A DNA stretch of 13,828 nt. Origin: a virus (taxonomy: Duplodnaviria; Heunggongvirae; Uroviricota; Caudoviricetes; Autographiviridae). How positions within the stretch are numbered: position 1 is the first letter of the stretch; every line of letters begins with the position of its first letter. The stretch lies in the IMG/VR virus record IMGVR_UViG_2660238008_000004; one strand, 5' to 3'. The position numbers were made by a program, and so were the translations under genes. The notes beneath the pieces were generated by a model that was not told the DNA's origin, did not search any database, and saw only the letters and a list, made by a program, of their open reading frames with translations. Below, one piece after another: positions 1 through 13,828 of this stretch.

Positions 1-127
1 GGTGCTTTTGCCGTTACGCACCACCCCGTCAGTAGCTGAACAGGAGGGACAGCTGATAGAAACAGAAGCCACTGGAGCACCTCAAAAACACCATCATACA
101 CTAAATCAGTAAGTTGGCAGCATCACC
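1..127 (-). mobile_element. IS1 insertion sequence, terminal 127 bp (rest lies beyond the window start)
   Basis: Reverse complement of 105-127 is GGTGATGCTGCCAACTTACTGAT, which I recognise as the IS1 left inverted repeat; the following bases match the IS1 left end including the start of insA (GTG at 70-72 on the minus strand, about 24 codons visible). Element/flank junction at 127/128. Recognition is from memory of the IS1 sequence. Confidence 0.85.
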
Positions 128-355
128 TGAGCAGTGTGTATTGAGTCCTTTTGTAGCTAAAGCTATTACAGATATTCCCGGCTTGAAAAATTGCACGTTT
201 ATGGTTGCCCCTCCCTCAACTGTATAGCTCGCCCGCGCCCCCGTGCGCATGTGCGTGCCCGCGCGTCAGGGGTCGCTGAGAAAACCCTAAGATTTTGCTC
301 ATCCGAGACAACCGTTGCAGGCGCGCGTTGCCGGGGCACACTACTAGTGTTTGAT

Positions 356-460
356 GGTGTCATCAATCGTTCGATTCTTGCTACCTGTCTGAGTGATTAC
401 TATCTGGTGTCATCAATTTAGGGTTTGACTAAATGCTACCATCAATGCAAAGATGCTACC
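356..460. repeat. Cluster of short direct repeats upstream of the serine recombinase gene: GGTGTCATCAAT at 356-367 and 406-417, related ACCATCAATGC at 438-448, ATGCTACC at 433-440 and 453-460
   Basis: Exact 12-mer repeated 50 bp apart with a third CATCAAT copy 30 bp further on, all within 140 bp of the recombinase start codon. The repeats are seen directly; a binding-site role is inference. Confidence 0.5.
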
Positions 461-491
461 GTTTTGTGATACCAGATGGGTGAGGTGAAGC

Positions 492-1067
492 ATGAGGACT
501 TTTATCTACTGCCGCGTTTCAACACGCGAGCAGGATACGCAGAATCAGGTGCTGGCTATTGAGCGTGCCGGGTACACGGTGCCTGAGAGCAGGGTAATCA
601 GCGAGGACATTTCCGGCAGCGTTCAGGCTATGCAGCGCCCTAAGTTTCGAGCGATGGTTGAGCATAAGCTGGAAGCGGGAGATCAGCTTGTCGTGCTGAA
701 ACTGGACAGGCTGGGGCGCGACAACATCGACGTGCAACAGACCATCGACATGCTGTTAGAACGCGGCGTGAAGGTGGTGTCTCTTGACCTGCCAGCGCGT
801 GATCTGACTTCATCTGAGGGCAAGCTAATCCGCCAGATGTTTGGAGCCTTTGCTGAGTTCGAGCGAAACCGTATCCGTGAGAGGACGCTTGACGGGCTGG
901 AGAAGGCGAAAGCCAATGGCGTTAAGCTGGGACGCAAGGAAGCCACCGACACCACTCAAAAGGTGCAGGAGCTGCGGAGTGAGGGGCTGTCTCAATCGAA
1001 GGTAGCTAAGCGTCTCGGCGTTAGCGTGAGCACCGTTAAACGCCACTGGAACAAGGGCGAGGGATGA
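492..1067 (+). CDS. Serine recombinase (resolvase/DNA invertase family), 191 aa
   Basis: N-terminal catalytic motif YCRVSTREQ with the nucleophilic serine, LDRLGRD motif, and C-terminal HTH (SQSKVAKRLGVSVSTVKRH); size typical of Hin/Gin/resolvase proteins. GAGGTG ribosome-binding site 5 nt upstream of ATG 492. Confidence 0.9.
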   Translation: MRTFIYCRVSTREQDTQNQVLAIERAGYTVPESRVISEDISGSVQAMQRPKFRAMVEHKLEAGDQLVVLKLDRLGRDNIDVQQTIDMLLERGVKVVSLDLPARDLTSSEGKLIRQMFGAFAEFERNRIRERTLDGLEKAKANGVKLGRKEATDTTQKVQELRSEGLSQSKVAKRLGVSVSTVKRHWNKGEG

Positions 1068-1133
1068 TGACCTACAAGCGAATGAGGTGCTACGACTGGC
1101 CGTTACTGGGCTGTGGGTGATGGATGACCTACA
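1066..1133. repeat. 11-bp direct repeat GATGACCTACA (1066-1076 and 1123-1133) overlapping the stop codon of the serine recombinase gene
   Basis: Exact 11-mer twice, 57 bp apart, unlikely by chance. Function unknown; possibly part of a recombination or regulatory site. Confidence 0.5.
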
Positions 1134-1770
1134 GCTTTTGTATTTATTTCAGAGGGTTATGTTATACGTAATATCATAACGATATGATTTATAATGTATT
1201 TTCGTGTTACTTGCGGCTCTCGATGTGAAGAGGTGGCGGGGCTTTAGCCGTGCCAGACGATGAACATCGAGATCAGATTGTGAATGTGAGTTATCACTGA
1301 ACAATTCGAGGGATGGGGCAGGGGAAGGGATCAAAGGCTGCGTTGTCCAATCACTAAGCTAGATTTGAAGCTGGTCAACACGTTAGTAGTATCTTTAAAG
1401 TTGCATTTGAAATACATGTACAGGAAAGGGTTCTTCCCTTACATCCCTTCTCCTAAATGTAGTTACGAGTGCTTCGCTCTCTTCACTTGCTGCGCTTCTC
1501 GCTATGCTCCAGCCCGCTCCATCGCCTTTGGCTCATTCCCGGTCTTCGCCCGCTGCTGATGCTCGGCGACTCTACGCAACCGTGCTTGCCGTGGCAGGCA
1601 ACGCGGCGGGGATGTGTAGTGGAACGGTACTCTTTATCGGTATTGTTAATTTAATCAATCATATACTGTTATCGGTAGGTATTCTTCAAAACATCTTCAT
1701 TCATTTCTGTATCGTTCAATCATCTTTCTTTTTCGTTTCCTTTCAGGTCTTAGCCGTCGGTCATTGGTCT

Positions 1771-1876
1771 TACTGCCTGCTGTGCTACTGCCAGCTATGG
1801 CACGCCGTCACGGTTACTGTCTGTCACCTGTCCTACTGCCTTCACTGTCTGCCGTCTGTCAGTCCTACGGTCTGCC
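1771..1876 (+). repeat. Iteron-like array: five same-orientation copies of YACTGYC (1771, 1786, 1815, 1834, 1844) plus related GTCTGCC/GTCTGTC copies (1847, 1854, 1870) in a pyrimidine-rich tract
   Basis: Repeats seen directly in a region with no credible ORF; followed by an AT-rich block at about 1930-2040. Interpretation as replication-origin iterons or another protein-binding array is inference. Confidence 0.45.
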
Positions 1877-2330
1877 ATCCGTCATCAGTTCGGCGCTCGC
1901 TTGTTTCGGCTGCGCCGCGCTCGCTCTGCGTATCTAGCGATACTATATCACTATAGACACTTTCATAATTATCTATTGATATCAGTAACTTATATTTTTA
2001 ATTTTAAAGGCTACTAATAAGGAGATATAGAGCATTACTTTCCCGCTTTTGACCGACAAAAATCGCGCTGTTAAGTATTGCCAGCCCAGGCTCAGTAAGG
2101 CTTAGCGAGGTTGTGGTTAAAAATTGACCTAATGAAGGTATCTACTAAGGAGAAAGAATAACTCCCGAAGCGCGACAAACTCTCCGATTTTGAAAGTGAC
2201 TATTAAGGCAGATAAAGACACTGACACTGTTGCCGACATGAAAACCTCTATAAGGGCAGAGAGTCTGCCGCACCTGTACCACCGCCCCAACCTGAGCTAA
2301 TACCTACCCCTATTTTCTGGAGATTTCACC

Positions 2331-4175
2331 ATGCCAACAAACCTACGCCGCCTGCTTGCGCAGGCTGCCGACGCTGACCCGCTCAATACTGCGGACGCAG
2401 ATGTACAGCAAATGATCGCTGACGGGGTTGTTATTCGACGTTCCAAGATATGCCCCGTAAAGCGTAAGCCCGTTAAGGCGGCATACAACACAAAGACCGA
2501 AGAGTTTTATTACAATGCAGATGGCTCCGCGATGACCTTGCGGGAGTGGCGAACGCTGCACGGTGTTCAACCGAAGAAACAAAAACAGCGCTCTGACGCT
2601 GGGTTGCGGCAAGTCATCCAGCCCGGCGACGCGATTCACTGCCGACGCGCTGAGATTGAGCAATGGCTAAATAAAAAGCCTGCTCGTTATGTTGAACCAC
2701 TGCCGCCAGATTTCCCCGGCGTTCGCGTAGACGATGCCGCATTGAAACCGCGCGAGCACGCCGTGCCGGAATCAACAACCGGACAGAATGCTTTTCTCAA
2801 AGCCTGCCGCGAGTTTCTCATTTGCGATGAGAAGACCATGCGCCGAATTAACAGGGGCATGGGTAAACTGGAAGCGATGCGTAACGCAGATTTCAAACGC
2901 TACGGAGACTCAGGGGAGTTTCGTCAATTTTGGTGTGGAGAGTCGAAGCCTACCGAAGATAGATTTAATAATACAAATCATCATTGTGACCCGAACGGCT
3001 TGGCTGCTTCGCCGTCTGTGCCGCCACTGAATACTACGCCGTATGAGTTCCGCCCCCTGGCTCGCTGTGACCGAAACGCACGCGTTAGCCTGCTGCCACC
3101 TGATGGGCTGGAGTGGAGGCCGGGGCAATTGTCTGTTGCTGATGCGATCTTTTCCCGTGGCAGTGATGTGCTTGCCGTTCTGCCTACTGGGTATGGCAAA
3201 AGCGCTGCCTTCACTTACCCATTGATTTATGAATCCCGCGCTGGCGTTGGCCTGTCTGTTATCGTTGTTCCTACTAATACCCTTAAGCGTCAGATTCTCC
3301 GCCAGTTGCGGGAGGCTGGCGTTCACGCTGTGGCATTTGGTGACAAGCTGCCGAGGCACCGCAATGCGCAACAACTGGCGGGGCTGGCTGCCGGGGCGTT
3401 CCGGGTTGCAGTCGTTTCGCCTGAACATCTGGTTCCGTCGAGTCAGGTTCTCGCGGCGCTGATGGCTTATGGCGTTGATCGTTTTATTATCGATGAGGCA
3501 CACACGGTCAAAGACTGGGATTTCCGCCCAGCTTACGACGCAATGCAGCACACACTACAGAATGCCTTTCCTTCGGCTCAACGCTGCGTGTTTACGGCTA
3601 CGCTGCTACGCGAAAATGAGCGCAGTTTAATGGAGTCGCTTGGCTGCCGTGGCGATTACGTAACATTCCGCGCTGATGTTGCTCGCGAGAATATCCAGTT
3701 GACGCCAGTCAGACAGTGCCGCGAACGTTTCCGAGCGGCTATTGGTCTGGTCGAGGCTCTGCCGAAAGAAGAGAAGACGCTTATTCTCGTCAATGACCTT
3801 AAAACGTTGCGGGCGTACCTGAAACTCTTGGGCGACCGGGCGCGGCCATATCACTCGAAGACGATGCACCTGAGCAACGAGGAACGCCACGCAAACGCTG
3901 AGTGGTTTGCCTCTACGCCGGGCGCGATTCTTATTGCTACTAAAGCCTTCGGGCTGGGTGCTGATGTTCCTGATATCCGTAACGTTGTCGTGACATACGT
4001 CCCCGATGATTTGCCTGATCTCGTTCAGATGATTGGACGAGCCGGGCGCGATGGGGAACCTGCCCGCGCTTTTCTGCTGTGGTCATCGCTGGCGCTGGAT
4101 GTTGCGCCTGATGAGCTTGCTTACTTCTACCGCCCTGAAAACTGCAACTGGCAGTACATCGCTAAATACCTCTGA
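2331..4175 (+). CDS. RecQ-family (SF2) DNA helicase core with an unrecognised ~270-aa N-terminal extension; lacks RQC/HRDC C-terminal domains; 614 aa
   Basis: Walker A LPTGYGKS preceded by a motif-0-like segment (RPGQLSVADAIF); motif Ia IVVPTNTLKRQ; motif II with the RecQ signature IIDEAHTVKDWDFRPAY; motif III FTATL; motif VI MIGRAGRDG about 40 aa from the C-terminus. GGAG ribosome-binding site 8 nt upstream of ATG 2331. Confidence 0.85.
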   Translation: MPTNLRRLLAQAADADPLNTADADVQQMIADGVVIRRSKICPVKRKPVKAAYNTKTEEFYYNADGSAMTLREWRTLHGVQPKKQKQRSDAGLRQVIQPGDAIHCRRAEIEQWLNKKPARYVEPLPPDFPGVRVDDAALKPREHAVPESTTGQNAFLKACREFLICDEKTMRRINRGMGKLEAMRNADFKRYGDSGEFRQFWCGESKPTEDRFNNTNHHCDPNGLAASPSVPPLNTTPYEFRPLARCDRNARVSLLPPDGLEWRPGQLSVADAIFSRGSDVLAVLPTGYGKSAAFTYPLIYESRAGVGLSVIVVPTNTLKRQILRQLREAGVHAVAFGDKLPRHRNAQQLAGLAAGAFRVAVVSPEHLVPSSQVLAALMAYGVDRFIIDEAHTVKDWDFRPAYDAMQHTLQNAFPSAQRCVFTATLLRENERSLMESLGCRGDYVTFRADVARENIQLTPVRQCRERFRAAIGLVEALPKEEKTLILVNDLKTLRAYLKLLGDRARPYHSKTMHLSNEERHANAEWFASTPGAILIATKAFGLGADVPDIRNVVVTYVPDDLPDLVQMIGRAGRDGEPARAFLLWSSLALDVAPDELAYFYRPENCNWQYIAKYL

Positions 4176-4212
4176 GTCGAAAGGCTCTCCCTGATTCTCT
4201 GGAGTTAATCAT

Positions 4213-4650
4213 ATGCCTGTTACCGAACATGCGCAGCGTCGTGCTGCGCGTGCGGATGCGCTCATCACCGCACAACTAGCTTTCGCCCTGAATGGGTACA
4301 ACTGGGATGAACTGGCCGAACCTCATCGCAAGACCCTTAATCGTGAGGCCATCATTCGCGAGGTATTTACACCGCTGGAGCGATATTGCCTGCTGAATGA
4401 TTGCGAGCCGTGGGAGTGTCTGGCCGCTGTACTGAACCGCATGAAAAGGCCGGATGGCTCGCGTCGCTGGAAAGCCGTCCGGTTGTCCGACCGGGTTTTC
4501 AATGGCCGGGTGCATCCGGTACGCAAGACTCCTGATGAAGTTTACGCCGCCATTGCCCGCCGTTTGTTTCTGCCGAAGCCCGTGCATCAAGAAGTGATTC
4601 AGCACATCCGTGCGCTAGGCCTGTTACCAGTTGGAGATAACCACCAATGA
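4213..4650 (+). CDS. Hypothetical protein, 145 aa
   Basis: ORF with GGAG ribosome-binding site 8 nt upstream; co-directional with the helicase and 37 bp downstream of it; no recognisable motif. Confidence 0.6.
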   Translation: MPVTEHAQRRAARADALITAQLAFALNGYNWDELAEPHRKTLNREAIIREVFTPLERYCLLNDCEPWECLAAVLNRMKRPDGSRRWKAVRLSDRVFNGRVHPVRKTPDEVYAAIARRLFLPKPVHQEVIQHIRALGLLPVGDNHQ

Positions 4651-4856
4651 CGAAATCTGAATTTGAAGCCGGAGCATGGGAACTAAAAACCCTGCTGCTG
4701 GGTGCGTTGACGCGCAGGCTTAAGGAGGACGAGGCGGGAGAGTCACGCATGGCTGCTGCCGAGTTGTCATCCTGCGTGAACTTCCTCAAGCAGAACGCCG
4801 CCGACTCGCCTGATACAACCTTTAACAACGTGTTCCCGGAGGATGACGACCAATGA
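4647..4856 (+). CDS. Hypothetical small protein, 69 aa
   Basis: Start ATG overlaps the upstream stop (ATGA at 4647-4650), indicating translational coupling; GGAG 11 nt upstream. Confidence 0.5.
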   Translation: MTKSEFEAGAWELKTLLLGALTRRLKEDEAGESRMAAAELSSCVNFLKQNAADSPDTTFNNVFPEDDDQ

Positions 4857-5029
4857 CCCCTGAACAGTTCCGGCAATGGTTCGCCACGCTGCCGGAGAAA
4901 TATCAACGTGTAGTCCGCTTCATGTACGACAACGCCCGCAAGTCGGGCACACACACCGCGTCAAGCCTTGCGCTGATTCACACGTTGGTTACTGACCAGA
5001 TCAAATTTGATTCGGAGTTTAATTTATGA
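4853..5029 (+). CDS. Hypothetical small protein, 58 aa (below the ORF-track cutoff; MTPEQFRQWFATLPEKYQRVVRF...)
   Basis: Hand translation from ATG 4853, which overlaps the upstream stop (ATGA); GGAGG 11 nt upstream; its stop TGA 5027-5029 overlaps the next start ATG 5026. It fills an otherwise unexplained gap in a tightly packed operon. Confidence 0.45.
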   Translation: MTPEQFRQWFATLPEKYQRVVRFMYDNARKSGTHTASSLALIHTLVTDQIKFDSEFNL

Positions 5030-5589
5030 CTTTGAGTATTACCGATATCCAGCGCATTAACGCGCTGGCTCATAAGCACCTAAAGAACAATGAAGAGATT
5101 GCAGCGGAGACAGGTCATACCCTGACCGATATTGATGCAGTAATCCGTGGCGCCTATGTCGATGACTTGGCCGAACATTGGAAAGACGATGCTGATATTA
5201 ATCTGGCGGAGTACAACGCCATCCGCAGCCGCTATAAGCCCGGCAAGCTGCACCGCGATACAGAGTTTATGATTGCCCGCGATATGCTGATTCGCCCTGA
5301 GACGGTGCTGGCTATCGCCCATTCCCGCTTTAGCAACGCCCACACGCACCCGGTACAGAAACCCTTGAAGGTGAAGCCAGCGAAGCCGAAAGTAGTGCGC
5401 AAGTTAGTGCCTACTGATTTAGATGAAATCCACAAGTTAGAGCGCTTCGGTTGGCCTGCTGCGGAGATCGCCGGGAAGCTGGGCGTCCCTGTTGAGGTCG
5501 TCGCGCATGTGCAACGCTGCCTGAGAAATCGTTGGTCGTACCCGGATACTCTGGAGTCTGTTAACTCCAAATTCAGCGAGGCTGAATGA
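5026..5589 (+). CDS. Hypothetical protein, 187 aa, possible C-terminal HTH
   Basis: ORF translationally coupled to its upstream neighbour; C-terminal segment WPAAEIAGKLGVPVEVVAHVQRCL looks HTH-like (weak). Confidence 0.6.
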   Translation: MTLSITDIQRINALAHKHLKNNEEIAAETGHTLTDIDAVIRGAYVDDLAEHWKDDADINLAEYNAIRSRYKPGKLHRDTEFMIARDMLIRPETVLAIAHSRFSNAHTHPVQKPLKVKPAKPKVVRKLVPTDLDEIHKLERFGWPAAEIAGKLGVPVEVVAHVQRCLRNRWSYPDTLESVNSKFSEAE

Positions 5590-5822
5590 TGGCAGAGAAC
5601 GAACCGCTGCACCCCGCCGTTAACCCTGATCTCTACGTGAACCTTGACGAACAACGCGAAGGATACGCTCCGATTGAATCACGGGGTTGGGATGTGCTGA
5701 CGCAGAACCTGACCGGGAAAGGTCGAACTGACCCCAGCCAAACACTTAACCAGAATCCGAAACAACGCCCGCGCGGCTCCGTTGGTGAGCGTCGTTGGCT
5801 TCGTAAACGTGGATTACTTTAA
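5586..5822 (+). CDS. Hypothetical small protein, 78 aa
   Basis: ATGA start/stop overlap with the upstream gene; basic C-terminus. Confidence 0.5.
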   Translation: MMAENEPLHPAVNPDLYVNLDEQREGYAPIESRGWDVLTQNLTGKGRTDPSQTLNQNPKQRPRGSVGERRWLRKRGLL

Positions 5823-5834
5823 CGAGGAATTACC

Positions 5835-6074
5835 ATGAGCAAAACTATCGTATTGCTGCCGCCCCGCAAGAATACAGACTGGGCTGCACAATTAAAGCTG
5901 ATTTCTGAATCGCTTGAGGTGAGTCAGGCAGACCTCGCCCACGCCTATCAGGTTGATCGTCGGGATATGGGTAAAGCGTATCACGGTGTGCGCAAACTGC
6001 CGGAACGTTGTGTGCCTGTTCATATGCTGTTGTTAGCGCAGGTACACGACTTTAGAGCATTATCAGGAGAGTAA
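5835..6074 (+). CDS. Hypothetical small protein, 79 aa
   Basis: ORF with GAGG ribosome-binding site upstream of ATG 5835; no recognisable motif. Confidence 0.5.
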   Translation: MSKTIVLLPPRKNTDWAAQLKLISESLEVSQADLAHAYQVDRRDMGKAYHGVRKLPERCVPVHMLLLAQVHDFRALSGE

Positions 6075-6077
6075 TTT

Positions 6078-6758
6078 ATGTCTGACCAGAATGTTAATCC
6101 GTACCTTTCCGGTGCTGATGCTGCATCGCAGCAATCGCCATACATGGCTGCACCTGTTGGAGTTGACAATGGAGCATCCCGCTTTAGCTCTGCGCCTGCT
6201 GATGCTGATTTCCTCCGTACCCAACCCGTTAACGGCAATGATGGCGGACAATGGAATAATGGCAATATCGCAAATCAGCAAGACCAGAACGCTGACAGCG
6301 CTGGGGCGCAAGTGGGCGACACACTGCAATTACAGGATGGCACCACTGTTGAGTTGACTCCTGAACTTCATGGGCTGATGGGGCAGTTTCACCAGTCTGT
6401 CGAAAGCCAGCTAGGTCAGGGTACAGTTGACGCGATGTTGCAGTACGCTGGCACGCTCGACGCCGGGACGCAATCAACCCTTGAACGGATGGTCATGTCT
6501 GGCGATCCCGCGCAGATGTCGCGTGCGGTTCAGTATCTGCAAGAGCGTATGGCTGGCGGTTCCATTACCGGTTACGTCCCGAACGGCCAGACTGCCGCGC
6601 AACCTGTCGGAATGTCACATGCTGAGTTTATAGCAGCGTATGACCAGCTTTCGCAGTGGGCGCAGCAATCAGGGTATGGCCCCGGCCATCGCCAGTACGA
6701 TGAACAATACCGCGCTCTGGTTGCGCAGCGCTCCGCTGGCAAACGTGCTGGTCGCTAA
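6078..6758 (+). CDS. Hypothetical protein, 226 aa, with low-complexity Q/N/G/A/S/D-rich N-terminal ~100 aa and a predicted helical C-terminal half
   Basis: AGGAG ribosome-binding site upstream of ATG 6078; the compositional bias is visible in the translation. Possible scaffold or other virion-associated protein given the capsid-like gene downstream (speculative). Confidence 0.6.
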   Translation: MSDQNVNPYLSGADAASQQSPYMAAPVGVDNGASRFSSAPADADFLRTQPVNGNDGGQWNNGNIANQQDQNADSAGAQVGDTLQLQDGTTVELTPELHGLMGQFHQSVESQLGQGTVDAMLQYAGTLDAGTQSTLERMVMSGDPAQMSRAVQYLQERMAGGSITGYVPNGQTAAQPVGMSHAEFIAAYDQLSQWAQQSGYGPGHRQYDEQYRALVAQRSAGKRAGR

Positions 6759-6897
6759 CGCCCAACTGTGGAATGCGCCCTGCAAGACCGAGTGCGCACC
6801 GACCCGGTACTACCACACCAATCTATGCGCATGAGTCCCCGCAAGCCGCATTCTGCGCGGCATCTGAAAGCCTGTTTTTAATTAACCGAGGTTCGTA

Positions 6898-7311
6898 ATG
6901 AGTACCTGTAATTTCCATGCTGTGGAGCGTGTCGCTGACGTGCGCCCGGATTTCGCCTTGCCGCTGGGTAGATGTGATCATGTTTACCCTGAGCGTGTGC
7001 CGCACGTTTTCAATCCAGACGAAGCGGTTTATATCGTTGCACGGTCTGCCACATCCGGCACCCGCACATCTGGCGTTAGCCGTGGGCTTTCCCCTGTGCT
7101 GCCGCCGAAGATGGCCGAGCGGATGCGCGAACGTGAACGGCACGAGAAGAATCGAGCCAGACCCCGCAAGGTAATCACTGAGGCGATACGCGCTGACATT
7201 ATCGTTCGCTCTGCAAAAGGCCAGAAGAATCGTTACATTGCAAGCAAGGTTGGCGTGTCTGAAACCTCTGTGCGGAAGGTGTTGAACATGGCGCGTATGA
7301 GTGCGCACTAA
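6898..7311 (+). CDS. Putative DNA-binding protein with C-terminal HTH, 137 aa
   Basis: C-terminal IRADIIVRSAKGQKNRYIASKVGVSETSVRKVL resembles a resolvase/sigma-type HTH; GAGG ribosome-binding site upstream; the gene is isolated by 139-bp and 198-bp intergenic gaps. Confidence 0.55.
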   Translation: MSTCNFHAVERVADVRPDFALPLGRCDHVYPERVPHVFNPDEAVYIVARSATSGTRTSGVSRGLSPVLPPKMAERMRERERHEKNRARPRKVITEAIRADIIVRSAKGQKNRYIASKVGVSETSVRKVLNMARMSAH

Positions 7312-7425
7312 TGCAAGGTAATACGTTCGCCTTACTTCACGCGCACTAACCCCTGAGAACCGCGCCAGCTCTGGCCTCAAAACGCCCATTTCGGGGCACC
7401 TCATCCCTTTAATCGATACCGTTCT

Positions 7426-7450
7426 GAATCCTGCCTCGGCGGGAGGATTC
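7426..7450. promoter_or_regulatory. Inverted repeat GAATCCTgCC-(tcggc)-GGgAGGATTC about 60 bp upstream of the capsid-like gene
   Basis: 7-bp perfect arms (GAATCCT/AGGATTC) extended to 9 of 10; no T-run follows, so not a classic intrinsic terminator; candidate operator or RNA hairpin. Confidence 0.3.
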
Positions 7451-7509
7451 CGCACGTCTGTGCCATGACGATGGCGCGGGCTTCATCAACCTACGTAGGA
7501 GTTTTGTTT

Positions 7510-8505
7510 ATGGCTGATACTTCGTACAGTCCCGATCTGTTTCGCCCACATTATGGCGGGGTGGAATCCGACAATGATATTCACATCGAGGCTTATGACC
7601 GGGATGTCCAGACCCGTTTAGAGTCCAAATCCGTATTTCTGGCCGAGGGGCTGTCTACATACAGGCCGCTGAAAGGCAGCAACCAATACCGCATTGATCG
7701 CCTGAGTGGTGATCTTGAGGTGAAGGGCAGAACCGCAGGGCAATCGCTGGAGCCTACCGCCGTTAAGTCGGACAAGTTGGTTATCTCTGTGGATACGCTG
7801 AGTTATATCCGCGTCCCGATTGACTATCAGGACGATTGGACAGCACCCACATTTCGCGCAGAGCTGAGCCGCAATATCGGCACTGCGCACGCTAAGTTCT
7901 ACGACGAAGCGCACACCATCCAGTTAATCAAAGCGACTGACTTTGTACCGCCGCCGACACTGCAACCAACGTTTAACCCGCTTACGAATAACGTTGTCTC
8001 GCTCGACCTGACAGCGGGGAGCGAAGAGGACGCCGCAAACGAATTGGTTCACGCCGTCAAAGCGGCTGCTAATCGCTTCCTCACTGAGAAAGATATTCCG
8101 GTGGCCGAGCTGGTGCTTCTCATTGACCCTGCATGGTTCAGCATCCTGATGGAACATAAGAAGCTGATGAACGTCCGTTACAGCCGGGATAGTGGCAACG
8201 ATTACGCATGGCGTCGCGTTGGCTATGTCGCTGGGGTGCGAGTCATTGAGCTGAACAGTTACCCGCAGGAAGTCATTACCGGGCATGAACTGGGCGCTGA
8301 TTATGACGTTACCGCAGAGGAAGCGATGACGAGGGCGACGCTGTTTAAACCTTCCTCTGTGCTGCTGACGGTCGAAGCGCAGAGCGTCATCAATCGCCAG
8401 TGGGATGATGAACGCGAAATGACAATGGTGATGGACTCATATCGCCTGTTCAACGTTGGGCTGCGTCGTCCTGACTGCGTTATCAATTTCCGACAAGCTG
8501 CATAA
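7510..8505 (+). CDS. Hypothetical protein, 332 aa; possible HK97-fold major capsid protein (weak resemblance to T7 gp10-type capsid proteins)
   Basis: Strong AGGAG ribosome-binding site 8 nt upstream of ATG 7510 (preferred over the track start 7465, which has none). By-eye similarity to recalled T7 gp10 segments (KLVISVDTLSYIRVPIDYQDD versus KVITIDGLLTADVLIYDIEDA; LIDPAWFSIL versus CDPDSYSAIL; C-terminal GLRRPDCVINF versus GGLRPEAAGAVVF). The product call is tentative. Confidence 0.4.
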   Translation: MADTSYSPDLFRPHYGGVESDNDIHIEAYDRDVQTRLESKSVFLAEGLSTYRPLKGSNQYRIDRLSGDLEVKGRTAGQSLEPTAVKSDKLVISVDTLSYIRVPIDYQDDWTAPTFRAELSRNIGTAHAKFYDEAHTIQLIKATDFVPPPTLQPTFNPLTNNVVSLDLTAGSEEDAANELVHAVKAAANRFLTEKDIPVAELVLLIDPAWFSILMEHKKLMNVRYSRDSGNDYAWRRVGYVAGVRVIELNSYPQEVITGHELGADYDVTAEEAMTRATLFKPSSVLLTVEAQSVINRQWDDEREMTMVMDSYRLFNVGLRRPDCVINFRQAA

Positions 8506-8521
8506 CTGGAGGGGCTGAGTC

Positions 8522-9031
8522 ATGGTTAATGATGCTTACGCCCCTGAGCTGCTGTGTTCCCTTTTCCTGTATGACCCGGTGACAGGCCGCCTGCACCATA
8601 AAGCTAACCGACGCCGGGTTAAGGCTGGCTCCTATGCTGACTCCACCCGGCGAGCTGATGGCTATCGTCAAGTTGCCCTGCGACTTGATGGCAAGCAGTA
8701 CCAGCTAAAAGCCCATCGCGTGGCGTGGATTCTTGCGCATGGCGCTATTCCTCATGGTAAGCAGATCGATCACATCAACGGTATCCGTGACGACAATCGC
8801 CTATGCAATCTGCGCTTGGTTACGCAGCGGGAAAACGACCAGAACCGACGCAAGGCAAGGGGGTATAGCTGGAATAAGGGCTGTAGAAAATGGGAGGCTT
8901 ACATACGCGTTGATGGTGTACTCCGTCACCTTGGCTTATTTACTACCGAAGTGGCGGCGCGTGCTGCCTATCTAAAAGCTAAAGCCAGATGCCATCCCTC
9001 AACGCCAGCCGATTTATTGCAGGCTGCCTAA
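8522..9031 (+). CDS. HNH endonuclease (HNH_3-type) with C-terminal AP2-like DNA-binding domain, 169 aa
   Basis: Motif HRVAWILAHGAIPHGKQIDHINGIRDDNRLCNLRLVTQRENDQN (H-N-H with conserved asparagines) followed by KWEAYIRVDGVLRHLGLFTTEVAARAAY (AP2-like); GGAGG ribosome-binding site upstream of ATG 8522. Confidence 0.85.
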   Translation: MVNDAYAPELLCSLFLYDPVTGRLHHKANRRRVKAGSYADSTRRADGYRQVALRLDGKQYQLKAHRVAWILAHGAIPHGKQIDHINGIRDDNRLCNLRLVTQRENDQNRRKARGYSWNKGCRKWEAYIRVDGVLRHLGLFTTEVAARAAYLKAKARCHPSTPADLLQAA

Positions 9032-9049
9032 TCCTCGGAGGTTCCATTA

Positions 9050-9475
9050 ATGGCTGATGAAAAGCCGATTAGAGCGCTGGCAGATGATGACCCACGCCGC
9101 CAGCGGTACGCTGAACTGTTGGCGCAGGCTGGCCGCATGTCTATTCCCCGGCTGCATCCGGGCGATGCTAATAGTGTTATGAGTCAGCTTGCGACGATGC
9201 TTGGCGCACCTGTCCCGATAGTCGGTGCTATGACTGAGCACGCCGCTGCATGGCGTGTCTGTCTGCTGGATCAAGGGCTTGGCGATCTTCTGGATGGCTT
9301 GAGTAAGCAGGTGCTGACCGTCTTCTTTCTGCTTTGCTGGAGAGATAGCGCCTTGCGATTGGCAGGTAAGCAAAAGGAACGGCTTACAGCGGCCAGCGAG
9401 GGTTTGACCATTGAGCAATACCGGGCAATGCACCCGGCTTACAGAGAGGATAAAGAAGATGATAACCACAATTAA
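9050..9475 (+). CDS. Hypothetical protein, 141 aa (small-terminase-like role is only a positional guess)
   Basis: GGAGG ribosome-binding site 8 nt upstream of ATG 9050; no recognisable motif. Confidence 0.5.
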   Translation: MADEKPIRALADDDPRRQRYAELLAQAGRMSIPRLHPGDANSVMSQLATMLGAPVPIVGAMTEHAAAWRVCLLDQGLGDLLDGLSKQVLTVFFLLCWRDSALRLAGKQKERLTAASEGLTIEQYRAMHPAYREDKEDDNHN

Positions 9476-9758
9476 ATTAAGGTGGCGGTACATCGAGCCG
9501 CCGCCAATGACTGGCACACTTGCTTACCTGAAACAGTGGGTAATAGATACCGGAGAGCCTGAGCTTGAAGCTGAGTTTCGTAAGCTGCTGGGGCTAATGC
9601 GCCGCAATGGTATCAGTGACGAACGCGTTAATGCGTTGGCCGATGAGCTTTATGCTTTGGTACGCCAGCGCCAGTGCGAAGAATATGAAGCCTGCAAGCG
9701 GGCTTCATCTGACAATGGAGACTTTGAATCATGGTTACACGGACAGACCAGCTATTAA
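9459..9758 (+). CDS. Hypothetical protein, about 99 aa
   Basis: Start chosen at ATG 9459 (GAGAGGA upstream; overlaps the preceding gene by 17 nt) rather than the track start 9411; start position is uncertain. Confidence 0.4.
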   Translation: MITTIKLRWRYIEPPPMTGTLAYLKQWVIDTGEPELEAEFRKLLGLMRRNGISDERVNALADELYALVRQRQCEEYEACKRASSDNGDFESWLHGQTSY

Positions 9759-10159
9759 GAAAAGCTATGCGGGGCTATCTGGAACACCTTGGCAATATGC
9801 CACTGGCGGAACGGATTACAAACGCTGCTGCATTCGAAGATGTTTATCGCTTCCTGTTGAATGGTTCCGGGCGGCTGGAGTTGCGCCGCGCTGATGTGGC
9901 CGCTGTCCGTGTCTTCCTGTGGAATTATCAATACCGACGCTGTGCGGTGACAGGTAAGCCGCTGCGCCTTGCGTCTGCCGTGCTGGATCACTGCCACCGA
10001 ACCGGGCGCGTGCGTGCTGTGGTGCATCGCTCTGCTAATGCTGCTGAGGGTGGCTATTATGTAGGGCGGGTGTGTGGACTCTCACCCGGTAGCATGAATT
10101 TCATGCTACCAGCCTACCGCCGCCACTACAAGGGGCTGGGTATTATTTATCCAGCATAA
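9731..10159 (+). CDS. Endonuclease VII-like protein, 142 aa
   Basis: Segment CAVTGKPL...LDHCHRTGRVRAVVHRSANAAEG parallels the T4 endonuclease VII core (C-x2-C ... DHDH ... VRGLLCNLCNAAEG) recalled from memory, with several zinc-ligand cysteines replaced by His/Ser. Start 9731 overlaps the upstream gene by 28 nt. Confidence 0.55.
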   Translation: MVTRTDQLLRKAMRGYLEHLGNMPLAERITNAAAFEDVYRFLLNGSGRLELRRADVAAVRVFLWNYQYRRCAVTGKPLRLASAVLDHCHRTGRVRAVVHRSANAAEGGYYVGRVCGLSPGSMNFMLPAYRRHYKGLGIIYPA

Positions 10160-10246
10160 CATTGGTCATGGCTCTATTTATTTTATTTTCATGAGGTTAC
10201 ATGTTGCTGTGGCTGCCTATTTACTTGCTCGTATTTAAAACAATTC

Positions 10247-10275
10247 TTGACGGATTGATGTAGATTGCGTAATCT
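10247..10275 (+). promoter_or_regulatory. Sigma70-type promoter: -35 TTGACG (10247-10252), 17-bp spacer, -10 TAATCT (10270-10275), with AT-rich upstream tract
   Basis: Near-consensus hexamers with ideal spacing, about 60 bp upstream of the small ORF at 10337; seen directly. Confidence 0.5.
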
Positions 10276-10336
10276 CCACTTAAAATAACTGCCTACAATG
10301 TGTGCAGGCCAATCACCGAAAAACAGGAGGTACAAT

Positions 10337-10492
10337 ATGACAAAGGCGAAAATCAGCCCCGTATCGACTGGTATGAGTAGGGATGCTCTGAATGCTCTTA
10401 TCAAGACAACGCGTACTGTAGCGCGTAAAAGTTCCAGAGAAACTGATGAGCGTTTAGCTGAATACAGTAAAGTACATGCCGCTTGCAATTGA
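10337..10492 (+). CDS. Small basic protein, 51 aa; candidate antitoxin/partner of the downstream toxin-like gene
   Basis: Strong AGGAGG ribosome-binding site 6 nt upstream of ATG 10337; overlaps the downstream ORF by 17 nt; does not resemble YafN/Phd-type antitoxins as I recall them. Confidence 0.5.
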   Translation: MTKAKISPVSTGMSRDALNALIKTTRTVARKSSRETDERLAEYSKVHAACN

Positions 10493-10949
10493 GTTTGATT
10501 GCTGTGAAAAACTCGCCAATGATGGCGAGTTTCTTCCTTTTTATCAGGAGTTCTGTCGCTATAAGCAACTAAGTGCAGAGCATTCCCGCCCCCGATATTC
10601 CATCCAAAAACTTTTTGCATCTATTTCGCTGCTCTTTGGCAGAGATAGGGACAATGTTGATGAAGATAAGCCGTATCATCAGAAAAGAGAAGGTTTAACA
10701 CATCTACATGTGAGGCAGGAAGACAGTGTCTGGGAGGATGACAATGGGCATCCACTGGTACAATGGAAATGTAAAAGTAACAGCTATTTGATATATTCGT
10801 ATTTTGTATTCTCAGGTACAAGGCACTACTATATTGTTGATTTTATTGATCATGATGCCCATGCAAATTGGGACAATCAAGAAGCAATACAAATGTGGAT
10901 AGATGAAGCTAAACAATATCGAGAACGTATAACAGAAGCGGCTGCATAG
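10476..10949 (+). CDS. YafO-like toxin candidate (type II toxin family), 157 aa
   Basis: By-eye similarity to E. coli YafO recalled from memory: EFCRYKQ versus DFISYKR, LFGRDRDNVDED versus IFGRDALYDDSF, HLHV versus HIHL, and C-terminal HDAHANWDNQEAIQMWIDEA versus EPHKLARDNNQMHKIGKMAE. Poor own ribosome-binding site, consistent with coupling to the upstream small ORF. Confidence 0.45.
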   Translation: MPLAIEFDCCEKLANDGEFLPFYQEFCRYKQLSAEHSRPRYSIQKLFASISLLFGRDRDNVDEDKPYHQKREGLTHLHVRQEDSVWEDDNGHPLVQWKCKSNSYLIYSYFVFSGTRHYYIVDFIDHDAHANWDNQEAIQMWIDEAKQYRERITEAAA

Positions 10950-10977
10950 GAAGCCGATATTATTCGGCTTCTTCTCT
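10950..10977 (+). terminator. Hairpin GAAGCCG-(8 nt loop)-CGGCTTC followed by TTCTCT, immediately after the toxin-like gene stop
   Basis: 7-bp stem seen directly; the U-tract is weak (TTCTCT). It lies between convergent genes, 8 bp from the minus-strand integrase stop. Confidence 0.35.
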
Positions 10978-10984
10978 AAGCATT

Positions 10985-12193
10985 TCATTTAATTAATTCA
11001 TAATCTATTAATTCAATATACCGGCGCATCTCTAAAGGGGATGCTGCGTTTTTTGAATATGTCTTAAAACTCTCAGTGCTACCTCGTTCGTGGCCTACAA
11101 GCAGAGCGATCCTATCTTCTGGCACTTGAGCACGGTCGAGTTGTTGCACAAACGCATGGCGGAGTGAGTGAAACACTTTTCTCTCTGCGGCAAGTTCGCC
11201 AAGAGCTTTACGCTTTGCCCGTGTGAACTGCTGCGTATGCCACGTTGAGCGCTTCCCATCCGCCCGGTCTGTAATTGACGCGTGATTGAACAGAAAACCG
11301 CTATGTGTGGTTTTGAGCAATGATTTCACGAGGGGGATTAGCTTGCTGTGTACTGGGACGATTCGTGCCGCGCTCTTGGTCTTCCCCTCGGTGATCTCAA
11401 AGCACAAAACGCCCTCGATGGTTTTAATACTGCTCTCACGCAGCGTACATATTTCATTGATCCGCATACCGCTGTAAGCACCAATAGCCGTTACCGCCTT
11501 CATCTCGTCATCAAGCAAGGTATAGACCTTTGCCAGCTCTCCCGGTGCGAAGACTTCATAGCTGACCTTGCTGCTTTTTGCTTCGAGTGCATGACCACGC
11601 CAAGGGTTATCCTGTGGCGCATCGTGATAGCGATTGCGTGCCAAATCCCATATCTGCGCCAGTGCACTGATATAGTTCTGGATGGTTTGGGGCGCTCGCT
11701 CAGTTTTGAGTTTATCTAACCAGCCTGTAACTATGGTTCGGTTAATATCTCGCAACTGAACATCTTTCTTTTTCAGGTGGGTTAACAGCACCTCTACGGC
11801 TTTATTGGTCTTGGATAGCGTGGTTAGCTTTCGCTTCTCGCTGTATTGAAGCAGGTACAAATCACGCATTTTTAGCAAGGAAGGGCAAGCCTGAATCGAT
11901 GCACCAAACGATGCGGGGGCTTCCTTGGCGTACACACTGACACGGCGTAGCTCATCAATGATTTGGTCTACAGATGAGCCGCCTTGTGGCTTTAGCAGAT
12001 TCCGTAAGCGAGTCCATTCCAGAGCAATAGCATCGCGAAACAATCGCGCTTGCCGTATGTCTCGTGTCCCTGTGCTTTTCATAAAGTAGCGTTTCCCTTG
12101 GAACAGGTGACGCATATAGCTGGGGATAGCTATCCGCACGAGGTAATTCCCGCAGGGATCTAAAACTAGATAACGATCTCTCTTGAAACTCAT
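10985..12193 (-). CDS. Tyrosine recombinase / phage-type integrase, 402 aa
   Basis: Catalytic residues in conserved context: GMRINEI (Arg), HSLRHAF (His-x-x-Arg), LVGHERGSTESFKTYSK (His and Tyr nucleophile); N-terminal arm-binding-like region (GKRYFMKSTGTRD). Its 5' end lies 134 bp from the tRNA fragment. Confidence 0.9.
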   Translation of the reverse strand: MSFKRDRYLVLDPCGNYLVRIAIPSYMRHLFQGKRYFMKSTGTRDIRQARLFRDAIALEWTRLRNLLKPQGGSSVDQIIDELRRVSVYAKEAPASFGASIQACPSLLKMRDLYLLQYSEKRKLTTLSKTNKAVEVLLTHLKKKDVQLRDINRTIVTGWLDKLKTERAPQTIQNYISALAQIWDLARNRYHDAPQDNPWRGHALEAKSSKVSYEVFAPGELAKVYTLLDDEMKAVTAIGAYSGMRINEICTLRESSIKTIEGVLCFEITEGKTKSAARIVPVHSKLIPLVKSLLKTTHSGFLFNHASITDRADGKRSTWHTQQFTRAKRKALGELAAERKVFHSLRHAFVQQLDRAQVPEDRIALLVGHERGSTESFKTYSKNAASPLEMRRYIELIDYELIK

Positions 12194-12326
12194 ACAAACC
12201 CCGGTTATGTTGTCGGGGCTTTTTCATGGCTAAACAGTCTGTGAAATGTGCCGGGGTTATGAGCTTTATTCTAGCTAGTTCAACGAGTTAACGATGATTA
12301 TTGAAGCAAGCTAAGCCGCCTAAACC

Positions 12327-12357
12327 CGTGCCGGTTCGAGTCCGGCCTTCGGCACCA
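12327..12357 (+). other. 3'-terminal fragment of a tRNA-Leu gene (T-arm, 3' acceptor strand, CCA), not a complete tRNA; candidate att core / direct repeat
   Basis: CGTGCCGGTTCGAGTCCGGCCTTCGGCACCA: T-stem GCCGG/CCGGC around loop TTCGAGT, then CTTCGGC-A-CCA. Matches the 3' end of E. coli tRNA-Leu(CAA) leuX as recalled. No D-arm or anticodon arm upstream; upstream sequence diverges at 12326. Confidence 0.75.
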
Positions 12358-12370
12358 AAAGTATGTAAAT

Positions 12371-12395
12371 AGACCTCAACTGAGGTCTTTTTTTA
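12371..12395 (+). terminator. Rho-independent terminator (AGACCTC-aact-GAGGTCT followed by TTTTTTT)
   Basis: Perfect 7-bp stem, 4-nt loop and 7-T run immediately downstream of the tRNA 3' fragment; consistent with the native tRNA terminator. Confidence 0.75.
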
Positions 12396-12479
12396 TGCCT
12401 GAAATCCGCGCCACACAAGGCTTTTCCAGCTTTTCTCCTCAACTGAAGTCAACCTGACTCAACCCACATCAACAGGCTT

Positions 12480-12531
12480 GTGAGTATACTAATGAGTATA
12501 TTTGCCGATTCGATATTGCTTGTATACTCAC
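12480..12531. promoter_or_regulatory. Repeats in the integrase upstream region: GTGAGTATAC (12480-12489), TGAGTATA (12493-12500) and inverted GTATACTCAC (12522-12531)
   Basis: 10-bp inverted repeat with an extra direct copy, 27-78 bp upstream of the integrase start; candidate integrase arm-type sites or operator. Seen directly; function inferred. Confidence 0.4.
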
Positions 12532-12557
12532 GAGATACCAATGGAAGGAAGACCATT

Positions 12558-13826
12558 ATGGCCCTAACGGATACTAAAGTTCGCTCTGCGAAACCTGAGG
12601 AGAAAGAGTATTCACTTGTTGACGGCGACGGCATGTCCTTACTTGTAAAACCTGGCGGTTCAAAGTATTGGCGATTTCGTTTCCGTTTTGGCGGTAAACA
12701 ACATTTGATGGCGTTCGGCGTTTACCCGGATGTTTCACTGGCGGATGCGCGGAAGAAAAGGGAAGAGGCCAGAAAGCTGGTAGCTGCTGGTATCGATCCT
12801 CGTGAGCATAAGCGTGCTGTGAAAGAAGAGCAGGCGAAAGAGATTATTACTTTCGAGAAGGTTGCCAGAGAGTGGCTCGTAACCAACCAAAAATGGTCGG
12901 AAGATCATGCTAATCGTGTAAAAAAGAGCCTGAAGGACAATATCTTCCCGGCAATTGGTGCTCGCAATATTGCTGAACTGGGCACCCGCGATCTGTTAAT
13001 TCCTATTAAAGCCGTGGAGAAATCCGGACGTCTTGAAGTGGCTTCCCGCCTTCAACAGCGCACCACGGCCATCATGCGTTATGCAGTGCAAAGCGGGTTA
13101 ATTGATTACAATCCGGCGCAAGAGATGGCGGGGGCGGTTGCTTCCAGTAATCGACAGCATCGTCCGGCGCTGGAGTTAAAGCGTATCCCGGAATTACTCC
13201 AGAAAATCGATGAATACACCGGCAGGCCACTAACCCGCTGGGCAACCGAACTTACTCTGCTTATTTTTATTCGATCCAGTGAGCTGCGTTTTGCTCGCTG
13301 GTCAGAAATCGATTTTGAAACGTCAATGTGGACCATCCCGCCTGAGCGAGAACCTATTCCCGGTGTGAAACATTCTCAGCGAGGTTCAAAGATGCGCACA
13401 CCTCATCTGGTGCCGCTTTCAAAGCAGGCGCTAGCGATCCTGAAGCAGATAAAACAGTTCTGTGGCGAACATGAACTGATTTTTATTGGCGATCACGATC
13501 CACGTAAGCCCATGAGCGAGAACACGGTAAACAGTGCGCTACGGGTGATGGGTTATGACACTAAGGTTGAAGTTTGCGGCCACGGCTTCCGCACAATGGC
13601 CTGTAGTTCGTTAATTGAGTCAGGACTATGGTCGAAGGATGCGGTGGAAAGGCAGATGAGCCATATGGAACGCAATTCGGTGAGGGCGGCGTATATCCAT
13701 AAAGCGGAACATCTGGATGAGCGTAAACTGATGTTGCAGTGGTGGGCTGATTTTCTGGATGCGAACAGAGAGAAGAGTATCAGTCCGTTTGAATATGCAA
13801 AGGTTAACAATCCGCTGAGAAGGTGA
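12558..13826 (+). CDS. P4-family tyrosine integrase, 422 aa; stop codon at 13824-13826, two bases before the window end
   Basis: N-terminus MALTDTKVRSAKPEEKEYSLVDGDGMSLLVKPGGSKYWRFRFRFGGKQ is the characteristic P4-type integrase arm-binding domain; C-terminal catalytic region (HGFRTMACS, RQMSHMERNSVRAAY). Start chosen at ATG 12558 with AAGGAAG ribosome-binding site rather than track start 12480. Orientation matches the tRNA fragment, as in tRNA-then-int islands. Confidence 0.9.
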   Translation: MALTDTKVRSAKPEEKEYSLVDGDGMSLLVKPGGSKYWRFRFRFGGKQHLMAFGVYPDVSLADARKKREEARKLVAAGIDPREHKRAVKEEQAKEIITFEKVAREWLVTNQKWSEDHANRVKKSLKDNIFPAIGARNIAELGTRDLLIPIKAVEKSGRLEVASRLQQRTTAIMRYAVQSGLIDYNPAQEMAGAVASSNRQHRPALELKRIPELLQKIDEYTGRPLTRWATELTLLIFIRSSELRFARWSEIDFETSMWTIPPEREPIPGVKHSQRGSKMRTPHLVPLSKQALAILKQIKQFCGEHELIFIGDHDPRKPMSENTVNSALRVMGYDTKVEVCGHGFRTMACSSLIESGLWSKDAVERQMSHMERNSVRAAYIHKAEHLDERKLMLQWWADFLDANREKSISPFEYAKVNNPLRR

Positions 13827-13828
13827 CA

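Follow-up and report, generated by a model that had tools for sequence, protein, structure and literature searches.

A gene-free gap partly copied from Bonnellvirus phages as a candidate control region of a probable satellite island at tRNA-Leu

The DNA window analyzed here, a stretch of 13,828 nucleotides, raises the question of what a gap of 1263 bp (1068-2330, no strand assigned) does between the gene of a serine recombinase (492-1067, + strand) and that of a DEAD-box helicase (2331-4175) when its ORFs measure just 53-150 aa. The first-pass annotation had seen no credible protein-coding gene in this gap, and that reading is borne out by annotation, codon phase, indels and the poor conservation of the ORFs. 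In particular, PGAP places no gene under 1068-2330 in related E. coli genomes among the matches listed, and the gap is matched in 58 E. coli genomes, over at least 80% of its length in 50 of them. In four pairwise comparisons, substitutions in the gap are spread evenly across the three codon phases (p 0.53-0.76) and each pair differs by 3-14 indel blocks; the adjacent helicase has no indels in the same comparisons and displays a strong third-position bias in three of the four (p 1e-10 to 6e-23; the fourth includes only 9 differences), which shows that the helicase is under purifying selection. That the gap hides a protein-coding gene, such as the ORF of 150 aa at 1504-1956, is extremely improbable: the gene callers of some assemblies list a 150-170 aa product here, but in relatives this ORF measures 144, 134 or 94 aa or is absent, it has no match in Pfam or PHROG, codon-phase bias is absent in its frame, PGAP makes no call for it, and it crosses pyrimidine-rich repeat DNA that non-coding phage DNA shares. 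The composition profile also agrees with the earlier description, with an AT-rich segment (GC 0.42 at 1101-1300) that holds a TATAAT, a relatively GC-rich one (GC 0.545 at 1401-1600) and a second AT-rich one (GC 0.395 at 1901-2100). The gap is a composite of family-specific blocks, a phage-copied module and a promoter-like leader.

The element around the gap is an island at tRNA-Leu, which in relatives measures 14.8-16.4 kb, equal to 35-39% of the approximately 42-kb genome of its presumed helper. Such islands are flanked by direct repeats that derive from the 3' end of tRNA-Leu and measure 25-32 bp, and in the window the island is bounded by attR, a 32-bp repeat of this 3' end (12327-12358, + strand), and carries a tyrosine integrase (10985-12193). 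Its major capsid protein (7465-8505, + strand) is 55% identical to that of the Bonnellvirus altidsur, the nearest phage relatives being Bonnellvirus capsids, and it is because of this identity that the island is read as a satellite of virulent Bonnellvirus phages; at the DNA level, the capsid genes are 78-82% identical to phage in short stretches only. No other structural gene was found in the island, and the other helper-like protein is a weak small-terminase-like match in a 69-aa ORF. Among the larger ORFs, Pfam and PHROG recognize only the DEAD-box helicase, the capsid protein, an HNH nuclease and an endonuclease VII, some small ORFs lying outside the Pfam scan. The general traits of a satellite are present, namely an integrase with att sites, a size well below that of the helper, the loss of most virion and lysis genes, and the possession of helper-derived cis sites and a capsid gene. 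Literature searches brought up no account of a satellite that exploits Bonnellvirus or T7-like, strictly virulent coliphages.

The same set of observations, a capsid gene together with genome-end homology and phage-type promoters, could also remain after a temperate T7-like phage had decayed as a prophage, with the gap as a functionless fossil of its genome end, and temperate T7-like phages such as LUZ100 do exist. However, the island is conserved in Escherichia, Kluyvera, Enterobacter, Trabulsiella and Rosenbergiella, a gene set of roughly 15 kb recurs across genera with intact ORFs, the assembly collection lists the identical helicase protein in 659 of its blocks, and the purifying selection on the helicase points in the same direction. 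Moreover, profile scans of the island turn up no trace of genes for a portal, large terminase, tail, DNA polymerase or RNA polymerase. Decay of a prophage is very unlikely on these grounds, and the satellite reading is the one followed below.

Part of the gap has close counterparts in Bonnellvirus genomes. This module, Block C (1765-1994, + strand), is 87-98% identical to phage DNA. It matches 15 Bonnellvirus records; the phage counterpart is an unannotated stretch that separates the endolysin gene from the first early gene and is located roughly 90-100 bp inward of the left direct terminal repeat. Block C is swapped for unrelated sequence in some relatives, and the alternative version carried by LT883142-type satellites has no match to known phages; within 1862-1890, alternative alleles are common to particular satellites and particular phages. 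The proposal of an origin and/or a cos/pac site in the gap is carried forward at the level of homology, 1765-1994 being near-identical to helper DNA beside the terminal repeat. Overlapping this module is the array once described as iteron-like (1756-1883, + strand). Repeat analysis and trinucleotide counts confirm repeat-rich DNA, with 13 GTC and 0 GAC at 1750-1900 compared with an average of 1.5 per 150 nt over the whole window, but its elements are short, irregular and strand-specific GTC repeats rather than the three or more regular direct repeats of about 17-22 bp beside an AT-rich stretch that characterize an iteron origin. Tandem Repeats Finder reported nothing for the gap repeats, and the iteron reading was therefore dropped. 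By analogy with T7, the array is a candidate for primase recognition sites, as suggested by the specificity of the T7 gp4 primase, or for terminase-binding repeats.

The other phage-like component of the gap is a promoter motif. An exact k-mer search for a repeated phage promoter found nothing and an ungapped plus-strand search missed the motif because of an indel, so that its copies were recognized only by reading the phage intergenic regions. Each Bonnellvirus genome has four strong copies of TGAAAG-NNNN-CTA, located at the same four places in four phages, which include a position between the RNA-polymerase gene and the late genes, one after a hairpin ahead of the middle genes, and one at the genome end on the minus strand. 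The tetranucleotide differs by phage (GTGT, GTGA, GCTA, GTAA) and is uniform within each, except for one J8-65 site. In parallel, when three RNA polymerases of about 90% identity are compared, variability over the whole protein peaks in a 20-residue window that is the equivalent of the specificity loop, as placed against the T7 RNA polymerase. With its position and direction ahead of gene blocks and a tetranucleotide that co-varies with the specificity loop, the Bonnellvirus motif qualifies, as far as sequence can tell, as a T7-type promoter.

In the satellite, the copies of the motif carry different tetranucleotides. A putative leftward phage-type promoter, ATTATGAAAGTGTCTATAGTGA (1948-1969, - strand), scores 28 bits with a matrix derived solely from phage sites. 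The 20-nt core of this site, TATGAAAGTGTCTATAGTGA, recurs unchanged in altidsur, in the late promoter as well as at the genome-end site, and the latter is identical over the full 22-mer. Three or four rightward promoter-like sites follow at 2003-2256, ahead of the helicase operon: P1, TTTAAAGGCTACTAATAAGGAGA (2003-2025, + strand), is weaker, falls below the matrix threshold and has a GCTA-like tetranucleotide; P2 (2129-2150, + strand) has GTAT; P3 (2187-2208, + strand) has GTGA, the type used by phage glasur; and P4 (2235-2256, + strand) has ACCT and is followed by the hairpin GGCAGAGAGTCTGCC. A GGAG ribosome-binding site (2319-2322, + strand) lies 8 nt before the helicase ATG and is kept in all relatives. 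The long 5' leader that had been among the first candidates gains support, as 2003-2330 is a leader of the helicase operon with promoter-like sites. All four pattern matches in the 13.8-kb window fall within 1948-2256, with 0.85 expected over the whole window, and across 28 satellite loci the phage-only matrix finds 3.4 matches per kb in 700-nt leaders versus 0.11 per kb elsewhere. Homologous sites among satellites differ mainly in the tetranucleotide. The rightward sites score 10-17 bits versus 18-28 for genuine phage sites and have TAAGG downstream halves versus TAGTG/TATTG in phage, so that their recognition by the helper polymerase is putative. As for the leftward site, the most pyrimidine-rich part of the window on the + strand (1441-1947, 36.5% purine) begins exactly at this promoter, which would fit a purine-rich transcript running leftward.

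Since phiKMV-like phages carry four sequence-specific localized nicks at CGAC-N5-CCTACTCCGG, a motif of similar shape (10.1101/619015), TGAAAG-N4-CTA could mark nicks rather than promoters. The sites would then be recognized by another phage protein, such as a site-specific nickase, and the gap would be a cluster of nicking or binding sites serving replication or interference; the four strong copies per Bonnellvirus genome and the HNH and endonuclease VII-like nucleases encoded by the satellite are in line with this idea. It is nonetheless quite unlikely, given that the tetranucleotide is uniform per phage and follows the specificity loop of the RNA polymerase, that the sites lie directly upstream of gene blocks, oriented with the genes and in contexts typical for T7-type promoters, and that three to six same-strand nicks within 300 bp before an operon would have no obvious purpose.

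A second phage-derived element lies outside the gap, to the left of the recombinase gene (174-263, + strand). Its first 44 nt (174-217) share 91-93% identity with phage DNA whose end coincides with the left boundary of the terminal repeat, and the approximately 50 nt that follow resemble the start of the helper repeat (73-80% identity). The equivalent of the repeat boundary falls at about 215 in the window; in J8-65, the match (40683-40770) spans the annotated terminal-repeat start at 40723. Nearly every relative has the 44-nt element, at a distance of 1.9-3.3 kb upstream of the helicase, and it is retained at 93-98% identity across several genera. Both flanks of the helper junction are matched in this way, 174-217 being the left flank and 1765-1994 lying roughly 90-100 bp beyond the right flank, with the recombinase gene between the two phage-derived elements. 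Apart from these first 50 nt or so, a copy of the helper terminal repeat is absent; its right boundary has no significant match, local alignment scores staying within the shuffled range, and no internal direct repeats able to define a short satellite terminal repeat were found. A further possible junction component is ATCTTTCTTTTTCG (1722-1735, + strand), which resembles the signal ATCT(G/A)TCT(C/T)TTTT that occurs once per Bonnellvirus genome and begins, in J8-65, 13 nt to the right of the annotated terminal repeat. The Bonnellvirus signal is similar to ATCTGTT, the class II pause/termination signal carried by the T7 concatemer junction (10.1101/2021.01.11.426313). With one mismatch in the satellite copy, the match at 1722 is weak, and the integrase gene contains another that is just as good. 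Among metagenome and virome contigs, none starts or ends at the predicted terminus, and no packaged-size copy of the island was found in IMG/VR.

The remaining blocks of the gap are specific to the satellite family. Block A (1068-1345, no strand assigned) occurs in every satellite relative, regardless of its recombinase allele or phage-like module. It opens, directly 3' of the recombinase gene, with a terminator-like hairpin and T-rich tail (1108-1147, + strand) identified by a consensus scan and kept in relatives. The -10-like hexamer TATAAT (1190-1195, + strand) is conserved in the alignment, as TATAGT or TATATT in relatives, and may be the host promoter of a rightward transcript through the hairpins of Block A; the + strand downstream is purine-rich (0.59), the promoter scan found no good -35 element, and matches in the sigma-70 promoter and terminator scan are no commoner than chance. 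Two stem-loops follow. HP1 (1218-1272, + strand) has six base pairs altered on both sides that still pair, a level of covariation reached in none of 500 shuffles, and an invariant G-U pair favors the + strand; HP2 (1276-1306, + strand) is conserved in the alignment of relatives. The GC-rich Block B (1489-1640, no strand assigned) is nearly invariant in primary sequence across genera, with stretches such as GATGCTCGG and GTAGTG, and shows no RNA covariation on either strand, for which reason the idea of a structured RNA was dropped for it. As a guess, a protein encoded by the satellite might use Block B as its DNA site, or the block might form the inner end of the terminal repeat of the satellite, and the functions assigned to Blocks A and B are guesses in general. 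A non-coding RNA gene had been among the early candidates, to be checked by an RNA-family search and an alignment for compensatory changes; what stands of it is the one Block A stem-loop with such changes, while Rfam gives no match at gathering thresholds over the window and none up to E=5 over 100-2400, and Block B does not covary.

These family-specific blocks bear on whether the phage-like segments do anything at all. Every relative keeps Blocks A and B, whereas Block C is exchangeable and is missing from some apparently intact relatives, and this, with the compensatory changes in the Block A stem-loop, speaks for a gap that is the island's own origin and/or regulatory RNA, located in Blocks A and B and independent of any helper, the phage-like segments being passive scars of recombination. 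We hold this to be unlikely. Two separate phage-derived elements flank the same segment in phage order and orientation, and the 44-nt element keeps its 93-98% identity over several genera; Block C is 87-98% identical to phages, compared with 78-82% for capsid-gene DNA in short stretches only; matching alleles recur in satellites and phages; and relatives with a differing Block C also have promoter-like sites.

The reading that we favor, and regard as fairly probable, is that the island is a 15-16 kb integrative tRNA-Leu satellite of virulent Bonnellvirus podophages (T7/phiKMV supergroup) and that the gap is its cis-acting control region. Judging from the sequence, the phage-derived DNA and the promoter cluster probably let the island sense the infecting phage and be copied and packaged by it. 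The right third of the gap (1948-2330) would be a divergent promoter region for the single-subunit RNA polymerase of the helper, with a leftward promoter whose 20-nt core is that of a helper promoter and three or four rightward promoters differing in the specificity tetranucleotide (GCTA-like, GTAT, GTGA, ACCT). Because the tetranucleotides are diverse, each of several Bonnellvirus types would be able to switch on the helicase-capsid-nuclease-toxin operon. In turn, 1765-1994, the possible pause signal at 1722 and 174-217 would reproduce both flanks of the helper concatemer junction and most likely enable the transcription-primed replication and the terminase machinery of the helper to work on the excised island, leading to its replication, cutting and packaging. 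The flanks enclose a terminal repeat of about 260-275 bp in the helper, and in the satellite about 1.5 kb of its own DNA, comprising the recombinase gene and Blocks A and B. T7 phagemids, for their part, require a T7 origin, a pac site and the terminal repeat (PMC13236587; PMC9860248).

A wider proposal, less likely than not, is put forward tentatively. It envisages that virulent T7-supergroup phages are parasitized in Enterobacteriaceae, the EPEC prototype strain E2348/69 among them, by a so far undescribed satellite family with three features. First, infection would be detected by tandem promoters for the helper RNA polymerase, whose specificity bases have been diversified to answer many helper species. 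Second, both flanks of the helper concatemer junction would be mimicked. Third, a terminal repeat of about 1.5 kb, with the serine recombinase and its site, would replace the short repeat of the helper, and the injected linear DNA would be circularized as in P1 Cre-lox and then integrated.

Comparison with known systems places the island near several of them. Like P4 with respect to P2, it integrates, it is about one third as large as its helper, the packaging site of the helper is present (here by homology), the helper transcription machinery is predicted to turn on its morphogenesis and late genes at dedicated promoters, and it shares the hotspots for defence cargo. In contrast, its helper is a virulent T7-supergroup podophage rather than a temperate myophage, the predicted signal is the helper RNA polymerase at phage-type promoters rather than an Ogr/Delta-type activator of the host polymerase, and direct terminal repeats take the place of cos ends. 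Pfam and PHROG scans of the larger ORFs detect none of the P4 hallmarks (alpha primase-helicase, Sid, Psu, Delta, Eps), and with its phage homology directed to Bonnellvirus rather than P2 the island is not a P4-like satellite. With PICIs and cf-PICIs it has in common a chromosomal island with integrase, replication module and helper-type packaging signals (again by homology), and with cf-PICIs also a capsid protein and an HNH nuclease of its own. However, portal, protease, head-tail connector and large terminase are missing, the helpers are not lambdoid or HK97-like siphophages, and no AlpA-type regulator was detected in the ORFs scanned; of the full capsid and packaging module of a cf-PICI only the capsid protein and HNH were detected, and the island is not assigned to that class.

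A parallel outside bacteria is offered by Sputnik and mimivirus, where virophage promoters copy giant-virus late promoters. In both cases a parasite of a virus would use the promoter motifs of its helper and be expressed only in infected cells, which is a prediction here; the virophage system is that of a eukaryotic giant virus, whereas in the island promoter variants of several specificities stand side by side. The T7 concatemer junction combines the terminal repeat, the class II pause signal, pacB/pacC and the promoters phiOL and phiOR. Bonnellvirus likewise has a terminal repeat, an adjacent ATCTGTC-T-run signal, short-repeat arrays and a phage promoter, and it is the flanks of this junction that the satellite has copied; the Bonnellvirus promoter points leftward, its sequences are unrelated to those of T7, and the function of its junction is putative. 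In T7 phagemids, the origin, consisting of a phage promoter with adjacent AT-rich DNA, the pac site and terminal-repeat sequences make circular DNA replicable and packageable (Chung and Hinkle 1990; PMC13236587). The gap and 174-263 hold natural counterparts of the promoter and of both junction flanks, but the island occurs naturally and has genes of its own, most of the helper repeat has given way to 1.5 kb of satellite DNA, and the repeat-adjacent promoter points at the repeat.

All in all, what the present analysis adds to a reading of the sequence alone is the probable identity of the island as a satellite of T7-like phages, the phage-copied part of the gap and the promoter-like sites in its second AT-rich block. 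If real, the satellite would bring one of the most intensively studied phage groups, and phages used in therapy, into the range of satellite parasitism, and it would offer natural means of investigating replication origins and packaging signals at the genome ends of Bonnellvirus. Diversified promoters for the helper polymerase, if true, would represent a new sensing logic in which arms-race evolution is legible in the DNA. In addition, a satellite of this kind could explain the spread of islands carrying defence genes at the leuX hotspot.

The 1263-bp gap between the serine recombinase gene (492-1067; Resolvase and HTH_7 domains) and the DEAD/DEAH helicase gene (2331-4175) holds only ORFs of 53-150 aa and is non-coding, as the first-pass annotation had proposed in finding no credible protein gene there. 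Indeed, in four pairwise comparisons its substitutions are even across the three codon phases (p 0.53-0.76) and 3-14 indel blocks occur, whereas the adjacent helicase has 0 indels in the same comparisons and a strong third-position excess in three of them (p 1e-10 to 6e-23), the fourth having only 9 differences. The 150-aa ORF shifts in length or is gone in relatives and has no match in Pfam or PHROG, and PGAP places no annotation beneath the gap among the E. coli matches listed. Of 5426 complete E. coli genomes, 58 have the gap, with at least 80% of its length matched in 50 of them, at 90-99.8% identity. In strain 550 the helicase differs from that of the window at 9 of 1845 nt and the gap at 112 sites plus 14 indel blocks, so that the gap evolves as a separate, fast module. 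Its recomputed base composition matches the AT-rich and GC-rich segments described earlier.

The gap lies in an island whose relatives (14.8-16.4 kb) are located at tRNA-Leu, flanked by 25-32-bp repeats of the tRNA 3' end, the attR repeat being at window 12327-12358. The island starts with variable cargo and the recombinase gene, followed by the gap, the helicase gene with small ORFs, genes for the capsid protein, an HNH nuclease and an endonuclease VII-like protein, then toxin or Abi cargo and lastly the integrase gene. The closest phage relatives of the capsid protein are Bonnellvirus capsids (55% identity to that of Escherichia phage altidsur), and no other virion gene was found in the island. 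From its sequence, we read the island as a satellite of Bonnellvirus-type podophages, which are virulent, have ~42-kb genomes with all genes on one strand and direct terminal repeats, and encode their own RNA polymerase. The island does not qualify as a P4-like or a cf-PICI element, and neither an Rfam family nor an iteron origin could be recognised, so that the iteron-like array noted in the first pass does not stand as such an origin. The island is common in assemblies, and also occurs in Kluyvera, Enterobacter, Trabulsiella and Rosenbergiella. Both its ends are variable cargo slots (relatives L006-L011 and L063-L070; window 10476-10949), with AbiTii, a TIR-domain protein, AbiJ, an Eco29kI restriction-modification pair, DUF3800 and a YafO-family toxin as cargo. 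A 69-aa ORF (4647-4856, + strand) is weakly but reproducibly similar to the N-terminal region of the small terminase subunit of Bonnellvirus (42-45% over 40-45 aa; pairwise E 8e-6 and 2e-5) and has no match in a PHROG search; it may have a role in redirecting packaging. Directly after the attR repeat, a second integrase of P4 type (12480-13826, + strand; Arm-DNA-bind_3, Phage_int_M) suggests that islands lie in tandem at this tRNA site. At its left edge the window has what we take to be an IS1 end (1-128), which adjoins the island ~45 nt left of a 44-nt phage-like element and probably truncated the cargo region; a whole-window search returned thousands of records with many places per genome, one match listing IS1 transposase.

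Alignment of five islands, together with BLAST against eight more from other genera, gives the gap a four-part anatomy. Block A (1068-1345), conserved in all relatives, contains a putative recombinase terminator, a conserved -10-like TATAAT and two stem-loops. In one of these, HP1 (1218-1272), pairing is kept at six pairs through two-sided changes in at least two lineages, a level of covariation reached by 0 of 500 shuffles; invariant G-U pairs and a purine-rich + strand favour a rightward RNA. Block B (1489-1640) is almost invariant in sequence and has no covariation on either strand, and thus looks more like a DNA site than an RNA. The earlier suggestion of a non-coding RNA is thus weakly supported, by compensatory changes in HP1 and by none in Block B, and Rfam gave no match. 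The variable segment between Blocks A and B is bracketed by an 18-nt inverted repeat (1320-1337 and 1437-1454), one arm G-rich and the other C-rich, within which lies a TGCATTT-N-AAATGCA-type palindrome (1400-1420); LT883142 has two copies of this module. The helicase operon has Block D (1995-2330) as its leader, in which some relatives have an extra 145-aa ORF, a "hypothetical protein" per PGAP, right before the helicase (L010 13383-13820; L017 leader). Upstream of the recombinase gene, two copies of GGTGTCATCAAT 50 nt apart and a related TGCTACCATCAAT (356-367, 406-417, 434-446) lie in a region 96% conserved in relatives with the same recombinase allele, and are candidate operators or res-like sites for the recombinase.

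Block C (1765-1994) matches 15 Bonnellvirus records at 87-98% identity, and in some relatives is swapped for unrelated sequence without a match in known phages. Its phage counterpart lies in a 1.5-kb non-coding stretch between the endolysin gene, which is the last gene, and the first early gene. In phage J8-65 the annotated terminal repeats are 259 bp long and begin 72 nt past the endolysin stop; by alignment, the altidsur repeat spans ~10195-10468, and Block C corresponds to altidsur 10556-10778, beginning ~90-100 bp to the inside of the left repeat and directly preceding three sigma-70-like early promoters. When the whole phage junction is compared with the window, altidsur 10159-10198, the 40 nt ending at the left boundary of the repeat, matches window 177-217, within the 44-nt element (174-217). 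The J8-65 match to this element spans the annotated repeat start (equivalent to ~window 215) and runs ~50 nt into the repeat. Nearly every satellite locus examined has the element, at a distance of 1.9-3.3 kb upstream of the helicase. Thus, the satellite holds both flanks of the helper's concatemer junction in phage order and orientation, and in place of the phage repeat it has ~1.5 kb of satellite DNA comprising the recombinase gene and Blocks A and B. Particular satellites and particular phages have alleles in common at 1862-1890 and in the predicted leftward promoter described below, which points to repeated exchange or matching.

Each of four phage genomes has a single copy of the pattern ATCT-N-TCT-(C/T)-TTTT, which begins 13 nt past the annotated repeat in J8-65 and is located equivalently in the other three; the pattern is similar to ATCTGTT, the class II pause/termination signal at the T7 concatemer junction (10.1101/2021.01.11.426313). 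The satellite has a weak, one-mismatch match at window 1722, ~30 nt left of Block C. Perfect ATCT(G/A)TCTCTTTTG copies lie near the tRNA end of islands (L008 8494, L011 7683, L013 1700, L015 2321), ~40 nt past the tRNA in L008 and L011, in a part absent from the window; a one-mismatch copy antisense within the integrase gene (11762) is kept in L008 and L011. These copies may be phage-polymerase terminators.

At the end of Block C, on the minus strand, lies ATTATGAAAGTGTCTATAGTGA (1948-1969). Altidsur has this motif at four places: one copy directly follows the RNA-polymerase gene and precedes the late genes, one lies between a hairpin and the middle genes, one is at a late-gene start and one is inverted at the genome end. 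Glasur, Kc261 and J8-65 have it at the same four places. The tetranucleotide NNNN in TGAAAG-NNNN-CTA varies by phage (glasur GTGA, Kc261 GCTA, J8-65 GTAA with one GTAT site, altidsur GTGT). Altidsur, glasur and Kc261 have RNA polymerases that share ~90% identity; of all 20-residue windows in the whole protein, the one with the most differences (9 of 20) aligns with the T7 specificity loop. Together, these two variations form the pattern expected for single-subunit-polymerase promoters, as judged from sequence. The copies might conceivably be nick sites instead, as in phiKMV-like phages, where four nicks fall at CGAC-N5-CCTACTCCGG (10.1101/619015), but this would leave both the co-variation with the polymerase loop and the gene-proximal positions unexplained. 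Among the promoter-like sites, a full-strength one beside the phage terminal repeat faces the repeat and away from all genes (altidsur 10732-10749, minus strand, with equivalents in glasur, Kc261 and J8-65), and may serve replication priming or concatemer-junction processing. One copy per phage overlaps a late-gene start codon (ATGAAAGT...; altidsur 31501, glasur 21115, Kc261 20046, J8-65 19871), which would be odd for a promoter, since it would double as first codons. The altidsur early region (12081-12217) also holds AGCCTATAGCGTCC-TGCG-GGGCGCTATGTGAA, a hairpin motif proposed as a phage promoter in a paper on KP34-like phages.

If at most two mismatches are allowed, TGAAAGTNNCTANNNNGG has 4 matches in the 13.8-kb window, all in 1948-2256, against 0.85 expected window-wide. 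An independent search for repeats puts 2133, 2191 and 2239 (plus 2007) into a single family, of which the 1953-1969 copy is an inverted repeat. We also used a matrix that was derived from phage sites alone and is neutral to the tetranucleotide: it gives 28.0 bits at 1969 (minus strand), 15.5 at 2187 and 17.1 at 2235, and across 28 satellite loci its matches reach 3.4 per kb in the 700-nt leader versus 0.11 per kb elsewhere. The rightward sites P1-P4 match less well than phage sites, their downstream half being TAAGG versus TAGTG. Their tetranucleotides are GCTA-like in P1 (2003-2025), GTAT in P2 (2129-2150), GTGA in P3 (2187-2208) and ACCT in P4 (2235-2256); other satellites have GTGT, GTGA or GCGA at P2, GCAT or GTAA at P3 and ACTT or ACAT at P4, with unchanged flanks of P2-P4, and one relative (L034) has a perfect J8-65-type site. 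We infer that the array may make the operon inducible by polymerases from several helper types; with the toxin gene last in this rightward operon, its expression by the helper polymerase would follow.

The leftward site faces a stretch whose + strand has 13 copies of GTC, the T7 primase recognition triplet, and 0 of GAC. Within the window, no other 500 nt are as rich in pyrimidines on the + strand as 1441-1947, so that a transcript running leftward would be rich in purines. On the best reading, Block C would be a helper-specific, transcription-activated replication and/or packaging module, and the 44-nt element the place where terminase cuts to generate the left end. The composite explanation, a satellite control region combining mimicry of the helper junction with helper-polymerase promoters, appears reasonably probable, our confidence being higher in the non-coding status and the homology facts. 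The limited collection of literature searched yielded no account of satellites of Bonnellvirus or T7-like phages. The proposed mimicry of a helper packaging site and helper-dependent activation recall P4 and PICI satellites. More speculatively, a satellite terminal repeat from ~215 to ~1710 would contain the recombinase and its upstream repeats, recombination between two repeat copies could circularise injected DNA, as in P1 Cre-lox, and nearly all genes point rightward, which would fit DNA entry driven by transcription as it is in T7. T7 phagemids require a T7 origin, a pac site and a terminal repeat (PMC13236587; PMC9860248), and the satellite islands would be natural versions of them.

Follow-up and report, generated by a model that had tools for sequence, protein, structure and literature searches.

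Genes and borders of the island

The stretch of DNA analyzed here (13,828 nucleotides, hereafter the window) carries an integrated island with the following recognizable genes and border.

492 to 1067, + strand: serine recombinase (resolvase/invertase) gene, located between two phage-derived patches
2331 to 4175, + strand: RecQ-family DEAD/DEAH helicase, the first gene of a long + strand operon
7465 to 8505, + strand: major capsid protein of the Bonnellvirus (T7-like) type (PHROG 267, E = 7e-71; BLASTP E = 7e-132)
8522 to 9031, + strand: HNH endonuclease
9731 to 10159, + strand: Endonuclease VII-like protein
10985 to 12193, − strand: tyrosine integrase of the island
12327 to 12358, + strand: 32-bp att repeat that matches the 3' end of tRNA-Leu(CAA) exactly and marks where the island ends on the right

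The left border lies beyond the window or has been cut off by IS1. An integrase fragment of a neighboring island (12480 to 13826) constitutes the only similarity to P4 in the window. The N-terminal region of the helicase (260 aa) is uncharacterized, and a sequence search of the PDB returned no relative for it and nothing useful for a 226-aa ORF.

The capsid protein is the sole recognized virion protein of the island. It is 55% identical to the capsid protein of Bonnellvirus, a group of virulent phiKMV-like Autographivirales that belong to the T7 supergroup. Its gene is under purifying selection, with dN/dS values of 0.05 to 0.16 among 10 islands that are separated from each other by dS values of 0.2 to 0.5. 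No matches to terminase, portal, scaffold, protease, or connector proteins were found in Pfam, PHROGs, or NCBIfam, and several ORFs are without assignment. Because the island carries its own Bonnellvirus-type capsid gene and no other recognizable virion gene, it looks like a Bonnellvirus satellite.

The general anatomy of the element is also that of a satellite, with an integrase, an att site in tRNA-Leu, a small size, and most virion genes missing. The distance from att to att in five islands ranges from 14,627 to 15,158 bp, which is about 0.35 of the putative helper genomes (42.2 to 42.5 kb). Islands with the same backbone and att site are present in Escherichia (51 to 58 of 5,426 genomes), Enterobacter, Kluyvera, Kosakonia, and Trabulsiella, and these genera overlap the known hosts of Bonnellvirus. 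An IMG/VR contig of 27.7 kb also contains an island (L035), although this record may be a provirus call and does not constitute evidence of encapsidation.

A degenerate short-repeat tract upstream of the helicase gene

An earlier note on this DNA, made from its letters, described same-orientation YACTGYC repeats in a noncoding, pyrimidine-rich tract that is followed by an AT-rich block and then by a helicase gene, and it interpreted these repeats as the iterons of a replication origin. Its description of the locus proved accurate. The + strand carries 10 copies of the core CTGYC between 1773 and 1876, five of which are extended as YACTGYC (starting at 1771, 1786, 1815, 1834, and 1843). Copies of GTCTGCC or GTCTGTC at 1847 to 1860 and 1870 to 1876 are counted among the 10 cores. 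In 5,000 dinucleotide-preserving shuffles of 1771 to 1876 itself, CTGYC occurred 1.84 ± 1.21 times and YACTGYC occurred 0.44 ± 0.64 times, and not one shuffle reached the observed count of 10 for the former or 5 for the latter. The tract is 66 to 74% pyrimidine on the + strand, with A accounting for just 11% of the bases. Immediately downstream, the AT-rich block (1945 to 2040) has a G+C content of 23%, and half of it consists of phage promoter and phage leader sequence as detailed below. The next gene does encode a helicase, of the RecQ family.

A coding gene or a structured RNA at this location had been named as grounds for abandoning the origin interpretation, and we looked for both. Two ORFs overlap the array (1504 to 1956 and 1764 to 1937), and neither matches a PHROG family. 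Because A is scarce, all three frames are open across the tract. Moreover, 20 homologous copies differ by 1-nt indels, and the frames do not stay open over the same length from copy to copy. A protein-coding reading of these two ORFs was therefore rejected. Rfam yielded no match in the whole window at gathering thresholds and none in 1000 to 2400 at E ≤ 1, and ARAGORN found no tRNA within the window. Folding of 1760 to 1951 and of 1290 to 1640, on both strands in each case, gave z scores of −0.4 to −1.3, which offer no support for a structured RNA.

The individual repeats are short and irregular. The repeat cores measure 5 to 7 bp, and their spacings are 4, 7, 8, 9, 15, 16, and 29 bp. Tandem Repeats Finder reported no tandem array in the window, and a repeat search returned only loose families of 16 to 23 nt with 66 to 83% identity. 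The array is a degenerate short-repeat tract rather than a set of regularly spaced 17- to 22-bp iterons.

These details bear directly on the proposal that the repeats are iterons of an origin belonging to the island. In such an origin, an island-encoded initiator would bind the array, the AT-rich block would melt, and the downstream helicase would be loaded. In its favor, same-strand repeats adjoin an AT-rich block and precede a helicase gene, and the array is also the part that is retained in islands that are otherwise rearranged. Against it stand the short cores with their irregular spacing and the negative Tandem Repeats Finder result. Likewise, no Rep or initiator domain was found in Pfam, NCBIfam, or PHROGs (the neighboring genes encode the resolvase and the RecQ-like helicase), and no DnaA box is present within 1000 to 2400. 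The comparisons with phages and other islands described in the next section also weigh against it.

The array derives from the left genome end of Bonnellvirus phages

Two segments of the island, which we term patch A and patch B, are homologous to phage DNA. These patches and their components are as follows.

176 to 223, + strand: patch A, CCCGGCTTGAAAAATTG...GCCCCTCCC/TCAAC, which by homology straddles the left boundary (slash, predicted at 216/217) of the phage direct terminal repeat
1765 to 1994, + strand: patch B, a 230-bp segment that matches a noncoding stretch of Bonnellvirus
1771 to 1876, + strand: CTGYC array, homologous to short repeats that Bonnellvirus genomes carry close to their left end, on its inner side
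1907 to 1943, no strand assigned: G+C-rich block CGGCTGCGCCGCGCTCGCTCTGCGTATCTAGCGATAC, invariant in 20 of 20 aligned copies and present also in islands L026 and L027
1969 to 1994, + strand: AT-rich phage-derived tail ATTATCTATTGATATCAGTAACTTATA, identified by phage homology

The core of patch B (1828 to 1994) corresponds to positions 4796 to 4962 of phage LF82-23, with 166 of 167 bases identical (99.4%). Strain OkiPb01685 also bears an island, with a 100% match over the core. The left part of the patch (1765 to 1827) has diverged more than the core, and the right edge is sharp at 1994. Matches to patch B were found in Bonnellvirus records only, and every time they fall in the noncoding gap that separates the endolysin gene from the first early gene. 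The endolysin gene is the last gene on its side of this gap and lies four genes downstream of the gene for the large terminase.

Examining related elements for the same repeat, as the earlier note had suggested, revealed it in 10 islands and also in 10 phages. When these 20 copies are aligned, four sets of alternative variants are apparent, and islands and phages have mosaic combinations of them in common. About 70 positions of patch B are invariant in all 20 copies. The G+C-rich block ends in the inverted repeat GTATC-TAGC-GATAC (1930 to 1943). The linear GenBank record of phage glasur happens to be broken exactly after this block. In the phage, a second copy of the motif ATGATTACAGTAACTTAT is located 80 bp further on from the counterpart of the AT-rich tail.

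The core is thus nearly identical to that of a phage, yet the capsid proteins of island and phage share only 55% identity. Because a near-identical core coexists with dS values of 0.2 to 0.5 for the island capsid genes, the segment either has been exchanged recently or is strongly constrained. This contrast also argues against the view that the locus is an inert remnant, either of a decayed T7-like prophage or of a chance recombination event, in which the array would have no present function. Temperate T7-like phages do exist, and the island encodes a T7-type capsid protein, an EndoVII protein, and an integrase, as a decayed prophage might. However, gene content and size are the same across five genera, the dN/dS of the capsid gene is about 0.1, and the aligned copies combine common polymorphisms in mosaic form with long invariant stretches. 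We regard an inert remnant as extremely improbable.

To place the array on the phage genome, we relied on the type phage J8-65, whose direct terminal repeat is annotated as 259 bp (repeat_region 1 to 259 and 40723 to 40981). By homology to J8-65, the array is located 100 to 250 bp inside the left end in the unique region, and the order of elements in the phage is terminal repeat, array stretch, and early promoters. The array is outside the terminal repeat itself, which ends approximately 130 bp to the left of the core. For this reason, we ruled out that the core represents the phage terminal repeat. In the phage, the array has the position of a T7-like genome-end or concatemer-junction region: it follows the last late gene, precedes the first early gene, and is next to a direct terminal repeat.

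The repeat boundary that patch A straddles was also taken from the J8-65 repeat_region annotation. Weaker similarity continues beyond patch A to about position 262, and the patch is kept in every island subtype. A pause signal resembling that of the T7 concatemer junction, TATCTGTCTCTTTT, is conserved beside the phage repeat and has no clear counterpart in the island. Break-points in the records of other phages and a length discrepancy for phage Kc261 were also considered as markers of repeat ends, and both were set aside because neither maps the ends. On the basis of homology, patches A and B appear to provide the island with helper genome-end sequence in cis.

Four related islands (L028, L029, L031, and L032) encode the same helicase but have, in place of patch B, a cassette that is unrelated to it and matches nothing in the phage collection. 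Patch B is therefore dispensable to the backbone. Their lack of the array, with the same helicase present, also counts against iterons of an island origin, as does the presence of a near-identical tract in phages that lack the island helicase and encode their own DnaB-like helicase and primase. Considering all these findings, we judge that origin to be quite improbable. The broader part of the earlier interpretation, namely a cis-acting site within a mobile, satellite-like element, is retained. We do not retain the view that the repeats are iterons of an origin that belongs to the element and is served by the helicase: the cores are short and irregular, DnaA boxes and an initiator domain were not found in the searches above, and the tract is phage DNA. 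The array is very probably a cis-acting site for replication or packaging machinery.

Predicted promoters for a phage RNA polymerase lie downstream of the array

Matches to phage promoters begin at the right side of the G+C-rich block and continue toward the helicase gene.

1946 to 1968, − strand: predicted reversed phage-RNA-polymerase promoter, 5'-TTATGAAAGTGTCTATAGTGATA (−17 to +6), position weight matrix (PWM) score of 20.2 bits
2132 to 2150, 2190 to 2208, and 2238 to 2256, + strand: three rightward predicted phage-promoter-like sites upstream of the helicase operon, located with the phage-site PWM

The phages carry the promoter motif ATGAARGTGTCTA in forward orientation ahead of three gene blocks and once in reverse at the genome end. 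In LF82-23, the forward copies are at 11327, 25618, and 25887 (before the DNA-metabolism and structural genes), the reversed copy is at 4934, and all share TATGAAAG-NNNN-CTATAG-TGATA. A motif of about 23 bp (−17 to +6) that is repeated before gene blocks and points toward the genes is characteristic of T7-type promoters. The bases at −6 to −9 provide further evidence. Both copies in each phage have the same bases at these positions (TGTC in LF82-23, CTAC in Kc261, and TGAC in glasur), and these bases covary with the specificity-loop region of the polymerase. Within the last approximately 150 polymerase residues compared, differences are densest 20 to 32 residues before APNFVH, a region that, by T7 residue numbering, aligns with the T7 specificity loop.

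The reversed site of the island repeats the phage late promoter perfectly over 22 nt, in inverted orientation. Its predicted start is at 1951, from which it reads leftward into the G+C-rich block and the array. Two observations assign this orientation, namely how far the common motif extends and that the phage has three copies of it in forward orientation. We had also considered TCACTATAG on the + strand as a promoter, which matched T7 at −8 to +1, and rejected it given that the true orientation is the opposite. Among the variants that follow TATAG on the + strand, ACAC, TCAC, and TAGC are common to islands and phages, and a fourth (ATGC) occurs only in islands ARS-C101 and L026. The Kosakonia island has the variant of the Kosakonia phage.

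A PWM built from phage sites only gave four matches in the window against 0.12 expected, namely the reversed site and the three rightward ones, all within 1946 to 2256. The three rightward sites, with predicted starts near 2147, 2205, and 2253, differ from each other in the −6 to −9 bases, and a weaker rightward promoter-like site is located near 2001 to 2025. Rightward promoter-like sites are conserved in other islands. No sigma-70-like promoter was found upstream of the helicase gene in 1178 to 2330.

The reversed promoter brings into consideration a phage-type origin that is activated by transcription. Transcription starting at 1951 would cross a template that is 63 to 74% pyrimidine and generate a purine-rich, U-poor RNA, and the array would serve as the tract for a stable R-loop that is used by the primase-helicase and DNA polymerase of the helper. 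The origins of T7 consist of a phage promoter beside an AT-rich region, and the island promoter similarly adjoins the block of 23% G+C and faces a G+C-rich, A-poor tract. All Bonnellviruses, J8-65 among them, have conserved this arrangement at their left end, where a leftward transcript would have no coding role because all phage genes are on the other strand. We know of no mapped origin in any phiKMV-like phage, and the structure of the predicted transcript is unremarkable (z = −1.3). Furthermore, in the islands of Kosakonia and Enterobacter ECC-219, the right half of the array is the only phage-derived part of patch B that has been kept, and it is fused to a rightward promoter with no leftward one. 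With rightward promoters only, located downstream, the array in these islands would not be transcribed by the phage polymerase. Such islands contradict any model that needs leftward transcription across the array, and because of these two cases we demoted this model to an alternative that we consider unlikely. It is compatible with a role for the array in packaging, and T7 phagemids are known to need a T7 origin in cis (PMC13236587), which speaks for this model.

A proposed mechanism for parasitism of T7-like phages

The combined data point to the island being a satellite of T7-like phages of a kind that has not been described. Our preferred interpretation, which we consider probable, is that the array and patches form a cis-acting module that mimics the genome ends and promoters of a helper phage, in a putative new family of satellites. 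The sequence comparisons establish the homology and its place in the phage genome, which promoter it is and which way it points, the common polymorphisms, and the structure and distribution of the island, whereas induction, replication, packaging, and the specific role of the array are inferred. Points against this interpretation are the four islands without patch B, the two islands with only the right half of the array, the pause signal with no clear counterpart, and the lack of a recognized terminase, portal, or scaffold gene.

On infection, the single-subunit RNA polymerase of the helper would recognize the three rightward promoter mimics (2132 to 2256) and transcribe an otherwise promoterless operon, leading from the helicase to the capsid protein and then to the HNH and EndoVII proteins. 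The two patches would allow island DNA to pass as a helper genome end to the machinery for replication, concatemer processing, and packaging. One module would be patch A (176 to 223), which spans the site where the phage terminal repeat is cut on its left side, and the other would be patch B, with the reversed promoter, the invariant G+C-rich block, and the array. The array itself would most likely be a protein-binding tract for an end-recognition factor of the helper, such as the small terminase, and by position it is the counterpart of the short repeats (SRL) of T7. The size of the island relative to the helper, together with its own capsid gene, suggests that monomers could be packaged into small capsids. 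For comparison, the heads of bonnellvirus Kc261 are reported to measure about 50 nm.

An alternative use of the same components would be defense. The promoter mimics could act as a sensor that switches on nucleases and the helicase in infected cells only, and the end mimic could titrate terminase or polymerase or misdirect concatemer processing, which would protect the bacterial population with no packaging of the island. The operon predicted to be driven by phage promoters does encode two nucleases (HNH and EndoVII), the helicase matches the PADLOC model labeled DpdF, and a recent exchange with a virulent phage would require some cells or island DNA to outlast infection. A decoy of this type would not account for a conserved capsid gene under purifying selection or for a size held tightly at about one third of the helper genome. 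Also, an integrase, an att site, and a distribution across five genera are features of elements that travel in capsids. We therefore view a purely antiphage role as improbable. The two interpretations overlap because known satellites, among them PLE and P4, combine defense with transfer.

In its most specific form, our preferred interpretation would describe a new family of approximately 15-kb Enterobacteriaceae satellites of virulent phiKMV-like podophages. These would be induced directly by the helper RNA polymerase through promoter mimics with diversified specificity bases, maintain copies of both repeat flanks that are updated by recombination with infecting phages, and contribute their own capsid protein to one-third-size heads. 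The chance that all these details hold is, in our estimate, slightly below even.

No satellite of Autographivirales or T7-like phages has been described in the literature that we searched. Known phage satellites exploit temperate siphoviruses and myoviruses or a small number of virulent myoviruses. T7-supergroup phages shut down the host rapidly, encode their own RNA polymerase, and have unit genomes with direct terminal repeats. If our interpretation is correct, the island would exemplify a new induction logic in bacteria, wherein promoter mimicry is read by the helper polymerase and no repressor is involved. It would also constitute a natural “phagemid” for T7-like phages, with which the roles of the reversed promoter and of the short-repeat tracts at T7-type genome ends could be studied experimentally. 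For the tracts beside T7-type terminal repeats, whose role has been a question since the T7 sequence of 1983, the array would be the first such handle provided by nature. There may also be practical consequences. Bonnellvirus includes coliphages and phages of Enterobacter, Cronobacter, Pantoea, and Kosakonia, and represents a lytic type that is favored for phage therapy and biocontrol. About 1% of complete E. coli genomes carry the island, EPEC E2348/69 among them, and an element that hijacks or blocks such phages would matter for these applications.

Comparison with known systems

The iterons of pSC101, R6K, P1, and F are 17 to 22 bp in length, are regularly phased, and are accompanied by an encoded Rep protein and usually by DnaA boxes. 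The island array resembles such origins in having same-strand repeats beside an AT-rich block (here at 1945 to 2040), and it differs in lacking phased 17- to 22-bp repeats, an adjacent Rep gene, and DnaA boxes.

Mimicry of helper packaging signals is established among phage satellites. The cos site of P4 equals that of P2, some E. coli PICIs carry cos sites, and PLE and PICMI exploit virulent phages. Size ratios of approximately 0.35 are also observed for P4 relative to P2 and for SaPI1 relative to 80alpha. Like the island, known satellites are integrative, are about one third the size of their helper, and carry an integrase, replication genes, and a cis site from the helper genome end. What sets the island apart is its putative helper, a podophage of the T7 supergroup whose genome has direct terminal repeats and encodes an RNA polymerase. 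None of the genes that define P4-like satellites, PICIs, cf-PICIs, or PLEs were found in the island. The cf-PICIs carry capsid, protease, portal, head-tail connector, small terminase, and HNH genes, of which the island has only capsid and HNH. No family typical of P4-like satellites was matched in the island, namely sid/psu/delta, the alpha primase-helicase, or a P2-type cos site.

The virophages Sputnik and mavirus have adopted the late promoter motif of the giant virus that they parasitize. The likeness is that of an integrated parasite that remains silent until the transcription machinery of a virus reads its promoter copies. In contrast, the island resides in a bacterial host, would depend on a single-subunit T7-like polymerase, and is represented here by sequence evidence alone.

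The closest parallel to the phage-derived module is the concatemer junction of T7. The layout of T7, reportedly as described by Dunn and Studier in 1983, runs from the last late gene through the terminal repeat, a polymerase pause signal directly to its right, the short same-strand repeats SRL, the phage promoter phiOL, and an AT-rich stretch to the strong host early promoters. To our knowledge, no function has been assigned to the SRL short repeats. The order of elements in the putative helper Bonnellvirus is the same as in T7, although the helper end has no sequence similarity to that of T7 and its repeats are built on CTGYC instead of CCTAAAG. The phage promoter nearest the end also differs in direction, pointing rightward in T7 and leftward, toward the terminal repeat, in Bonnellvirus.

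Plasmids can be mobilized by T7 when supplied with comparable sequences. T7 phagemids require a terminal repeat and a pac site in addition to an origin (PMC13236587), and the same paper cites Chung and Hinkle (1990) for plasmids with a T7 origin, pac, and terminal repeat that were replicated and packaged by T7. Packaging of T7 DNA begins from a polymerase that is paused at the concatemer junction (PMC3276506). Relative to a T7 phagemid cassette, the island has only the flanks of the repeat (patches A and B), with 1.5 kb of its own DNA, which includes the resolvase gene, between them. The island looks like a natural equivalent of a plasmid with such a cassette.

The repeat tract and its setting

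The tract at 1771-1876 reads as the earlier note described it. A motif search of the plus strand located the five YACTGYC copies (starts at 1771, 1786, 1815, 1834, and 1843), and the CTGYC core occurs 10 times on this strand within 1773-1876. Shuffling these 106 bases (1771-1876) with dinucleotide counts preserved gave an expectation of 1.84 +/- 1.21 CTGYC copies, and 10 copies were reached in 0 of 5,000 shuffles. Spacing between these short copies is irregular, and Tandem Repeats Finder reported no array.

On the plus strand, the tract is 66-74% pyrimidine and 11% A, and long open frames occur in all three frames because A is scarce. The ORFs overlapping the tract matched no family, and the extents of the open frames vary among homologous copies through 1-nt indels; a coding reading was thus rejected. 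A structured RNA, the other possibility raised against the earlier note's proposal, also found no backing, since the tract has no Rfam match and neither strand folds better than shuffled sequence. The tract is non-coding and consists of degenerate short repeats, followed by an AT-rich block (1945-2040, 23% G+C), 5' of the helicase gene.

The surrounding island carries the following features.

Genes and gene-free DNA of the island
492-1067, serine recombinase
1.26 kb between the recombinase and helicase genes, gene-free stretch
2331-4175, RecQ-family helicase
Between the helicase and capsid genes, small ORFs without relatives
7465-8505, major capsid protein (PHROG 267, E 7e-71)
8522-9031, HNH endonuclease
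9731-10159, endonuclease VII
10985-12193, minus strand, tyrosine integrase

No portal, protease, scaffold, terminase, or tail genes were recognised among the element's genes. The 1.3-kb non-coding region is present in 58 of 5,426 complete E. coli genomes, always as one chromosomal copy. The E2348/69 copy of the element adjoins tRNA-Leu, and the window aligns with it over 355-10077 and 11028-12407. Positions 12327-12358 are identical to the final 32 bases of tRNA-Leu(CAA) and are therefore assigned as an att repeat. A capsid-protein search recovered the same island at the same att in Enterobacter, Kluyvera, Kosakonia, and Trabulsiella.

Several other observations concern the island as a whole. 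The left edge of the window lies inside an IS1 copy (1-129; 100% identical to the IS1 of phage P1 records) that truncates the island 47 bp left of a phage-like patch at 176-223, and the cargo side and left att of this island copy are therefore absent from the window or displaced. On the 3' side of the att repeat, a further integrase gene, of P4 type, begins (12480-13826; 68% DNA identity to P4 int), so a tandem island occupies this tRNA-Leu site as well; ARAGORN found no intact tRNA in the window. The helicase matches the PADLOC model PDLC02858 'DpdF' (E 1e-276, residues 112-614) and the island has no further Dpd genes, so defence annotation pipelines may call it a Dpd component. The sole intra-island segment unaligned to the E2348/69 copy, 10078-11027, looks like a variable cargo slot adjoining the integrase: it holds a 143-aa minus-strand ORF without relatives (10189-10620); the E2348/69 copy carries a 300-aa hypothetical gene at this point. 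A 27.7-kb contig from the IMG/VR viral collection (IMGVR_UViG_3300011142_000025) also carries the island, with the helicase side 91% identical, and could be either particle DNA or a cellular contig called as a provirus.

The array belongs to a segment shared with virulent phages

The non-coding region of the island, searched sensitively against a set of 50,697 phage records, matched 15, all Bonnellvirus or close relatives, with matches confined to 1765-1994. This places the whole array, together with the first half of the AT-rich block, within a segment shared with virulent phages. The AT-rich block that the earlier note placed downstream is present, but its first half is not separate from this segment. 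The matched phages are phiKMV-like Autographivirales of about 42 kb that infect Escherichia, Enterobacter, Kosakonia, Pantoea, and Cronobacter. Wherever the record is annotated, the match falls in a gene-free gap between the endolysin gene, which is the final gene on that side (the large-terminase gene is four genes upstream), and the first early gene.

The core of the segment (1828-1994) is identical to that of phage LF82-23 at 166 of 167 positions, whereas the capsid proteins share only 55% identity. Searches with tblastn gave no convincing phage counterpart for other island proteins, the sole other match being marginal (ORF 4647-4856, 45 aa, E 0.006). Similarity fades gradually leftward to about 1765 and ends sharply rightward at 1994 in 10 of 10 islands examined.

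These distributions bear on the proposal that the array represents iterons of an origin served by the helicase. The next gene is indeed that of the RecQ-family helicase, and the same repeat was found in related islands and in Bonnellvirus-group phages. An iteron origin is nevertheless unsupported because the repeat geometry is wrong, a search found neither an initiator gene nor a DnaA box for the array, phages without the island helicase share the tract, and four islands with the helicase lack the array.

Position in the phage genome end

In the record of J8-65, the type species, a 259-bp repeat is annotated at each end. Aligning J8-65 with other phages gave the following layout.

Order of elements at the Bonnellvirus genome end
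1, endolysin gene
2, ...CCCGGCTTGAAAATTG...CCTCCC, then the terminal repeat start (TCGACCC...), about 250 bp long
3, conserved TATCTGTCTCTTTT directly 3' of the terminal repeat
4, about 200 bp of short repeats, G/T-rich then C/T-rich, 2-8% A; the final part is the CTGYC array
5, invariant G+C block
6, reversed promoter
7, AT-rich DNA
8, strong sigma-70 promoters and early genes

The T7 genome reportedly has, in this same order, a terminal repeat, an ATCTGTT pause signal to its right, the SRL short repeats, phiOL, AT-rich DNA, and A1-A3. Because the phage layout follows the T7 order, the array is placed as the counterpart of the T7 SRL, inside the left end. The array is not the terminal repeat itself, because the J8-65 layout puts it right of that repeat.

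All Bonnellviruses have TATCTGTCTCTTTT directly right of the terminal repeat (4660-4680 and 260-290 in two phage sequences, L007 and L037; J8-65 has the form TATCTATCTTTTTT). It resembles ATCTGTT, the class II pause signal that T7 has at the same place. Loosely similar T-rich elements lie left of the array or its replacement cassette in the window (CAATCATCTTTCTTTTTCG, 1698-1740) and in islands L030 (GTATCATCTTCCTT) and L029 (GCGTATCTCCGTTCG), with a resemblance too weak to build on. 'Hypothetical proteins' annotated over the A-poor genome end (2718-3257 of Kc261, QQM15444.1; forsur_28; ROV85_22; HHU8 XMR00743.1) very probably reflect spurious ORFs, given the scarcity of stop codons at 2-8% A.

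A second patch, at 176-223, matches phage sequence spanning the terminal repeat's left boundary, and fainter similarity continues to about 262. Designated patch A, it was found in 8 of 8 islands (five genera) and in every phage, J8-65 included, and its similarity starts at the identical base in every island. Patches A and B (1765-1994) are separated by 1.5 kb of the island's own DNA, which includes the recombinase gene and stands where the phage has its terminal repeat. From the recombinase gene to the phage-derived segment, about 700 bp (1068-1764) are non-coding and partly conserved across island subtypes (1068-1329 or 1204-1646 at 84-89%). Strand composition there flips sharply from purine-rich (1100-1400) to pyrimidine-rich (1400-1600), and 1068-1764 gave no Rfam match, significant fold, or phage match. 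In the phage, the corresponding place is taken by the terminal repeat.

Predicted promoters of the phage polymerase

In LF82-23, 22 genome-end bases, ATATCACTATAGACACTTTCAT, have a perfect inverted copy in the interval from the RNA polymerase gene to the first structural gene. The sequence ATGAARGTGTCTA occurs in gene direction at 11327, 25618, and 25887, each time preceding a gene block, and once reversed, at the genome end. Common to the sites is TATGAAAG-NNNN-CTATAG-TGATA, which extends from -17 to +6 as in a T7-type promoter. The bases at -6 to -9 are TGTC in LF82-23, CTAC in Kc261, and TGAC in glasur, and both copies are alike within each phage. Across the last ~150 residues compared among these three polymerases, differences are densest 20-32 residues before APNFVH, a stretch that aligns with the T7 specificity loop. 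Repetition before gene blocks, covariation at -6 to -9, and polymerase differences near this loop mark the motif as the predicted promoter of the phage polymerase.

A weight matrix made from phage sites only and run on the 13.8-kb window found 4 sites, compared with 0.12 expected.

Promoter-like sites in the window
1968 to 1946, minus strand, predicted start 1951, aimed leftward at the G+C block (1907-1943) and array
2132, 2190, and 2238, rightward, differing -6 to -9 bases, just 5' of the helicase operon

No sigma-70-like promoter was found within 1178-2330. Every Bonnellvirus, including J8-65, has one leftward promoter opposing all genes (L007 4933, minus strand; L037 505-545). Located some 250-300 bp inward of the terminal repeat, it faces the genome end, and its predicted transcript is almost U-free. 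We know of no description of this promoter; its role could concern end replication, concatemer formation, or packaging.

Probable exchange with phages and variation among islands

Aligning the core across twenty copies, ten from islands and ten from phages, revealed four variant sets common to both, in differing combinations.

Variant sets of the core
1, GTCCTACGGTCTGCC or TCCTGTCGGATTCC
2, TTGTTT or TCGAAT
3, promoter bases ACAC, TCAC, or TAGC (plus strand, after TATAG)
4, CTATTGATATCAG or CTAATGATTACAG

A fourth promoter form, ATGC, turned up only in islands ARS-C101 and L026. The capsid genes of different islands have diverged (dS 0.2-0.5, dN/dS 0.05-0.16), and a core that is nearly identical to that of a living phage despite this divergence points to recent exchange. 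About 70 positions are invariant across all 20 copies, which argues for constraint.

Full patch B is present in islands L026 and L027. The Kosakonia and Enterobacter ECC-219 islands have only about 55 bp, which correspond to the array's right half and abut a rightward promoter of the Kosakonia-phage type (GCTAC); the G+C block and reversed promoter are absent from both. Four Enterobacter and Trabulsiella islands have a different pyrimidine-rich and AT-rich cassette in place of 1645-2308.

Alternative cassette
L028, 3050-3860
L029, 3976-4791
L031, 4113-4961
L032, 4040-4920

This cassette, followed by 5-6 rightward promoter-like sites of the form NNNNCTACTAAGRAGR, had no match among the 50,697 phage records, which may indicate an unsampled helper lineage. 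Given this island-to-island variation, patch A and the rightward promoter mimics are constant and patch B is swappable, with the array apparently its longest-kept piece.

Reading of the array and comparison with known systems

The best-supported reading is that the array forms part of a cis module by which a satellite-like island would mimic the genome end of its helper. The helper polymerase would switch the island on through the promoter mimics, and a helper end-recognition factor, such as the small terminase, would bind the array. The main rival is a transcription-activated origin with an R-loop over the array. The array persists in two islands without the leftward promoter, and for this reason we favour a protein-binding role over an R-loop role.

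Islands with both att copies (n = 5) measure 14,627 to 15,158 bp, about 0.35 of the helper genome (42.2-42.5 kb), and the P4/P2 and SaPI1/80alpha pairs have the same ratio. By gene content, the element fits no described satellite family, and the literature searched, with incomplete coverage, yielded no satellite of Autographivirales or T7-like phages. As a putative phage satellite with helper-end mimicry, the element would be unusual in having a virulent helper of the T7 supergroup, in imitating promoters read by a phage-encoded polymerase, and in encoding a capsid protein that is its only recognised structural gene product. The nearest experimental parallel to the putative cis module is the T7 phagemid. 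According to PMC13236587 (citing Chung & Hinkle 1990), T7 replicates, packages, and transduces plasmids that carry a T7 origin, a pac site, and the terminal repeat.

Follow-up and report, generated by a model that had tools for sequence, protein, structure and literature searches.

A RecQ-type helicase with an orphan N-terminal region heads the co-oriented genes of a candidate satellite of lytic Bonnellvirus phages

The 614-aa protein encoded at positions 2331 to 4175 (+ strand) of the 13,828-nt stretch of DNA analysed here (hereafter the window) is best explained, from its sequence, as a RecQ-type (SF2, 3'-5') DNA helicase, predicted to be active, in which the Zn-binding, RQC and HRDC domains have been lost and a lineage-specific N-terminus of 260 aa acquired. 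Its gene lies within what looks like an undescribed 14.6-kb Escherichia coli island that would parasitise lytic T7-like (Bonnellvirus) phages. We give roughly even chances to the reading that the protein is a helper-induced replication or recombination helicase and the lead gene of a leuX satellite of these phages. The gene appears in the ORF list and is called identically in the RefSeq annotation, where the product is named 'DEAD/DEAH box helicase' (WP_023277342.1), and a GGAG sequence is found 10 nt ahead of its ATG. The original prediction of an open reading frame with a RecQ-like core and an unmatched N-terminus was confirmed by profile and fold searches.

The helicase core, comprising motifs 0 to VI and the aromatic-rich loop, corresponds to aa 261-585 (3111..4085, + strand). 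Pfam matched DEAD at aa 264-428 (E 1e-21) and Helicase_C at aa 478-575 (E 5e-14). The closest solved structures by sequence were RecQ catalytic cores (4tmu, E 9e-32; 1oyw, E 5e-30), and the top fold matches were likewise RecQ cores (6crm and 1oyw, Foldseek E ~1e-10). Bacterial RecQ (E. coli 1oyw; Cronobacter 4tmu/6crm) shares with this core the two RecA-like lobes, motifs 0-VI and the W-DFRP loop, with approximately 27-34% identity across aa 261-585. The profile search thus upheld the full RecQ motif set previously attributed to the C-terminal part, and motifs 0, I, Ia, II (DExH), III, V and VI, which define the SF2 core of the RecQ family, are all present: WRPGQ at 262, GYGKS at 287, DEAH at 388, WDFRP at 396, TAT at 422, ATKAFGLG at 536 and QMIGRAGR at 566. 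These motifs are invariant in an alignment of 61 family members, as are the W, F and R of the aromatic-rich loop (W396-D-F-R-P-A-Y402). The loop had been given as DEAH-x-x-x-W-x-x-DFRP-x-Y; DEAH, W, DFRP and Y are all there, but the spacing differs, as the actual segment is DEAH-TVKD-W-DFRP-A-Y with W abutting DFRP. The W-x-x-DFRP spacing is a feature of cellular RecQ, and the helicase lacks the 'GH' present in E. coli RecQ, leaving its loop 2 residues shorter.

The original prediction also held that the protein ends about 40 aa past motif VI and lacks RQC and HRDC. We measured 39 aa, and neither PF09382 nor PF00570 gave a match. Furthermore, Pfam revealed no Zn-binding PF16124 domain, and a single Cys (C605), forming no cluster, follows motif VI. 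Among family members, the only Pfam domains are PF00270, PF00271 and PF04851, in contrast to true RecQ matches, which have PF16124. Where RecQ has its Zn-binding, RQC and HRDC domains, the protein ends in a short acidic tail with predicted helices (aa 586-614; 4086..4175, + strand). The curated RecQ cutoffs were not reached (TIGR00614, 143.4 vs 219.8 bits; TIGR01389, 154.3 vs 640.2 bits). Unlike bacterial RecQ, the helicase has neither the Zn-binding, RQC winged-helix and HRDC domains nor two of the loop residues, bears a 260-aa N-terminal extension that has no relatives, and is encoded by a mobile-element gene.

The N-terminal orphan region (aa 1-260; 2331..3110, + strand) comprises a basic module at aa 25-95, a stretch at aa 96-166 and a helical hairpin at aa 167-202. 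It had been described as some 270 aa devoid of recognisable motifs, and domain searches of aa 1-260 were indeed empty outside a small Enterobacteriaceae family. The region was unmatched in Pfam (even at E<=10 and with 11 members), PHROGs, NCBIfam, PADLOC and PDB sequences, and its profile, searched against 1.84 billion representative proteins, recovered its own family and fragments of that family, and nothing else. Across 61 sequences, 36 N-terminal positions are invariant. The basic sub-module (2403..2615, + strand), with a pI of 10.2 and a predicted strand-strand-strand-helix topology, is the candidate nucleic-acid-binding part, and it acts as an exchangeable unit with identity classes of 59% vs 91-98%. 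AF2 was confident only at aa 25-80 and aa 167-202: pLDDT reached 74-88 at aa 30-80 in two independent runs and stayed below 50 at aa 81-166, and the overall pLDDT was 52.5 for the N-terminal region alone and 63.5 for the full-length protein. Residues 96-166 are conserved across the family yet poorly modelled. Because the model is poor and there is no homologue, any role assigned to the N-terminus is a guess. Sequence pattern and topology led us to consider aa 25-115 as excisionase-like or AP2/Int-arm-like, but we make no such claim.

The helicase family comprises approximately 70 clusters at 90% identity, confined to Enterobacteriaceae, and is carried by 60 of 5,426 complete E. coli genomes (~1%); strain NCTC11023, for instance, has a locus with 99.2% identity. 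Its element is an island of 14,625 bp between repeats of the tRNA-Leu gene leuX (a direct repeat in L001), a known island hot spot. The right attachment repeat (12327..12358, + strand), which duplicates the leuX 3' end, was located as an exact 31-mer, and its left counterpart is found 14,625 bp upstream, beyond the window. Next to the right repeat is a tyrosine integrase gene (10985..12193, - strand; PF00589 and DUF6538). At the other side of the helicase, a serine recombinase of the resolvase/invertase family (492..1067, + strand; PF00239, E 2e-36), whose position is kept in the sister elements L002 and L003, is followed by a promoter-like sigma-70-type site (1148-1177) and a non-coding leader (1194..1632, + strand) conserved at 83-98% identity in 7 sister elements. 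Rfam gave no match over the whole window, leader included, and the predicted fold of the leader RNA was not significant (z = -0.87).

The helicase opens a co-oriented, tightly packed array that runs from 2331 to ~10159, in agreement with its original placement as the lead gene of a long operon. It is followed by seven small co-oriented ORFs from the RefSeq CDS list (4213..6758, + strand), mostly without known relatives, whose order is kept in L002 and L003; one of them (4647-4856) weakly resembles the N-terminus of the small terminase. Further downstream on the same strand are a major capsid protein homologue (7510..8505; phrog_267, E 7e-71), an HNH endonuclease (8522..9031; PF13392, E 9e-19; phrog_99) and an Endonuclease VII-like protein (9731..10159; PF02945, phrog_423). 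The family gene order, namely resolvase, non-coding block, helicase, small ORFs, capsid protein and integrase, is kept in Escherichia, Enterobacter, Kosakonia, Kluyvera and Trabulsiella, even in a branch that is 44% identical, and among the non-structural genes of the element family the helicase shows the highest conservation. The cargo slot beside the attachment site varies and, in one sister element, holds a restriction-modification pair, as in other satellites. In profile searches of the element, neither a primase nor a polymerase nor any further known replication protein was detected, and one of several neighbouring ORFs with no assigned function could be the real initiator.

The position of the helicase in this conserved core, outside the variable cargo slot, bears on the possibility that the island is a defence island, not a satellite, and that the helicase is part of its cargo, with a stand-alone defence or toxin role of the DpdF or PsyrT type. 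The PADLOC matches of the helicase, which include 'DpdF' sub-models as well as PsyrT (135.7 bits, core), together with the leuX hot spot and the neighbouring island with BREX remnants, would fit such a role. The PADLOC model PDLC02858 ('DpdF') scored 916 bits over aa 112-614, covering all 504 positions of the model; it seems to be a sub-model derived from the helicase's own family, with a shorter start. The curated DpdF model NF041063, in contrast, gave 127.2 bits on the core only, against a cutoff of 550. DpdF, of the 7-deazaguanine Dpd system, shares the RecQ-related SF2 core and the PADLOC label, but its model has 813 positions against the 614 aa of the helicase, its N-terminus is different, and its dpd neighbours are missing here: neither annotation nor PADLOC revealed dpdA, dpdB, dpdC or any other gene of the dpdA-K set in the 34-kb annotated neighbourhood. 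The 'DpdF' label is homology only. Likewise, the toxin PsyrT of PsyrTA has a RecQ-like core without the full RecQ C-terminus and is associated with mobile elements, but the alignment is limited to the core (profile positions 21-345 of 689), and the helicase sits in a satellite-like operon with no recognisable PsyrA-type antitoxin partner; the ORF downstream of it has no PADLOC match. A cargo defence gene would also leave the capsid homologue, the phage cis-DNA and the phage-type motifs unexplained. The defence or anti-defence alternative raised originally thus finds no support in the gene context, and we regard a stand-alone defence helicase as very unlikely. Since PDLC02858 matches the helicase family end to end, defence-annotation pipelines may mislabel these elements.

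The non-coding DNA upstream of the helicase points to a specific phage group. blastn revealed a phage-homologous block (1765..1994, + strand) that contains an array of YACTGYC repeats (1771-1849), a 28-nt motif (1939-1966) and an AT-rich stretch. Five copies, all on one strand, make up the array, which spans 79 nt, and YACTGYC occurs 13 times in the whole window vs 5.9 expected. The repeat cluster noted originally is therefore real, but it lies ~480-560 nt from the ATG and does not adjoin the helicase gene as had been stated. The array and the AT-rich stretch are homologous to Bonnellvirus non-coding DNA (87-98% identity, 15 phage records); identity rises to 98-99% for 1828-1994, and phage LF82-23 differs from 1825-1994 by one mismatch in ~170 nt. 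In the phages, the shared DNA separates the endolysin gene, which comes last, from the SAMase gene, which comes first, and the 28-nt motif is found again just 3' of the RNA polymerase gene. Elements of the L009 type carry an upstream block that had no match in the phage collection.

These observations weigh on the main idea of the original prediction, a classical initiator-helicase whose N-terminus binds the YACTGYC iterons and melts the adjoining AT-rich DNA. The repeat cluster beside an AT-rich stretch, upstream of a helicase with a basic N-terminal module, is what such an initiator might require. However, the array is phage-derived DNA and is missing from the sister elements L005, L008, L010 and L012, in which helicase residues 1-95 are still 91-97% identical. 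In the case of SaPI Rep and P4 alpha, iterons are expected to co-vary with the DNA-binding domain of the initiator, and no such co-variation was found here. Moreover, we know of no SF2 RecQ-type enzyme that acts as an origin-melting initiator. The helicase is thus probably not a classical iteron-binding initiator, a reading that we consider highly improbable; a role in DNA replication, the other half of the original proposal, remains the most plausible one.

A second signal shared with the phages is located closer to the helicase. A 21-nt motif common to Bonnellvirus genomes, where it occurs three times per genome at syntenic coding-strand positions, is present in two copies 142-200 nt 5' of the helicase start codon. 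Using a matrix made from 6 phage sites only, copy 1 (AATGAAGGTATCTACTAAGGA; 2131..2151, + strand) scored 29.5 bits, whereas no score among 200 shuffles exceeded 19.4, and copy 2 (2189..2209, + strand) scored 21.4 bits, also above all 200 shuffles. From its sequence and placement, the motif is a candidate promoter for the helper RNA polymerase.

The element has the attributes of phage satellites in general, with an integrase and attachment repeats and a capsid homologue as the sole virion-type structural gene, and it is linked by sequence to a specific candidate helper through the ~170-nt block, the capsid protein and the 21-nt motif. The island capsid protein is 56% identical to those of Bonnellvirus (Autographiviridae), and the element measures 14.6 kb vs 42.4 kb for the phage (ratio 0.345). 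Diverged proteins combined with near-identical cis DNA are the pattern expected of a satellite that matches the signals of its helper. Classical experiments established that T7 replicates and packages plasmids bearing a T7 origin plus the concatemer junction. By analogy, a circle of the element, with its phage-promoter-type and terminal cis sequences, could be copied into concatemers and packaged by a T7-type phage; it differs from these plasmids in being natural, integrative and gene-carrying.

We propose that the operon would remain silent until helper infection, upon which the helper RNA polymerase would transcribe it from the two phage-type promoter copies. The integrase would then excise the element at the observed leuX repeats. 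The helicase would open the satellite DNA, directed to it or to a replisome partner by the basic N-terminal module, and the helper or host replisome would copy this DNA into concatemers. Finally, the packaging machinery of the helper would recognise the helper-derived terminal block, and the DNA would fill capsids made with the satellite's own capsid protein. It follows from this mechanism that the helicase would most likely be the replication/recombination motor of the element. Taken jointly, these features may represent the first recognised satellite family of lytic T7-like (Autographiviridae, Bonnellvirus) coliphages, induced by the helper RNA polymerase via copied promoters and endowed with a copy of the helper terminal/packaging DNA, its own capsid protein and a RecQ-type replication motor with an orphan targeting domain; we hold this composite reading tentatively, at somewhat under even chances. 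A literature search in which subscription journals were thinly covered returned nothing relevant, either on RecQ in PICIs or on satellites that exploit Bonnellvirus, Autographiviridae or T7-like phages.

Comparison with known satellites brings out likenesses and differences. As with Pri-Rep of SaPI/PICI, P4 alpha and RepA of PLE, the helicase is a lead or early gene, the sole replication-type protein and presumably helper-induced; those proteins differ in being SF3/AAA+ hexamers or initiators that recognise iterons belonging to the satellite itself. The present element yielded no iteron set private to it, as the array is phage-derived and missing from four sister elements. Like cf-PICIs and P4-like satellites, the element is integrative, about 1/3 of the helper size, and has an HNH gene, a cargo slot and at least one capsid-related gene of its own. 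In contrast to them, it has only the major capsid protein and the weak small-terminase-like fragment; profile searches detected no homologues of portal, protease, connector, alpA, primase, sid, psu or delta, and the combination that defines cf-PICIs (a full capsid module with alpA and a primase/replicase) is absent. Furthermore, the helpers of cf-PICIs and P4-like satellites are temperate, whereas the candidate helpers here are lytic Autographiviridae. To our knowledge, the replication helicases of known satellites are hexameric SF3, AAA+ or DnaB-like enzymes and in no case an SF2 RecQ-type enzyme, which counts against our preferred reading. T7-type replisomes also copy origin-bearing plasmids without extra helicases, and a dedicated satellite helicase is therefore not obviously needed.

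The presence of the Endonuclease VII-like and HNH genes in the same co-oriented array raises the possibility that the helicase does not start or drive replication and acts instead in concatemer maturation or branch migration, clearing the copied satellite DNA of branches and recombination intermediates before packaging, together with the EndoVII-like resolvase and perhaps the HNH protein. T7-type replication yields branched concatemers that require a resolvase, RecQ-family enzymes work on substrates that include forks, D-loops and Holliday junctions, and the helicase weakly matched phrog_6819, 'Holliday junction branch migration helicase' (E 4e-6). Nevertheless, a distance of 5.5 kb separates the helicase, at the head of the array, from the EndoVII-like gene, and the two are not neighbours. 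They show neither co-variation nor fusion, and the helper phages have their own endonuclease VII. We therefore find a maturation helicase rather unlikely, and favor a replication/recombination motor.

The lead position behind putative helper promoters, which implies early expression, would also suit an effector that interferes with the DNA or the replisome of the helper, such as through protein stripping, unwinding of origin R-loops or a block to concatemers, to the advantage of the element and the protection of the bacteria. The orphan N-terminus could in this case bind a helper protein, and dedicated effectors against helper replication exist in other satellites, as in PLE against ICP1 (PMC9410903; 10.1101/639039). 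However, hhalign comparison of the N-terminal profile with all 54 proteins of phage LF82-23 gave probabilities of ~1%, there is no indication of toxicity, and the top conservation of the helicase among non-structural genes is more in keeping with a core role for the element itself than with an effector in an arms race. An interference role thus appears unlikely, and the helper-induced replication/recombination helicase is the reading that we retain.

Known enterobacterial satellite families (P4-like, PICI and cf-PICI) exploit temperate phages. If our reading is true, satellite biology would extend to lytic T7-like coliphages, which are major therapeutic and model phages, and the element would provide a natural case of induction via a phage-encoded RNA polymerase. 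It would also mean that a RecQ-type SF2 helicase was taken up as the core DNA-metabolism enzyme of a satellite, together with a 260-aa region without a relative among the representative proteins searched. Carriage by ~1% of complete E. coli genomes could then alter the outcome of phage therapy with Bonnellvirus-type phages.

Several further candidates were set aside. An ORF at 1504-1956 overlies the homology to phage non-coding DNA, is absent from RefSeq and has a low-complexity translation. Sister satellites with another replication module were sought via the capsid protein, and the 13-15-kb contigs recovered were phage fragments. Contigs of ~14.7 kb (Logan) might be taken for circles, but their ends fall inside the attachment repeat and an assembly break explains them equally well. 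The sole IMG/VR copy of the element is integrated.

Profile searches placed an SF2 helicase core at residues 261-585 of the 614-aa protein encoded at 2331-4175 (+), with Pfam matches to DEAD (264-428) and Helicase_C (478-575); the identical RefSeq CDS (WP_023277342.1) is annotated as a DEAD/DEAH box helicase. RecQ catalytic cores were the closest solved proteins by sequence (4tmu, E = 9e-32; 1oyw, E = 5e-30) and also by fold, using the AlphaFold2 model of the helicase (6crm and 1oyw). Furthermore, motifs 0, I, II, III, V and VI and an aromatic-rich loop are invariant in 61 family members. These profile and fold matches uphold the motif assignments of the original prediction; the RecQ-like core, short C-terminus and orphan N-terminal region that it described are all confirmed. 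The DEAH...DFRP segment is present as reported, but its spacing had been given as W-x-x-DFRP, whereas the loop reads DEAH-TVKD-W-DFRP-A-Y, without the 2 residues that separate W from DFRP in cellular RecQ. The protein ends 39 aa beyond motif VI, and RQC and HRDC are absent as claimed: no RecQ C-terminal, RQC or HRDC domain was detected in a search whose true RecQ matches have them. Although the motor resembles the RecQ core, the three missing domains and a score of 143 bits, below the curated RecQ-family cutoff of 219.8, place the protein outside that family. It is best seen as a variant RecQ-type enzyme, new in form.

Residues 1-260 returned zero matches in Pfam (even at E ≤ 10, with 11 family members), PHROGs, NCBIfam and the PDB, and their profile, run against 1.84 billion representative proteins, retrieved nothing beyond two full-length clusters from this family and short fragments. 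Fold searches with the N-terminal model yielded no match either. The lack of a recognisable motif is thus borne out, and the region remains an orphan. Within the family it is well conserved: 36 positions are invariant, among them QPGD (97-100) and G151-x-NA. Two AlphaFold2 runs, one on the N-terminus alone (11 sequences) and one at full length (61 sequences), agreed in predicting a small module at residues 25-80 (pLDDT 74-88; strands 34-40 and 47-53, short strands at ~58-67, helix 70-76) and a helical hairpin at 167-202. Model confidence was low for residues 81-166, though this is the most conserved stretch in sequence. Because residues 25-95 have a pI of 10.2 and 15 Lys/Arg in 71 residues, their composition would be compatible with nucleic-acid binding.

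The window belongs to the E. coli chromosome and matches strain EC09 at 100% identity. Direct repeats of the tRNA-Leu (leuX) 3' end bound the 14,625-bp island that contains the helicase gene. The sole IMG/VR copy of the element is integrated beside tRNA-Leu; a ~14.7-kb Logan contig ends within the attachment repeat, which may be a plain assembly break. Leftmost in the island, outside the window, are three ORFs of no known function (12337-14140 of L001, the record with flanking DNA), one with a sub-threshold HepT-like match, followed by a serine recombinase gene, 1.26 kb of non-coding DNA and the helicase gene. Downstream come seven small ORFs, plus one of 137 aa that has an HTH. The only clear virion gene, encoding a major capsid protein homologue (7510-8505; phrog_267, E = 7e-71), is immediately followed by an HNH (HNH_3) endonuclease gene (8522-9031), two small ORFs and an endonuclease VII-like gene (9731-10159). 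A YafO-family toxin homologue (10476-10949) lies just inside the end occupied by the tyrosine integrase gene, which is on the opposite strand; the toxin gene has no annotated antitoxin, and a 64-aa ORF (10298-10492) lies upstream of it. Weak likeness to the N-terminus of phage small terminase subunits was seen in a 69-aa ORF at 4647-4856 (tblastn, 42-47% over 45 aa, E = 1e-3 to 6e-3; Pfam DNA_Packaging_2, E = 0.0026). Searches of the element did not detect a primase, polymerase, portal, protease or large terminase gene, nor any gene for tail or lysis.

Gene order is kept in sister elements, even in a 44%-identical branch at another chromosomal site, while the stretch from attachment site to resolvase varies and constitutes a variable cargo slot. 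In one sister element (L002, a Logan contig; 576-2431) this slot encodes a cytosine methylase and an Eco29kI-type restriction enzyme, and it resembles the defence hot spots of other satellites. That the helicase itself serves as a defence or toxin enzyme is very unlikely.

The element's capsid protein is 56% identical to homologues in Bonnellvirus phages, including Lidtsur, J8-65, glasur, LF82-23 and Kc261, members of the Autographiviridae with genomes of ~42 kb that encode their own RNA polymerase. The element is 0.345 times the size of the phage, a ratio suggestive of small capsids; P4/P2 and SaPI1/80alpha, which form small T=4 capsids, have ratios close to this value. When the non-coding DNA at 1068-2330 was used as a blastn query against 50,697 phage records, only 15 matched, all from the Bonnellvirus group, at 1765-1994 with 87-98% identity. 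Against LF82-23, there is a single mismatch over the ~170 nt of 1825-1994 and looser similarity to the left, and identity ends sharply at 1994 (block core, 1828-1994). In the phages, the matching DNA sits within a gap of ~1.5 kb that has no genes and separates the last gene (endolysin) from the first early gene (SAMase); three sigma-70-type early promoters follow it. The phage region, too, consists of short G/T-rich repeats in an array. By analogy with T7-type genomes, we infer that this gap must hold the physical ends, terminal repeat and packaging signals; the Bonnellvirus records examined begin at arbitrary points. The block at 1765-1994 is therefore probably a copy of terminal, packaging or origin signals of the putative helper, and proteins diverged to 56% beside a 98-99% identical cis block would be the pattern expected if the element tracks helper signals. 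A 150-aa ORF at 1504-1956 is sometimes called as a gene, both in L002 and, under the label 'hypothetical protein', in phage Kc261; it coincides with pyrimidine-rich repeats and is probably not a real gene.

Ahead of the helicase gene, a 21-mer, AATGAAGGTATCTACTAAGGA, at 2131-2151 differs by 2-4 mismatches from copies in LF82-23 and Lidtsur. Each phage genome has three copies, all on the coding strand at matching positions: intergenic ahead of the primase block, just beyond the RNA polymerase gene, and out of frame within the internal-virion-protein gene. A weight matrix derived solely from the six phage sites scored the site at 2131 at 29.5 bits, level with the best phage site, and a second copy (2189-2209) at 21.4 bits, compared with at most 19.4 bits in 200 shuffles; weaker copies lie at ~2003-2025 and ~2236-2260. 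Sister elements likewise have related copies ahead of the helicase gene. Because copy number, strand and placement fit, the motif is a candidate promoter for the phage single-subunit RNA polymerase that could drive the helicase operon. To our knowledge, no promoter has been mapped in the genus. A 28-nt element, GATACTATATCACTATAGACACTTTCAT, at 1939-1966 also occurs in the phage terminal region, with a further, inverted copy just past the RNA polymerase gene of LF82-23 (25618-25644 of its record), and its reverse strand matches the first half of the 21-nt motif. The cut in the linear GenBank record of glasur falls precisely within this element.

The YACTGYC array (1771-1849) had been taken for the element's own iterons. 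Since the block matches phage gap DNA, the array and the AT-rich stretch are helper-type cis DNA instead, and comparative data refute the iteron link. Four sister loci (L005, L008, L010 and L012) have no array (0-2 scattered matches), yet their helicase residues 1-95 are 91-97% identical to ours; array and N-terminal module thus do not co-vary. A classical iteron-binding initiator, the form in which the array would be the helicase's target, is highly improbable on these grounds, so the original interpretation stands only in part, without its iteron link. Two further loci, L009 and L011, have another N-terminal class (59% identity) and a different leader middle (~1330-1560); that class tracks leader middle is a lead rather than evidence, with two classes only and the regions physically linked.

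This ~440-nt non-coding leader (1194-1632), downstream of a sigma-70-like promoter (1148-1194), is 83-98% conserved among sister elements, and its first 136 nt are kept even in L009 and L011. Two compensatory pair changes occur in its first hairpin; Rfam gave no match to the leader, and its fold energy did not reach significance. Possible roles are RNA regulator, res site or true origin of the element.

An intact RecQ-type motor with an orphan, partly basic N-terminal region leads the element's main operon, with phage-type motifs just upstream, helper-type terminal DNA farther upstream and, downstream, a capsid gene of helper type. Together with the attachment repeats, the integrase and the size ratio, these features suggest a satellite life cycle. 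Helper infection would turn on the operon and the element would excise; the helicase would open or remodel satellite DNA, from which a borrowed replisome could yield concatemers; helper terminase would cut at the copied terminal block, and the DNA would fill capsids that include the satellite's own capsid protein. We give about an even chance to the helicase being the element's motor for replication or recombination-dependent replication. Concatemer maturation, in which it would act with the endonuclease VII-like protein encoded downstream, is conceivable if unlikely. That the helicase is an anti-helper effector seems quite unlikely; the HNH nuclease could be of homing type, directed at the helper. 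The helper phages encode their own endonuclease VII.

By sequence-level criteria, the element qualifies as a phage satellite, yet no described family fits. Unlike cf-PICI, it has no portal, protease, connectors, alpA or primase, and it differs from P4-like elements in lacking sid, psu, delta and alpha. The 7.7 million PMC papers and 0.34 million preprints searched described no satellite of Bonnellvirus, Autographiviridae or T7-like coliphages and no RecQ-type helicase in a satellite, on which the wider literature could differ. The helicase probably marks an undescribed satellite family. Identity with DpdF was rejected (curated model cutoff, 550 bits; score, 127 bits; no dpd neighbours), as was the PsyrT toxin, by coverage and by partner. 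The PADLOC sub-model PDLC02858 ('DpdF') scored 916 bits over all 504 of its positions, aligned to residues 112-614 (2664-4175). Some relatives have Met at residue 111, and we infer that this sub-model was built from the helicase family with a shorter annotated start. Defence-system pipelines may consequently tag these elements as Dpd components.

The family comprises ~70 clusters at 90% identity, confined to Enterobacteriaceae (Escherichia, Enterobacter, Citrobacter, Cronobacter and Kosakonia), with a divergent branch at 42-46% identity. The helicase occurs, always as a single copy, in 60 of 5,426 complete E. coli genomes, and one genome from each of 185,579 species gave just 8 loci, in Kosakonia, Kluyvera, Enterobacter and Trabulsiella. 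Beyond the element, leuX holds another island in tandem (12558-13826; 26659-30317 of L001), with a P4-type integrase gene (Arm-DNA-bind_3) and, after it, DUF1819 and DUF1788 genes of BREX type that are cut by IS1.

Follow-up and report, generated by a model that had tools for sequence, protein, structure and literature searches.

The 13,828-nucleotide window analysed here (the whole stretch of DNA under study) represents, judging from sequence alone, nearly all of a ~15-kb integrative element located at the leuX tRNA gene of E. coli, and this island is probably a phage satellite that exploits virulent T7-like coliphages belonging to Bonnellvirus (a genus of the Autographiviridae), its dependence on these helpers being inferred. 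Because the island carries capsid, scaffold and small-terminase-like genes of its own together with near-exact copies of phage genome ends, its most likely identity is that of an undescribed kind of satellite that hijacks lytic phages; no prior description of it was found in the literature searched. The original prediction of an element that produces a capsid and certain packaging accessories itself and obtains portal, large terminase and tail from a helper is supported, although the helper dependence is again inferred. As had been claimed, no portal, large terminase or tail genes are present across the whole element, nor are DNA polymerase or RNA polymerase genes.

The right boundary of the island is formed by attR (12327-12358, + strand), where 32 bp from the 3' end of tRNA-Leu (leuX) recur in direct orientation. 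In strain EC09, the tRNA 3' end is repeated exactly, 14,625 bp apart, and the 32-bp repeat pair is also found in four further genomes, the islands between repeats measuring 14,625, 14,803, 15,061 and 15,404 bp, and 15,702 bp where an IS3 is included. Island length keeps to a narrow range (about 14.4-15.4 kb) although the cargo differs between copies, and ~15 kb amounts to roughly a third of the Bonnellvirus genome (41-42.5 kb). Of 5426 complete E. coli genomes, 59 carry the block on the chromosome, in single copy, with 87-100% identity and unchanged gene order, a recurrence which argues that it is not a chance arrangement. Three diverged lineages across the Enterobacteriaceae retain the gene set and order, and a tyrosine integrase with a DUF6538 N-terminus (10985-12193, - strand; PF00589 2.7e-16, PF20172 1.1e-6) lies at the same island end in all of them. 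The right variable hotspot holds a YafO-family toxin gene (10476-10949, + strand; PF13957 1.9e-10), a slot occupied in other copies by TIR, AbiTii, restriction-modification or unknown genes. At the other end, positions 1-128 (no strand assigned), which, when reverse-complemented, agree exactly with the terminus of IS1, are an IS1 end inserted in the left cargo region, outside the element core; they match an IS1A copy that strain EC09 has at another place, its island lacking the IS1 insertion. In IS1-free relatives, the DNA on the left consists of two to three variable cargo genes followed by tRNA-Leu and ahr, and no structural genes flank the island on either side in five genomes. The original prediction would have been refuted by a complete structural module just left of the IS1 or by the lack of a capsid-like fold in its 332-aa protein; neither condition is met, because the relatives have cargo genes and tRNA-Leu at this place, with no structural module or prophage, and the capsid fold is real.

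The major capsid protein, of the HK97 fold and T7/phiKMV type, is encoded at 7510-8505 (+ strand). The open reading frame spans 7465-8505; the actual start, which is also that of RefSeq, is the ATG at 7510 following an AGGAG, giving a product of 331 aa whose alignment begins at residue 1 of phage capsid proteins. The gene had rightly been called capsid-like, but the resemblance described as weak is in fact strong: the protein is 56% identical over its full length to the capsid protein of Lidtsur (Bonnellvirus, Autographiviridae; E 3e-132), matches the phrog_267 major head protein at 6.6e-71 and, in the fold check that had been proposed, matches solved capsid proteins full-length (23sf, 1.5e-79; 8eld, 7e-76). 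It is matched by 790 phage records. Island capsid proteins are monophyletic and sister to the Bonnellvirus/LIMEzero clade; the gene has a dN/dS of 0.08-0.12 and is only ~65% identical at the DNA level to its counterparts in altidsur and mellemsur.

A short scaffolding-protein homologue of 226 aa with a Q/N/P-rich N-terminus is encoded at 6078-6758 (+ strand). The earlier suggestion that this Q/N-rich protein is scaffold-like is borne out by hhalign, which, with seven island sequences set against 71 phage scaffolds, scored 97.3% (E 2.2e-11) to Autographiviridae scaffold C-termini; two other comparisons were weaker. Residues 123-226 align to residues 307-411 of the Lidtsur scaffold, both reaching the C-terminus, and only these C-terminal ~100 aa are shared with the 411-aa Bonnellvirus scaffold. 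The family is tiny (9 matches among 1.84 billion representatives) and evolves at a dN/dS of 0.12-0.30. Upstream of the block at 6078-10159 to which the original prediction applied lies a 69-aa ORF (4647-4856, + strand) whose product is a putative homologue of the small terminase of phages (TerS, T7 gp18 family), corresponding to its N-terminal half. The evidence for this identity is modest when taken piece by piece. It comprises 48% identity to Lidtsur TerS over 44 aa (pairwise E 4e-6), an hhalign score against TerS of 82% (E 1e-5), and a family HMM whose top three matches among 2283 phage ORFs are the TerS proteins of three phages (4e-5, 3e-4 and 0.014). The sole Pfam match, PF11123 DNA_Packaging_2 (0.0026), falls below the cut-off and the sole PHROG match is phrog_891 TerS (0.02).

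Two noncoding segments of the island are copies of Bonnellvirus genome-end DNA. The first, segA (177-263, + strand), lies across the start of the phage terminal repeat: it copies the last ~40 bp of right-end unique DNA, the repeat's first base (the boundary falling between ..CCTCCC and TCGAC..) and the opening ~45 bp of the repeat sequence. Positions 177-220 are 91% identical to altidsur and mellemsur, and similarity extends to 263 at 73% with J8-65, whose annotated 259-bp terminal repeat starts at TCGAC. The mature left end of the phage DNA falls within segA, which is a candidate site for recognition and cleavage in packaging. It is kept in every island lineage where the region could be examined, including islands with capsid proteins only 58% identical. 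It is also found in a hotspot of a P2-like phage, where its presence is accounted for by transfer together with a cargo gene. The second, segB (1765-1994, + strand; containing TATCACTATAGACACTTTCAT), copies left-end unique DNA, its phage counterpart running from ~90 bp past the terminal repeat up to the AT-rich stretch that precedes the early promoters. It is 90% identical to altidsur over 231 bp and, at 1828-1993, 97.6% identical to mellemsur and altidsur over 166 bp (E 1e-78), being nearer to these two than to sister islands (86-90% identity). Unannotated and in single copy each time, segB is present in 52 of 5426 E. coli genomes and is detectable in the E. coli lineage only; Enterobacter islands have a different sequence at this place, with no phage match in the collection. 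Between the two segments, in the place taken up by most of the terminal repeat in the phage, sits a small serine recombinase of the resolvase/invertase family (492-1067, + strand; PF00239 1.7e-36, HTH_7; phrog_125 DNA invertase 8e-55), whose position is conserved while its allele is swapped (26-36% identity in islands L009 and L010).

For T7, Pac is reported to consist of PacB and PacC, the former reportedly being recognised by the small terminase gp18, and T7 terminase reportedly packages plasmids that bear the concatemer junction (PMC9860248, citing Chung & Hinkle 1990). The transducing particles of T7 Pac plasmids resemble the island in containing packaging-junction DNA, represented in the island by the analogous Bonnellvirus flanks; the Pac plasmid, however, is a laboratory construct, whereas the island is natural and lacks most of the terminal repeat between its two mimic blocks.

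Two nuclease-like proteins are encoded downstream of the capsid gene. The HNH-AP2 endonuclease foreseen there is present (8522-9031, + strand; PF13392 8.8e-19, phrog_99 7.5e-53), but it is not of the cos-cleavage kind to which it had been likened: it is a free-standing HNH_3 (+AP2-like) enzyme of the homing-endonuclease type whose location varies between lineages, lying upstream of the helicase in L010 and not adjoining the capsid gene in L100. Its homologues are multi-copy in phiKMV-like and Xp10-like phages, where they are annotated as homing endonucleases. The Endo VII-like protein (9731-10159, + strand; phrog_423 1.3e-15), which has a ~60-aa N-terminal extension, was also correctly anticipated, with a PF02945 match (3.7e-6) of 27.2 bits against a cut-off of 23.6; the top three phage ORFs found with its family HMM are phage Endo VII genes (0.002-0.007). 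Three of its four zinc-ligand cysteines are replaced (CxxC to CxxT, DHDH to DHCH, CxxCN to HxxAN).

Under the satellite reading, infection by a matching phage would lead the island to excise and replicate, the replication function presumably being provided by a RecQ-family DEAD-box helicase (2331-4175, + strand; DEAD 1e-21, Helicase_C 5e-14, recQ_fam 9e-42) which is kept in all island lineages and matches the PADLOC 'DpdF' sub-model PDLC02858 over its full length (1e-276). The island capsid protein and short scaffold would build ~15-kb-sized capsids upon the portal and core proteins of the helper; the TerS-like protein would redirect or assist the large terminase of the helper, which would recognise the mimicked junction and package island DNA, and helper tails would complete the particle. 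The Endo VII-like protein may debranch replicated island DNA ahead of packaging and, in the most speculative step, the serine recombinase may resolve or circularise injected DNA. Against this reading, no induction, excision, packaging or transfer is shown in the present data. Since neither the bulk of the phage terminal repeat nor the right boundary of that repeat can be recognised in the island, the formation of unit-length ends is left unexplained. A phage-type promoter or inducer-sensing regulator was looked for in the island and none was identified.

An unlikely but still credible alternative is that of a non-transmissible interference or defence island whose capsid, scaffold and TerS homologues and junction DNA serve as poisons or decoys; helper proteins would be co-assembled or titrated and terminase soaked up, such that Bonnellvirus is blocked while the island remains unpackaged. 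The leuX site is a defence-island locus and the cargo of the island copies is of the defence type (YafO, TIR, AbiJ, AbiTii and restriction-modification genes), both in keeping with this possibility, as are the truncation of the TerS-like protein, the missing zinc ligands of the Endo VII-like protein, which could be a non-cleaving binder, and the failure to find packaged island DNA, the IMG/VR matches being predicted proviruses and not virion DNA. A pure decoy, however, would need neither an integrase, intact att repeats and a narrow size range nor a full-length capsid protein (dN/dS ~0.1) kept together with a scaffold of its own across ~40% divergence, and given that known satellites both interfere and transfer, the decoy explanation is largely a subset of the satellite one. 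It is much less probable that a generic island accidentally captured lytic-phage fragments, for example through homing-endonuclease-driven repair, and is now a functionless mosaic. In the E. coli lineage the capsid gene is indeed followed immediately by the homing-type HNH gene, and segB, at 98% identity, attests to recent exchange of DNA with phages; yet the capsid gene is also found in lineages where the HNH gene is elsewhere or non-adjacent, and the core genes are all intact and under purifying selection across lineages 40-58% identical. In addition, island capsid proteins form one old clade instead of separate recent captures, and the phage-derived parts are exactly the head-assembly and packaging set, not a random sample. 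An ordinary temperate prophage fragment with its other structural genes lost or elsewhere, a reading to which the integrase, capsid gene, nucleases and the entry of two copies as viral contigs in IMG/VR lend some colour, is scarcely tenable for an att-bounded element with tRNA-Leu on its left, no flanking structural genes, the same reduced gene set in all lineages and capsid relatives in virulent Autographiviridae that have no integrase.

Considered as a phage satellite, the island shares features with several known families. Like the island with its mimic blocks, cos SaPIs carry a copy of the helper packaging site, and SaPIbov5-type elements have a PICI backbone, which is not seen in the island. 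Both SaPIbov5-type cos SaPIs and the island encode a helper-capsid homologue and no portal, large terminase or tails; in SaPIbov5 this homologue, Ccm, redirects capsid size (PMC8569155). SaPIbov5 differs in its Gram-positive host, temperate siphovirus helpers and cos/HNH packaging, as opposed to a direct-terminal-repeat genome packaging type, and the island goes beyond it in having its own scaffold, a TerS-like gene and a full-length capsid protein 56% identical to the helper type. Comparable to the 226-aa protein are the alternative internal scaffolds CpmB of SaPI1 and Rcm of SaPIpT1028, which interact with the helper capsid protein and are proposed to change capsid size by competition with the helper scaffold, Rcm being described as akin to CpmB in this respect (PMC12409344). 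These two act on the helper capsid protein whereas the island supplies its own too, and they have no sequence relationship with the island scaffold homologue. The cf-PICI set comprises portal, protease, head-tail connectors, TerS, TerL and HNH. Like the island, cf-PICIs combine their own capsid protein with helper tails, and they reportedly encode all capsid-formation and packaging proteins (bioRxiv 10.1101/2022.09.08.507074); their portal, protease, connectors and TerL have no counterpart in the island.

P4-like satellites of P2 resemble the island in tRNA-Leu integration, a size of ~1/3 of the helper genome, a helper packaging site and cargo exchanged with P2-like hotspots, and both have defence hotspots, of which the island has two, each with defence-type genes. 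P4, however, lacks a capsid gene and uses an external scaffold to reshape the capsid of P2, and it relies on a temperate helper and cos packaging. No homologues of its Psu, Sid, Delta or alpha primase-helicase exist in the island, in agreement with the contention that the layout is neither that of P4 nor that of a classical PICI. PLE has an external scaffold acting on the ICP1 capsid protein. PLE (Vibrio cholerae/ICP1) and PICMI (Vibrionaceae) are, like the island, chromosomal and associated with virulent helpers (PMC10803314, 10.1101/2024.04.22.590561), but their gene sets are unrelated to that of the island and their helpers are not Autographiviridae.

The co-directional ORFs predicted at 6078-10159 are all present on the + strand, and the remaining ones are of unknown or uncertain function. 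A conserved 141-aa protein (9050-9475, + strand), proposed to be checked for a small-terminase fold, did not yield one: its all-helical AF2 model (pLDDT 66) showed no terminase fold and no other fold match. Its homologues are confined to Enterobacteriaceae chromosomes, with 31% identity to the L100 counterpart. The adjacent 99-aa protein (9459-9758, + strand; RefSeq start) is conserved in all lineages; it resembles TerS only at a non-significant level (E 0.36-0.65, hhalign 1%). A putative HTH protein of 137 aa (6898-7311, + strand; HTH_23 4e-4, below the Pfam cut-off) occupies a variable slot, L012 and L010 having unrelated ORFs of 115 aa and 160 aa there. Further upstream, a 145-aa protein (4213-4650, + strand) without a family match is conserved in islands L009, L012 and L010. 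Four small ORFs of unknown function (4853-5029, 5026-5589, 5586-5822 and 5835-6074, + strand), overlapping or abutting and translationally coupled, gave a single match, a weak HTH in 5026-5589, and all four are kept in the three island lineages examined.

The window is made up of nearly all of one integrative element and the beginning of a second. We consider it likely that the former is a true helper-dependent phage satellite belonging to a new family within the known satellite category; its anatomy and homologies are observed, and from them we infer that it is induced, assembles small capsids on helper portals, redirects the terminase and is transferred. The DNA belongs to Escherichia coli: apart from the IS1 end at 1-128, strain EC09 matches the window at 100%. 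In EC09 and four further genomes the element immediately follows tRNA-Leu (leuX), adjoins ahr and is flanked by a 32-bp direct repeat, exact or nearly so, of the tRNA-Leu 3' end (right copy, on the attR side, at 12327-12358). The repeat-to-repeat distances are 14,625, 14,803, 15,061, 15,404 and 15,702 bp, the last with an IS3 included, and a metagenomic copy of the island measures 15,158 bp. A co-directional, tightly packed block of genes on the plus strand (2331-10159) is followed by a YafO-family toxin gene (10476-10949) and, on the minus strand, by the gene of a tyrosine integrase (10985-12193), a DUF6538-integrase found in the same slot in related islands; together with the bounding tRNA-Leu repeats, this integrase provides the element with its own integration/excision module. 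A single chromosomal copy of the capsid block is present in 59 of 5426 complete E. coli genomes (the reference EPEC strain E2348/69 among them), and the island matches in IMG/VR are predicted proviruses only. A 15.2-kb Logan contig was rejected as a free or circular form of the island, since it merely breaks at the att repeats.

Foremost among the phage-like genes is that at 7510-8505, whose true start is the ATG at 7510, preceded by AGGAG. The original prediction had regarded the resemblance of its product to a T7-type capsid protein as weak; it is instead unambiguous. The protein matches the phrog_267 major head protein (6.6e-71) and aligns from residue 1 through the end with the capsid protein of Lidtsur, a Bonnellvirus phage of the Autographiviridae (56% identity, E 3e-132). 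The search for an HK97 fold was likewise positive, with matches to solved capsid proteins (23sf, 1.5e-79; 8eld, 7.3e-76; 8vb0, 1.4e-60), all over residues 1 to ~325, and full-length homology thus identifies an HK97-fold major capsid protein of the T7/phiKMV type. All 790 phage records that match it do so at less than 60% identity, the best being Bonnellvirus (Lidtsur, glasur, J8-65), and the DNA of the gene is only ~65% identical to that of altidsur and mellemsur, two other members of this group. The other ORFs on which the prediction was built are all present in the ORF list of the window, and the absence of portal, large terminase (TerL) and tail genes extends to the whole element, as judged from the ORF list, from scanning every ORF against Pfam and PHROG and from the flanks in five genomes; no island ORF is large enough for, or similar to, a portal or TerL. 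The proposal would have been refuted by the lack of a capsid fold, or by a complete structural module just left of the IS1, which would have made this an ordinary prophage fragment. Inspection of that side in strains without the IS1 revealed no portal, TerL or tail genes; the space up to the tRNA is taken by two to three cargo genes that vary (AbiJ-NTD4, DUF3800, Rap1a, unknowns); with the capsid fold real and no such module present, neither ground for refutation holds. Seventy-eight other capsid-gene loci were returned from IMG/VR, and those tabulated (the shorter ones and any with island markers) proved to be pieces of ordinary phage genomes, with portal-scaffold-capsid-tube synteny or other structural genes of phages.

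Upstream of the capsid gene, the ORF at 6078-6758 encodes a Q/N-rich protein that had been proposed as possibly scaffold-like. Searches with tblastn and phmmer found no phage scaffold, only the protein's own tiny family (9 matches in 1.84 billion representatives); hmmsearch with this family recovered no phage scaffold, and a solved-structure search returned nothing useful. Pairwise alignment with the 411-aa Lidtsur scaffold was collinear and reached both C-termini, but was weak. An hhalign comparison of 7 island proteins with 71 scaffolds, products of the gene that precedes the capsid gene in Autographiviridae loci, gave a match of 97.3% probability (E 2.2e-11) between island residues 123-226 and scaffold residues 307-411. 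The relationship is detected only by such profile-profile comparison with a large scaffold alignment and is confined to the C-terminal domain, the N-terminal two thirds of the island protein not being alignable. From this match we conclude that the Q/N-rich protein is a short scaffold homologue (226 aa versus 411 aa) retaining the scaffold C-terminal domain, and it is for this domain that the earlier suggestion stands. Capsid-protein binding would be expected in the C-terminal domain, by analogy with other phage scaffolds.

Outside the region of the original prediction, a 69-aa ORF at 4647-4856 aligns with the N-terminal half of the Lidtsur small terminase, TerS (48% identity over 44 aa, pairwise E 4e-6); residues 13-54 are the only part to align, with TerS 11-58. 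When an HMM of the 69-aa family was searched against the 2283 six-frame ORFs of three Bonnellvirus genomes, the three TerS ORFs ranked top (4e-5, 3e-4, 0.014), and hhalign comparison with TerS gave 82% (E 1e-5). The sole PHROG match of the ORF is phrog_891 TerS (0.02), a family that Lidtsur TerS also matches, and its sole Pfam match, PF11123 DNA_Packaging_2 (0.0026), scores 18.2 bits and remains below the cut-off of 27.5. The ORF fails to qualify as a T7 gp18-type small terminase, for which a full-length, above-threshold match to PF11123 or phrog_891 was required; given the subthreshold score and the partial alignment, we refer to it as TerS-like rather than TerS. The conserved 99-aa ORF at 9459-9758 was rejected as a second TerS-like protein (E 0.36-0.65, hhalign 1%). 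We note that its top three matches among the 2283 phage ORFs are TerS genes, on a core helix shared with the 69-aa ORF, none of them significant. A small-terminase fold had also been considered for the 141-aa protein (9050-9475) and found no support: its AF2 model is helical and only moderately confident (pLDDT 66), no solved fold was matched, and a solved-structure search yielded nothing useful. This protein is conserved, with homologues on the chromosomes of Escherichia, Citrobacter, Cronobacter, Enterobacter, Phytobacter and Klebsiella.

The key result among the phage-derived parts is noncoding DNA. Searched by blastn against 50,697 phage records, window 128-4300 matched Bonnellvirus and close relatives only, in every case in the noncoding stretch that separates the last gene (endolysin) from the first (SAMase). 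Of the two blocks concerned, segA is 91% identical to altidsur and mellemsur over 177-220, with similarity extending at 73% to 263, and segB (1765-1994) is 90% identical to altidsur across 231 bp, its core (1828-1993) reaching 97.6% identity to both phages. The record of J8-65 bears annotated identical 259-bp direct terminal repeats, and the repeat, hence the mature left end, begins at TCGAC, the 3' end of segA (..CCTCCC/TCGAC.., the slash marking the boundary). Mapped to altidsur (L004), the repeat runs from 1539 to about 1811; the segA counterpart (1501-1543) spans its first base, and the segB counterpart (1898-2120) starts ~90 bp past its end and reaches an AT-rich region ahead of the early sigma-70 promoters. 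The island therefore holds DNA from both sides of the phage terminal repeat, the left-end cut position included. Between segA and segB, in place of the GC-rich repeat of the phages, lies ~1.5 kb of the island's own DNA with a serine recombinase gene. We do not claim that the right boundary of the repeat is conserved, the alignment there being unconvincing. T7 Pac is described as PacB plus PacC and plasmids with the T7 concatemer junction as packaged (PMC9860248, citing Chung & Hinkle 1990), and the T7 small terminase gp18 as recognising PacB (PMC9860248). A function of segA and segB as a packaging signal, or of the TerS-like ORF as a terminase redirector, is inferred and has not been demonstrated.

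Consistent with its being specific to this island, segB is found in 52 of the 5426 E. coli genomes, in single copy and unannotated. It resembles the phages (97.6%) more closely than it does sister islands (86-90%), which implies recent exchange with, or tracking of, these phages; its position in Enterobacter islands is taken by a different sequence of similar style for which the phage collection gave no match. Two of the island lineages (1 and 2, described below) retain segA upstream of recombinase alleles that are only 26-36% identical, and its 80-95% conservation across islands with such divergent recombinases rules it out as their crossover site. Window 1939-1966, in segB, holds TATCACTATAGACACTTTCAT, whose core TCACTATAG resembles a T7-type promoter, and the phages carry a second, inverted copy of the TATCACTATAGACACTTTCAT-type element just downstream of the RNA polymerase gene, before the structural genes (loci L008, 21472-21492, and L015, 19605-19687); the segB element may serve as a promoter or an origin, or may bind a protein. 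A stretch of ~260 bp after the recombinase stop (window 1068-1330; 3485-3746 in the E. cloacae locus L012) is 89% conserved between E. coli and E. cloacae islands, the remaining intergenic region diverging. It has no Rfam match; a recombinase site, an origin and an RNA are all possible identities. A sigma-70 promoter scan gave no excess over shuffled expectation, leaving the long operon without a clear host promoter, and no phage RNA-polymerase promoter consensus was obtained from repeated k-mers in J8-65. Scans of the whole window for tRNAs, tandem repeats, internal repeats and Rfam families returned nothing useful.

The HNH protein (8522-9031) had been taken for the type that assists cos cleavage, to which it does not belong. 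Packaging-associated HNH proteins are of the HK97 gp74 type, encoded beside terminase genes and needed for cos cleavage. The island protein belongs to PF13392 (HNH_3), has no terminase gene adjacent and varies in position: an E. hormaechei homologue (L010, 53% identical) is encoded upstream of the helicase, and on the metagenomic contig L100 the gene is not beside that of the capsid. Its AP2-type relatives are free-standing, multi-copy endonucleases of phiKMV-like and Xp10-like phages annotated as homing endonucleases, and it may be a selfish passenger, or may have been domesticated as a nuclease against the helper. The Endo VII-like identity of the last protein of the block (9731-10159) was upheld (PF02945, 27.2 bits against a cut-off of 23.6; phrog_423, 1.3e-15), and the best matches of its island family in phage genomes are phage Endo VII genes. 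All four zinc-ligand cysteines (CxxC ... CxxC) are retained in the phage homologues and only the first in all the island homologues, the substitutions in alignment A8 being CxxC to CxxT, CxxCN to HxxAN and DHDH to DHCH. The loss of three of the four cysteines renders the activity uncertain, and the protein may be a non-canonical or non-cleaving junction binder; a solved-structure search with it gave nothing useful. In PADLOC only the helicase (2331-4175) scores, end to end against the 'DpdF' sub-model PDLC02858 (1e-276). We do not take the island for a Dpd system, no further Dpd genes being present; the sub-model was probably built from this island family, and PADLOC may mislabel these islands as Dpd components.

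Genomic context look-ups revealed three island lineages: the first in E. coli and E. cloacae (L012, L013, L098), the second in E. hormaechei (L010), with a capsid protein 58% identical to that of the window and other proteins at 35-47%, and the third metagenomic (L100). Full-length context exists for the first two only, the L100 contig being short. Both share the order recombinase, RecQ-family helicase, small ORFs including the TerS-like one, scaffold-like, capsid, ~130-aa, ~90-aa and Endo VII-like proteins and DUF6538-integrase, which L100 matches from the capsid gene to the integrase. For the capsid gene the dN/dS ratio is 0.08-0.12, and the other core genes stay below 0.5 wherever divergence permits an estimate; one nearly identical pair (o4213 versus its counterpart in the strain STK77-E island, L009) gave an uninformative 0.99. 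In a neighbour-joining tree without bootstrap, the island capsids form a single clade, sister to a Bonnellvirus/LIMEzero clade. Judged by these comparisons, the island family is old and maintained. Divergence from the STK77-E island is mosaic, the helicase to ORF 5835 (2331-6074) being ~99-100% identical and capsid to Endo VII-like genes showing dS of 0.19-0.33, which indicates recombination between island variants.

As had been anticipated for P4-like and classical PICI layouts, the island fails the marker tests for P4-like satellites, PICI, cf-PICI and PICMI. Its ORFs have no Pfam, PHROG or NCBIfam match to the P4-like set (Psu, Sid, Delta, Epsilon, alpha primase-helicase, AlpA). Of the portal, protease, head-tail connectors, TerS and TerL, and HNH with capsid gene that characterize cf-PICI, it has only the capsid gene and an unrelated HNH. 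Classical PICI and PICMI carry AlpA and a primase-replicase (Fis in PICMI), with remodelling genes acting on the helper capsid or none, whereas the island lacks AlpA, primase and Fis matches and has a RecQ-family helicase instead; its putative helper is a virulent T7-like phage. Every piece of the island has a precedent in a different satellite, the TerS of SaPIs and the cos copies of P4 and SaPIbov5 among them. Ccm of SaPIbov5 is a capsid-protein homologue (PMC8569155), and Rcm is described as competing with the helper scaffold, akin to CpmB (PMC12409344). Full-text literature searches yielded no description of satellites of Autographiviridae, T7-like phages or Bonnellvirus; a 2025 preprint discusses satellite-like defence islands at the same tRNA-Leu locus, with capsid genes not mentioned.

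Taken together, the integrase and att repeats, the replication helicase, the pair of capsid and short scaffold, the TerS-like protein, the end-junction mimics, the size and the cargo hotspots fit the needs of a satellite and not those of a prophage or a plain defence island. At 14.4-15.4 kb, the island is about one third the length of the putative helper genomes (41-42.5 kb). A 'decoy' island serving defence only cannot be excluded, but would account less well for the integrase, the att repeats and the constant size, or for the long-term upkeep of a complete capsid-scaffold pair. Within the satellite interpretation, we lean, if only slightly, towards a ~15-kb leuX island representing the first satellite family of virulent T7-like coliphages. 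Its private capsid protein and short scaffold would build small capsids on helper portals, and the helper TerL would package the island at the copied terminal-repeat junction with the TerS-like protein as specificity factor. The serine recombinase, located where the phages have the terminal repeat, might resolve or circularise packaged DNA, a guess from position alone. Such a strategy would be intermediate between capsid remodelling (P4, SaPI) and the full capsid autonomy of cf-PICI.

Phages of the T7 supergroup, for which the searches brought up no satellite, have direct terminal repeats and their own RNA polymerase and are strictly lytic; T7-like phages serve as central models and find use in phage therapy. 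If our proposal is true, lytic podoviruses of Enterobacteriaceae are also parasitised, and by a new capsid strategy in which the satellite supplies capsid protein and scaffold and borrows the portal, terminase motor and tail. It would offer a natural system in which to study the packaging specificity of direct-terminal-repeat phages, and would explain the movement of part of the leuX defence-island cargo from strain to strain and into the hotspots of P2-like phages. About 1% of complete E. coli genomes carry the island, which in phage therapy could lower the efficacy of Bonnellvirus and spread defence genes.

Cargo varies at two hotspots, from attL to segA (window 128-491) and from the Endo VII-like gene to the integrase (10160-10984), as compared in seven loci (L001, L002, L009, L012, L096, L097, L098). 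Their contents include the YafO toxin, TIR, AbiJ-NTD4, AbiTii, DUF3800, Rap1a, Eco47II and NmeDI-type restriction-modification and unknowns, and island size remains steady at 14.4-15.4 kb despite this variation. The P2-like phage R18C (L014) also has about 90 bp of segA-like DNA in its Z/fun hotspot (3001-3091), adjoining a 230-aa gene 85% identical to a left-hotspot cargo gene of the E2348/69 island (L096, 4983-5675), indicating that cargo and flanking island DNA moved between the island family and P2-like phages. This co-transfer explains the R18C copy, and the idea of segA as a P2-related feature was dropped. The second island, which abuts attR (window 12359-13828; 24231-28100 in the EC09 locus, L001), carries a P4-type integrase (Arm-DNA-bind_3) from 12480 onwards, behind which EC09 has DUF1819 and DUF1788 (BREX-like) genes interrupted by an IS1. 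It is a case of tandem accretion at leuX, as described for this locus (bioRxiv 10.1101/2025.09.15.676423).

Follow-up and report, generated by a model that had tools for sequence, protein, structure and literature searches.

A satellite-like island of Enterobacteriaceae carries an exchangeable, predicted helix-turn-helix gene and a conserved palindrome ahead of its podophage-type capsid gene

The 13,828-nucleotide stretch of DNA analysed here (IMG/VR record IMGVR_UViG_2660238008_000004; the window) is, by its gene content, an integrative element resembling a satellite of Bonnellvirus-like podophages of the phiKMV supergroup. Comparison among related islands identifies the gene for a 137-amino acid protein with a predicted helix-turn-helix (HTH) as the occupant of an exchangeable slot that separates the scaffold-like gene from the major capsid gene. 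The preferred reading is that of a satellite-like island with a swappable HTH regulator of the head genes, a palindrome that forms a stem-loop in the RNA of the capsid leader, and a gene cluster read by the polymerase of a helper phage; taken jointly, we give it a probability of about 0.4. The genes on which this reading draws are as follows.

Plus strand, starting 125 nt 3' of the motif copy at 2190-2205: helicase gene, the first gene of the plus strand cluster
4647-4856, plus strand: small-terminase-like ORF of 69 aa, with similarity to the terminase small subunit of phage Lidtsur
6078-6758, plus strand: gene for a 226-aa Q/G-rich, weakly scaffold-like protein with collinear alignments to two phage scaffolds
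6898-7311, plus strand: HTH protein gene (137 aa), with an ATG start and GAGG at 6888-6891
7510-8505, plus strand: major capsid protein gene of the T7 gp10/phiKMV type (phrog_267, E = 6e-70)
10985-12193: integrase, part of the island

The island is carried by 58 of 5,426 complete E. coli genomes, is found in other Enterobacteriaceae too and is present in the well-studied strain E2348/69, as well as in OkiPb01685, where it is 99.8% identical to the window. In an E. coli copy with this identity, the boundaries assigned by PGAP match those of the HTH and capsid genes. From the promoter-like motifs to the integrase the cluster spans approximately 10 kb, and the cargo region is variable, with toxin or abortive-infection genes. 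Over residues 1-324 the capsid protein shares 56% identity with those of Bonnellvirus. The 226-aa protein aligns collinearly, and to the C-terminus, with the scaffolding protein of Lidtsur (E = 0.93) and with the scaffold of a podophage contig from a Methylotenera bin (E = 0.01), both of which are encoded directly upstream of the capsid gene, and it had no match in the phage collection by tblastn. The ORF at 4647-4856 shares 48% identity with residues 11-54 of the Lidtsur terminase small subunit (pairwise E = 4e-6), and matches PF11123 and phrog_891 weakly. No portal, protease, head-tail connector, tail or large terminase gene was found in the island. With an integrase, helper-related genes for morphogenesis and a size too small for a phage, the island fits the description of a phage satellite, and its gene content alone suggests that it may be induced and packaged as satellites are. 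The cf-PICIs, P4, PLE and SaPIs resemble the island in their chromosomal integration, roughly satellite size and integrase, in a helicase (presumed to serve replication) and head genes of phage origin, and in a small-terminase-like gene and a variable cargo region. Unlike in those elements, the head genes of the island are of the T7/phiKMV podophage type, its nearest phages are virulent, and it bears copies of a motif that is probably the promoter of the helper's single-subunit polymerase. No description of this island family was found in the literature searched, although the family may still be described.

The HTH gene stands apart within the plus strand cluster, which extends from 2331 to 10159. 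As the initial annotation had observed, it is the sole gene in the cluster with gaps on both sides, of 139 nt to the upstream gene (ending at 6758) and 198 nt to the capsid start (7510), while all other genes overlap or are separated by at most 37 nt. Among 13 island variants its third codon positions are three to seven times more variable than the first and second (codon-position diversity 0.009/0.022/0.062), and on this pattern the gene is real and under purifying selection. Every member of the HTH family examined lies between the scaffold-like and capsid genes, with a gap on either side. Other islands encode an unrelated 115-aa protein in the same slot, with no detectable HTH, a homologue of which occupies a cII-like early-regulator position in Aeromonas phage 56. 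In the related phages, the scaffold and capsid genes are only 20 nt apart. The position of the homologue of the 115-aa occupant makes a regulator beside the capsid gene reasonable. The layout had originally been interpreted as a late-gene regulator with its operator at an early/late boundary. The real gene, its conserved isolation, the HTH and the homologue of the alternative occupant are in keeping with a regulator; the operator and the boundary are not supported, the HTH gene being located inside the head module with the only helper-type promoter matches, two copies of a motif, approximately 5 kb upstream of it.

The HTH first annotated is C-terminal, and is supported by sub-threshold Pfam matches and by an AlphaFold model. 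The HTH_23 match (PF13384; residues 94-130, 20.4 bits, E = 4e-4) falls below its gathering cut-off of 24.6 bits, and HTH_36, GntR, GerE and HTH_28 score lower than HTH_23. The model shows a confident three-helix bundle at residues 95-136; pLDDT is 84-94 for residues 91-130 but stays under 50 for residues 1-64. Disorder is predicted for the N-terminal half, although two motifs in it, FHAVERVADVRPDFALPLG and IVARSATS..GVSRGL, are conserved. Next come, in this order, a basic helix (residues 70-86), an RPRK arm and the three-helix HTH (95-136). The family is restricted to these islands, with no homologues in 50,697 phage records, and searches of Pfam, PHROGs, NCBIfam, PDB profiles, two Foldseek libraries and 1.8 billion representatives returned generic HTH similarity only. 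Structural comparison with Foldseek gave ChrA and NarL-type regulators, resolvase-DNA complexes and a phage PinR as the best matches. The serine recombinases (Hin, Pin, the gamma-delta and Tn3 resolvases) and LuxR/NarL regulators share the long helix, basic arm (RARPRK) and three-helix HTH with the HTH protein, but these matches are weak (E >= 0.025), and the protein contains neither a catalytic nor a receiver domain and has an N-terminal half that is unique to its family. Serine recombinases are defined by an N-terminal catalytic domain with an active-site serine, and only the C-terminal HTH region of the protein is resolvase-like. The Mor/C late activators of phage Mu are, like the HTH protein, small, with a C-terminal HTH, and placed before late genes. 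Residues 88-133 match phrog_836 (Mor/C) at profile positions 92-121 of 133 (E = 0.003), and a structural match to a 'middle operon regulator' was obtained at E = 0.05; the match to Mor/C spans the HTH only, and does not extend over the full length or the N-terminal dimerisation region. No match to Pfam Mor was found. The alternative identity initially offered, a small terminase, is not supported: the protein lacks similarity to any terminase family, such similarity being found instead in the ORF at 4647-4856. On sequence and model, the protein appears to bind DNA and to be specific to its family, combining a C-terminal HTH and a basic arm with an N-terminal half that is disordered but bears motifs, and it may regulate head-gene expression, either on the island or on the helper.

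The following features are located in and around the two gaps that flank the HTH gene.

6759-6897, plus strand: upstream gap of 139 nt, conserved like non-synonymous sites
6792-6832, plus strand: candidate stem, GTGCGCA (6792-6798) with TGCGCAT (6826-6832), the 27-nt loop containing ACCCGGTA
6845-6861, plus strand: GC hairpin, then ATCTGAAAGCCTGTTTTT (T-run 6875-6879); the upstream gap's copy of the repeated-element hairpin
7300-7395, plus strand: second copy of the repeated element, with repeats D8, D16 and I10
7312-7509, plus strand: downstream gap of 198 nt, the capsid leader
7426-7450, plus strand: palindrome with a 9-pair stem and 5-nt loop, 60 nt upstream of the capsid ATG
7460-7477, plus strand: second leader hairpin, GTGCCAT-GACG-ATGGCGC
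7490-7499: CCTACGTAGG, in the capsid leader

The gaps are not simple spacers: as judged from alignments, a single repeated element is present in both, in diverged copies. Nucleotide diversity in the upstream gap is 0.023, against 0.06-0.14 at the third codon positions of the neighbouring genes, and in both gaps it equals that of first and second codon positions. The 3' part of the upstream gap is homologous to the upstream gap of a Cronobacter island, L018 (z = 16), while 7300-7395 is homologous to both the upstream and downstream gaps of L018 (z = 13.5 and 23, respectively); overall, the element is supported by alignments with z = 10-23. In the second copy, AGTGCGC (7300-7306), which falls within the 3' end of the HTH gene, makes up a stem with GCGCACT (7341-7347); this stem is followed by CACTAACCCCTGAGAACC, the palindrome GCCAGCTCTGGC (7364-7375) and then AAAACGCCCATTTCGGGG. 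In the whole window GTGCGCAC has just two occurrences, at 6792 and 7301. The GC hairpin at 6845-6861 is present as first described (GCCGC-ATTCTGC-GCGGC, a 5-bp stem), and its folding (-9.5 kcal/mol, z = -1.2) is unremarkable when taken alone; its equivalents are CCGCA-N5-TGCGG in the upstream gap of L018 and GCCAGCTCTGGC in the downstream gap of the window. The T-run at 6875-6879 begins 14 nt after this stem, and a terminator scan called neither this hairpin nor any other intrinsic terminator on the plus strand over 6000-8600. The individual stems of the element are within chance expectation (P = 0.01-0.8), and their support comes from a consistent register and one double substitution, A6798T with T6826A in the L037 island variant, which keeps a pair in the 6792-6832 stem. 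Other island types have stems of unrelated sequence at the equivalent place. Operators in the element that co-vary with the HTH type were considered and rejected: the recombinant island L045 combines the window's upstream gap with a different HTH type, leaving autoregulation through the upstream element unsupported. Iteron-like repeats upstream of the helicase gene were likewise discarded as a target of the HTH protein, being nearly unchanged in islands whose HTH belongs to one of three other types.

The inverted repeat noted between the HTH and capsid genes, GAATCCTgCC-TCGGC-GGgAGGATTC, is present at 7426-7450 and forms nine of ten possible pairs. It folds at -15.5 kcal/mol (z = -2.0), as do 9 of 200 shuffled sequences, and it is the sole match in the window even with up to three mismatches, 0.49 matches being expected by chance; on these two figures, the palindrome rises only weakly beyond chance as a sequence. 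It is conservation, rather than the sequence alone, that makes the palindrome real, the core AATCCTGC(C/T)-loop-GGGAGGA(T/A)T recurring in each of the 18 distinct variants, which come from E. coli, Enterobacter, Kluyvera, Cronobacter and gut metagenomes. Six of the nine pairs are invariant and none is altered on both sides; of 12 distinct sequences, 6 have lost the outermost G-C pair, and changes at the outer pair include G-U-compatible transitions. As the core never varies and shows no compensatory change, it fits a protein-binding site as well as it does an RNA structure.

The binding site for which the palindrome was first taken is that of the HTH protein itself, which as a late-gene regulator would sit as a dimer on GAATCCT..AGGATTC and switch the capsid gene on or off. 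This we regard as unlikely. The confident HTH in the predicted structure is in its favour, as is the finding that conservation of the palindrome extends to its loop and exceeds what a stem alone would need. It also occurs only in islands with an HTH-family gene, those with the 115-aa gene having a different leader, but this co-occurrence is equally explained by linkage. The same core stands unchanged beside four HTH variants that are 36-81% identical to the window protein and differ in their recognition helices (ETSVRKV, KSSVNTV, KGTVQRI and QSTVCAV), whereas an operator would be expected to change with the recognition helix. The most divergent member of the HTH family (L020) has no such palindrome. 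The site is single-copy and neither overlaps nor adjoins a promoter, with no sigma-70-like site, and no Bonnellvirus-type motif within three mismatches, in 6759-7509. Its 7-bp arms are centred 18 bp apart, or approximately 1.7 helical turns, a geometry that would place the half-sites on different faces of the DNA. Finally, the palindrome travels with the capsid leader: the conserved block starts at the palindrome, the sequence 5' of it differs between islands, and these recombination boundaries assign it to the leader rather than to the HTH cassette.

The palindrome is more likely a stem-loop in the RNA of the capsid leader than the DNA-binding site of the HTH protein. The leader is mosaic between islands, and its first 114 nt are rich in C and poor in G (C/G about 2). 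Diversity climbs along it, from 0.010-0.020 at 7312-7450 to 0.06-0.08 between about 7459 and 7509. Folding of the 198 nt as a whole is no better than that of shuffled sequences (z = -0.27). In the second hairpin, at 7460-7477, most substitutions among the relatives exchange G-C, U-G and G-U and so keep the pairs (91.7% of cells paired), with no pair changed on both sides, and other types of capsid leader have a hairpin of their own near the ribosome-binding site. The capsid gene is preceded by TAGGAG at 7496-7501; a 15-codon N-terminal extension of the capsid protein from an ATG at 7465 was rejected, relatives having frame-breaking indels or a stop before 7510. There is no T-run after 7450, and hence no U-tract. 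No Rfam 15 covariance model matched at E <= 1 across the whole window, nor was a tRNA or tmRNA found in it. The late mRNAs of T7 carry a leader stem-loop and RNase III sites. The island resembles T7 gene 10 in that the untranslated leader of its major capsid gene contains a stable stem-loop, the gene lying within a head module of the T7 supergroup and a cluster that is probably read by a single-subunit polymerase; it differs in that there is no sequence similarity to the T7 leader, the island stem has only 9-13 pairs and no covariation supports it. On the transcript, the palindrome would form a stem-loop acting with the second hairpin, and might make the capsid mRNA more stable, flag a site for processing or determine how strongly it is translated, like the T7 leader and RNase III sites.

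The HTH protein may act on the helper rather than on the island, for example by shutting down the helper's scaffold and capsid genes while the island supplies the capsid, a proposal drawn from analogy that we also hold to be improbable. The PLE protein CapR is a satellite DNA-binding protein that represses the capsid operon of the helper phage ICP1 (PMC8096241); like the HTH protein, whose DNA binding is predicted, it is satellite-encoded and functionally linked to capsid supply, but it derives from a homing endonuclease (PMC8096241). No island site that co-varies with the HTH type was found, the HTH gene adjoins the island capsid gene, and both the recognition helix and the middle region of the protein vary from island to island, as expected were different helpers targeted. 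The proposal is weakened by phage Lidtsur, in which neither GTGCGCAC nor TGCGCA is enriched.

A link to a Bonnellvirus-like helper is provided by a motif that six Bonnellviruses share immediately downstream of the polymerase gene, with the consensus ATGAAAGT(G/A)(A/T)CT(A/G)(T/A)AG. The window matches it at two places only.

1945-1966, minus strand: leftward copy of the Bonnellvirus post-RNA-polymerase motif, ATGAAAGTGTCTATAGTGATAT, its 22 nt identical to phages LF82-23 and aldrigsur
2190-2205, plus strand: second copy, TTGAAAGTGACTATTA, 125 nt upstream of the helicase gene

The 13-mer TGAAAGTGACTAT within the second copy is identical to phages RZ4 and forsur, and other islands have variant versions of the motif at the same two places. 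Lidtsur contains six matches against 1.35 expected, a number reached by none of 100 shuffles, and its three best (at most three mismatches each) are all intergenic. The validated promoters of KP34 and LUZ19 are located directly behind the polymerase gene (PMC6834552, PMC10914365), and by analogy the Bonnellvirus motif is probably a promoter for the single-subunit polymerase. The helper's RNA polymerase would then read the plus strand cluster from the copy at 2190. Nothing similar to the KP34 (TAATGTTACAGGAGTA) or LUZ19 promoters occurs in either gap, and a generic search for promoter-like repeats in Lidtsur gave nothing useful. ACCCTGTA, which occurs once downstream of the Lidtsur polymerase gene and, in three types of island, in the loops of the repeated element, was dismissed as a helper promoter: it is not conserved in five other Bonnellviruses, in which a block just upstream is conserved, and the match is taken as coincidence. 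A resemblance of the gaps to the hairpin-plus-motif region at 5965-6032 of Lidtsur was judged by eye, and is not significant. Exact-pattern scans of IMG/VR gave four chance matches to the element loop, one to the start of the downstream gap and none to the palindrome, all five being inside unrelated contigs.

The C-rich untranslated gaps could instead be insulators that, in uninfected cells, keep the host polymerase from reading through into the HTH and capsid genes, as Rho-dependent or weak hairpin terminators that the helper's single-subunit polymerase ignores; we consider this slightly less probable than either of the roles weighed above for the HTH protein. The C/G ratio of about 2 over 7312-7425 suits it, the 78-nt windows from 7310-7360 being among the most C-over-G of the entire window, and the helicase leader is similarly biased. 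The upstream element of L018 contains GGCTTCCGAAAGCC followed by TGTTTTT, which is terminator-like, and both gaps are constrained over their entire length. Against it, no canonical intrinsic terminator was called on the plus strand, the rut-like composition is a heuristic only, and the invariant core of the palindrome is left unexplained.

Satellites such as the PICIs often carry their own small terminase near the head genes, and that the HTH protein, predicted to bind DNA and encoded within the head module, is a packaging-specificity factor (a small terminase or its partner), with the flanking repeats, as conserved non-coding DNA, or the palindrome as packaging site, is very unlikely given that the terminase similarity lies in the ORF at 4647-4856 and not in the HTH protein, that the latter has no homologue in the 50,697 phage records, and that an unrelated 115-aa protein, in which no HTH was detected, can occupy the slot instead.

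A bolder form of the preferred reading, which we put forward only tentatively and hold to be less probable than the reading itself, is that the islands are an undescribed satellite family of virulent coliphages of the T7 supergroup, induced by the helper RNA polymerase through captured promoters and building or remodelling heads with their own capsid and a shortened scaffold, in which the slot would encode a helper-specific DNA-binding tuner of head-gene expression in helper or island and the repeated, structured elements would be the boundaries at which it is swapped. Bonnellvirus phages propagate on laboratory E. coli, and as E2348/69 has the island, direct tests are feasible. Taken alone, an orphan HTH gene with a leader hairpin is a modest finding. 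If the island is truly a satellite of virulent T7-like coliphages, capsid-encoding satellites would extend to podophage helpers with an RNA polymerase of their own, and their induction would follow a simple logic of captured promoters read by the helper polymerase. In that case, it would be in the slot ahead of the capsid gene that control specific to a helper is encoded and swapped.

The HTH gene lies, together with the gaps that isolate it, inside a + strand gene cluster (2331-10159), where the relevant features are:

ends 6758, + strand: gene preceding the HTH gene
6759-6897: upstream gap, 139 nt
6898-7311, + strand: HTH gene, 137 aa, with GAGG at 6888-6891 ahead of its start
7312-7509: downstream gap, 198 nt
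starts 7510, + strand: capsid gene, with TAGGAG ahead of it at 7496-7501

The initial annotation had placed the gene and both gaps correctly, the same gene boundaries being found in the NCBI annotation of an E. coli copy 99.8% identical to the window, and the isolation of the gene on both sides is borne out by all other junctions in the cluster, which are <=37 nt or overlapping. Nucleotide diversity at codon positions 1, 2 and 3 (0.009, 0.022 and 0.062 among 13 distinct close variants) indicates that the ORF is a real gene. The 8-bp palindrome GTGCGCAC occurs just twice in the 13.8 kb (at 6792 and 7301; ~0.2 expected), one copy preceding the HTH start codon by 106 nt and the other lying immediately ahead of the stop codon.

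In the AlphaFold model of the HTH protein, residues 1-64 lack confident structure; residues 70-86 form one long helix, and the basic arm RARPRK and a three-helix HTH modelled with confidence (95-136) come after it. Family searches returned generic HTH matches, all sub-threshold, and structure searches returned LuxR/NarL-type domains, the C-terminal domains of resolvases and invertases and assorted phage HTH proteins, with E >=0.025 throughout. There were 12 matches at E <=0.001 in a 5.8-billion-sequence collection and as many among 1.84 billion representatives. Of the latter matches, only the five strongest (E <=1e-10) are clear family members, the weaker ones that were examined being unrelated HTH proteins, and no homologue was matched in 50,697 phage records. 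The family is very narrow. For all members whose context was read, the gene is preceded by the scaffold-like gene and followed by the capsid gene of this island family, a gap separating it from each. The members share an N-terminal motif, (F/Y)HAVE(R/A)V(A/V)DV(R/K)P(D/E)(F/Y)ALPL, and the C-terminal HTH, and vary in the length of the middle part (proteins of 137, 178, 184, 200 and 220 aa) and in the recognition-helix residues. The same slot is occupied in other islands by an unrelated 115-aa protein (phrog_21723). Aeromonas phage 56 encodes a homologue of this protein at a cII-like position, as gene two of the rightward early operon and immediately ahead of the replication initiator, so that the slot preceding the capsid gene has the appearance of a regulator site. 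The proposal of a late-gene regulator or small terminase, with its operator, at an early/late boundary is thus partly supported, being retained only for an HTH protein in a regulator slot; the operator and the boundary are not supported, and the small-terminase reading falls because the terminase similarity belongs to another ORF (4647-4856).

The inverted repeat GAATCCT...AGGATTC, correctly located at 7426-7450 and conserved among relatives, encloses a 5-nt loop, with pairing at 9 of 10 positions (-15.5 kcal/mol, z = -2.0). It is the sole match in the window, yet the pattern is so loose that 0.49 occurrences are expected by chance, and it is the conservation that argues for a real feature. 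Among 18 distinct versions, compared from 30 nt upstream of the loop through the start of the capsid gene, the left arm TGAATCCTGC is invariant and the right arm occurs as GGGAGGATTC, -ATTA, -ATTT and -AATC. In a 12-sequence alignment six of the nine pairs are constant and no pair has changes in both partners, so there is no covariation for or against the stem; the outermost G-C pair is a mismatch in six sequences and G-U in two.

As an operator for the HTH protein, the role originally assigned to it, the palindrome would be a single site with 7-bp arms whose centres are 18 bp apart, and no promoter match was found close to it. The same core stands unchanged beside four HTH types that are 36-81% identical to the window protein and differ in their recognition helices. 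The block common to otherwise different downstream gaps starts exactly at the palindrome and ends at the capsid ATG, with island recombination points just upstream, and the palindrome is absent from L020, which holds the most divergent family member and another capsid leader. These HTH types, the recombination boundary and the absence from L020 argue against a cognate operator. The two other leader types each have their own hairpin beside the ribosome-binding site, and the window leader contains two further features:

7460-7477, + strand: second leader hairpin, in which most substitutions in relatives keep pairing (G-C, U-G and G-U swaps)
7490-7499: perfect 10-bp palindrome CCTACGTAGG, overlapping the capsid ribosome-binding site

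The latter becomes ACATATGTAGG in some islands, with loss of symmetry. On the preferred reading, the palindrome at 7426-7450 would act as a stem-loop in the capsid leader RNA, affecting stability, processing or translation, a reading held with moderate confidence only, because it may still bind a protein.

Both gaps are constrained: diversity is 0.023 upstream of the HTH gene (6759-6897) and 0.010-0.020 across 7312-7450, below that at the third codon positions of the flanking genes (0.06-0.14), relaxation being confined to the final 50 nt ahead of the capsid ATG. Alignments further show that the gaps hold diverged copies of one element. The upstream gap aligns with the first part of the downstream gap in the Cronobacter island L018 and in L021 (z = 14.5 and 10), and the upstream gap of the window aligns with that of L018 (z = 16) and its downstream gap with the two L018 gaps (z = 13.5 and 23). 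In the element, a short stem enclosing a loop of 26-34 nt is followed by CACTAACCCCTGAGAACC, then by a small GC hairpin and (A/G)AAAGCC(T/A)GTTT. The GC hairpin ahead of the HTH gene, rightly reported at 6845-6861, is unremarkable alone (5-bp stem, 7-nt loop, -9.5 kcal/mol, z = -1.2) and is the upstream copy of this small hairpin, with counterparts CCGCA..TGCGG in L018 and GCCAGCTCTGGC at 7364-7375 in the window. The outer stems are unrelated in sequence between islands (GTGCGCA/TGCGCAT, CTGATACA/TGTATCAG, TGGTCCA/TGGACCA, ATCGATCA/TGATCGAT and TGGACA/TGTCCA), and in one variant a pair is preserved by a double change. In a shuffle test chance often gave stems of this size, and the stem structure is suggestive only.

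L020 has an insertion ahead of its capsid gene, made up of an extra element copy and an HNH-like ORF; the gap there is 599 nt (1076-1674), and the unannotated reading frame within it has an element copy on each side (two copies). In the recombinant island L045, the upstream gap and about 18 initial codons of the window are fused to the 200-aa HTH type with the downstream gap of that type; the downstream gap of the recombinant L041 is a three-part mosaic, and the conserved N-terminal motif coincides with a crossover point. The L020 insertion, L045 pairing and L041 mosaic suggest that the repeated elements mark cassette boundaries. The gaps could instead be barriers to read-through by the host polymerase, for which the C-rich, G-poor first 114 nt of the downstream gap speak.

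The window region is an integrative island, with a single copy in each of 58 E. coli genomes (E2348/69 among them) out of 5,426 complete ones, and is also found in Enterobacter, Kluyvera, Kosakonia, Trabulsiella, Cronobacter and gut metagenomes. The kept gene order consists of a serine recombinase, DEAD-box helicase, six small ORFs, a 226-aa Q/G-rich protein, the slot gene, capsid, HNH endonuclease, two small ORFs, endonuclease VII, variable cargo and a tyrosine integrase on the strand opposite to the cluster. Downstream of the capsid gene the window contains:

8522-9031: HNH_3 endonuclease gene, directly after the capsid gene
9731-10159: endonuclease VII-like gene, last of the cluster
10160-10985: variable cargo between the endonuclease VII gene and the integrase, here a YafO-family toxin
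10985-12193, - strand, and 12480-13826, + strand: tyrosine integrase genes, back to back

Cargo elsewhere includes an AbiTii-domain protein (L003), DUF3606 with an unknown ORF (L002) and one unnamed ORF each in L004 and L005, and the stretch 10160-10985 looks like a defence or toxin hotspot. The second integrase is probably part of a neighbouring element, since kinase and HerA-helicase genes follow it in L001, which points to islands arranged in tandem at a single site.

The capsid protein belongs to phrog_267 (E = 6e-70) and shares 56% identity, along its full length, with the capsids of Bonnellviruses (Lidtsur, forsur and others), phiKMV-supergroup podophages with their own RNA polymerase. 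Lidtsur also has an endonuclease VII, which matches that of the island weakly (E = 3e-4). Two further products bear on this kinship:

4647-4856: small-terminase-like ORF, 69 aa, resembling the N-terminal and central part of the Lidtsur small terminase
6078-6758: Q/G-rich protein, 226 aa, with weak collinear alignment to podophage scaffolding proteins

The former shows 48% identity to the Lidtsur protein over 44 columns (pairwise E = 4e-6) and weak matches to PF11123 and phrog_891. The latter aligns with the scaffolds of Lidtsur (E = 0.93) and of a podophage contig from a Methylotenera bin (E = 0.01), proteins of 301 and 411 aa, both alignments reaching the very C-terminus, and in both phages the capsid gene lies 20 nt after the scaffold gene. 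Confidence in the scaffold-like label is low, since a tblastn search of the phage collection gave no match; the protein may be a scaffold in shortened form, and could as such dictate a smaller head. The island appears to be a podophage-type, capsid-encoding satellite, a family of which no description was found in the literature searched.

Directly behind the polymerase gene, six Bonnellviruses conserve the block ATGAAAGT(G/A)(A/T)CT(A/G)(T/A)AG. Lidtsur contains six matches (1.35 expected; no shuffle reaches six), the three best (<=3 mismatches each) all being intergenic and one of them antisense near the genome end, a distribution mirroring that of the validated KP34 and LUZ19 promoters, located immediately after the polymerase gene (PMC6834552, PMC10914365). 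Related features in the window are:

1945-1966, - strand: motif copy, 22 nt identical to phages LF82-23 and aldrigsur
within 1967-2270: AT-rich stretch between the motif copies
~2012-2030, 2140-2158, 2198-2215 and 2246-2262: four CTAnTAAGGnAGA-like repeats, from the AT-rich stretch into the helicase leader
2190-2205, + strand: motif copy 125 nt ahead of the helicase gene, its 13-mer TGAAAGTGACTAT also present in RZ4 and forsur

The two copies are divergent, pointing away from each other on either side of the AT-rich stretch, and variants of the motif occupy both positions in other islands (L018 and L004), as though adapted to different helpers, the phages presumed to be parasitised. The primary origin of T7 consists of a promoter plus an AT-rich region, which the layout of 1967-2270 resembles, and by analogy this region may be a helper-activated origin. 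Neither gap beside the HTH gene contains a Bonnellvirus-type motif or, in a simple scan, a sigma-70-like promoter or + strand terminator. AGCCTATAGCGTCCTACGGGGCGCTATGTGAA, proposed in 2015 as a KP34-group phage promoter (PMC4411677), is present in the first intergenic region of Lidtsur (394-529) and absent from the island. We infer, again by analogy, that the + strand cluster, HTH and capsid genes included, would be read by the polymerase of the helper.

The roles proposed here in induction, transcription and RNA structure, like any target of the protein, are putative. What the comparison yields is an orphan DNA-binding gene with structured leaders in an apparent podophage-type, capsid-encoding satellite.

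Follow-up and report, generated by a model that had tools for sequence, protein, structure and literature searches.

Layout of the locus and its transcription signals

The window (the whole stretch of DNA analysed, 13,828 nucleotides; IMG/VR virus record IMGVR_UViG_2660238008_000004) carries two co-oriented genes between an endonuclease VII-like gene (9731–10159, plus strand; assigned by family matches and by synteny in sister islands) and the gene of a tyrosine integrase (10985–12193, minus strand; DUF6538 and Phage_integrase domains). The first is a small ORF, the proposed antitoxin gene (10337–10492, plus strand; 51 aa, basic, pI 10.0); the second is a YafO-family toxin-like ORF (10476–10949, plus strand; 157 aa, acidic, pI 5.3). 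An earlier note, made from the letters of this DNA, had described an AT-rich module with a strongly initiated 51-aa ORF, overlapping a 157-aa ORF by 17 nt and placed between a structural-like cluster and the integrase, and this description was borne out throughout. GC content is 40.6% in 10160–10980, compared with 53.5% in 1–10159 and 48.7% in the integrase gene; GC3 is 0.34–0.37 in the genes of the pair versus 0.56–0.61 in the capsid and helicase genes. The small ORF runs from the ATG at 10337 to the stop at 10490–10492, preceded by a Shine-Dalgarno sequence (AGGAGG, 10325–10330, plus strand) with a 6-nt spacer to the ATG; every locus in the alignment keeps GGAGG or GGAGA here. The program-made ORF list has the small ORF begin at an upstream ATG (10298, giving 64 aa); the start at 10337 was adopted because both the homologues and the ribosome-binding site support it. 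The overlap covers 10476–10492, and the start of the toxin ORF 17 nt inside the small ORF suggests translational coupling. To the left lies a capsid/HNH cluster, of which the endonuclease VII-like gene is the last member, and the whole arrangement falls within an island. An antisense ORF of 143 aa (10189–10620, minus strand) was rejected as spurious, not being conserved in relatives.

Upstream of the pair, a conserved promoter block (10230–10275, plus strand) is made up of an A/T-rich stretch, a -35 element, a 17-nt spacer GATTGATGTAGATTGCG and a -10 candidate. The -35 element (TTGACG, 10247–10252; 5/6 match) is invariant in seven diverged loci, whereas the candidate -10 (TAATCT, 10270–10275) matches in only three of six positions, and the site TTGACG-17-TAATCT was not called in a consensus scan. 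The sigma70 promoter proposed earlier thus holds for its -35 element, but "near-consensus" was an overstatement; a real promoter is likely to lie upstream of the pair despite the weak -10. The 17-nt spacer is almost invariant in four loci (window, Klebsiella, Brenneria and L013). Its conservation suggests a binding site for some regulator, and for the promoter block as a whole we infer a role as operator; a repeat search of the promoter gave no clear palindromic operator. The spacer has been conserved even though synonymous changes in the neighbouring genes have come close to saturation.

Between promoter and ribosome-binding site lies an imperfect inverted repeat, GCCTACA-N5-TGCAGGC (10291–10309), a hairpin-like site that is not conserved in other loci, is absent from the repeat-search output and is probably non-functional. 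A LexA/SOS box, considered by analogy with dinB-yafNO, was sought by eye at CTG-N13-CAG (10290–10308) and rejected; the spacing is wrong and the site is not conserved.

Two stronger hairpins are present. The one noticed earlier at the end of the module (10948–10973; 10-bp stem) overlaps the TAG stop of the toxin ORF and proved strong (dG -18.9 kcal/mol, z -4.5, 0/200 shuffles folding as well). It has a weak U-tract (UUCUUCUCU) and is likely a terminator, with the toxin and integrase genes converging on it from either side. The other is an internal, terminator-like hairpin with a U-run (10506–10542, plus strand) within the 5' end of the toxin ORF, beginning 14 nt past the small-ORF stop (10-bp stem, 4-nt loop, tail CTTCCTTTTT; dG -15.6, z -4.3). 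This possible attenuator is present in the Klebsiella and Brenneria loci, weak in Pantoea and missing from both L013 and L011.

The YafO-family protein and its small basic partner

The likeness of the 157-aa protein to the YafO toxin, put forward in the earlier note, was confirmed by profile search: Pfam PF13957 (YafO_toxin) is matched with 41.2 bits against a gathering cut-off of 25 (E 1.9e-10), residues 53–149 corresponding to profile positions 12–100 of 101. The same family is matched by 41/41 relatives, and PGAP names an identical protein YafO family toxin. Motif conservation was read from an 18-sequence alignment of the YafO family including K-12 YafO, in which F26, Y29, K30, G55, D57, H76, H78, Q96, Y107 and H129 are invariant and R149 is nearly so. 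Pairwise profile comparison with K-12 YafO is weak (hhalign probability 8.8%), and the NCBIfam YafO equivalog PRK09885 is not reached (23.7 bits, where 153 are required). Judged by profile and alignment, the protein is a distant member of the YafO family and not a YafO orthologue.

In common with K-12 YafO it has the motifs F..YK, FGRD and HxH together with the Q, Y, H and R positions, but identity is only ~21%, a ~27-residue insertion (EHxxPxRxxQ) separates the N-terminal helix from FGRD, and the pI is 5.3 as against 7.0. The Pfam match begins at residue 53, and an N-terminal extension of the toxin was considered; it was dropped on the K-12 YafO alignment, in which the ~27 residues are an internal insertion. 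An acidic surface is unusual in a ribosome- or RNA-binding RNase. The structure model of the toxin is poor (pLDDT 61.6, and below 50 at residues 49–100, where FGRD and HxH lie); when it was run through Foldseek, neither PDB nor BFVD yielded a significant match. PDB-sequence profile searches with the alignment of either protein gave no match, and scans of genome contigs and of viral contigs with the toxin alignment gave pattern matches and zero true relatives. HigB2 and other HigB-type toxins, compared as candidate structural neighbours, are 9–17% identical in sequence to the 157-aa protein, the low-confidence model of which has no significant Foldseek match; HigB systems have a reversed gene order and HTH-type antitoxins (PMC11980606).

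As the earlier note had observed, the partner does not look like YafN or Phd: hhalign against YafN gives a probability of 0.5%, and the protein is a predicted single helix, not a Phd/YefM, RHH or HTH fold. In the AF2 model (pLDDT 83.6) residues 15–50 form one long amphipathic helix (pLDDT ~90), and residues 1–14 are a disordered, basic N-terminus. An RHH, HTH, AbrB or Phd DNA-binding domain was found neither in Pfam, NCBIfam and PDB searches nor in the model, and family matches in Pfam, NCBIfam, PHROGs and PADLOC were zero. An RHH (CopG/Arc-like) fold, prompted by the turn-like motif "SSRET", was discarded, the modelled helix being continuous and RHH matches being absent from Pfam and PDB. K-12 YafN, by comparison, is a 97-aa, acidic (pI 5.5) antitoxin of the Phd/YefM type, and in relation to classical RelE-type pairs the charges of the present pair are inverted (basic partner, acidic toxin).

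PaaA2 is a protein of ~63 aa, largely disordered and helical. By description it is similar to what is proposed for the 51-aa protein: a small helical antitoxin that has no DNA-binding domain and neutralises a toxin of the RelE/ParE superfamily borne by a prophage-type element. It differs in that the toxin is a ParE and not of the YafO family, and in that a third gene, paaR2, provides transcriptional control, whereas the present pair has no conserved third gene, its flanking genes differing in every context. PMC8630535 places paaR2-paaA2-parE2 in a cryptic prophage of E. coli O157:H7, under regulation by PaaR2.

The 51-aa gene is real and under purifying selection (dN/dS 0.06–0.20, dS > 1). Homologues of its product in Klebsiella, Brenneria, Pantoea and Serratia are 80–100% identical, and among close relatives it is more conserved than the 157-aa protein. 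PGAP leaves the ORF unannotated, and prophage YafO toxins without a partner are on record (PMC10449497), as would be expected if the 51-aa ORF had arisen by chance or were a leader, an orphan YafO-like toxin being neutralised in trans or by RNA. This explanation is essentially refuted by the purifying selection on the small ORF, and we give it next to no credence; it is further opposed by the strong ribosome-binding site, by the occurrence of a small ORF upstream of every relative examined and by the unconserved antisense ORF. Nor did the locus yield an Rfam match above threshold or tandem repeats, for which reason an RNA antitoxin (type III system) was also dropped.

A small basic ORF lies directly upstream of the toxin gene in 18/18 distinct toxin contexts (45–57 aa, except on a Citrobacter plasmid, where the annotated ORF has 77 aa). 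The two genes either overlap, by 17 or 4 nt, or are separated by no more than 37 nt. All relatives examined, from six kinds of genetic context, keep the two co-oriented genes with the small one first. Satellite-like islands, P2-like prophages and a PM2-like Vibrio prophage carry the pair, as do loci in Klebsiella, Brenneria and Pantoea; it also occurs on plasmids (among them a 3.1-kb E. coli plasmid, a Rep3/MobA plasmid and pACICU1). As far out as ~38% toxin identity, the partners can still be aligned with the 51-aa family; those of the most distant toxins (≤37% identity) have no detectable homology to it (hhalign probability 0.7%) and resemble it in size, charge and position. Since the small basic ORF is upstream in all 18 contexts and aligns down to ~38% toxin identity, the two genes are read as cognate. 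K-12 YafN-YafO, a type II toxin-antitoxin pair whose toxin family (PF_YafO) is placed in the BECR-fold RelE/ParE superfamily, is similar in that its toxin falls in PF13957 and its two genes lie close together with that of the antitoxin in front. PF_YafO modules usually have the antitoxin gene first and overlapping the toxin gene (PMC11980606), which speaks for a toxin-antitoxin reading of the pair.

Cargo slot and defence neighbourhood

The element is a satellite-like, capsid-encoding island of E. coli integrated at tRNA-Leu. Its right end is marked by attR, a 31-bp direct repeat of the tRNA-Leu 3' end (12327–12357, plus strand), and the tRNA-Leu gene flanking the island in strain LR-33 has exactly these letters at its 3' end. 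A capsid gene is present and terminase, portal and tail are absent, a gene content that suggests satellite biology. The conserved core genes end with the endonuclease VII-like gene, after which sister islands have different cargo; this variable slot is bounded by that gene on the left and by the integrase gene on the right. In E2348/69 (EPEC) the slot holds AbiTii (163 bits), and in other sister islands a 214-aa protein, or DUF3606 with a 92-aa protein. The capsid gene of the island was found in 58/5426 complete E. coli genomes and the pair in only four of these; within the E. coli island family (4/58) the pair is dispensable cargo.

Relatives lie directly after the portal gene gpQ in P2-like prophages, where gpA-gpQ is a described hotspot (PMC9122126), and adjoin putAbiC with a KAP NTPase, a PD-T7-4 homologue and a type VI retron. 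The pair thus occupies a variable slot at a fixed site of a mobile element, interchangeable with known defence genes. It is like hotspot defence cargo (P4 psu-int, P2 gpA-gpQ; e.g. gop-beta-cII, AbiTii) in its slot, bounded by the last core gene and the integrase, in its foreign composition and own promoter, and in its exchange for AbiTii in a sister island; it is unlike such cargo in being absent from PADLOC (PADLOC-DB v2; searched up to E 1, neither protein had a match). It is also absent from the accounts in PMC9122126 and PMC13586616. K-12 yafN-yafO, in contrast, belongs to the SOS-regulated dinB operon.

The earlier note had also offered a swapped or novel antitoxin, or a small defence pair. 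Conserved pairing, variable-slot position and defence-gene neighbourhoods favour the reading as a novel antitoxin or defence pair; a one-off "swap" is not what is seen, the partner being clade-wide.

The same distribution bears on a plain addiction (post-segregational killing) module, which would stabilise the island, prophage or plasmid and have no role in phage defence. The occurrence on plasmids (the three named above), the presence in integrative elements beside their integrases and the lack of a PADLOC model for the pair all fit, and stabilisation of mobile elements is a classical role of type II toxin-antitoxin systems (PMC3141249). Against it stand AbiTii in the sister-island slot, the neighbouring putAbiC, PD-T7-4 homologue and type VI retron, and two phage contigs that carry the small-protein motif with the toxin absent. 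Addiction pure and simple has, in our estimate, an appreciable but clearly minor chance of being correct; addiction and defence roles are compatible and not mutually exclusive.

We regard as improbable a different reading of the two proteins, in which the small one is a nucleic-acid-binding regulator or cofactor and the YafO-like one a non-toxic or conditional nuclease serving the satellite (e.g. anti-helper, host takeover). It would accommodate the inverted charges (partner pI 10–11.9, toxin pI 5.3), the conserved basic N-terminal tail of the small protein and its want of a recognisable toxin-binding or DNA-binding antitoxin domain, as well as the promoter spacer as a possible binding site and the capsid-only element devoid of terminase, portal and tail. 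The pair, however, moves as a unit among unrelated elements (P2-like and PM2-like prophages, plasmids), so that its function is not bound to the life cycle of one element; it is dispensable in the E. coli island family (4/58), and toxin-antitoxin pairs typically show just this order and overlap of genes.

Proposed function of the pair

The explanation that we favour, and hold to be moderately probable, is a type II toxin-antitoxin or abortive-infection cassette with a minimal antitoxin that has no DNA-binding domain. The two genes would form a self-contained, translationally coupled cassette. The 157-aa product is predicted to be a YafO-family toxin of RelE/HigB-like (BECR) fold that, by homology, would arrest translation through mRNA cleavage; the 51-aa product would be the cognate neutraliser, its basic amphipathic helix presumably binding and masking the acidic toxin. 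Control of the operon is probably exerted by the conserved promoter/spacer block and by translational coupling and, in this lineage, also by the internal terminator-like hairpin, which would help to keep the small protein in excess. As mobile cargo, here in the slot between last core gene and integrase, the cassette would respond when synthesis of the small protein stops (phage shut-off or loss of the element): the presumably labile protein would disappear and the freed toxin would arrest the cell. The outcome could be protection of the abortive-infection type, stabilisation of the island, or both. We infer in this scheme toxicity and RNase activity of the larger protein, neutralisation by the small one, the lability of the latter and an anti-phage effect.

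Counted against the toxin-antitoxin cassette were the inverted charges, the poor toxin model, the PADLOC null, the lack of a clear palindromic operator and the distant partners' lack of detectable homology.

YafO-family toxins of prophages and plasmids are routinely annotated as orphans because a partner of such small size and unfamiliar sequence escapes gene calling. A clade of YafO-like toxins with a conserved basic partner of ~50 aa, predicted to be a single helix, provides both an annotation rule and a defined pair. If the small protein neutralises without a DNA-binding domain and with the charges inverted, a minimal antitoxin architecture would be added to the RelE/ParE superfamily. The integrase-side cargo slot of this little-studied family of capsid-encoding islands (including that of EPEC E2348/69) is a place to look for further defence genes.

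The helix motif of the 51-aa protein also occurs alone in two phage contigs, with no YafO-like gene nearby in either; these are two single observations, and neither the 51-aa protein nor the RnlB fusion described below had a tblastn match among GenBank phages. Such copies make it possible that the helix serves as a neutralising module, and they offer a testable case of anti-toxin-antitoxin counter-defence. That the 51-aa protein is a portable minimal neutralising helix, and the cassette an abortive-infection system countered by phage decoys, is a bolder proposal and to our mind rather unlikely. Were it true, an arms race would point to a new class of antitoxin with inverted charges (basic antitoxin, acidic RNase), and the fusion would be a two-in-one protein directed against toxin-antitoxin systems. 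In the large phage, an RnlB-type antitoxin domain continues at its C-terminus into the helix; the same RnlB-like gene occurs in a related jumbo phage, there lacking the helix. In the second phage the motif lies inside a 125-aa protein encoded between the terminase and portal genes.

A YafO-family toxin and its small basic partner

Profile comparison shows the 157-aa protein encoded at 10476–10949 (+ strand) to belong, at the level of sequence, to the YafO family. The resemblance to YafO proposed in the earlier note was borne out by the profile search suggested there (Pfam PF13957, YafO_toxin; 41.2 bits, E 1.9e-10, gathering cut-off 25); the protein also matches phrog_1651, a family with function unknown, and misses the NCBIfam YafO equivalog cut-off (23.7 vs 153 bits). 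The toxin family is already known and annotated, and the identical protein in four complete E. coli genomes is labelled "type II toxin-antitoxin system YafO family toxin" by PGAP. PF_YafO is placed by Pfam among the BECR-fold RelE/ParE toxins, with an antitoxin-first gene order (PMC11980606). Multiple sequence alignment of 18 toxins, K-12 YafO included, gives ten invariant positions (F26, Y29, K30, G55, D57, H76, H78, Q96, Y107, and H129) and a nearly invariant R149, which together cover the F..YK, FGRD, and HxH motifs. The extra length of the toxin lies in an internal insertion of ~27 residues (EHxxPxRxxQ) in this alignment, which rules out an N-terminal extension as its source. AF2 models the toxin with mediocre confidence (pLDDT 61.6; residues 49–100 below 50), and no significant match to the model was found with Foldseek in PDB and BFVD.

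The partner encoded at 10337–10492 (+ strand) is new here: an unannotated, conserved, basic protein of ~50 aa, predicted to form a single helix. The ORF is left uncalled by PGAP, and its 51-aa product has no match in Pfam, NCBIfam, PHROGs, PADLOC, or PDB sequences. That it does not look like YafN/Phd-type antitoxins, as claimed earlier, holds: no similarity to YafN was detected (hhalign probability 0.5%), and in the AF2 prediction a disordered basic N-terminus precedes an unbroken helix at residues 15–50 (pLDDT 83.6), which is not an RHH, HTH, or Phd fold. Homologues of 80–100% identity were found in Klebsiella, Brenneria, Pantoea, and Serratia, and dN/dS is 0.06–0.20 with dS >1 (Nei-Gojobori). 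This selection analysis excludes a spurious small ORF; the ORF is shown to be a real gene under selection, co-inherited with the toxin. An antitoxin made of RNA finds no support.

The 51-aa protein has a pI of 10.0 and the large protein one of 5.3, the reverse of YafN (5.5) and YafO (7.0), and classical RelE-type pairs carry their charges the other way round. This inversion suggests that the small protein could be a nucleic-acid-binding regulator or cofactor and not an antitoxin, a role that fits poorly with the cassette moving intact among unrelated kinds of element.

Composition and expression signals of the cassette

The AT-rich module is compositionally distinct, as first noticed: 10160–10980 has 40.6% GC vs 53.5% in all of the upstream window and 48.7% in the integrase gene (10985–12193, minus strand, convergent with the toxin gene), and GC3 of both ORFs is 0.34–0.37 vs 0.56–0.61 in the capsid and helicase genes. 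The strongly initiated small ORF (ATG at 10337, AGGAGG 6 nt before it) and its 17-nt overlap with the 157-aa ORF were found at the coordinates described, and the overlap suggests that translation of the two may be coupled. The hairpin reported after the stop is likewise present, as a 10-bp stem at 10948–10973 (dG -18.9 kcal/mol, z -4.5) that overlaps the toxin stop codon and is placed between the toxin gene and the integrase gene. A hairpin with U-run that resembles an intrinsic terminator (10506–10542; 10-bp stem, dG -15.6, z -4.3) sits early in the toxin ORF, shortly after the stop codon of the small one; it is kept in the Klebsiella and Brenneria loci, weak in Pantoea, and absent in L013 and L011 (contigs with relatives of the pair), and is possibly an attenuator controlling how much small protein is made relative to toxin, with a bias to the small protein.

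The near-consensus sigma70 promoter of the earlier note stood in part. The -35 element (TTGACG, 10247–10252) matches the consensus at 5/6 positions and is invariant across seven diverged loci, and the 17-nt spacer GATTGATGTAGATTGCG is near-invariant in four loci, with synonymous sites of the adjacent genes near saturation; the -10 element (TAATCT, 10270–10275) matches at only 3/6, and the site was not called in a consensus promoter scan. A promoter ahead of the pair is therefore likely from this conservation, and "near-consensus" is too strong. A regulator may bind at the spacer, as its conservation hints. A 143-aa antisense ORF (10189–10620, minus strand), which overlaps the promoter and both genes, was rejected as a chance ORF, being closed in all relatives (65–86 aa at most).

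Conserved pairing and hotspot location

Searching with the toxin-alignment profile returned 41 clusters (34–99% identity), all PF13957, the full-length ones of 135–223 aa, and a small ORF lies directly upstream of the toxin in every readable context. Also new here, a whole clade of these toxins shares the small-partner architecture. The 17-nt overlap recurs in satellite-like islands of Klebsiella, Brenneria, and Pantoea and in L011 and L013; in P2-like prophages, directly past the portal gene or past gpU/gpD, partners of 53–57 aa are separated from the toxin by 2–7 nt; a Rep3/MobA plasmid encodes a 45-aa partner with a 4-nt overlap, a PM2-like (Vinavirales) Vibrio prophage one of 47 aa, A. baumannii pACICU1 one of 53 aa, and a 3.1-kb E. 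coli plasmid one of 50 aa. The upstream ORF annotated on a Citrobacter plasmid is 77 aa long, and that on an Enterobacter plasmid, of ~46 aa, is uncalled. All 13 partners are basic (pI 10–11.9). Partners of toxins down to ~38% identity can still be aligned with the 51-aa family; for the most distant toxins, the partners agree with it in size, charge, and position, with no demonstrable homology. YafO toxins have been paired with Phd antitoxins or with unclassified guilt-by-association antitoxins (Leplae et al., PMC3141249), and were listed without partner in a survey of P. aeruginosa prophages (PMC10449497); the unclassified partner is now described as a conserved small basic protein.

In one P2-like prophage (L014, 3749–5613) the pair is divergent beside umuDC-like genes (IMS Y-family polymerase and Peptidase_S24), a linkage that echoes dinB-yafNO of K-12. 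P2-like prophages (L015, ~5750–5795; L018, ~5765–5800) also have perfect palindromes of 34–44 bp (e.g. GTACTCTTCCTTAGAAGTTCCTAGGAACTTCTAAGGAAGAGTAC) ~40–45 nt ahead of the small ORF, which may serve as operator, terminator, or cos-proximal element.

The 831-bp query 10160–10990 is 100% identical to E. coli LR-33, in which the element measures ~14.9 kb and is bounded by tRNA-Leu and a 31-bp repeat of the tRNA 3' end (attR, 12327–12357 in the window); the island portion of the window is 1–12357. Its genes encode a small serine recombinase, a DEAD-box helicase, a major head protein (7465–8505; phrog_267, E 7e-71), an HNH endonuclease, an endonuclease VII-like protein, and a tyrosine integrase, with no terminase, portal, or tail genes, and by gene content it looks like a member of a capsid-encoding phage satellite family. 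A second integrase gene (12480–13826), annotated as tyrosine recombinase in LR-33, starts just past attR; tRNA-Leu therefore carries two islands in tandem, this newly inserted one and an older one of leuX type.

The island capsid gene is present in 58 of 5426 complete E. coli genomes, EPEC E2348/69 included, and the pair in only four of these 5426. Among syntenic sister islands the segment from the endonuclease VII-like gene (9731–10159) to the integrase differs, forming a variable cargo slot (window 10160–10984; L029 9708–10417; L030 9671–10701; L031 9714–10378). It holds an AbiTii abortive-infection protein in EPEC E2348/69 (PADLOC 163 bits, Pfam 151 bits), a 214-aa protein of unknown function in the commonest island type, and DUF3606 with a 92-aa protein in NCTC11023. 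The slot follows the same logic as the known hotspots psu-int in P4-like satellites and gpA-gpQ in P2-like phages (PMC9122126), and relatives of the pair occupy exactly the gpA-gpQ position. Other relatives neighbour putAbiC and KAP NTPase (PDC-S20), a PD-T7-4 homologue, and a type VI retron (RT_VI 256 bits, HTH_VI 125 bits). The pair is shown to be hotspot cargo, which is new here as well, and defence-gene neighbourhoods are shown for its relatives. The plasmid and integrase-proximal locations are also compatible with a pure addiction role, separable from defence by experiment alone.

Proposed mechanism and a related helix in phages

The earlier reading, a toxin with a novel antitoxin or a small defence pair, is supported as far as computation reaches. 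As in other PF_YafO/BECR toxins, the large protein would stop translation via mRNA cleavage, and the basic helix would bind and mask the acidic toxin; the small protein would be labile, so that phage-induced shut-off or element loss would free the toxin. The closest functional analogue is PaaA2 of paaR2-paaA2-parE2, an antitoxin without DNA-binding domain (PMC8630535); unlike that system, the pair has no conserved third regulator gene.

An exhaustive profile search with the small protein among 1.84 billion representative proteins gave only 15 matches at E <=1e-3, with the common motif L-[IV]-K-T-T-R-x-[VI]-A-[RK]-x-S-S-x-E-T-D-x-R-L-x-E-[FY]. Two lie on phage contigs, each a single observation, and within 5 kb neither contig showed a YafO-like ORF by local hmmsearch. 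P0054 (159 aa; L022 5001–5480) has an RnlB_antitoxin domain (PF15933, 46.9 bits, residues 34–99) and, C-terminal to it, the motif at residues 120–157 (whole-library E 8.7e-7); its 89-kb contig also encodes a DenV-like Pyr_excise protein, and homologues of a neighbouring gene occur in large phages. The RnlB-like gene of a related 342-kb IMG/VR phage (L032 3974–4366) stops just before the would-be motif start, and no YafO-like gene was found near the RnlB-like gene in L022 or in this phage. In a 45-kb Caudoviricetes genome, the terminase and portal genes flank that of P0056 (125 aa; L033 5001–5378), which carries the motif. These matches are consistent with the idea of a helix able to neutralise on its own, as a module usable by phages as a decoy; the finding would be of higher value if toxicity, neutralisation, and this decoy idea prove true. 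In L022, several repeated units of ~120 nt (4200–4990; recurring GGCTTATTC/TTTTGGATACTTCTAC ... GATGCTTTCCAG) fill the 770 nt of non-coding DNA that precede the phage RnlB-like gene.

Follow-up and report, generated by a model that had tools for sequence, protein, structure and literature searches.

Background

Two tyrosine integrase genes that diverge from a single 31-nt piece of a tRNA-Leu gene raise the question of whether they belong to one mobile element or to two that have come to lie back to back, and of what became of the rest of the tRNA gene. The arrangement occurs in a 13,828-nt stretch of DNA held as a viral record (IMG/VR IMGVR_UViG_2660238008_000004), which was analyzed at its full length and is referred to here as the window. 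We conclude that two independent integrative elements, arrayed in tandem at leuX, very probably meet in this region: a left element (LE) that ends at the seam and a P4-type island that begins there. Stacked insertion at leuX is a well-known kind of tandem insertion, and since such arrays have already been described for tRNA genes, this tRNA-Leu among them, the finding is an ordinary one. One 31-nt seam for two unrelated integrases is a textbook case of tRNA genes gathering mobile elements. The seam also records the gain or loss of a 14.6 kb element on an otherwise identical chromosome and aids in setting correct island boundaries at leuX, with no concept changed.

Organization of the seam

The first-pass annotation had described two integrases diverging from one tRNA-Leu 3' fragment in a window that holds no intact tRNA, and both observations hold. 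The two open reading frames are intact and read away from the fragment, with gaps of 133 nt between the left integrase start and the fragment and of 200 nt between the fragment and the right integrase start. A full-length integrase with recognizable catalytic residues stands beside the att site on either side of the core. The fragment itself (positions 12327-12357, plus strand), CGTGCCGGTTCGAGTCCGGCCTTCGGCACCA, matches exactly the last 31 nt of the ahr-adjacent annotated tRNA-Leu genes of E. coli and constitutes the direct repeat, or core. Its last 20 nt (12338-12357, plus strand) are identical to GAGTCCGGCCTTCGGCACCA, annotated in the phage P4 record X51522 (4078-4097) as 'attP (phage attachment site core sequence)'. 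These 20 nt occur once in the window, where the chance expectation is 0.00 (200 shuffles, ≤3 mismatches tolerated). Because the full 20-bp P4 core lies inside it, the fragment is at once attR of LE and the attL core of the right island. That it is not part of a complete tRNA is indicated by ARAGORN, which returned no tRNA in the window, and by folding around the fragment, which gave T-arm and terminator hairpins alone and no cloverleaf. An Rfam scan of the window likewise gave no match at E≤1, and the leuX 5' body was missing from both strands of the window.

The right integrase (12558-13826, plus strand) is an intact protein of 422 aa when read from its ATG, the mechanically called open reading frame starting upstream at a GTG at 12480. 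It was correctly called P4-type (the IntS/CP4-57-like class) at the outset: its residues 1-409 (97% of its length) align with phage P4 Int at 57.4% identity, and it carries the three domains Arm-DNA-bind_3 (5e-29), Phage_int_M (3.7e-28) and Phage_integrase (4e-20), all above the Pfam cut-offs. It also points away from a tRNA 3' core. The intervening left arm of the P4-type island (12358-12557, plus strand) is found 100% identical 3' of an intact leuX in contigs L122, L123, L127 and L129. It includes a terminator-like hairpin with a T-run (12371-12395, plus strand), identified by a terminator scan, and a 13-nt inverted repeat 5' of the integrase start (12477-12489 and 12522-12534), identified by a repeat search.

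The left integrase (10985-12193, minus strand) is an intact protein of 402 aa that matches Phage_integrase (2.7e-16) and DUF6538 (1.1e-6) in Pfam and the PHROG 1 integrases (1.2e-35), and the catalytic R/K/HxxR/H/Y residues are discernible by eye in its translation. The label of lambda-type initially given to it is not supported: no homology to lambda Int beyond the common catalytic fold was detected, and its N-terminus matches DUF6538 rather than a lambda arm-binding domain. A tblastn search of 50,697 phage records yielded 14 matching records, phage lambda not among them, with nothing above 28% identity (the best match, over 69% of the protein); the best matching phages were those of Nitratiruptor, Fusobacterium and Ralstonia. 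Between the integrase start and the core, in place of the tRNA body, lies the right arm of LE (12194-12326), which was kept together with the integrase in 10 of the 11 LE-bearing loci compared and was missing from empty-site loci.

Extent of the left element

The window opens with the end of an IS1 (1-127, minus strand; IRL and the start of insA, 100% identity to IS1), the remainder of which lies outside. Window positions 1-129 agree at every base with the IS1 of phage P1 records, the terminal inverted repeat ...GCAGCATCACC stops at 127, and the first LE bases (128-136) read TGAGCAGTG. LE therefore occupies 128-12326 in the window, and its intact copies measure 14,625 bp between repeats. The IS1 interrupts the left cargo region of the element, leaving its leftmost ~2.4 kb and attL outside the window. 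No exact IS1/LE junction was found among 185,579 species-representative genomes or in complete RefSeq E. coli genomes, in which the best match begins exactly at window position 128.

A twin contig, L006, supplies the missing end. Its positions 7798-21498 correspond to window 128-13828 at 99.993% identity (1 mismatch in 13,701 nt), and it is free of the IS1, its sequence being continuous across the equivalent point (7797/7798), which lies ~2.4 kb from its leuX. This contig carries an intact leuX at 5318-5402 and copies of the repeat at 5372 and 19997. The first-pass annotation had predicted an intact tRNA-Leu with the matching repeat at the far end of the left element, and this is what L006 contains: leuX lies 14,625 bp leftward and ends in the same 31-nt repeat (32 nt with the following A). 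When extended loci were searched for a complete tRNA-Leu ending in the same ~31 nt, the repeat was found twice without mismatch, inside leuX and again at the junction, in L001, L006, L007, L008 and L011, and E. coli LR-33 shows the same pair. In L001, L003, L005-L008 and L011 the same LE is bordered by an intact leuX on one side and by the fragment on the other. In OkiPb01685, S1, L009, L010 and L012 the far-end leuX is intact and the right junction is the same, with the exact second copy missing. As the left end of LE lies beyond the IS1 in the genome under study, its far-end repeat is extrapolated from these near-identical contigs.

Empty sites and proposed course of insertion

Loci without LE were found on the same background. 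In L122, L123, L127 and L129, ahr and an intact leuX are followed by window 12327-13828 at 1502/1502 identity, which sets in precisely where the 31-nt repeat does (12327), and in the left flank they share 99.93-99.98% identity with the LE-bearing L006 across 5.4 kb. These four contigs are precise empty sites (attB) for LE, joining leuX exactly to 12327. Together with the second exact copy of the repeat in the intact leuX, they bear out the suggestion that the fragment is an att junction, and they display directly the native order of tRNA-Leu followed by integrase in which the tRNA body was thought to have been replaced by the left element.

We propose the following course of events. A P4-type island would have resided directly 3' of leuX, as in phage P4, with its own arm supplying the terminator-like hairpin. 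The LE, of ~14.6 kb, would then have been integrated into leuX by its own, unrelated tyrosine integrase, through recombination inside the 31-32-nt stretch that its attP has in common with the tRNA at the T-arm and acceptor end; the crossover was probably in the T-loop region. Sublocation rules for integration at tRNA genes were reportedly set out by Williams in 2002. At attL, the 5' body of the tRNA is joined to the element-borne 3' end, giving the intact leuX at the far left, and at attR the second 3'-end copy, beside the LE integrase and still joined to the P4-type island, is the 31-nt fragment. Both integrases are probably still active. Searches of IMG/VR and of JGI metagenome contigs revealed no excised circular form of LE: the predicted attP junction (...CCTAAACC, the 31-nt core, AGTCACTAAAT...) gave 0 exact matches in each, a weak negative.

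A plasmid origin of the window was considered and rejected, there being no high-identity plasmid match beyond IS1; the sole long match in the plasmid comparison was to a 4.9 Mb record of chromosome-like length.

Order of arrival and alternative explanations

The left element had initially been proposed to have inserted ahead of an existing integrase island. Insertion at leuX is supported by the comparison of L006 with the empty sites; either order of arrival fits the structure. Structure alone does not set the order, because the fragment holds the complete 20-bp P4 core. LE could conversely have been resident first, with the P4-type/BREX island entering the core copy at its attR later: the whole P4 att core would have been available there, a second element can enter either restored core of a tandem array (PMC7192596), and both orders yield exactly the structure observed. 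We nevertheless regard this reverse order as improbable. The same lineage has leuX, the P4 integrase and brxA without LE, with flanks that are 99.93-100% identical on both sides, and given such LE-free alleles the reverse order also requires a later, precise excision of LE. In addition, LE copies are 99.5-99.99% identical among hosts with differing right-hand neighbors, which fits a recent spread of LE. Arrival of LE after the P4-type island is thus the order that we infer.

Very unlikely, in our judgment, is that both integrases and the fragment form a single two-recombinase module that moves as a unit. The pair does recur: nine complete E. coli genomes cover both genes, a divergent P4-type integrase stands alongside the LE-type integrase in 5 of the 13 species representatives that carry the latter, and at least ten large E. 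coli plasmids carry integrase, fragment, P4 integrase and BREX together as one block at 85% identity. Each half is found alone at the same site, however. LE occupies leuX without a P4-type integrase alongside in L007 and L009-L012, and the same P4-type integrase lies next to leuX in public contigs from which LE is absent. LR-33, OkiPb01685 and S1 each carry LE with a different P4-type integrase on the right. Moreover, the identities of the LE-type and P4-type integrases are uncorrelated across loci (e.g. 97% vs 55%), so that the divergence of the two genes is uncoupled, and the boundary between the halves is exactly the tRNA repeat. Recurrence of the pair is accounted for by the frequency of P4-type integrases beside tRNA-Leu among the complete E. 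coli genomes listed. Part of the query was matched by 4,596 of 5,426 complete E. coli genomes, and the half-length matches among those listed were all tRNA-Leu plus integrase; with such pairs this common, insertion at leuX can be expected to bring an element next to a P4-type integrase in many cases. The single-module reading was accordingly rejected, on the grounds of presence/absence and of uncoupled divergence.

Least probable of all is a reading in which the fragment was left behind when an IS1-mediated or other illegitimate deletion destroyed a tRNA gene, rather than by site-specific recombination. IS1 is indeed abundant in the lineage, with one copy at window 1-127 and a second truncating brxB in sister contigs. 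This reading is contradicted, however, as the identical junction occurs in many genomes without a nearby IS1, a second exact copy of the repeat lies inside an intact leuX 14.6 kb away, and the LE-free alleles restore the gene precisely.

The left element as a candidate satellite of bonnellviruses

The gene content of LE suggests what kind of element it may be. It encodes a major capsid protein of the Autographiviridae type (7510-8505, plus strand; PHROG 267 major head protein, 5.8e-70) that is 56% identical, over its full length, to the capsid protein of Bonnellvirus forsur, the best among the matches listed, which sample the ranking of 788 matching phage records from best to weakest. A 69-aa open reading frame (4647-4856, plus strand) shows weak similarity to T7-type small terminases (TerS), with a weak BLASTP match to forsur TerS (E 4e-5, 42% identity over 45 aa) and a Pfam match to DNA_Packaging_2 at E 0.0026, below the curated cut-off. 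A non-coding segment of ~230 bp (1765-1994, plus strand) is common to LE and lytic bonnellviruses by nucleotide match: 15 Bonnellvirus records match it at 87-98% identity and no other phages do, and its phage counterpart separates the last late gene from the first early one. This segment is a candidate cis-acting site, possibly for packaging, replication or transcription. The capsid protein, the TerS-like open reading frame and an open reading frame overlapping the shared DNA were the only matches of LE proteins to phage forsur. No portal, TerL, tail, polymerase, protease, head-tail connector or AlpA was detected in LE by Pfam, PHROG or the comparison with forsur.

A T7-type promoter at the end of the segment (...ATCACTATAGACAC) was considered and found unsupported, as CACTATAG occurs once only on the forsur coding strand and no repeated promoter-like 12-mer was found in the forsur genome. 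The record of phage glasur ends inside the shared segment, which is at most suggestive of a terminal repeat; Bonnellvirus records are circularly permuted assemblies, and the Bonnellvirus literature searched reported no genome termini.

Judged by its sequence, LE may be an undescribed satellite of lytic T7-like phages, a reading that these features fit but do not prove. In its full form this proposal is tentative, and we give it a real but somewhat less than even chance: LE would be an integrative satellite of strictly lytic bonnellviruses that provides the capsid protein, and perhaps a small terminase too, from its own genes, uses a copy of the helper's terminal non-coding DNA as a packaging, replication or transcription signal and rides in helper-derived particles. 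At ~14.6-14.7 kb it is about one third the size of the 42 kb candidate helper. LE is very common and near-identical across hosts, with exchangeable defense cargo; its integrase was found in 13 species representatives and spans at least nine enterobacterial genera, and for its resolvase the assembly collection lists 2,217 blocks. We found no paper on satellites of Autographiviridae in enterobacteria. If the proposal is true, enterobacterial satellite biology would be extended to virulent podoviruses, and LE could affect the performance of bonnellviruses in phage therapy.

Comparison with known systems

As a possible satellite, LE resembles the capsid-forming cf-PICIs and the SaPI-type satellites in its terminal integrase, in its size of about one third that of the candidate helper, in encoding a capsid protein, an HNH nuclease and possibly a small terminase, and in the variability of its defense cargo. 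It differs from them in that its capsid protein and the DNA it shares with phages lead to bonnellviruses, which are strictly lytic and T7-like, and not to temperate siphoviruses.

The right island resembles phage P4 and the P4-type islands of leuX in 57% Int identity, the three-domain architecture, the target gene, the 20-bp core and the layout of core followed by integrase. Its cargo sets it apart from phage P4, as the island carries BREX defense genes in sister contigs rather than the replication and capsid-size genes of P4. Eight public contigs encode exactly the right-integrase protein, with brxA and brxB after it. In sister contigs brxB is cut by an IS1, as a result of which the right island there is probably immobilized.

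Islands that integrated one after another are already on record for the ahr-adjacent tRNA-Leu of E. coli (bioRxiv 10.1101/2025.09.15.676423, section 11). The islands in that study use the same site, with repeats in the tRNA and at the border of the older, often immobilized island; their cargo includes BREX, and satellite-like behavior was proposed by the authors. Their repeats measure 16-20 nt, and they encode AlpA-like excisionases and HUH Rep proteins. In LE, by contrast, the repeat is 31-32 nt long, the integrase is of the DUF6538 type, and a RecQ-like helicase and a capsid protein are encoded; neither AlpA nor HUH was matched among the 19 LE open reading frames scanned.

Arrays of this kind can build up since each integration leaves a restored core at either end of the element (PMC7192596). 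The arrays cataloged with Islander/TIGER (PMC7192596) share with the present locus adjacent islands, a tRNA 3' fragment between them and, for each island, a tyrosine integrase beside its att site. There is no difference in principle; here the inner core serves two unrelated integrases, with an identity block at the seam of 31-32 nt for LE against a core of 20 nt for the P4-type island.

tRNA fragment and flanking integrases

Neither ARAGORN nor Rfam (E ≤ 1) detected a tRNA gene in the window, and the 5' body of leuX was not found on either strand. The window instead carries, as the first-pass annotation had stated, a single tRNA-Leu 3' fragment at 12327-12357, CGTGCCGGTTCGAGTCCGGCCTTCGGCACCA, which is the same as the last 31 nt of the ahr-adjacent tRNA-Leu in annotated E. 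coli genomes. The last 20 nt of this fragment occur once in the window, where none would be expected by chance, even with three mismatches. A terminator-like hairpin with a T-run (12371-12395) lies 3' of the fragment, and RNA folding of the stretch returned only a T-arm hairpin and the terminator hairpin. The terminator stem, CCTCAACTGAGGTC (12374-12387), is repeated with one mismatch 63 nt downstream (12437-12450), and a 13-nt inverted repeat (12477-12489 and 12522-12534) flanks the region just upstream of the P4-type integrase ATG. These short repeats between the fragment and the integrase start may serve as arm sites for the integrase or have a regulatory role.

Domain matches and coordinates agree with the earlier description of two divergent tyrosine integrases reading away from the fragment, with start codons 133 nt (left) and 200 nt (right) from it. 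The catalytic R, K, HxxR, H and Y are discernible by eye in both translations. The right integrase, 422 aa encoded at 12558-13826 on the plus strand, shows the three-domain Pfam architecture of P4-type integrases and is 57.4% identical to P4 Int over nearly its full length. A mechanical open reading frame begins at GTG 12480, and a start at the ATG at 12558 yields the 422-aa product predicted in public contigs. The integrase of the left element (LE, 128-12326) is a tyrosine recombinase on the minus strand (10985-12193) with a Pfam Phage_integrase domain (2.7e-16) and an N-terminal DUF6538. It is called as 402 aa (start at 12193) or 384 aa (internal Met), depending on the assembly; the longer form is favored because the DUF6538 match begins at residue 8. 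Its designation as "lambda-type" was not upheld, as no close phage relative was found in 50,697 phage records (best identity 28%) and phage lambda is absent from the 14 records that matched.

LE is bounded by a direct repeat of leuX

The first-pass annotation predicted that an intact tRNA-Leu with a matching repeat would lie at the far end of the left element. In the window, the left end of LE would lie beyond an IS1, and this arrangement was seen in L006, an IS1-free metagenome assembly contig that differs from window 128-13828 by a single mismatch in 13,701 nt. L006 has an intact leuX at 5318-5402 and exactly two 31-nt copies, one inside the tRNA (5372) and one at the junction (19997), 14,625 bp apart; the repeat is 32 nt when the following A is counted. 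Two exact 31-nt copies were likewise found in four further compared loci (L001, L007, L008 and L011). In E. coli LR-33, OkiPb01685 and S1, LE lies between an intact, ahr-adjacent leuX and the right-island junction, and the P4-type integrase to its right differs in each strain.

Strains without the left element were compared as had been suggested. Many E. coli chromosomes match window 12327-13828 at 96-98% and carry this integrase after a complete tRNA-Leu; in MS20657, one such case, BREX genes come next. An exact look-up of the 422-aa protein identified four contigs as LE-free alleles (L122, L123, L127 and L129). In each, ahr and an intact leuX precede a stretch that agrees with window 12327-13828 at 1502/1502 positions, with identity beginning precisely at base 1 of the 31-nt repeat, so that the fragment, terminator and P4-type integrase are indeed the native leuX-then-int arrangement. 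Over the 5.4-kb left flank, the LE-free contigs are 99.93-99.98% identical to L006. On the right, LE-bearing L124 and L128 are 99.94-99.97% identical to LE-free L122 over approximately 3.2 kb that start at the leuX 3' end, span the integrase and reach brxB. The occupied and empty states therefore differ essentially by LE alone. The fragment is an att junction, as had been proposed: direct repeats of 31-32 nt bound LE on either side, precise empty sites exist, and each att-proximal position is occupied by an integrase gene.

The annotated 20-bp attP core of phage P4, GAGTCCGGCCTTCGGCACCA, corresponds to window 12338-12357. Phage P4, like the right island, has its core first and then an integrase reading away. 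From this layout, the sequence just past the tRNA end, including the terminator-like hairpin, would be island DNA, as expected for the P4 family.

Integration model and order of arrival

Upon integration of tyrosine-integrase elements, the core is restored at both ends and either copy can be reused, giving rise to tandem arrays (PMC7192596). We propose that the last 31-32 nt of leuX were present in the LE attP. Recombination between this attP and leuX would have produced a hybrid yet intact tRNA gene at the left (attL), leaving a copy of the 3' end at the right (attR), still attached to the P4-type island. The identity block begins just before the T-stem, which suggests a crossover in the T-loop region. 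Since the fragment contains the full P4 core, it would serve as both the LE attR and the attL core of the right island.

The observation is confirmed, and the reading of the left element as an insertion into the tRNA gene beside an integrase island is supported, subject to caveats on the label of the left integrase, on insertion order and on the left end of LE, which lies outside the window. The same structure results whichever element came first, so a resident LE joined later by the P4-type island would look identical. We consider that reverse order improbable, given that LE is present or absent on an identical background and that LE copies across hosts are 99.5-99.99% identical. For these reasons, later arrival of LE is the simpler reading.

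LE and the P4-type island are independent elements. LE occurs at leuX without a P4-type integrase on its right in five compared loci (L007 and L009-L012), some of which have the gene context argF-rraB-miaE in contrast to lptF/lptG-yjgR-ahr of the E. coli loci. LE-type integrases were found in 13 species representatives, in the genera Kluyvera, Enterobacter, Kosakonia, Trabulsiella, Pantoea, Dryocola, Sodalis, Atlantibacter and Citrobacter, and a divergent P4-type integrase lies beside them in five of the 13. Identities to the window are uncoupled between the two genes (97% versus 55% in one, 65% versus 75% in another). The recurrent pairing is explained by P4-type integrases often adjoining leuX. 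Part of the query was matched by 4,596 of 5,426 complete E. coli genomes, and every one of the half-length matches listed consisted of tRNA-Leu plus integrase.

Plasmid pX14-3-NDM (14784-17675) and at least 10 other large E. coli plasmids carry an 85%-identical block in which an LE-like integrase, an exact copy of the 31-nt leuX fragment and a P4-type integrase accompany a complete BREX-1 system, with IS elements at its integrase end. The block appears to derive from a chromosomal tandem-island seam that was acquired by plasmids.

IS1 insertions

The left edge of the window is an IS1 end (1-127). The equivalent point in L006 (7797/7798) falls between genes, 2,395 bp to the right of leuX, and the cargo region around it differs from one LE copy to another. 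The IS1/LE junction is absent from complete RefSeq E. coli genomes, an exact scan of species-representative genomes gave no hit, and outside the IS1 the window has no high-identity plasmid match. Four sister contigs (L124-L126 and L128) are identical or near-identical to the window, L128 matching 2558-13828 at 100%, and show or imply that a second IS1, oriented like the one in the window, interrupts brxB. In L124, this IS1 (12962-13714) truncates brxB approximately 1.7 kb past the window's right edge, and gntP-uxuAB follow directly. If the source genome shares this insertion, the right island would be without its distal end and immobile; two direct IS1 copies may then enclose a stretch of truncated LE, the P4-type integrase, brxA and truncated brxB, in which the BREX island is beheaded.

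LE as a candidate phage satellite

LE encodes a resolvase, a RecQ-like DEAD-box helicase, a run of small unknown ORFs, a major capsid protein, an HNH nuclease, an endonuclease-VII-like protein, a YafO toxin module and the integrase. The capsid protein (7510-8505) ranks the capsid of Bonnellvirus forsur first among all phage records (56% identity, full length), versus approximately 36-44% for other Autographiviridae. A 69-aa ORF (4647-4856) weakly resembles the N-terminal part of forsur TerS (pairwise E 4e-5) and matches T7-type DNA_Packaging_2 below the cut-off. A non-coding segment of approximately 230 bp (1765-1994) shares 87-98% identity with 15 Bonnellvirus genomes, with no match in the phage collection outside Bonnellvirus, and its similarity to the phage copies is on a par with that among some LE variants. 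In the phages it separates the last late gene from the first early gene, a position at which, by analogy with T7-like genomes, the bonnellvirus genome would have its ends. The idea of a T7-type promoter in this segment found no support when tested.

No portal, large terminase, tail, RNA polymerase or DNA polymerase gene was found in LE, which is approximately 35% the size of the 42-kb phage genome. LE is a candidate satellite of the lytic, T7-like bonnellviruses, a tentative assignment that we place slightly short of an even chance. A literature search found no paper on such a bonnellvirus satellite. Variable defense hot spots are typical of satellites, and LE has two such cargo slots. The left slot (leuX to resolvase) holds AbiJ, DUF3800, an Eco29kI restriction-modification pair or Rap1a, depending on the copy, and the right slot (EndoVII-like gene to integrase; 10337-10949) is occupied by the YafO module in the window and, in strain S1, by a TIR (ThsB-like) gene.

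A 196-bp non-coding sequence upstream of the LE resolvase (174-369) has a 98%-identical counterpart at leuX in many E. coli genomes without the rest of LE (e.g., ST648; contig L130, 5001-5196), where it lies beside another small recombinase and a truncated P4-type integrase. Within it, a 44-nt piece (177-220) matches phage forsur just after the endolysin gene.

Comparison with known systems

The point worth pursuing is the nature of LE. The tandem arrangement at leuX is ordinary and already described: tandem arrays at tRNA genes are a recognized feature of island mapping (PMC7192596), and a 2025 preprint reports sequential integration at the same ahr-adjacent tRNA-Leu, with direct repeats that abut an older immobilized island and BREX among the cargo (10.1101/2025.09.15.676423). 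Phage P4 uses leuX as well, as does the right island.
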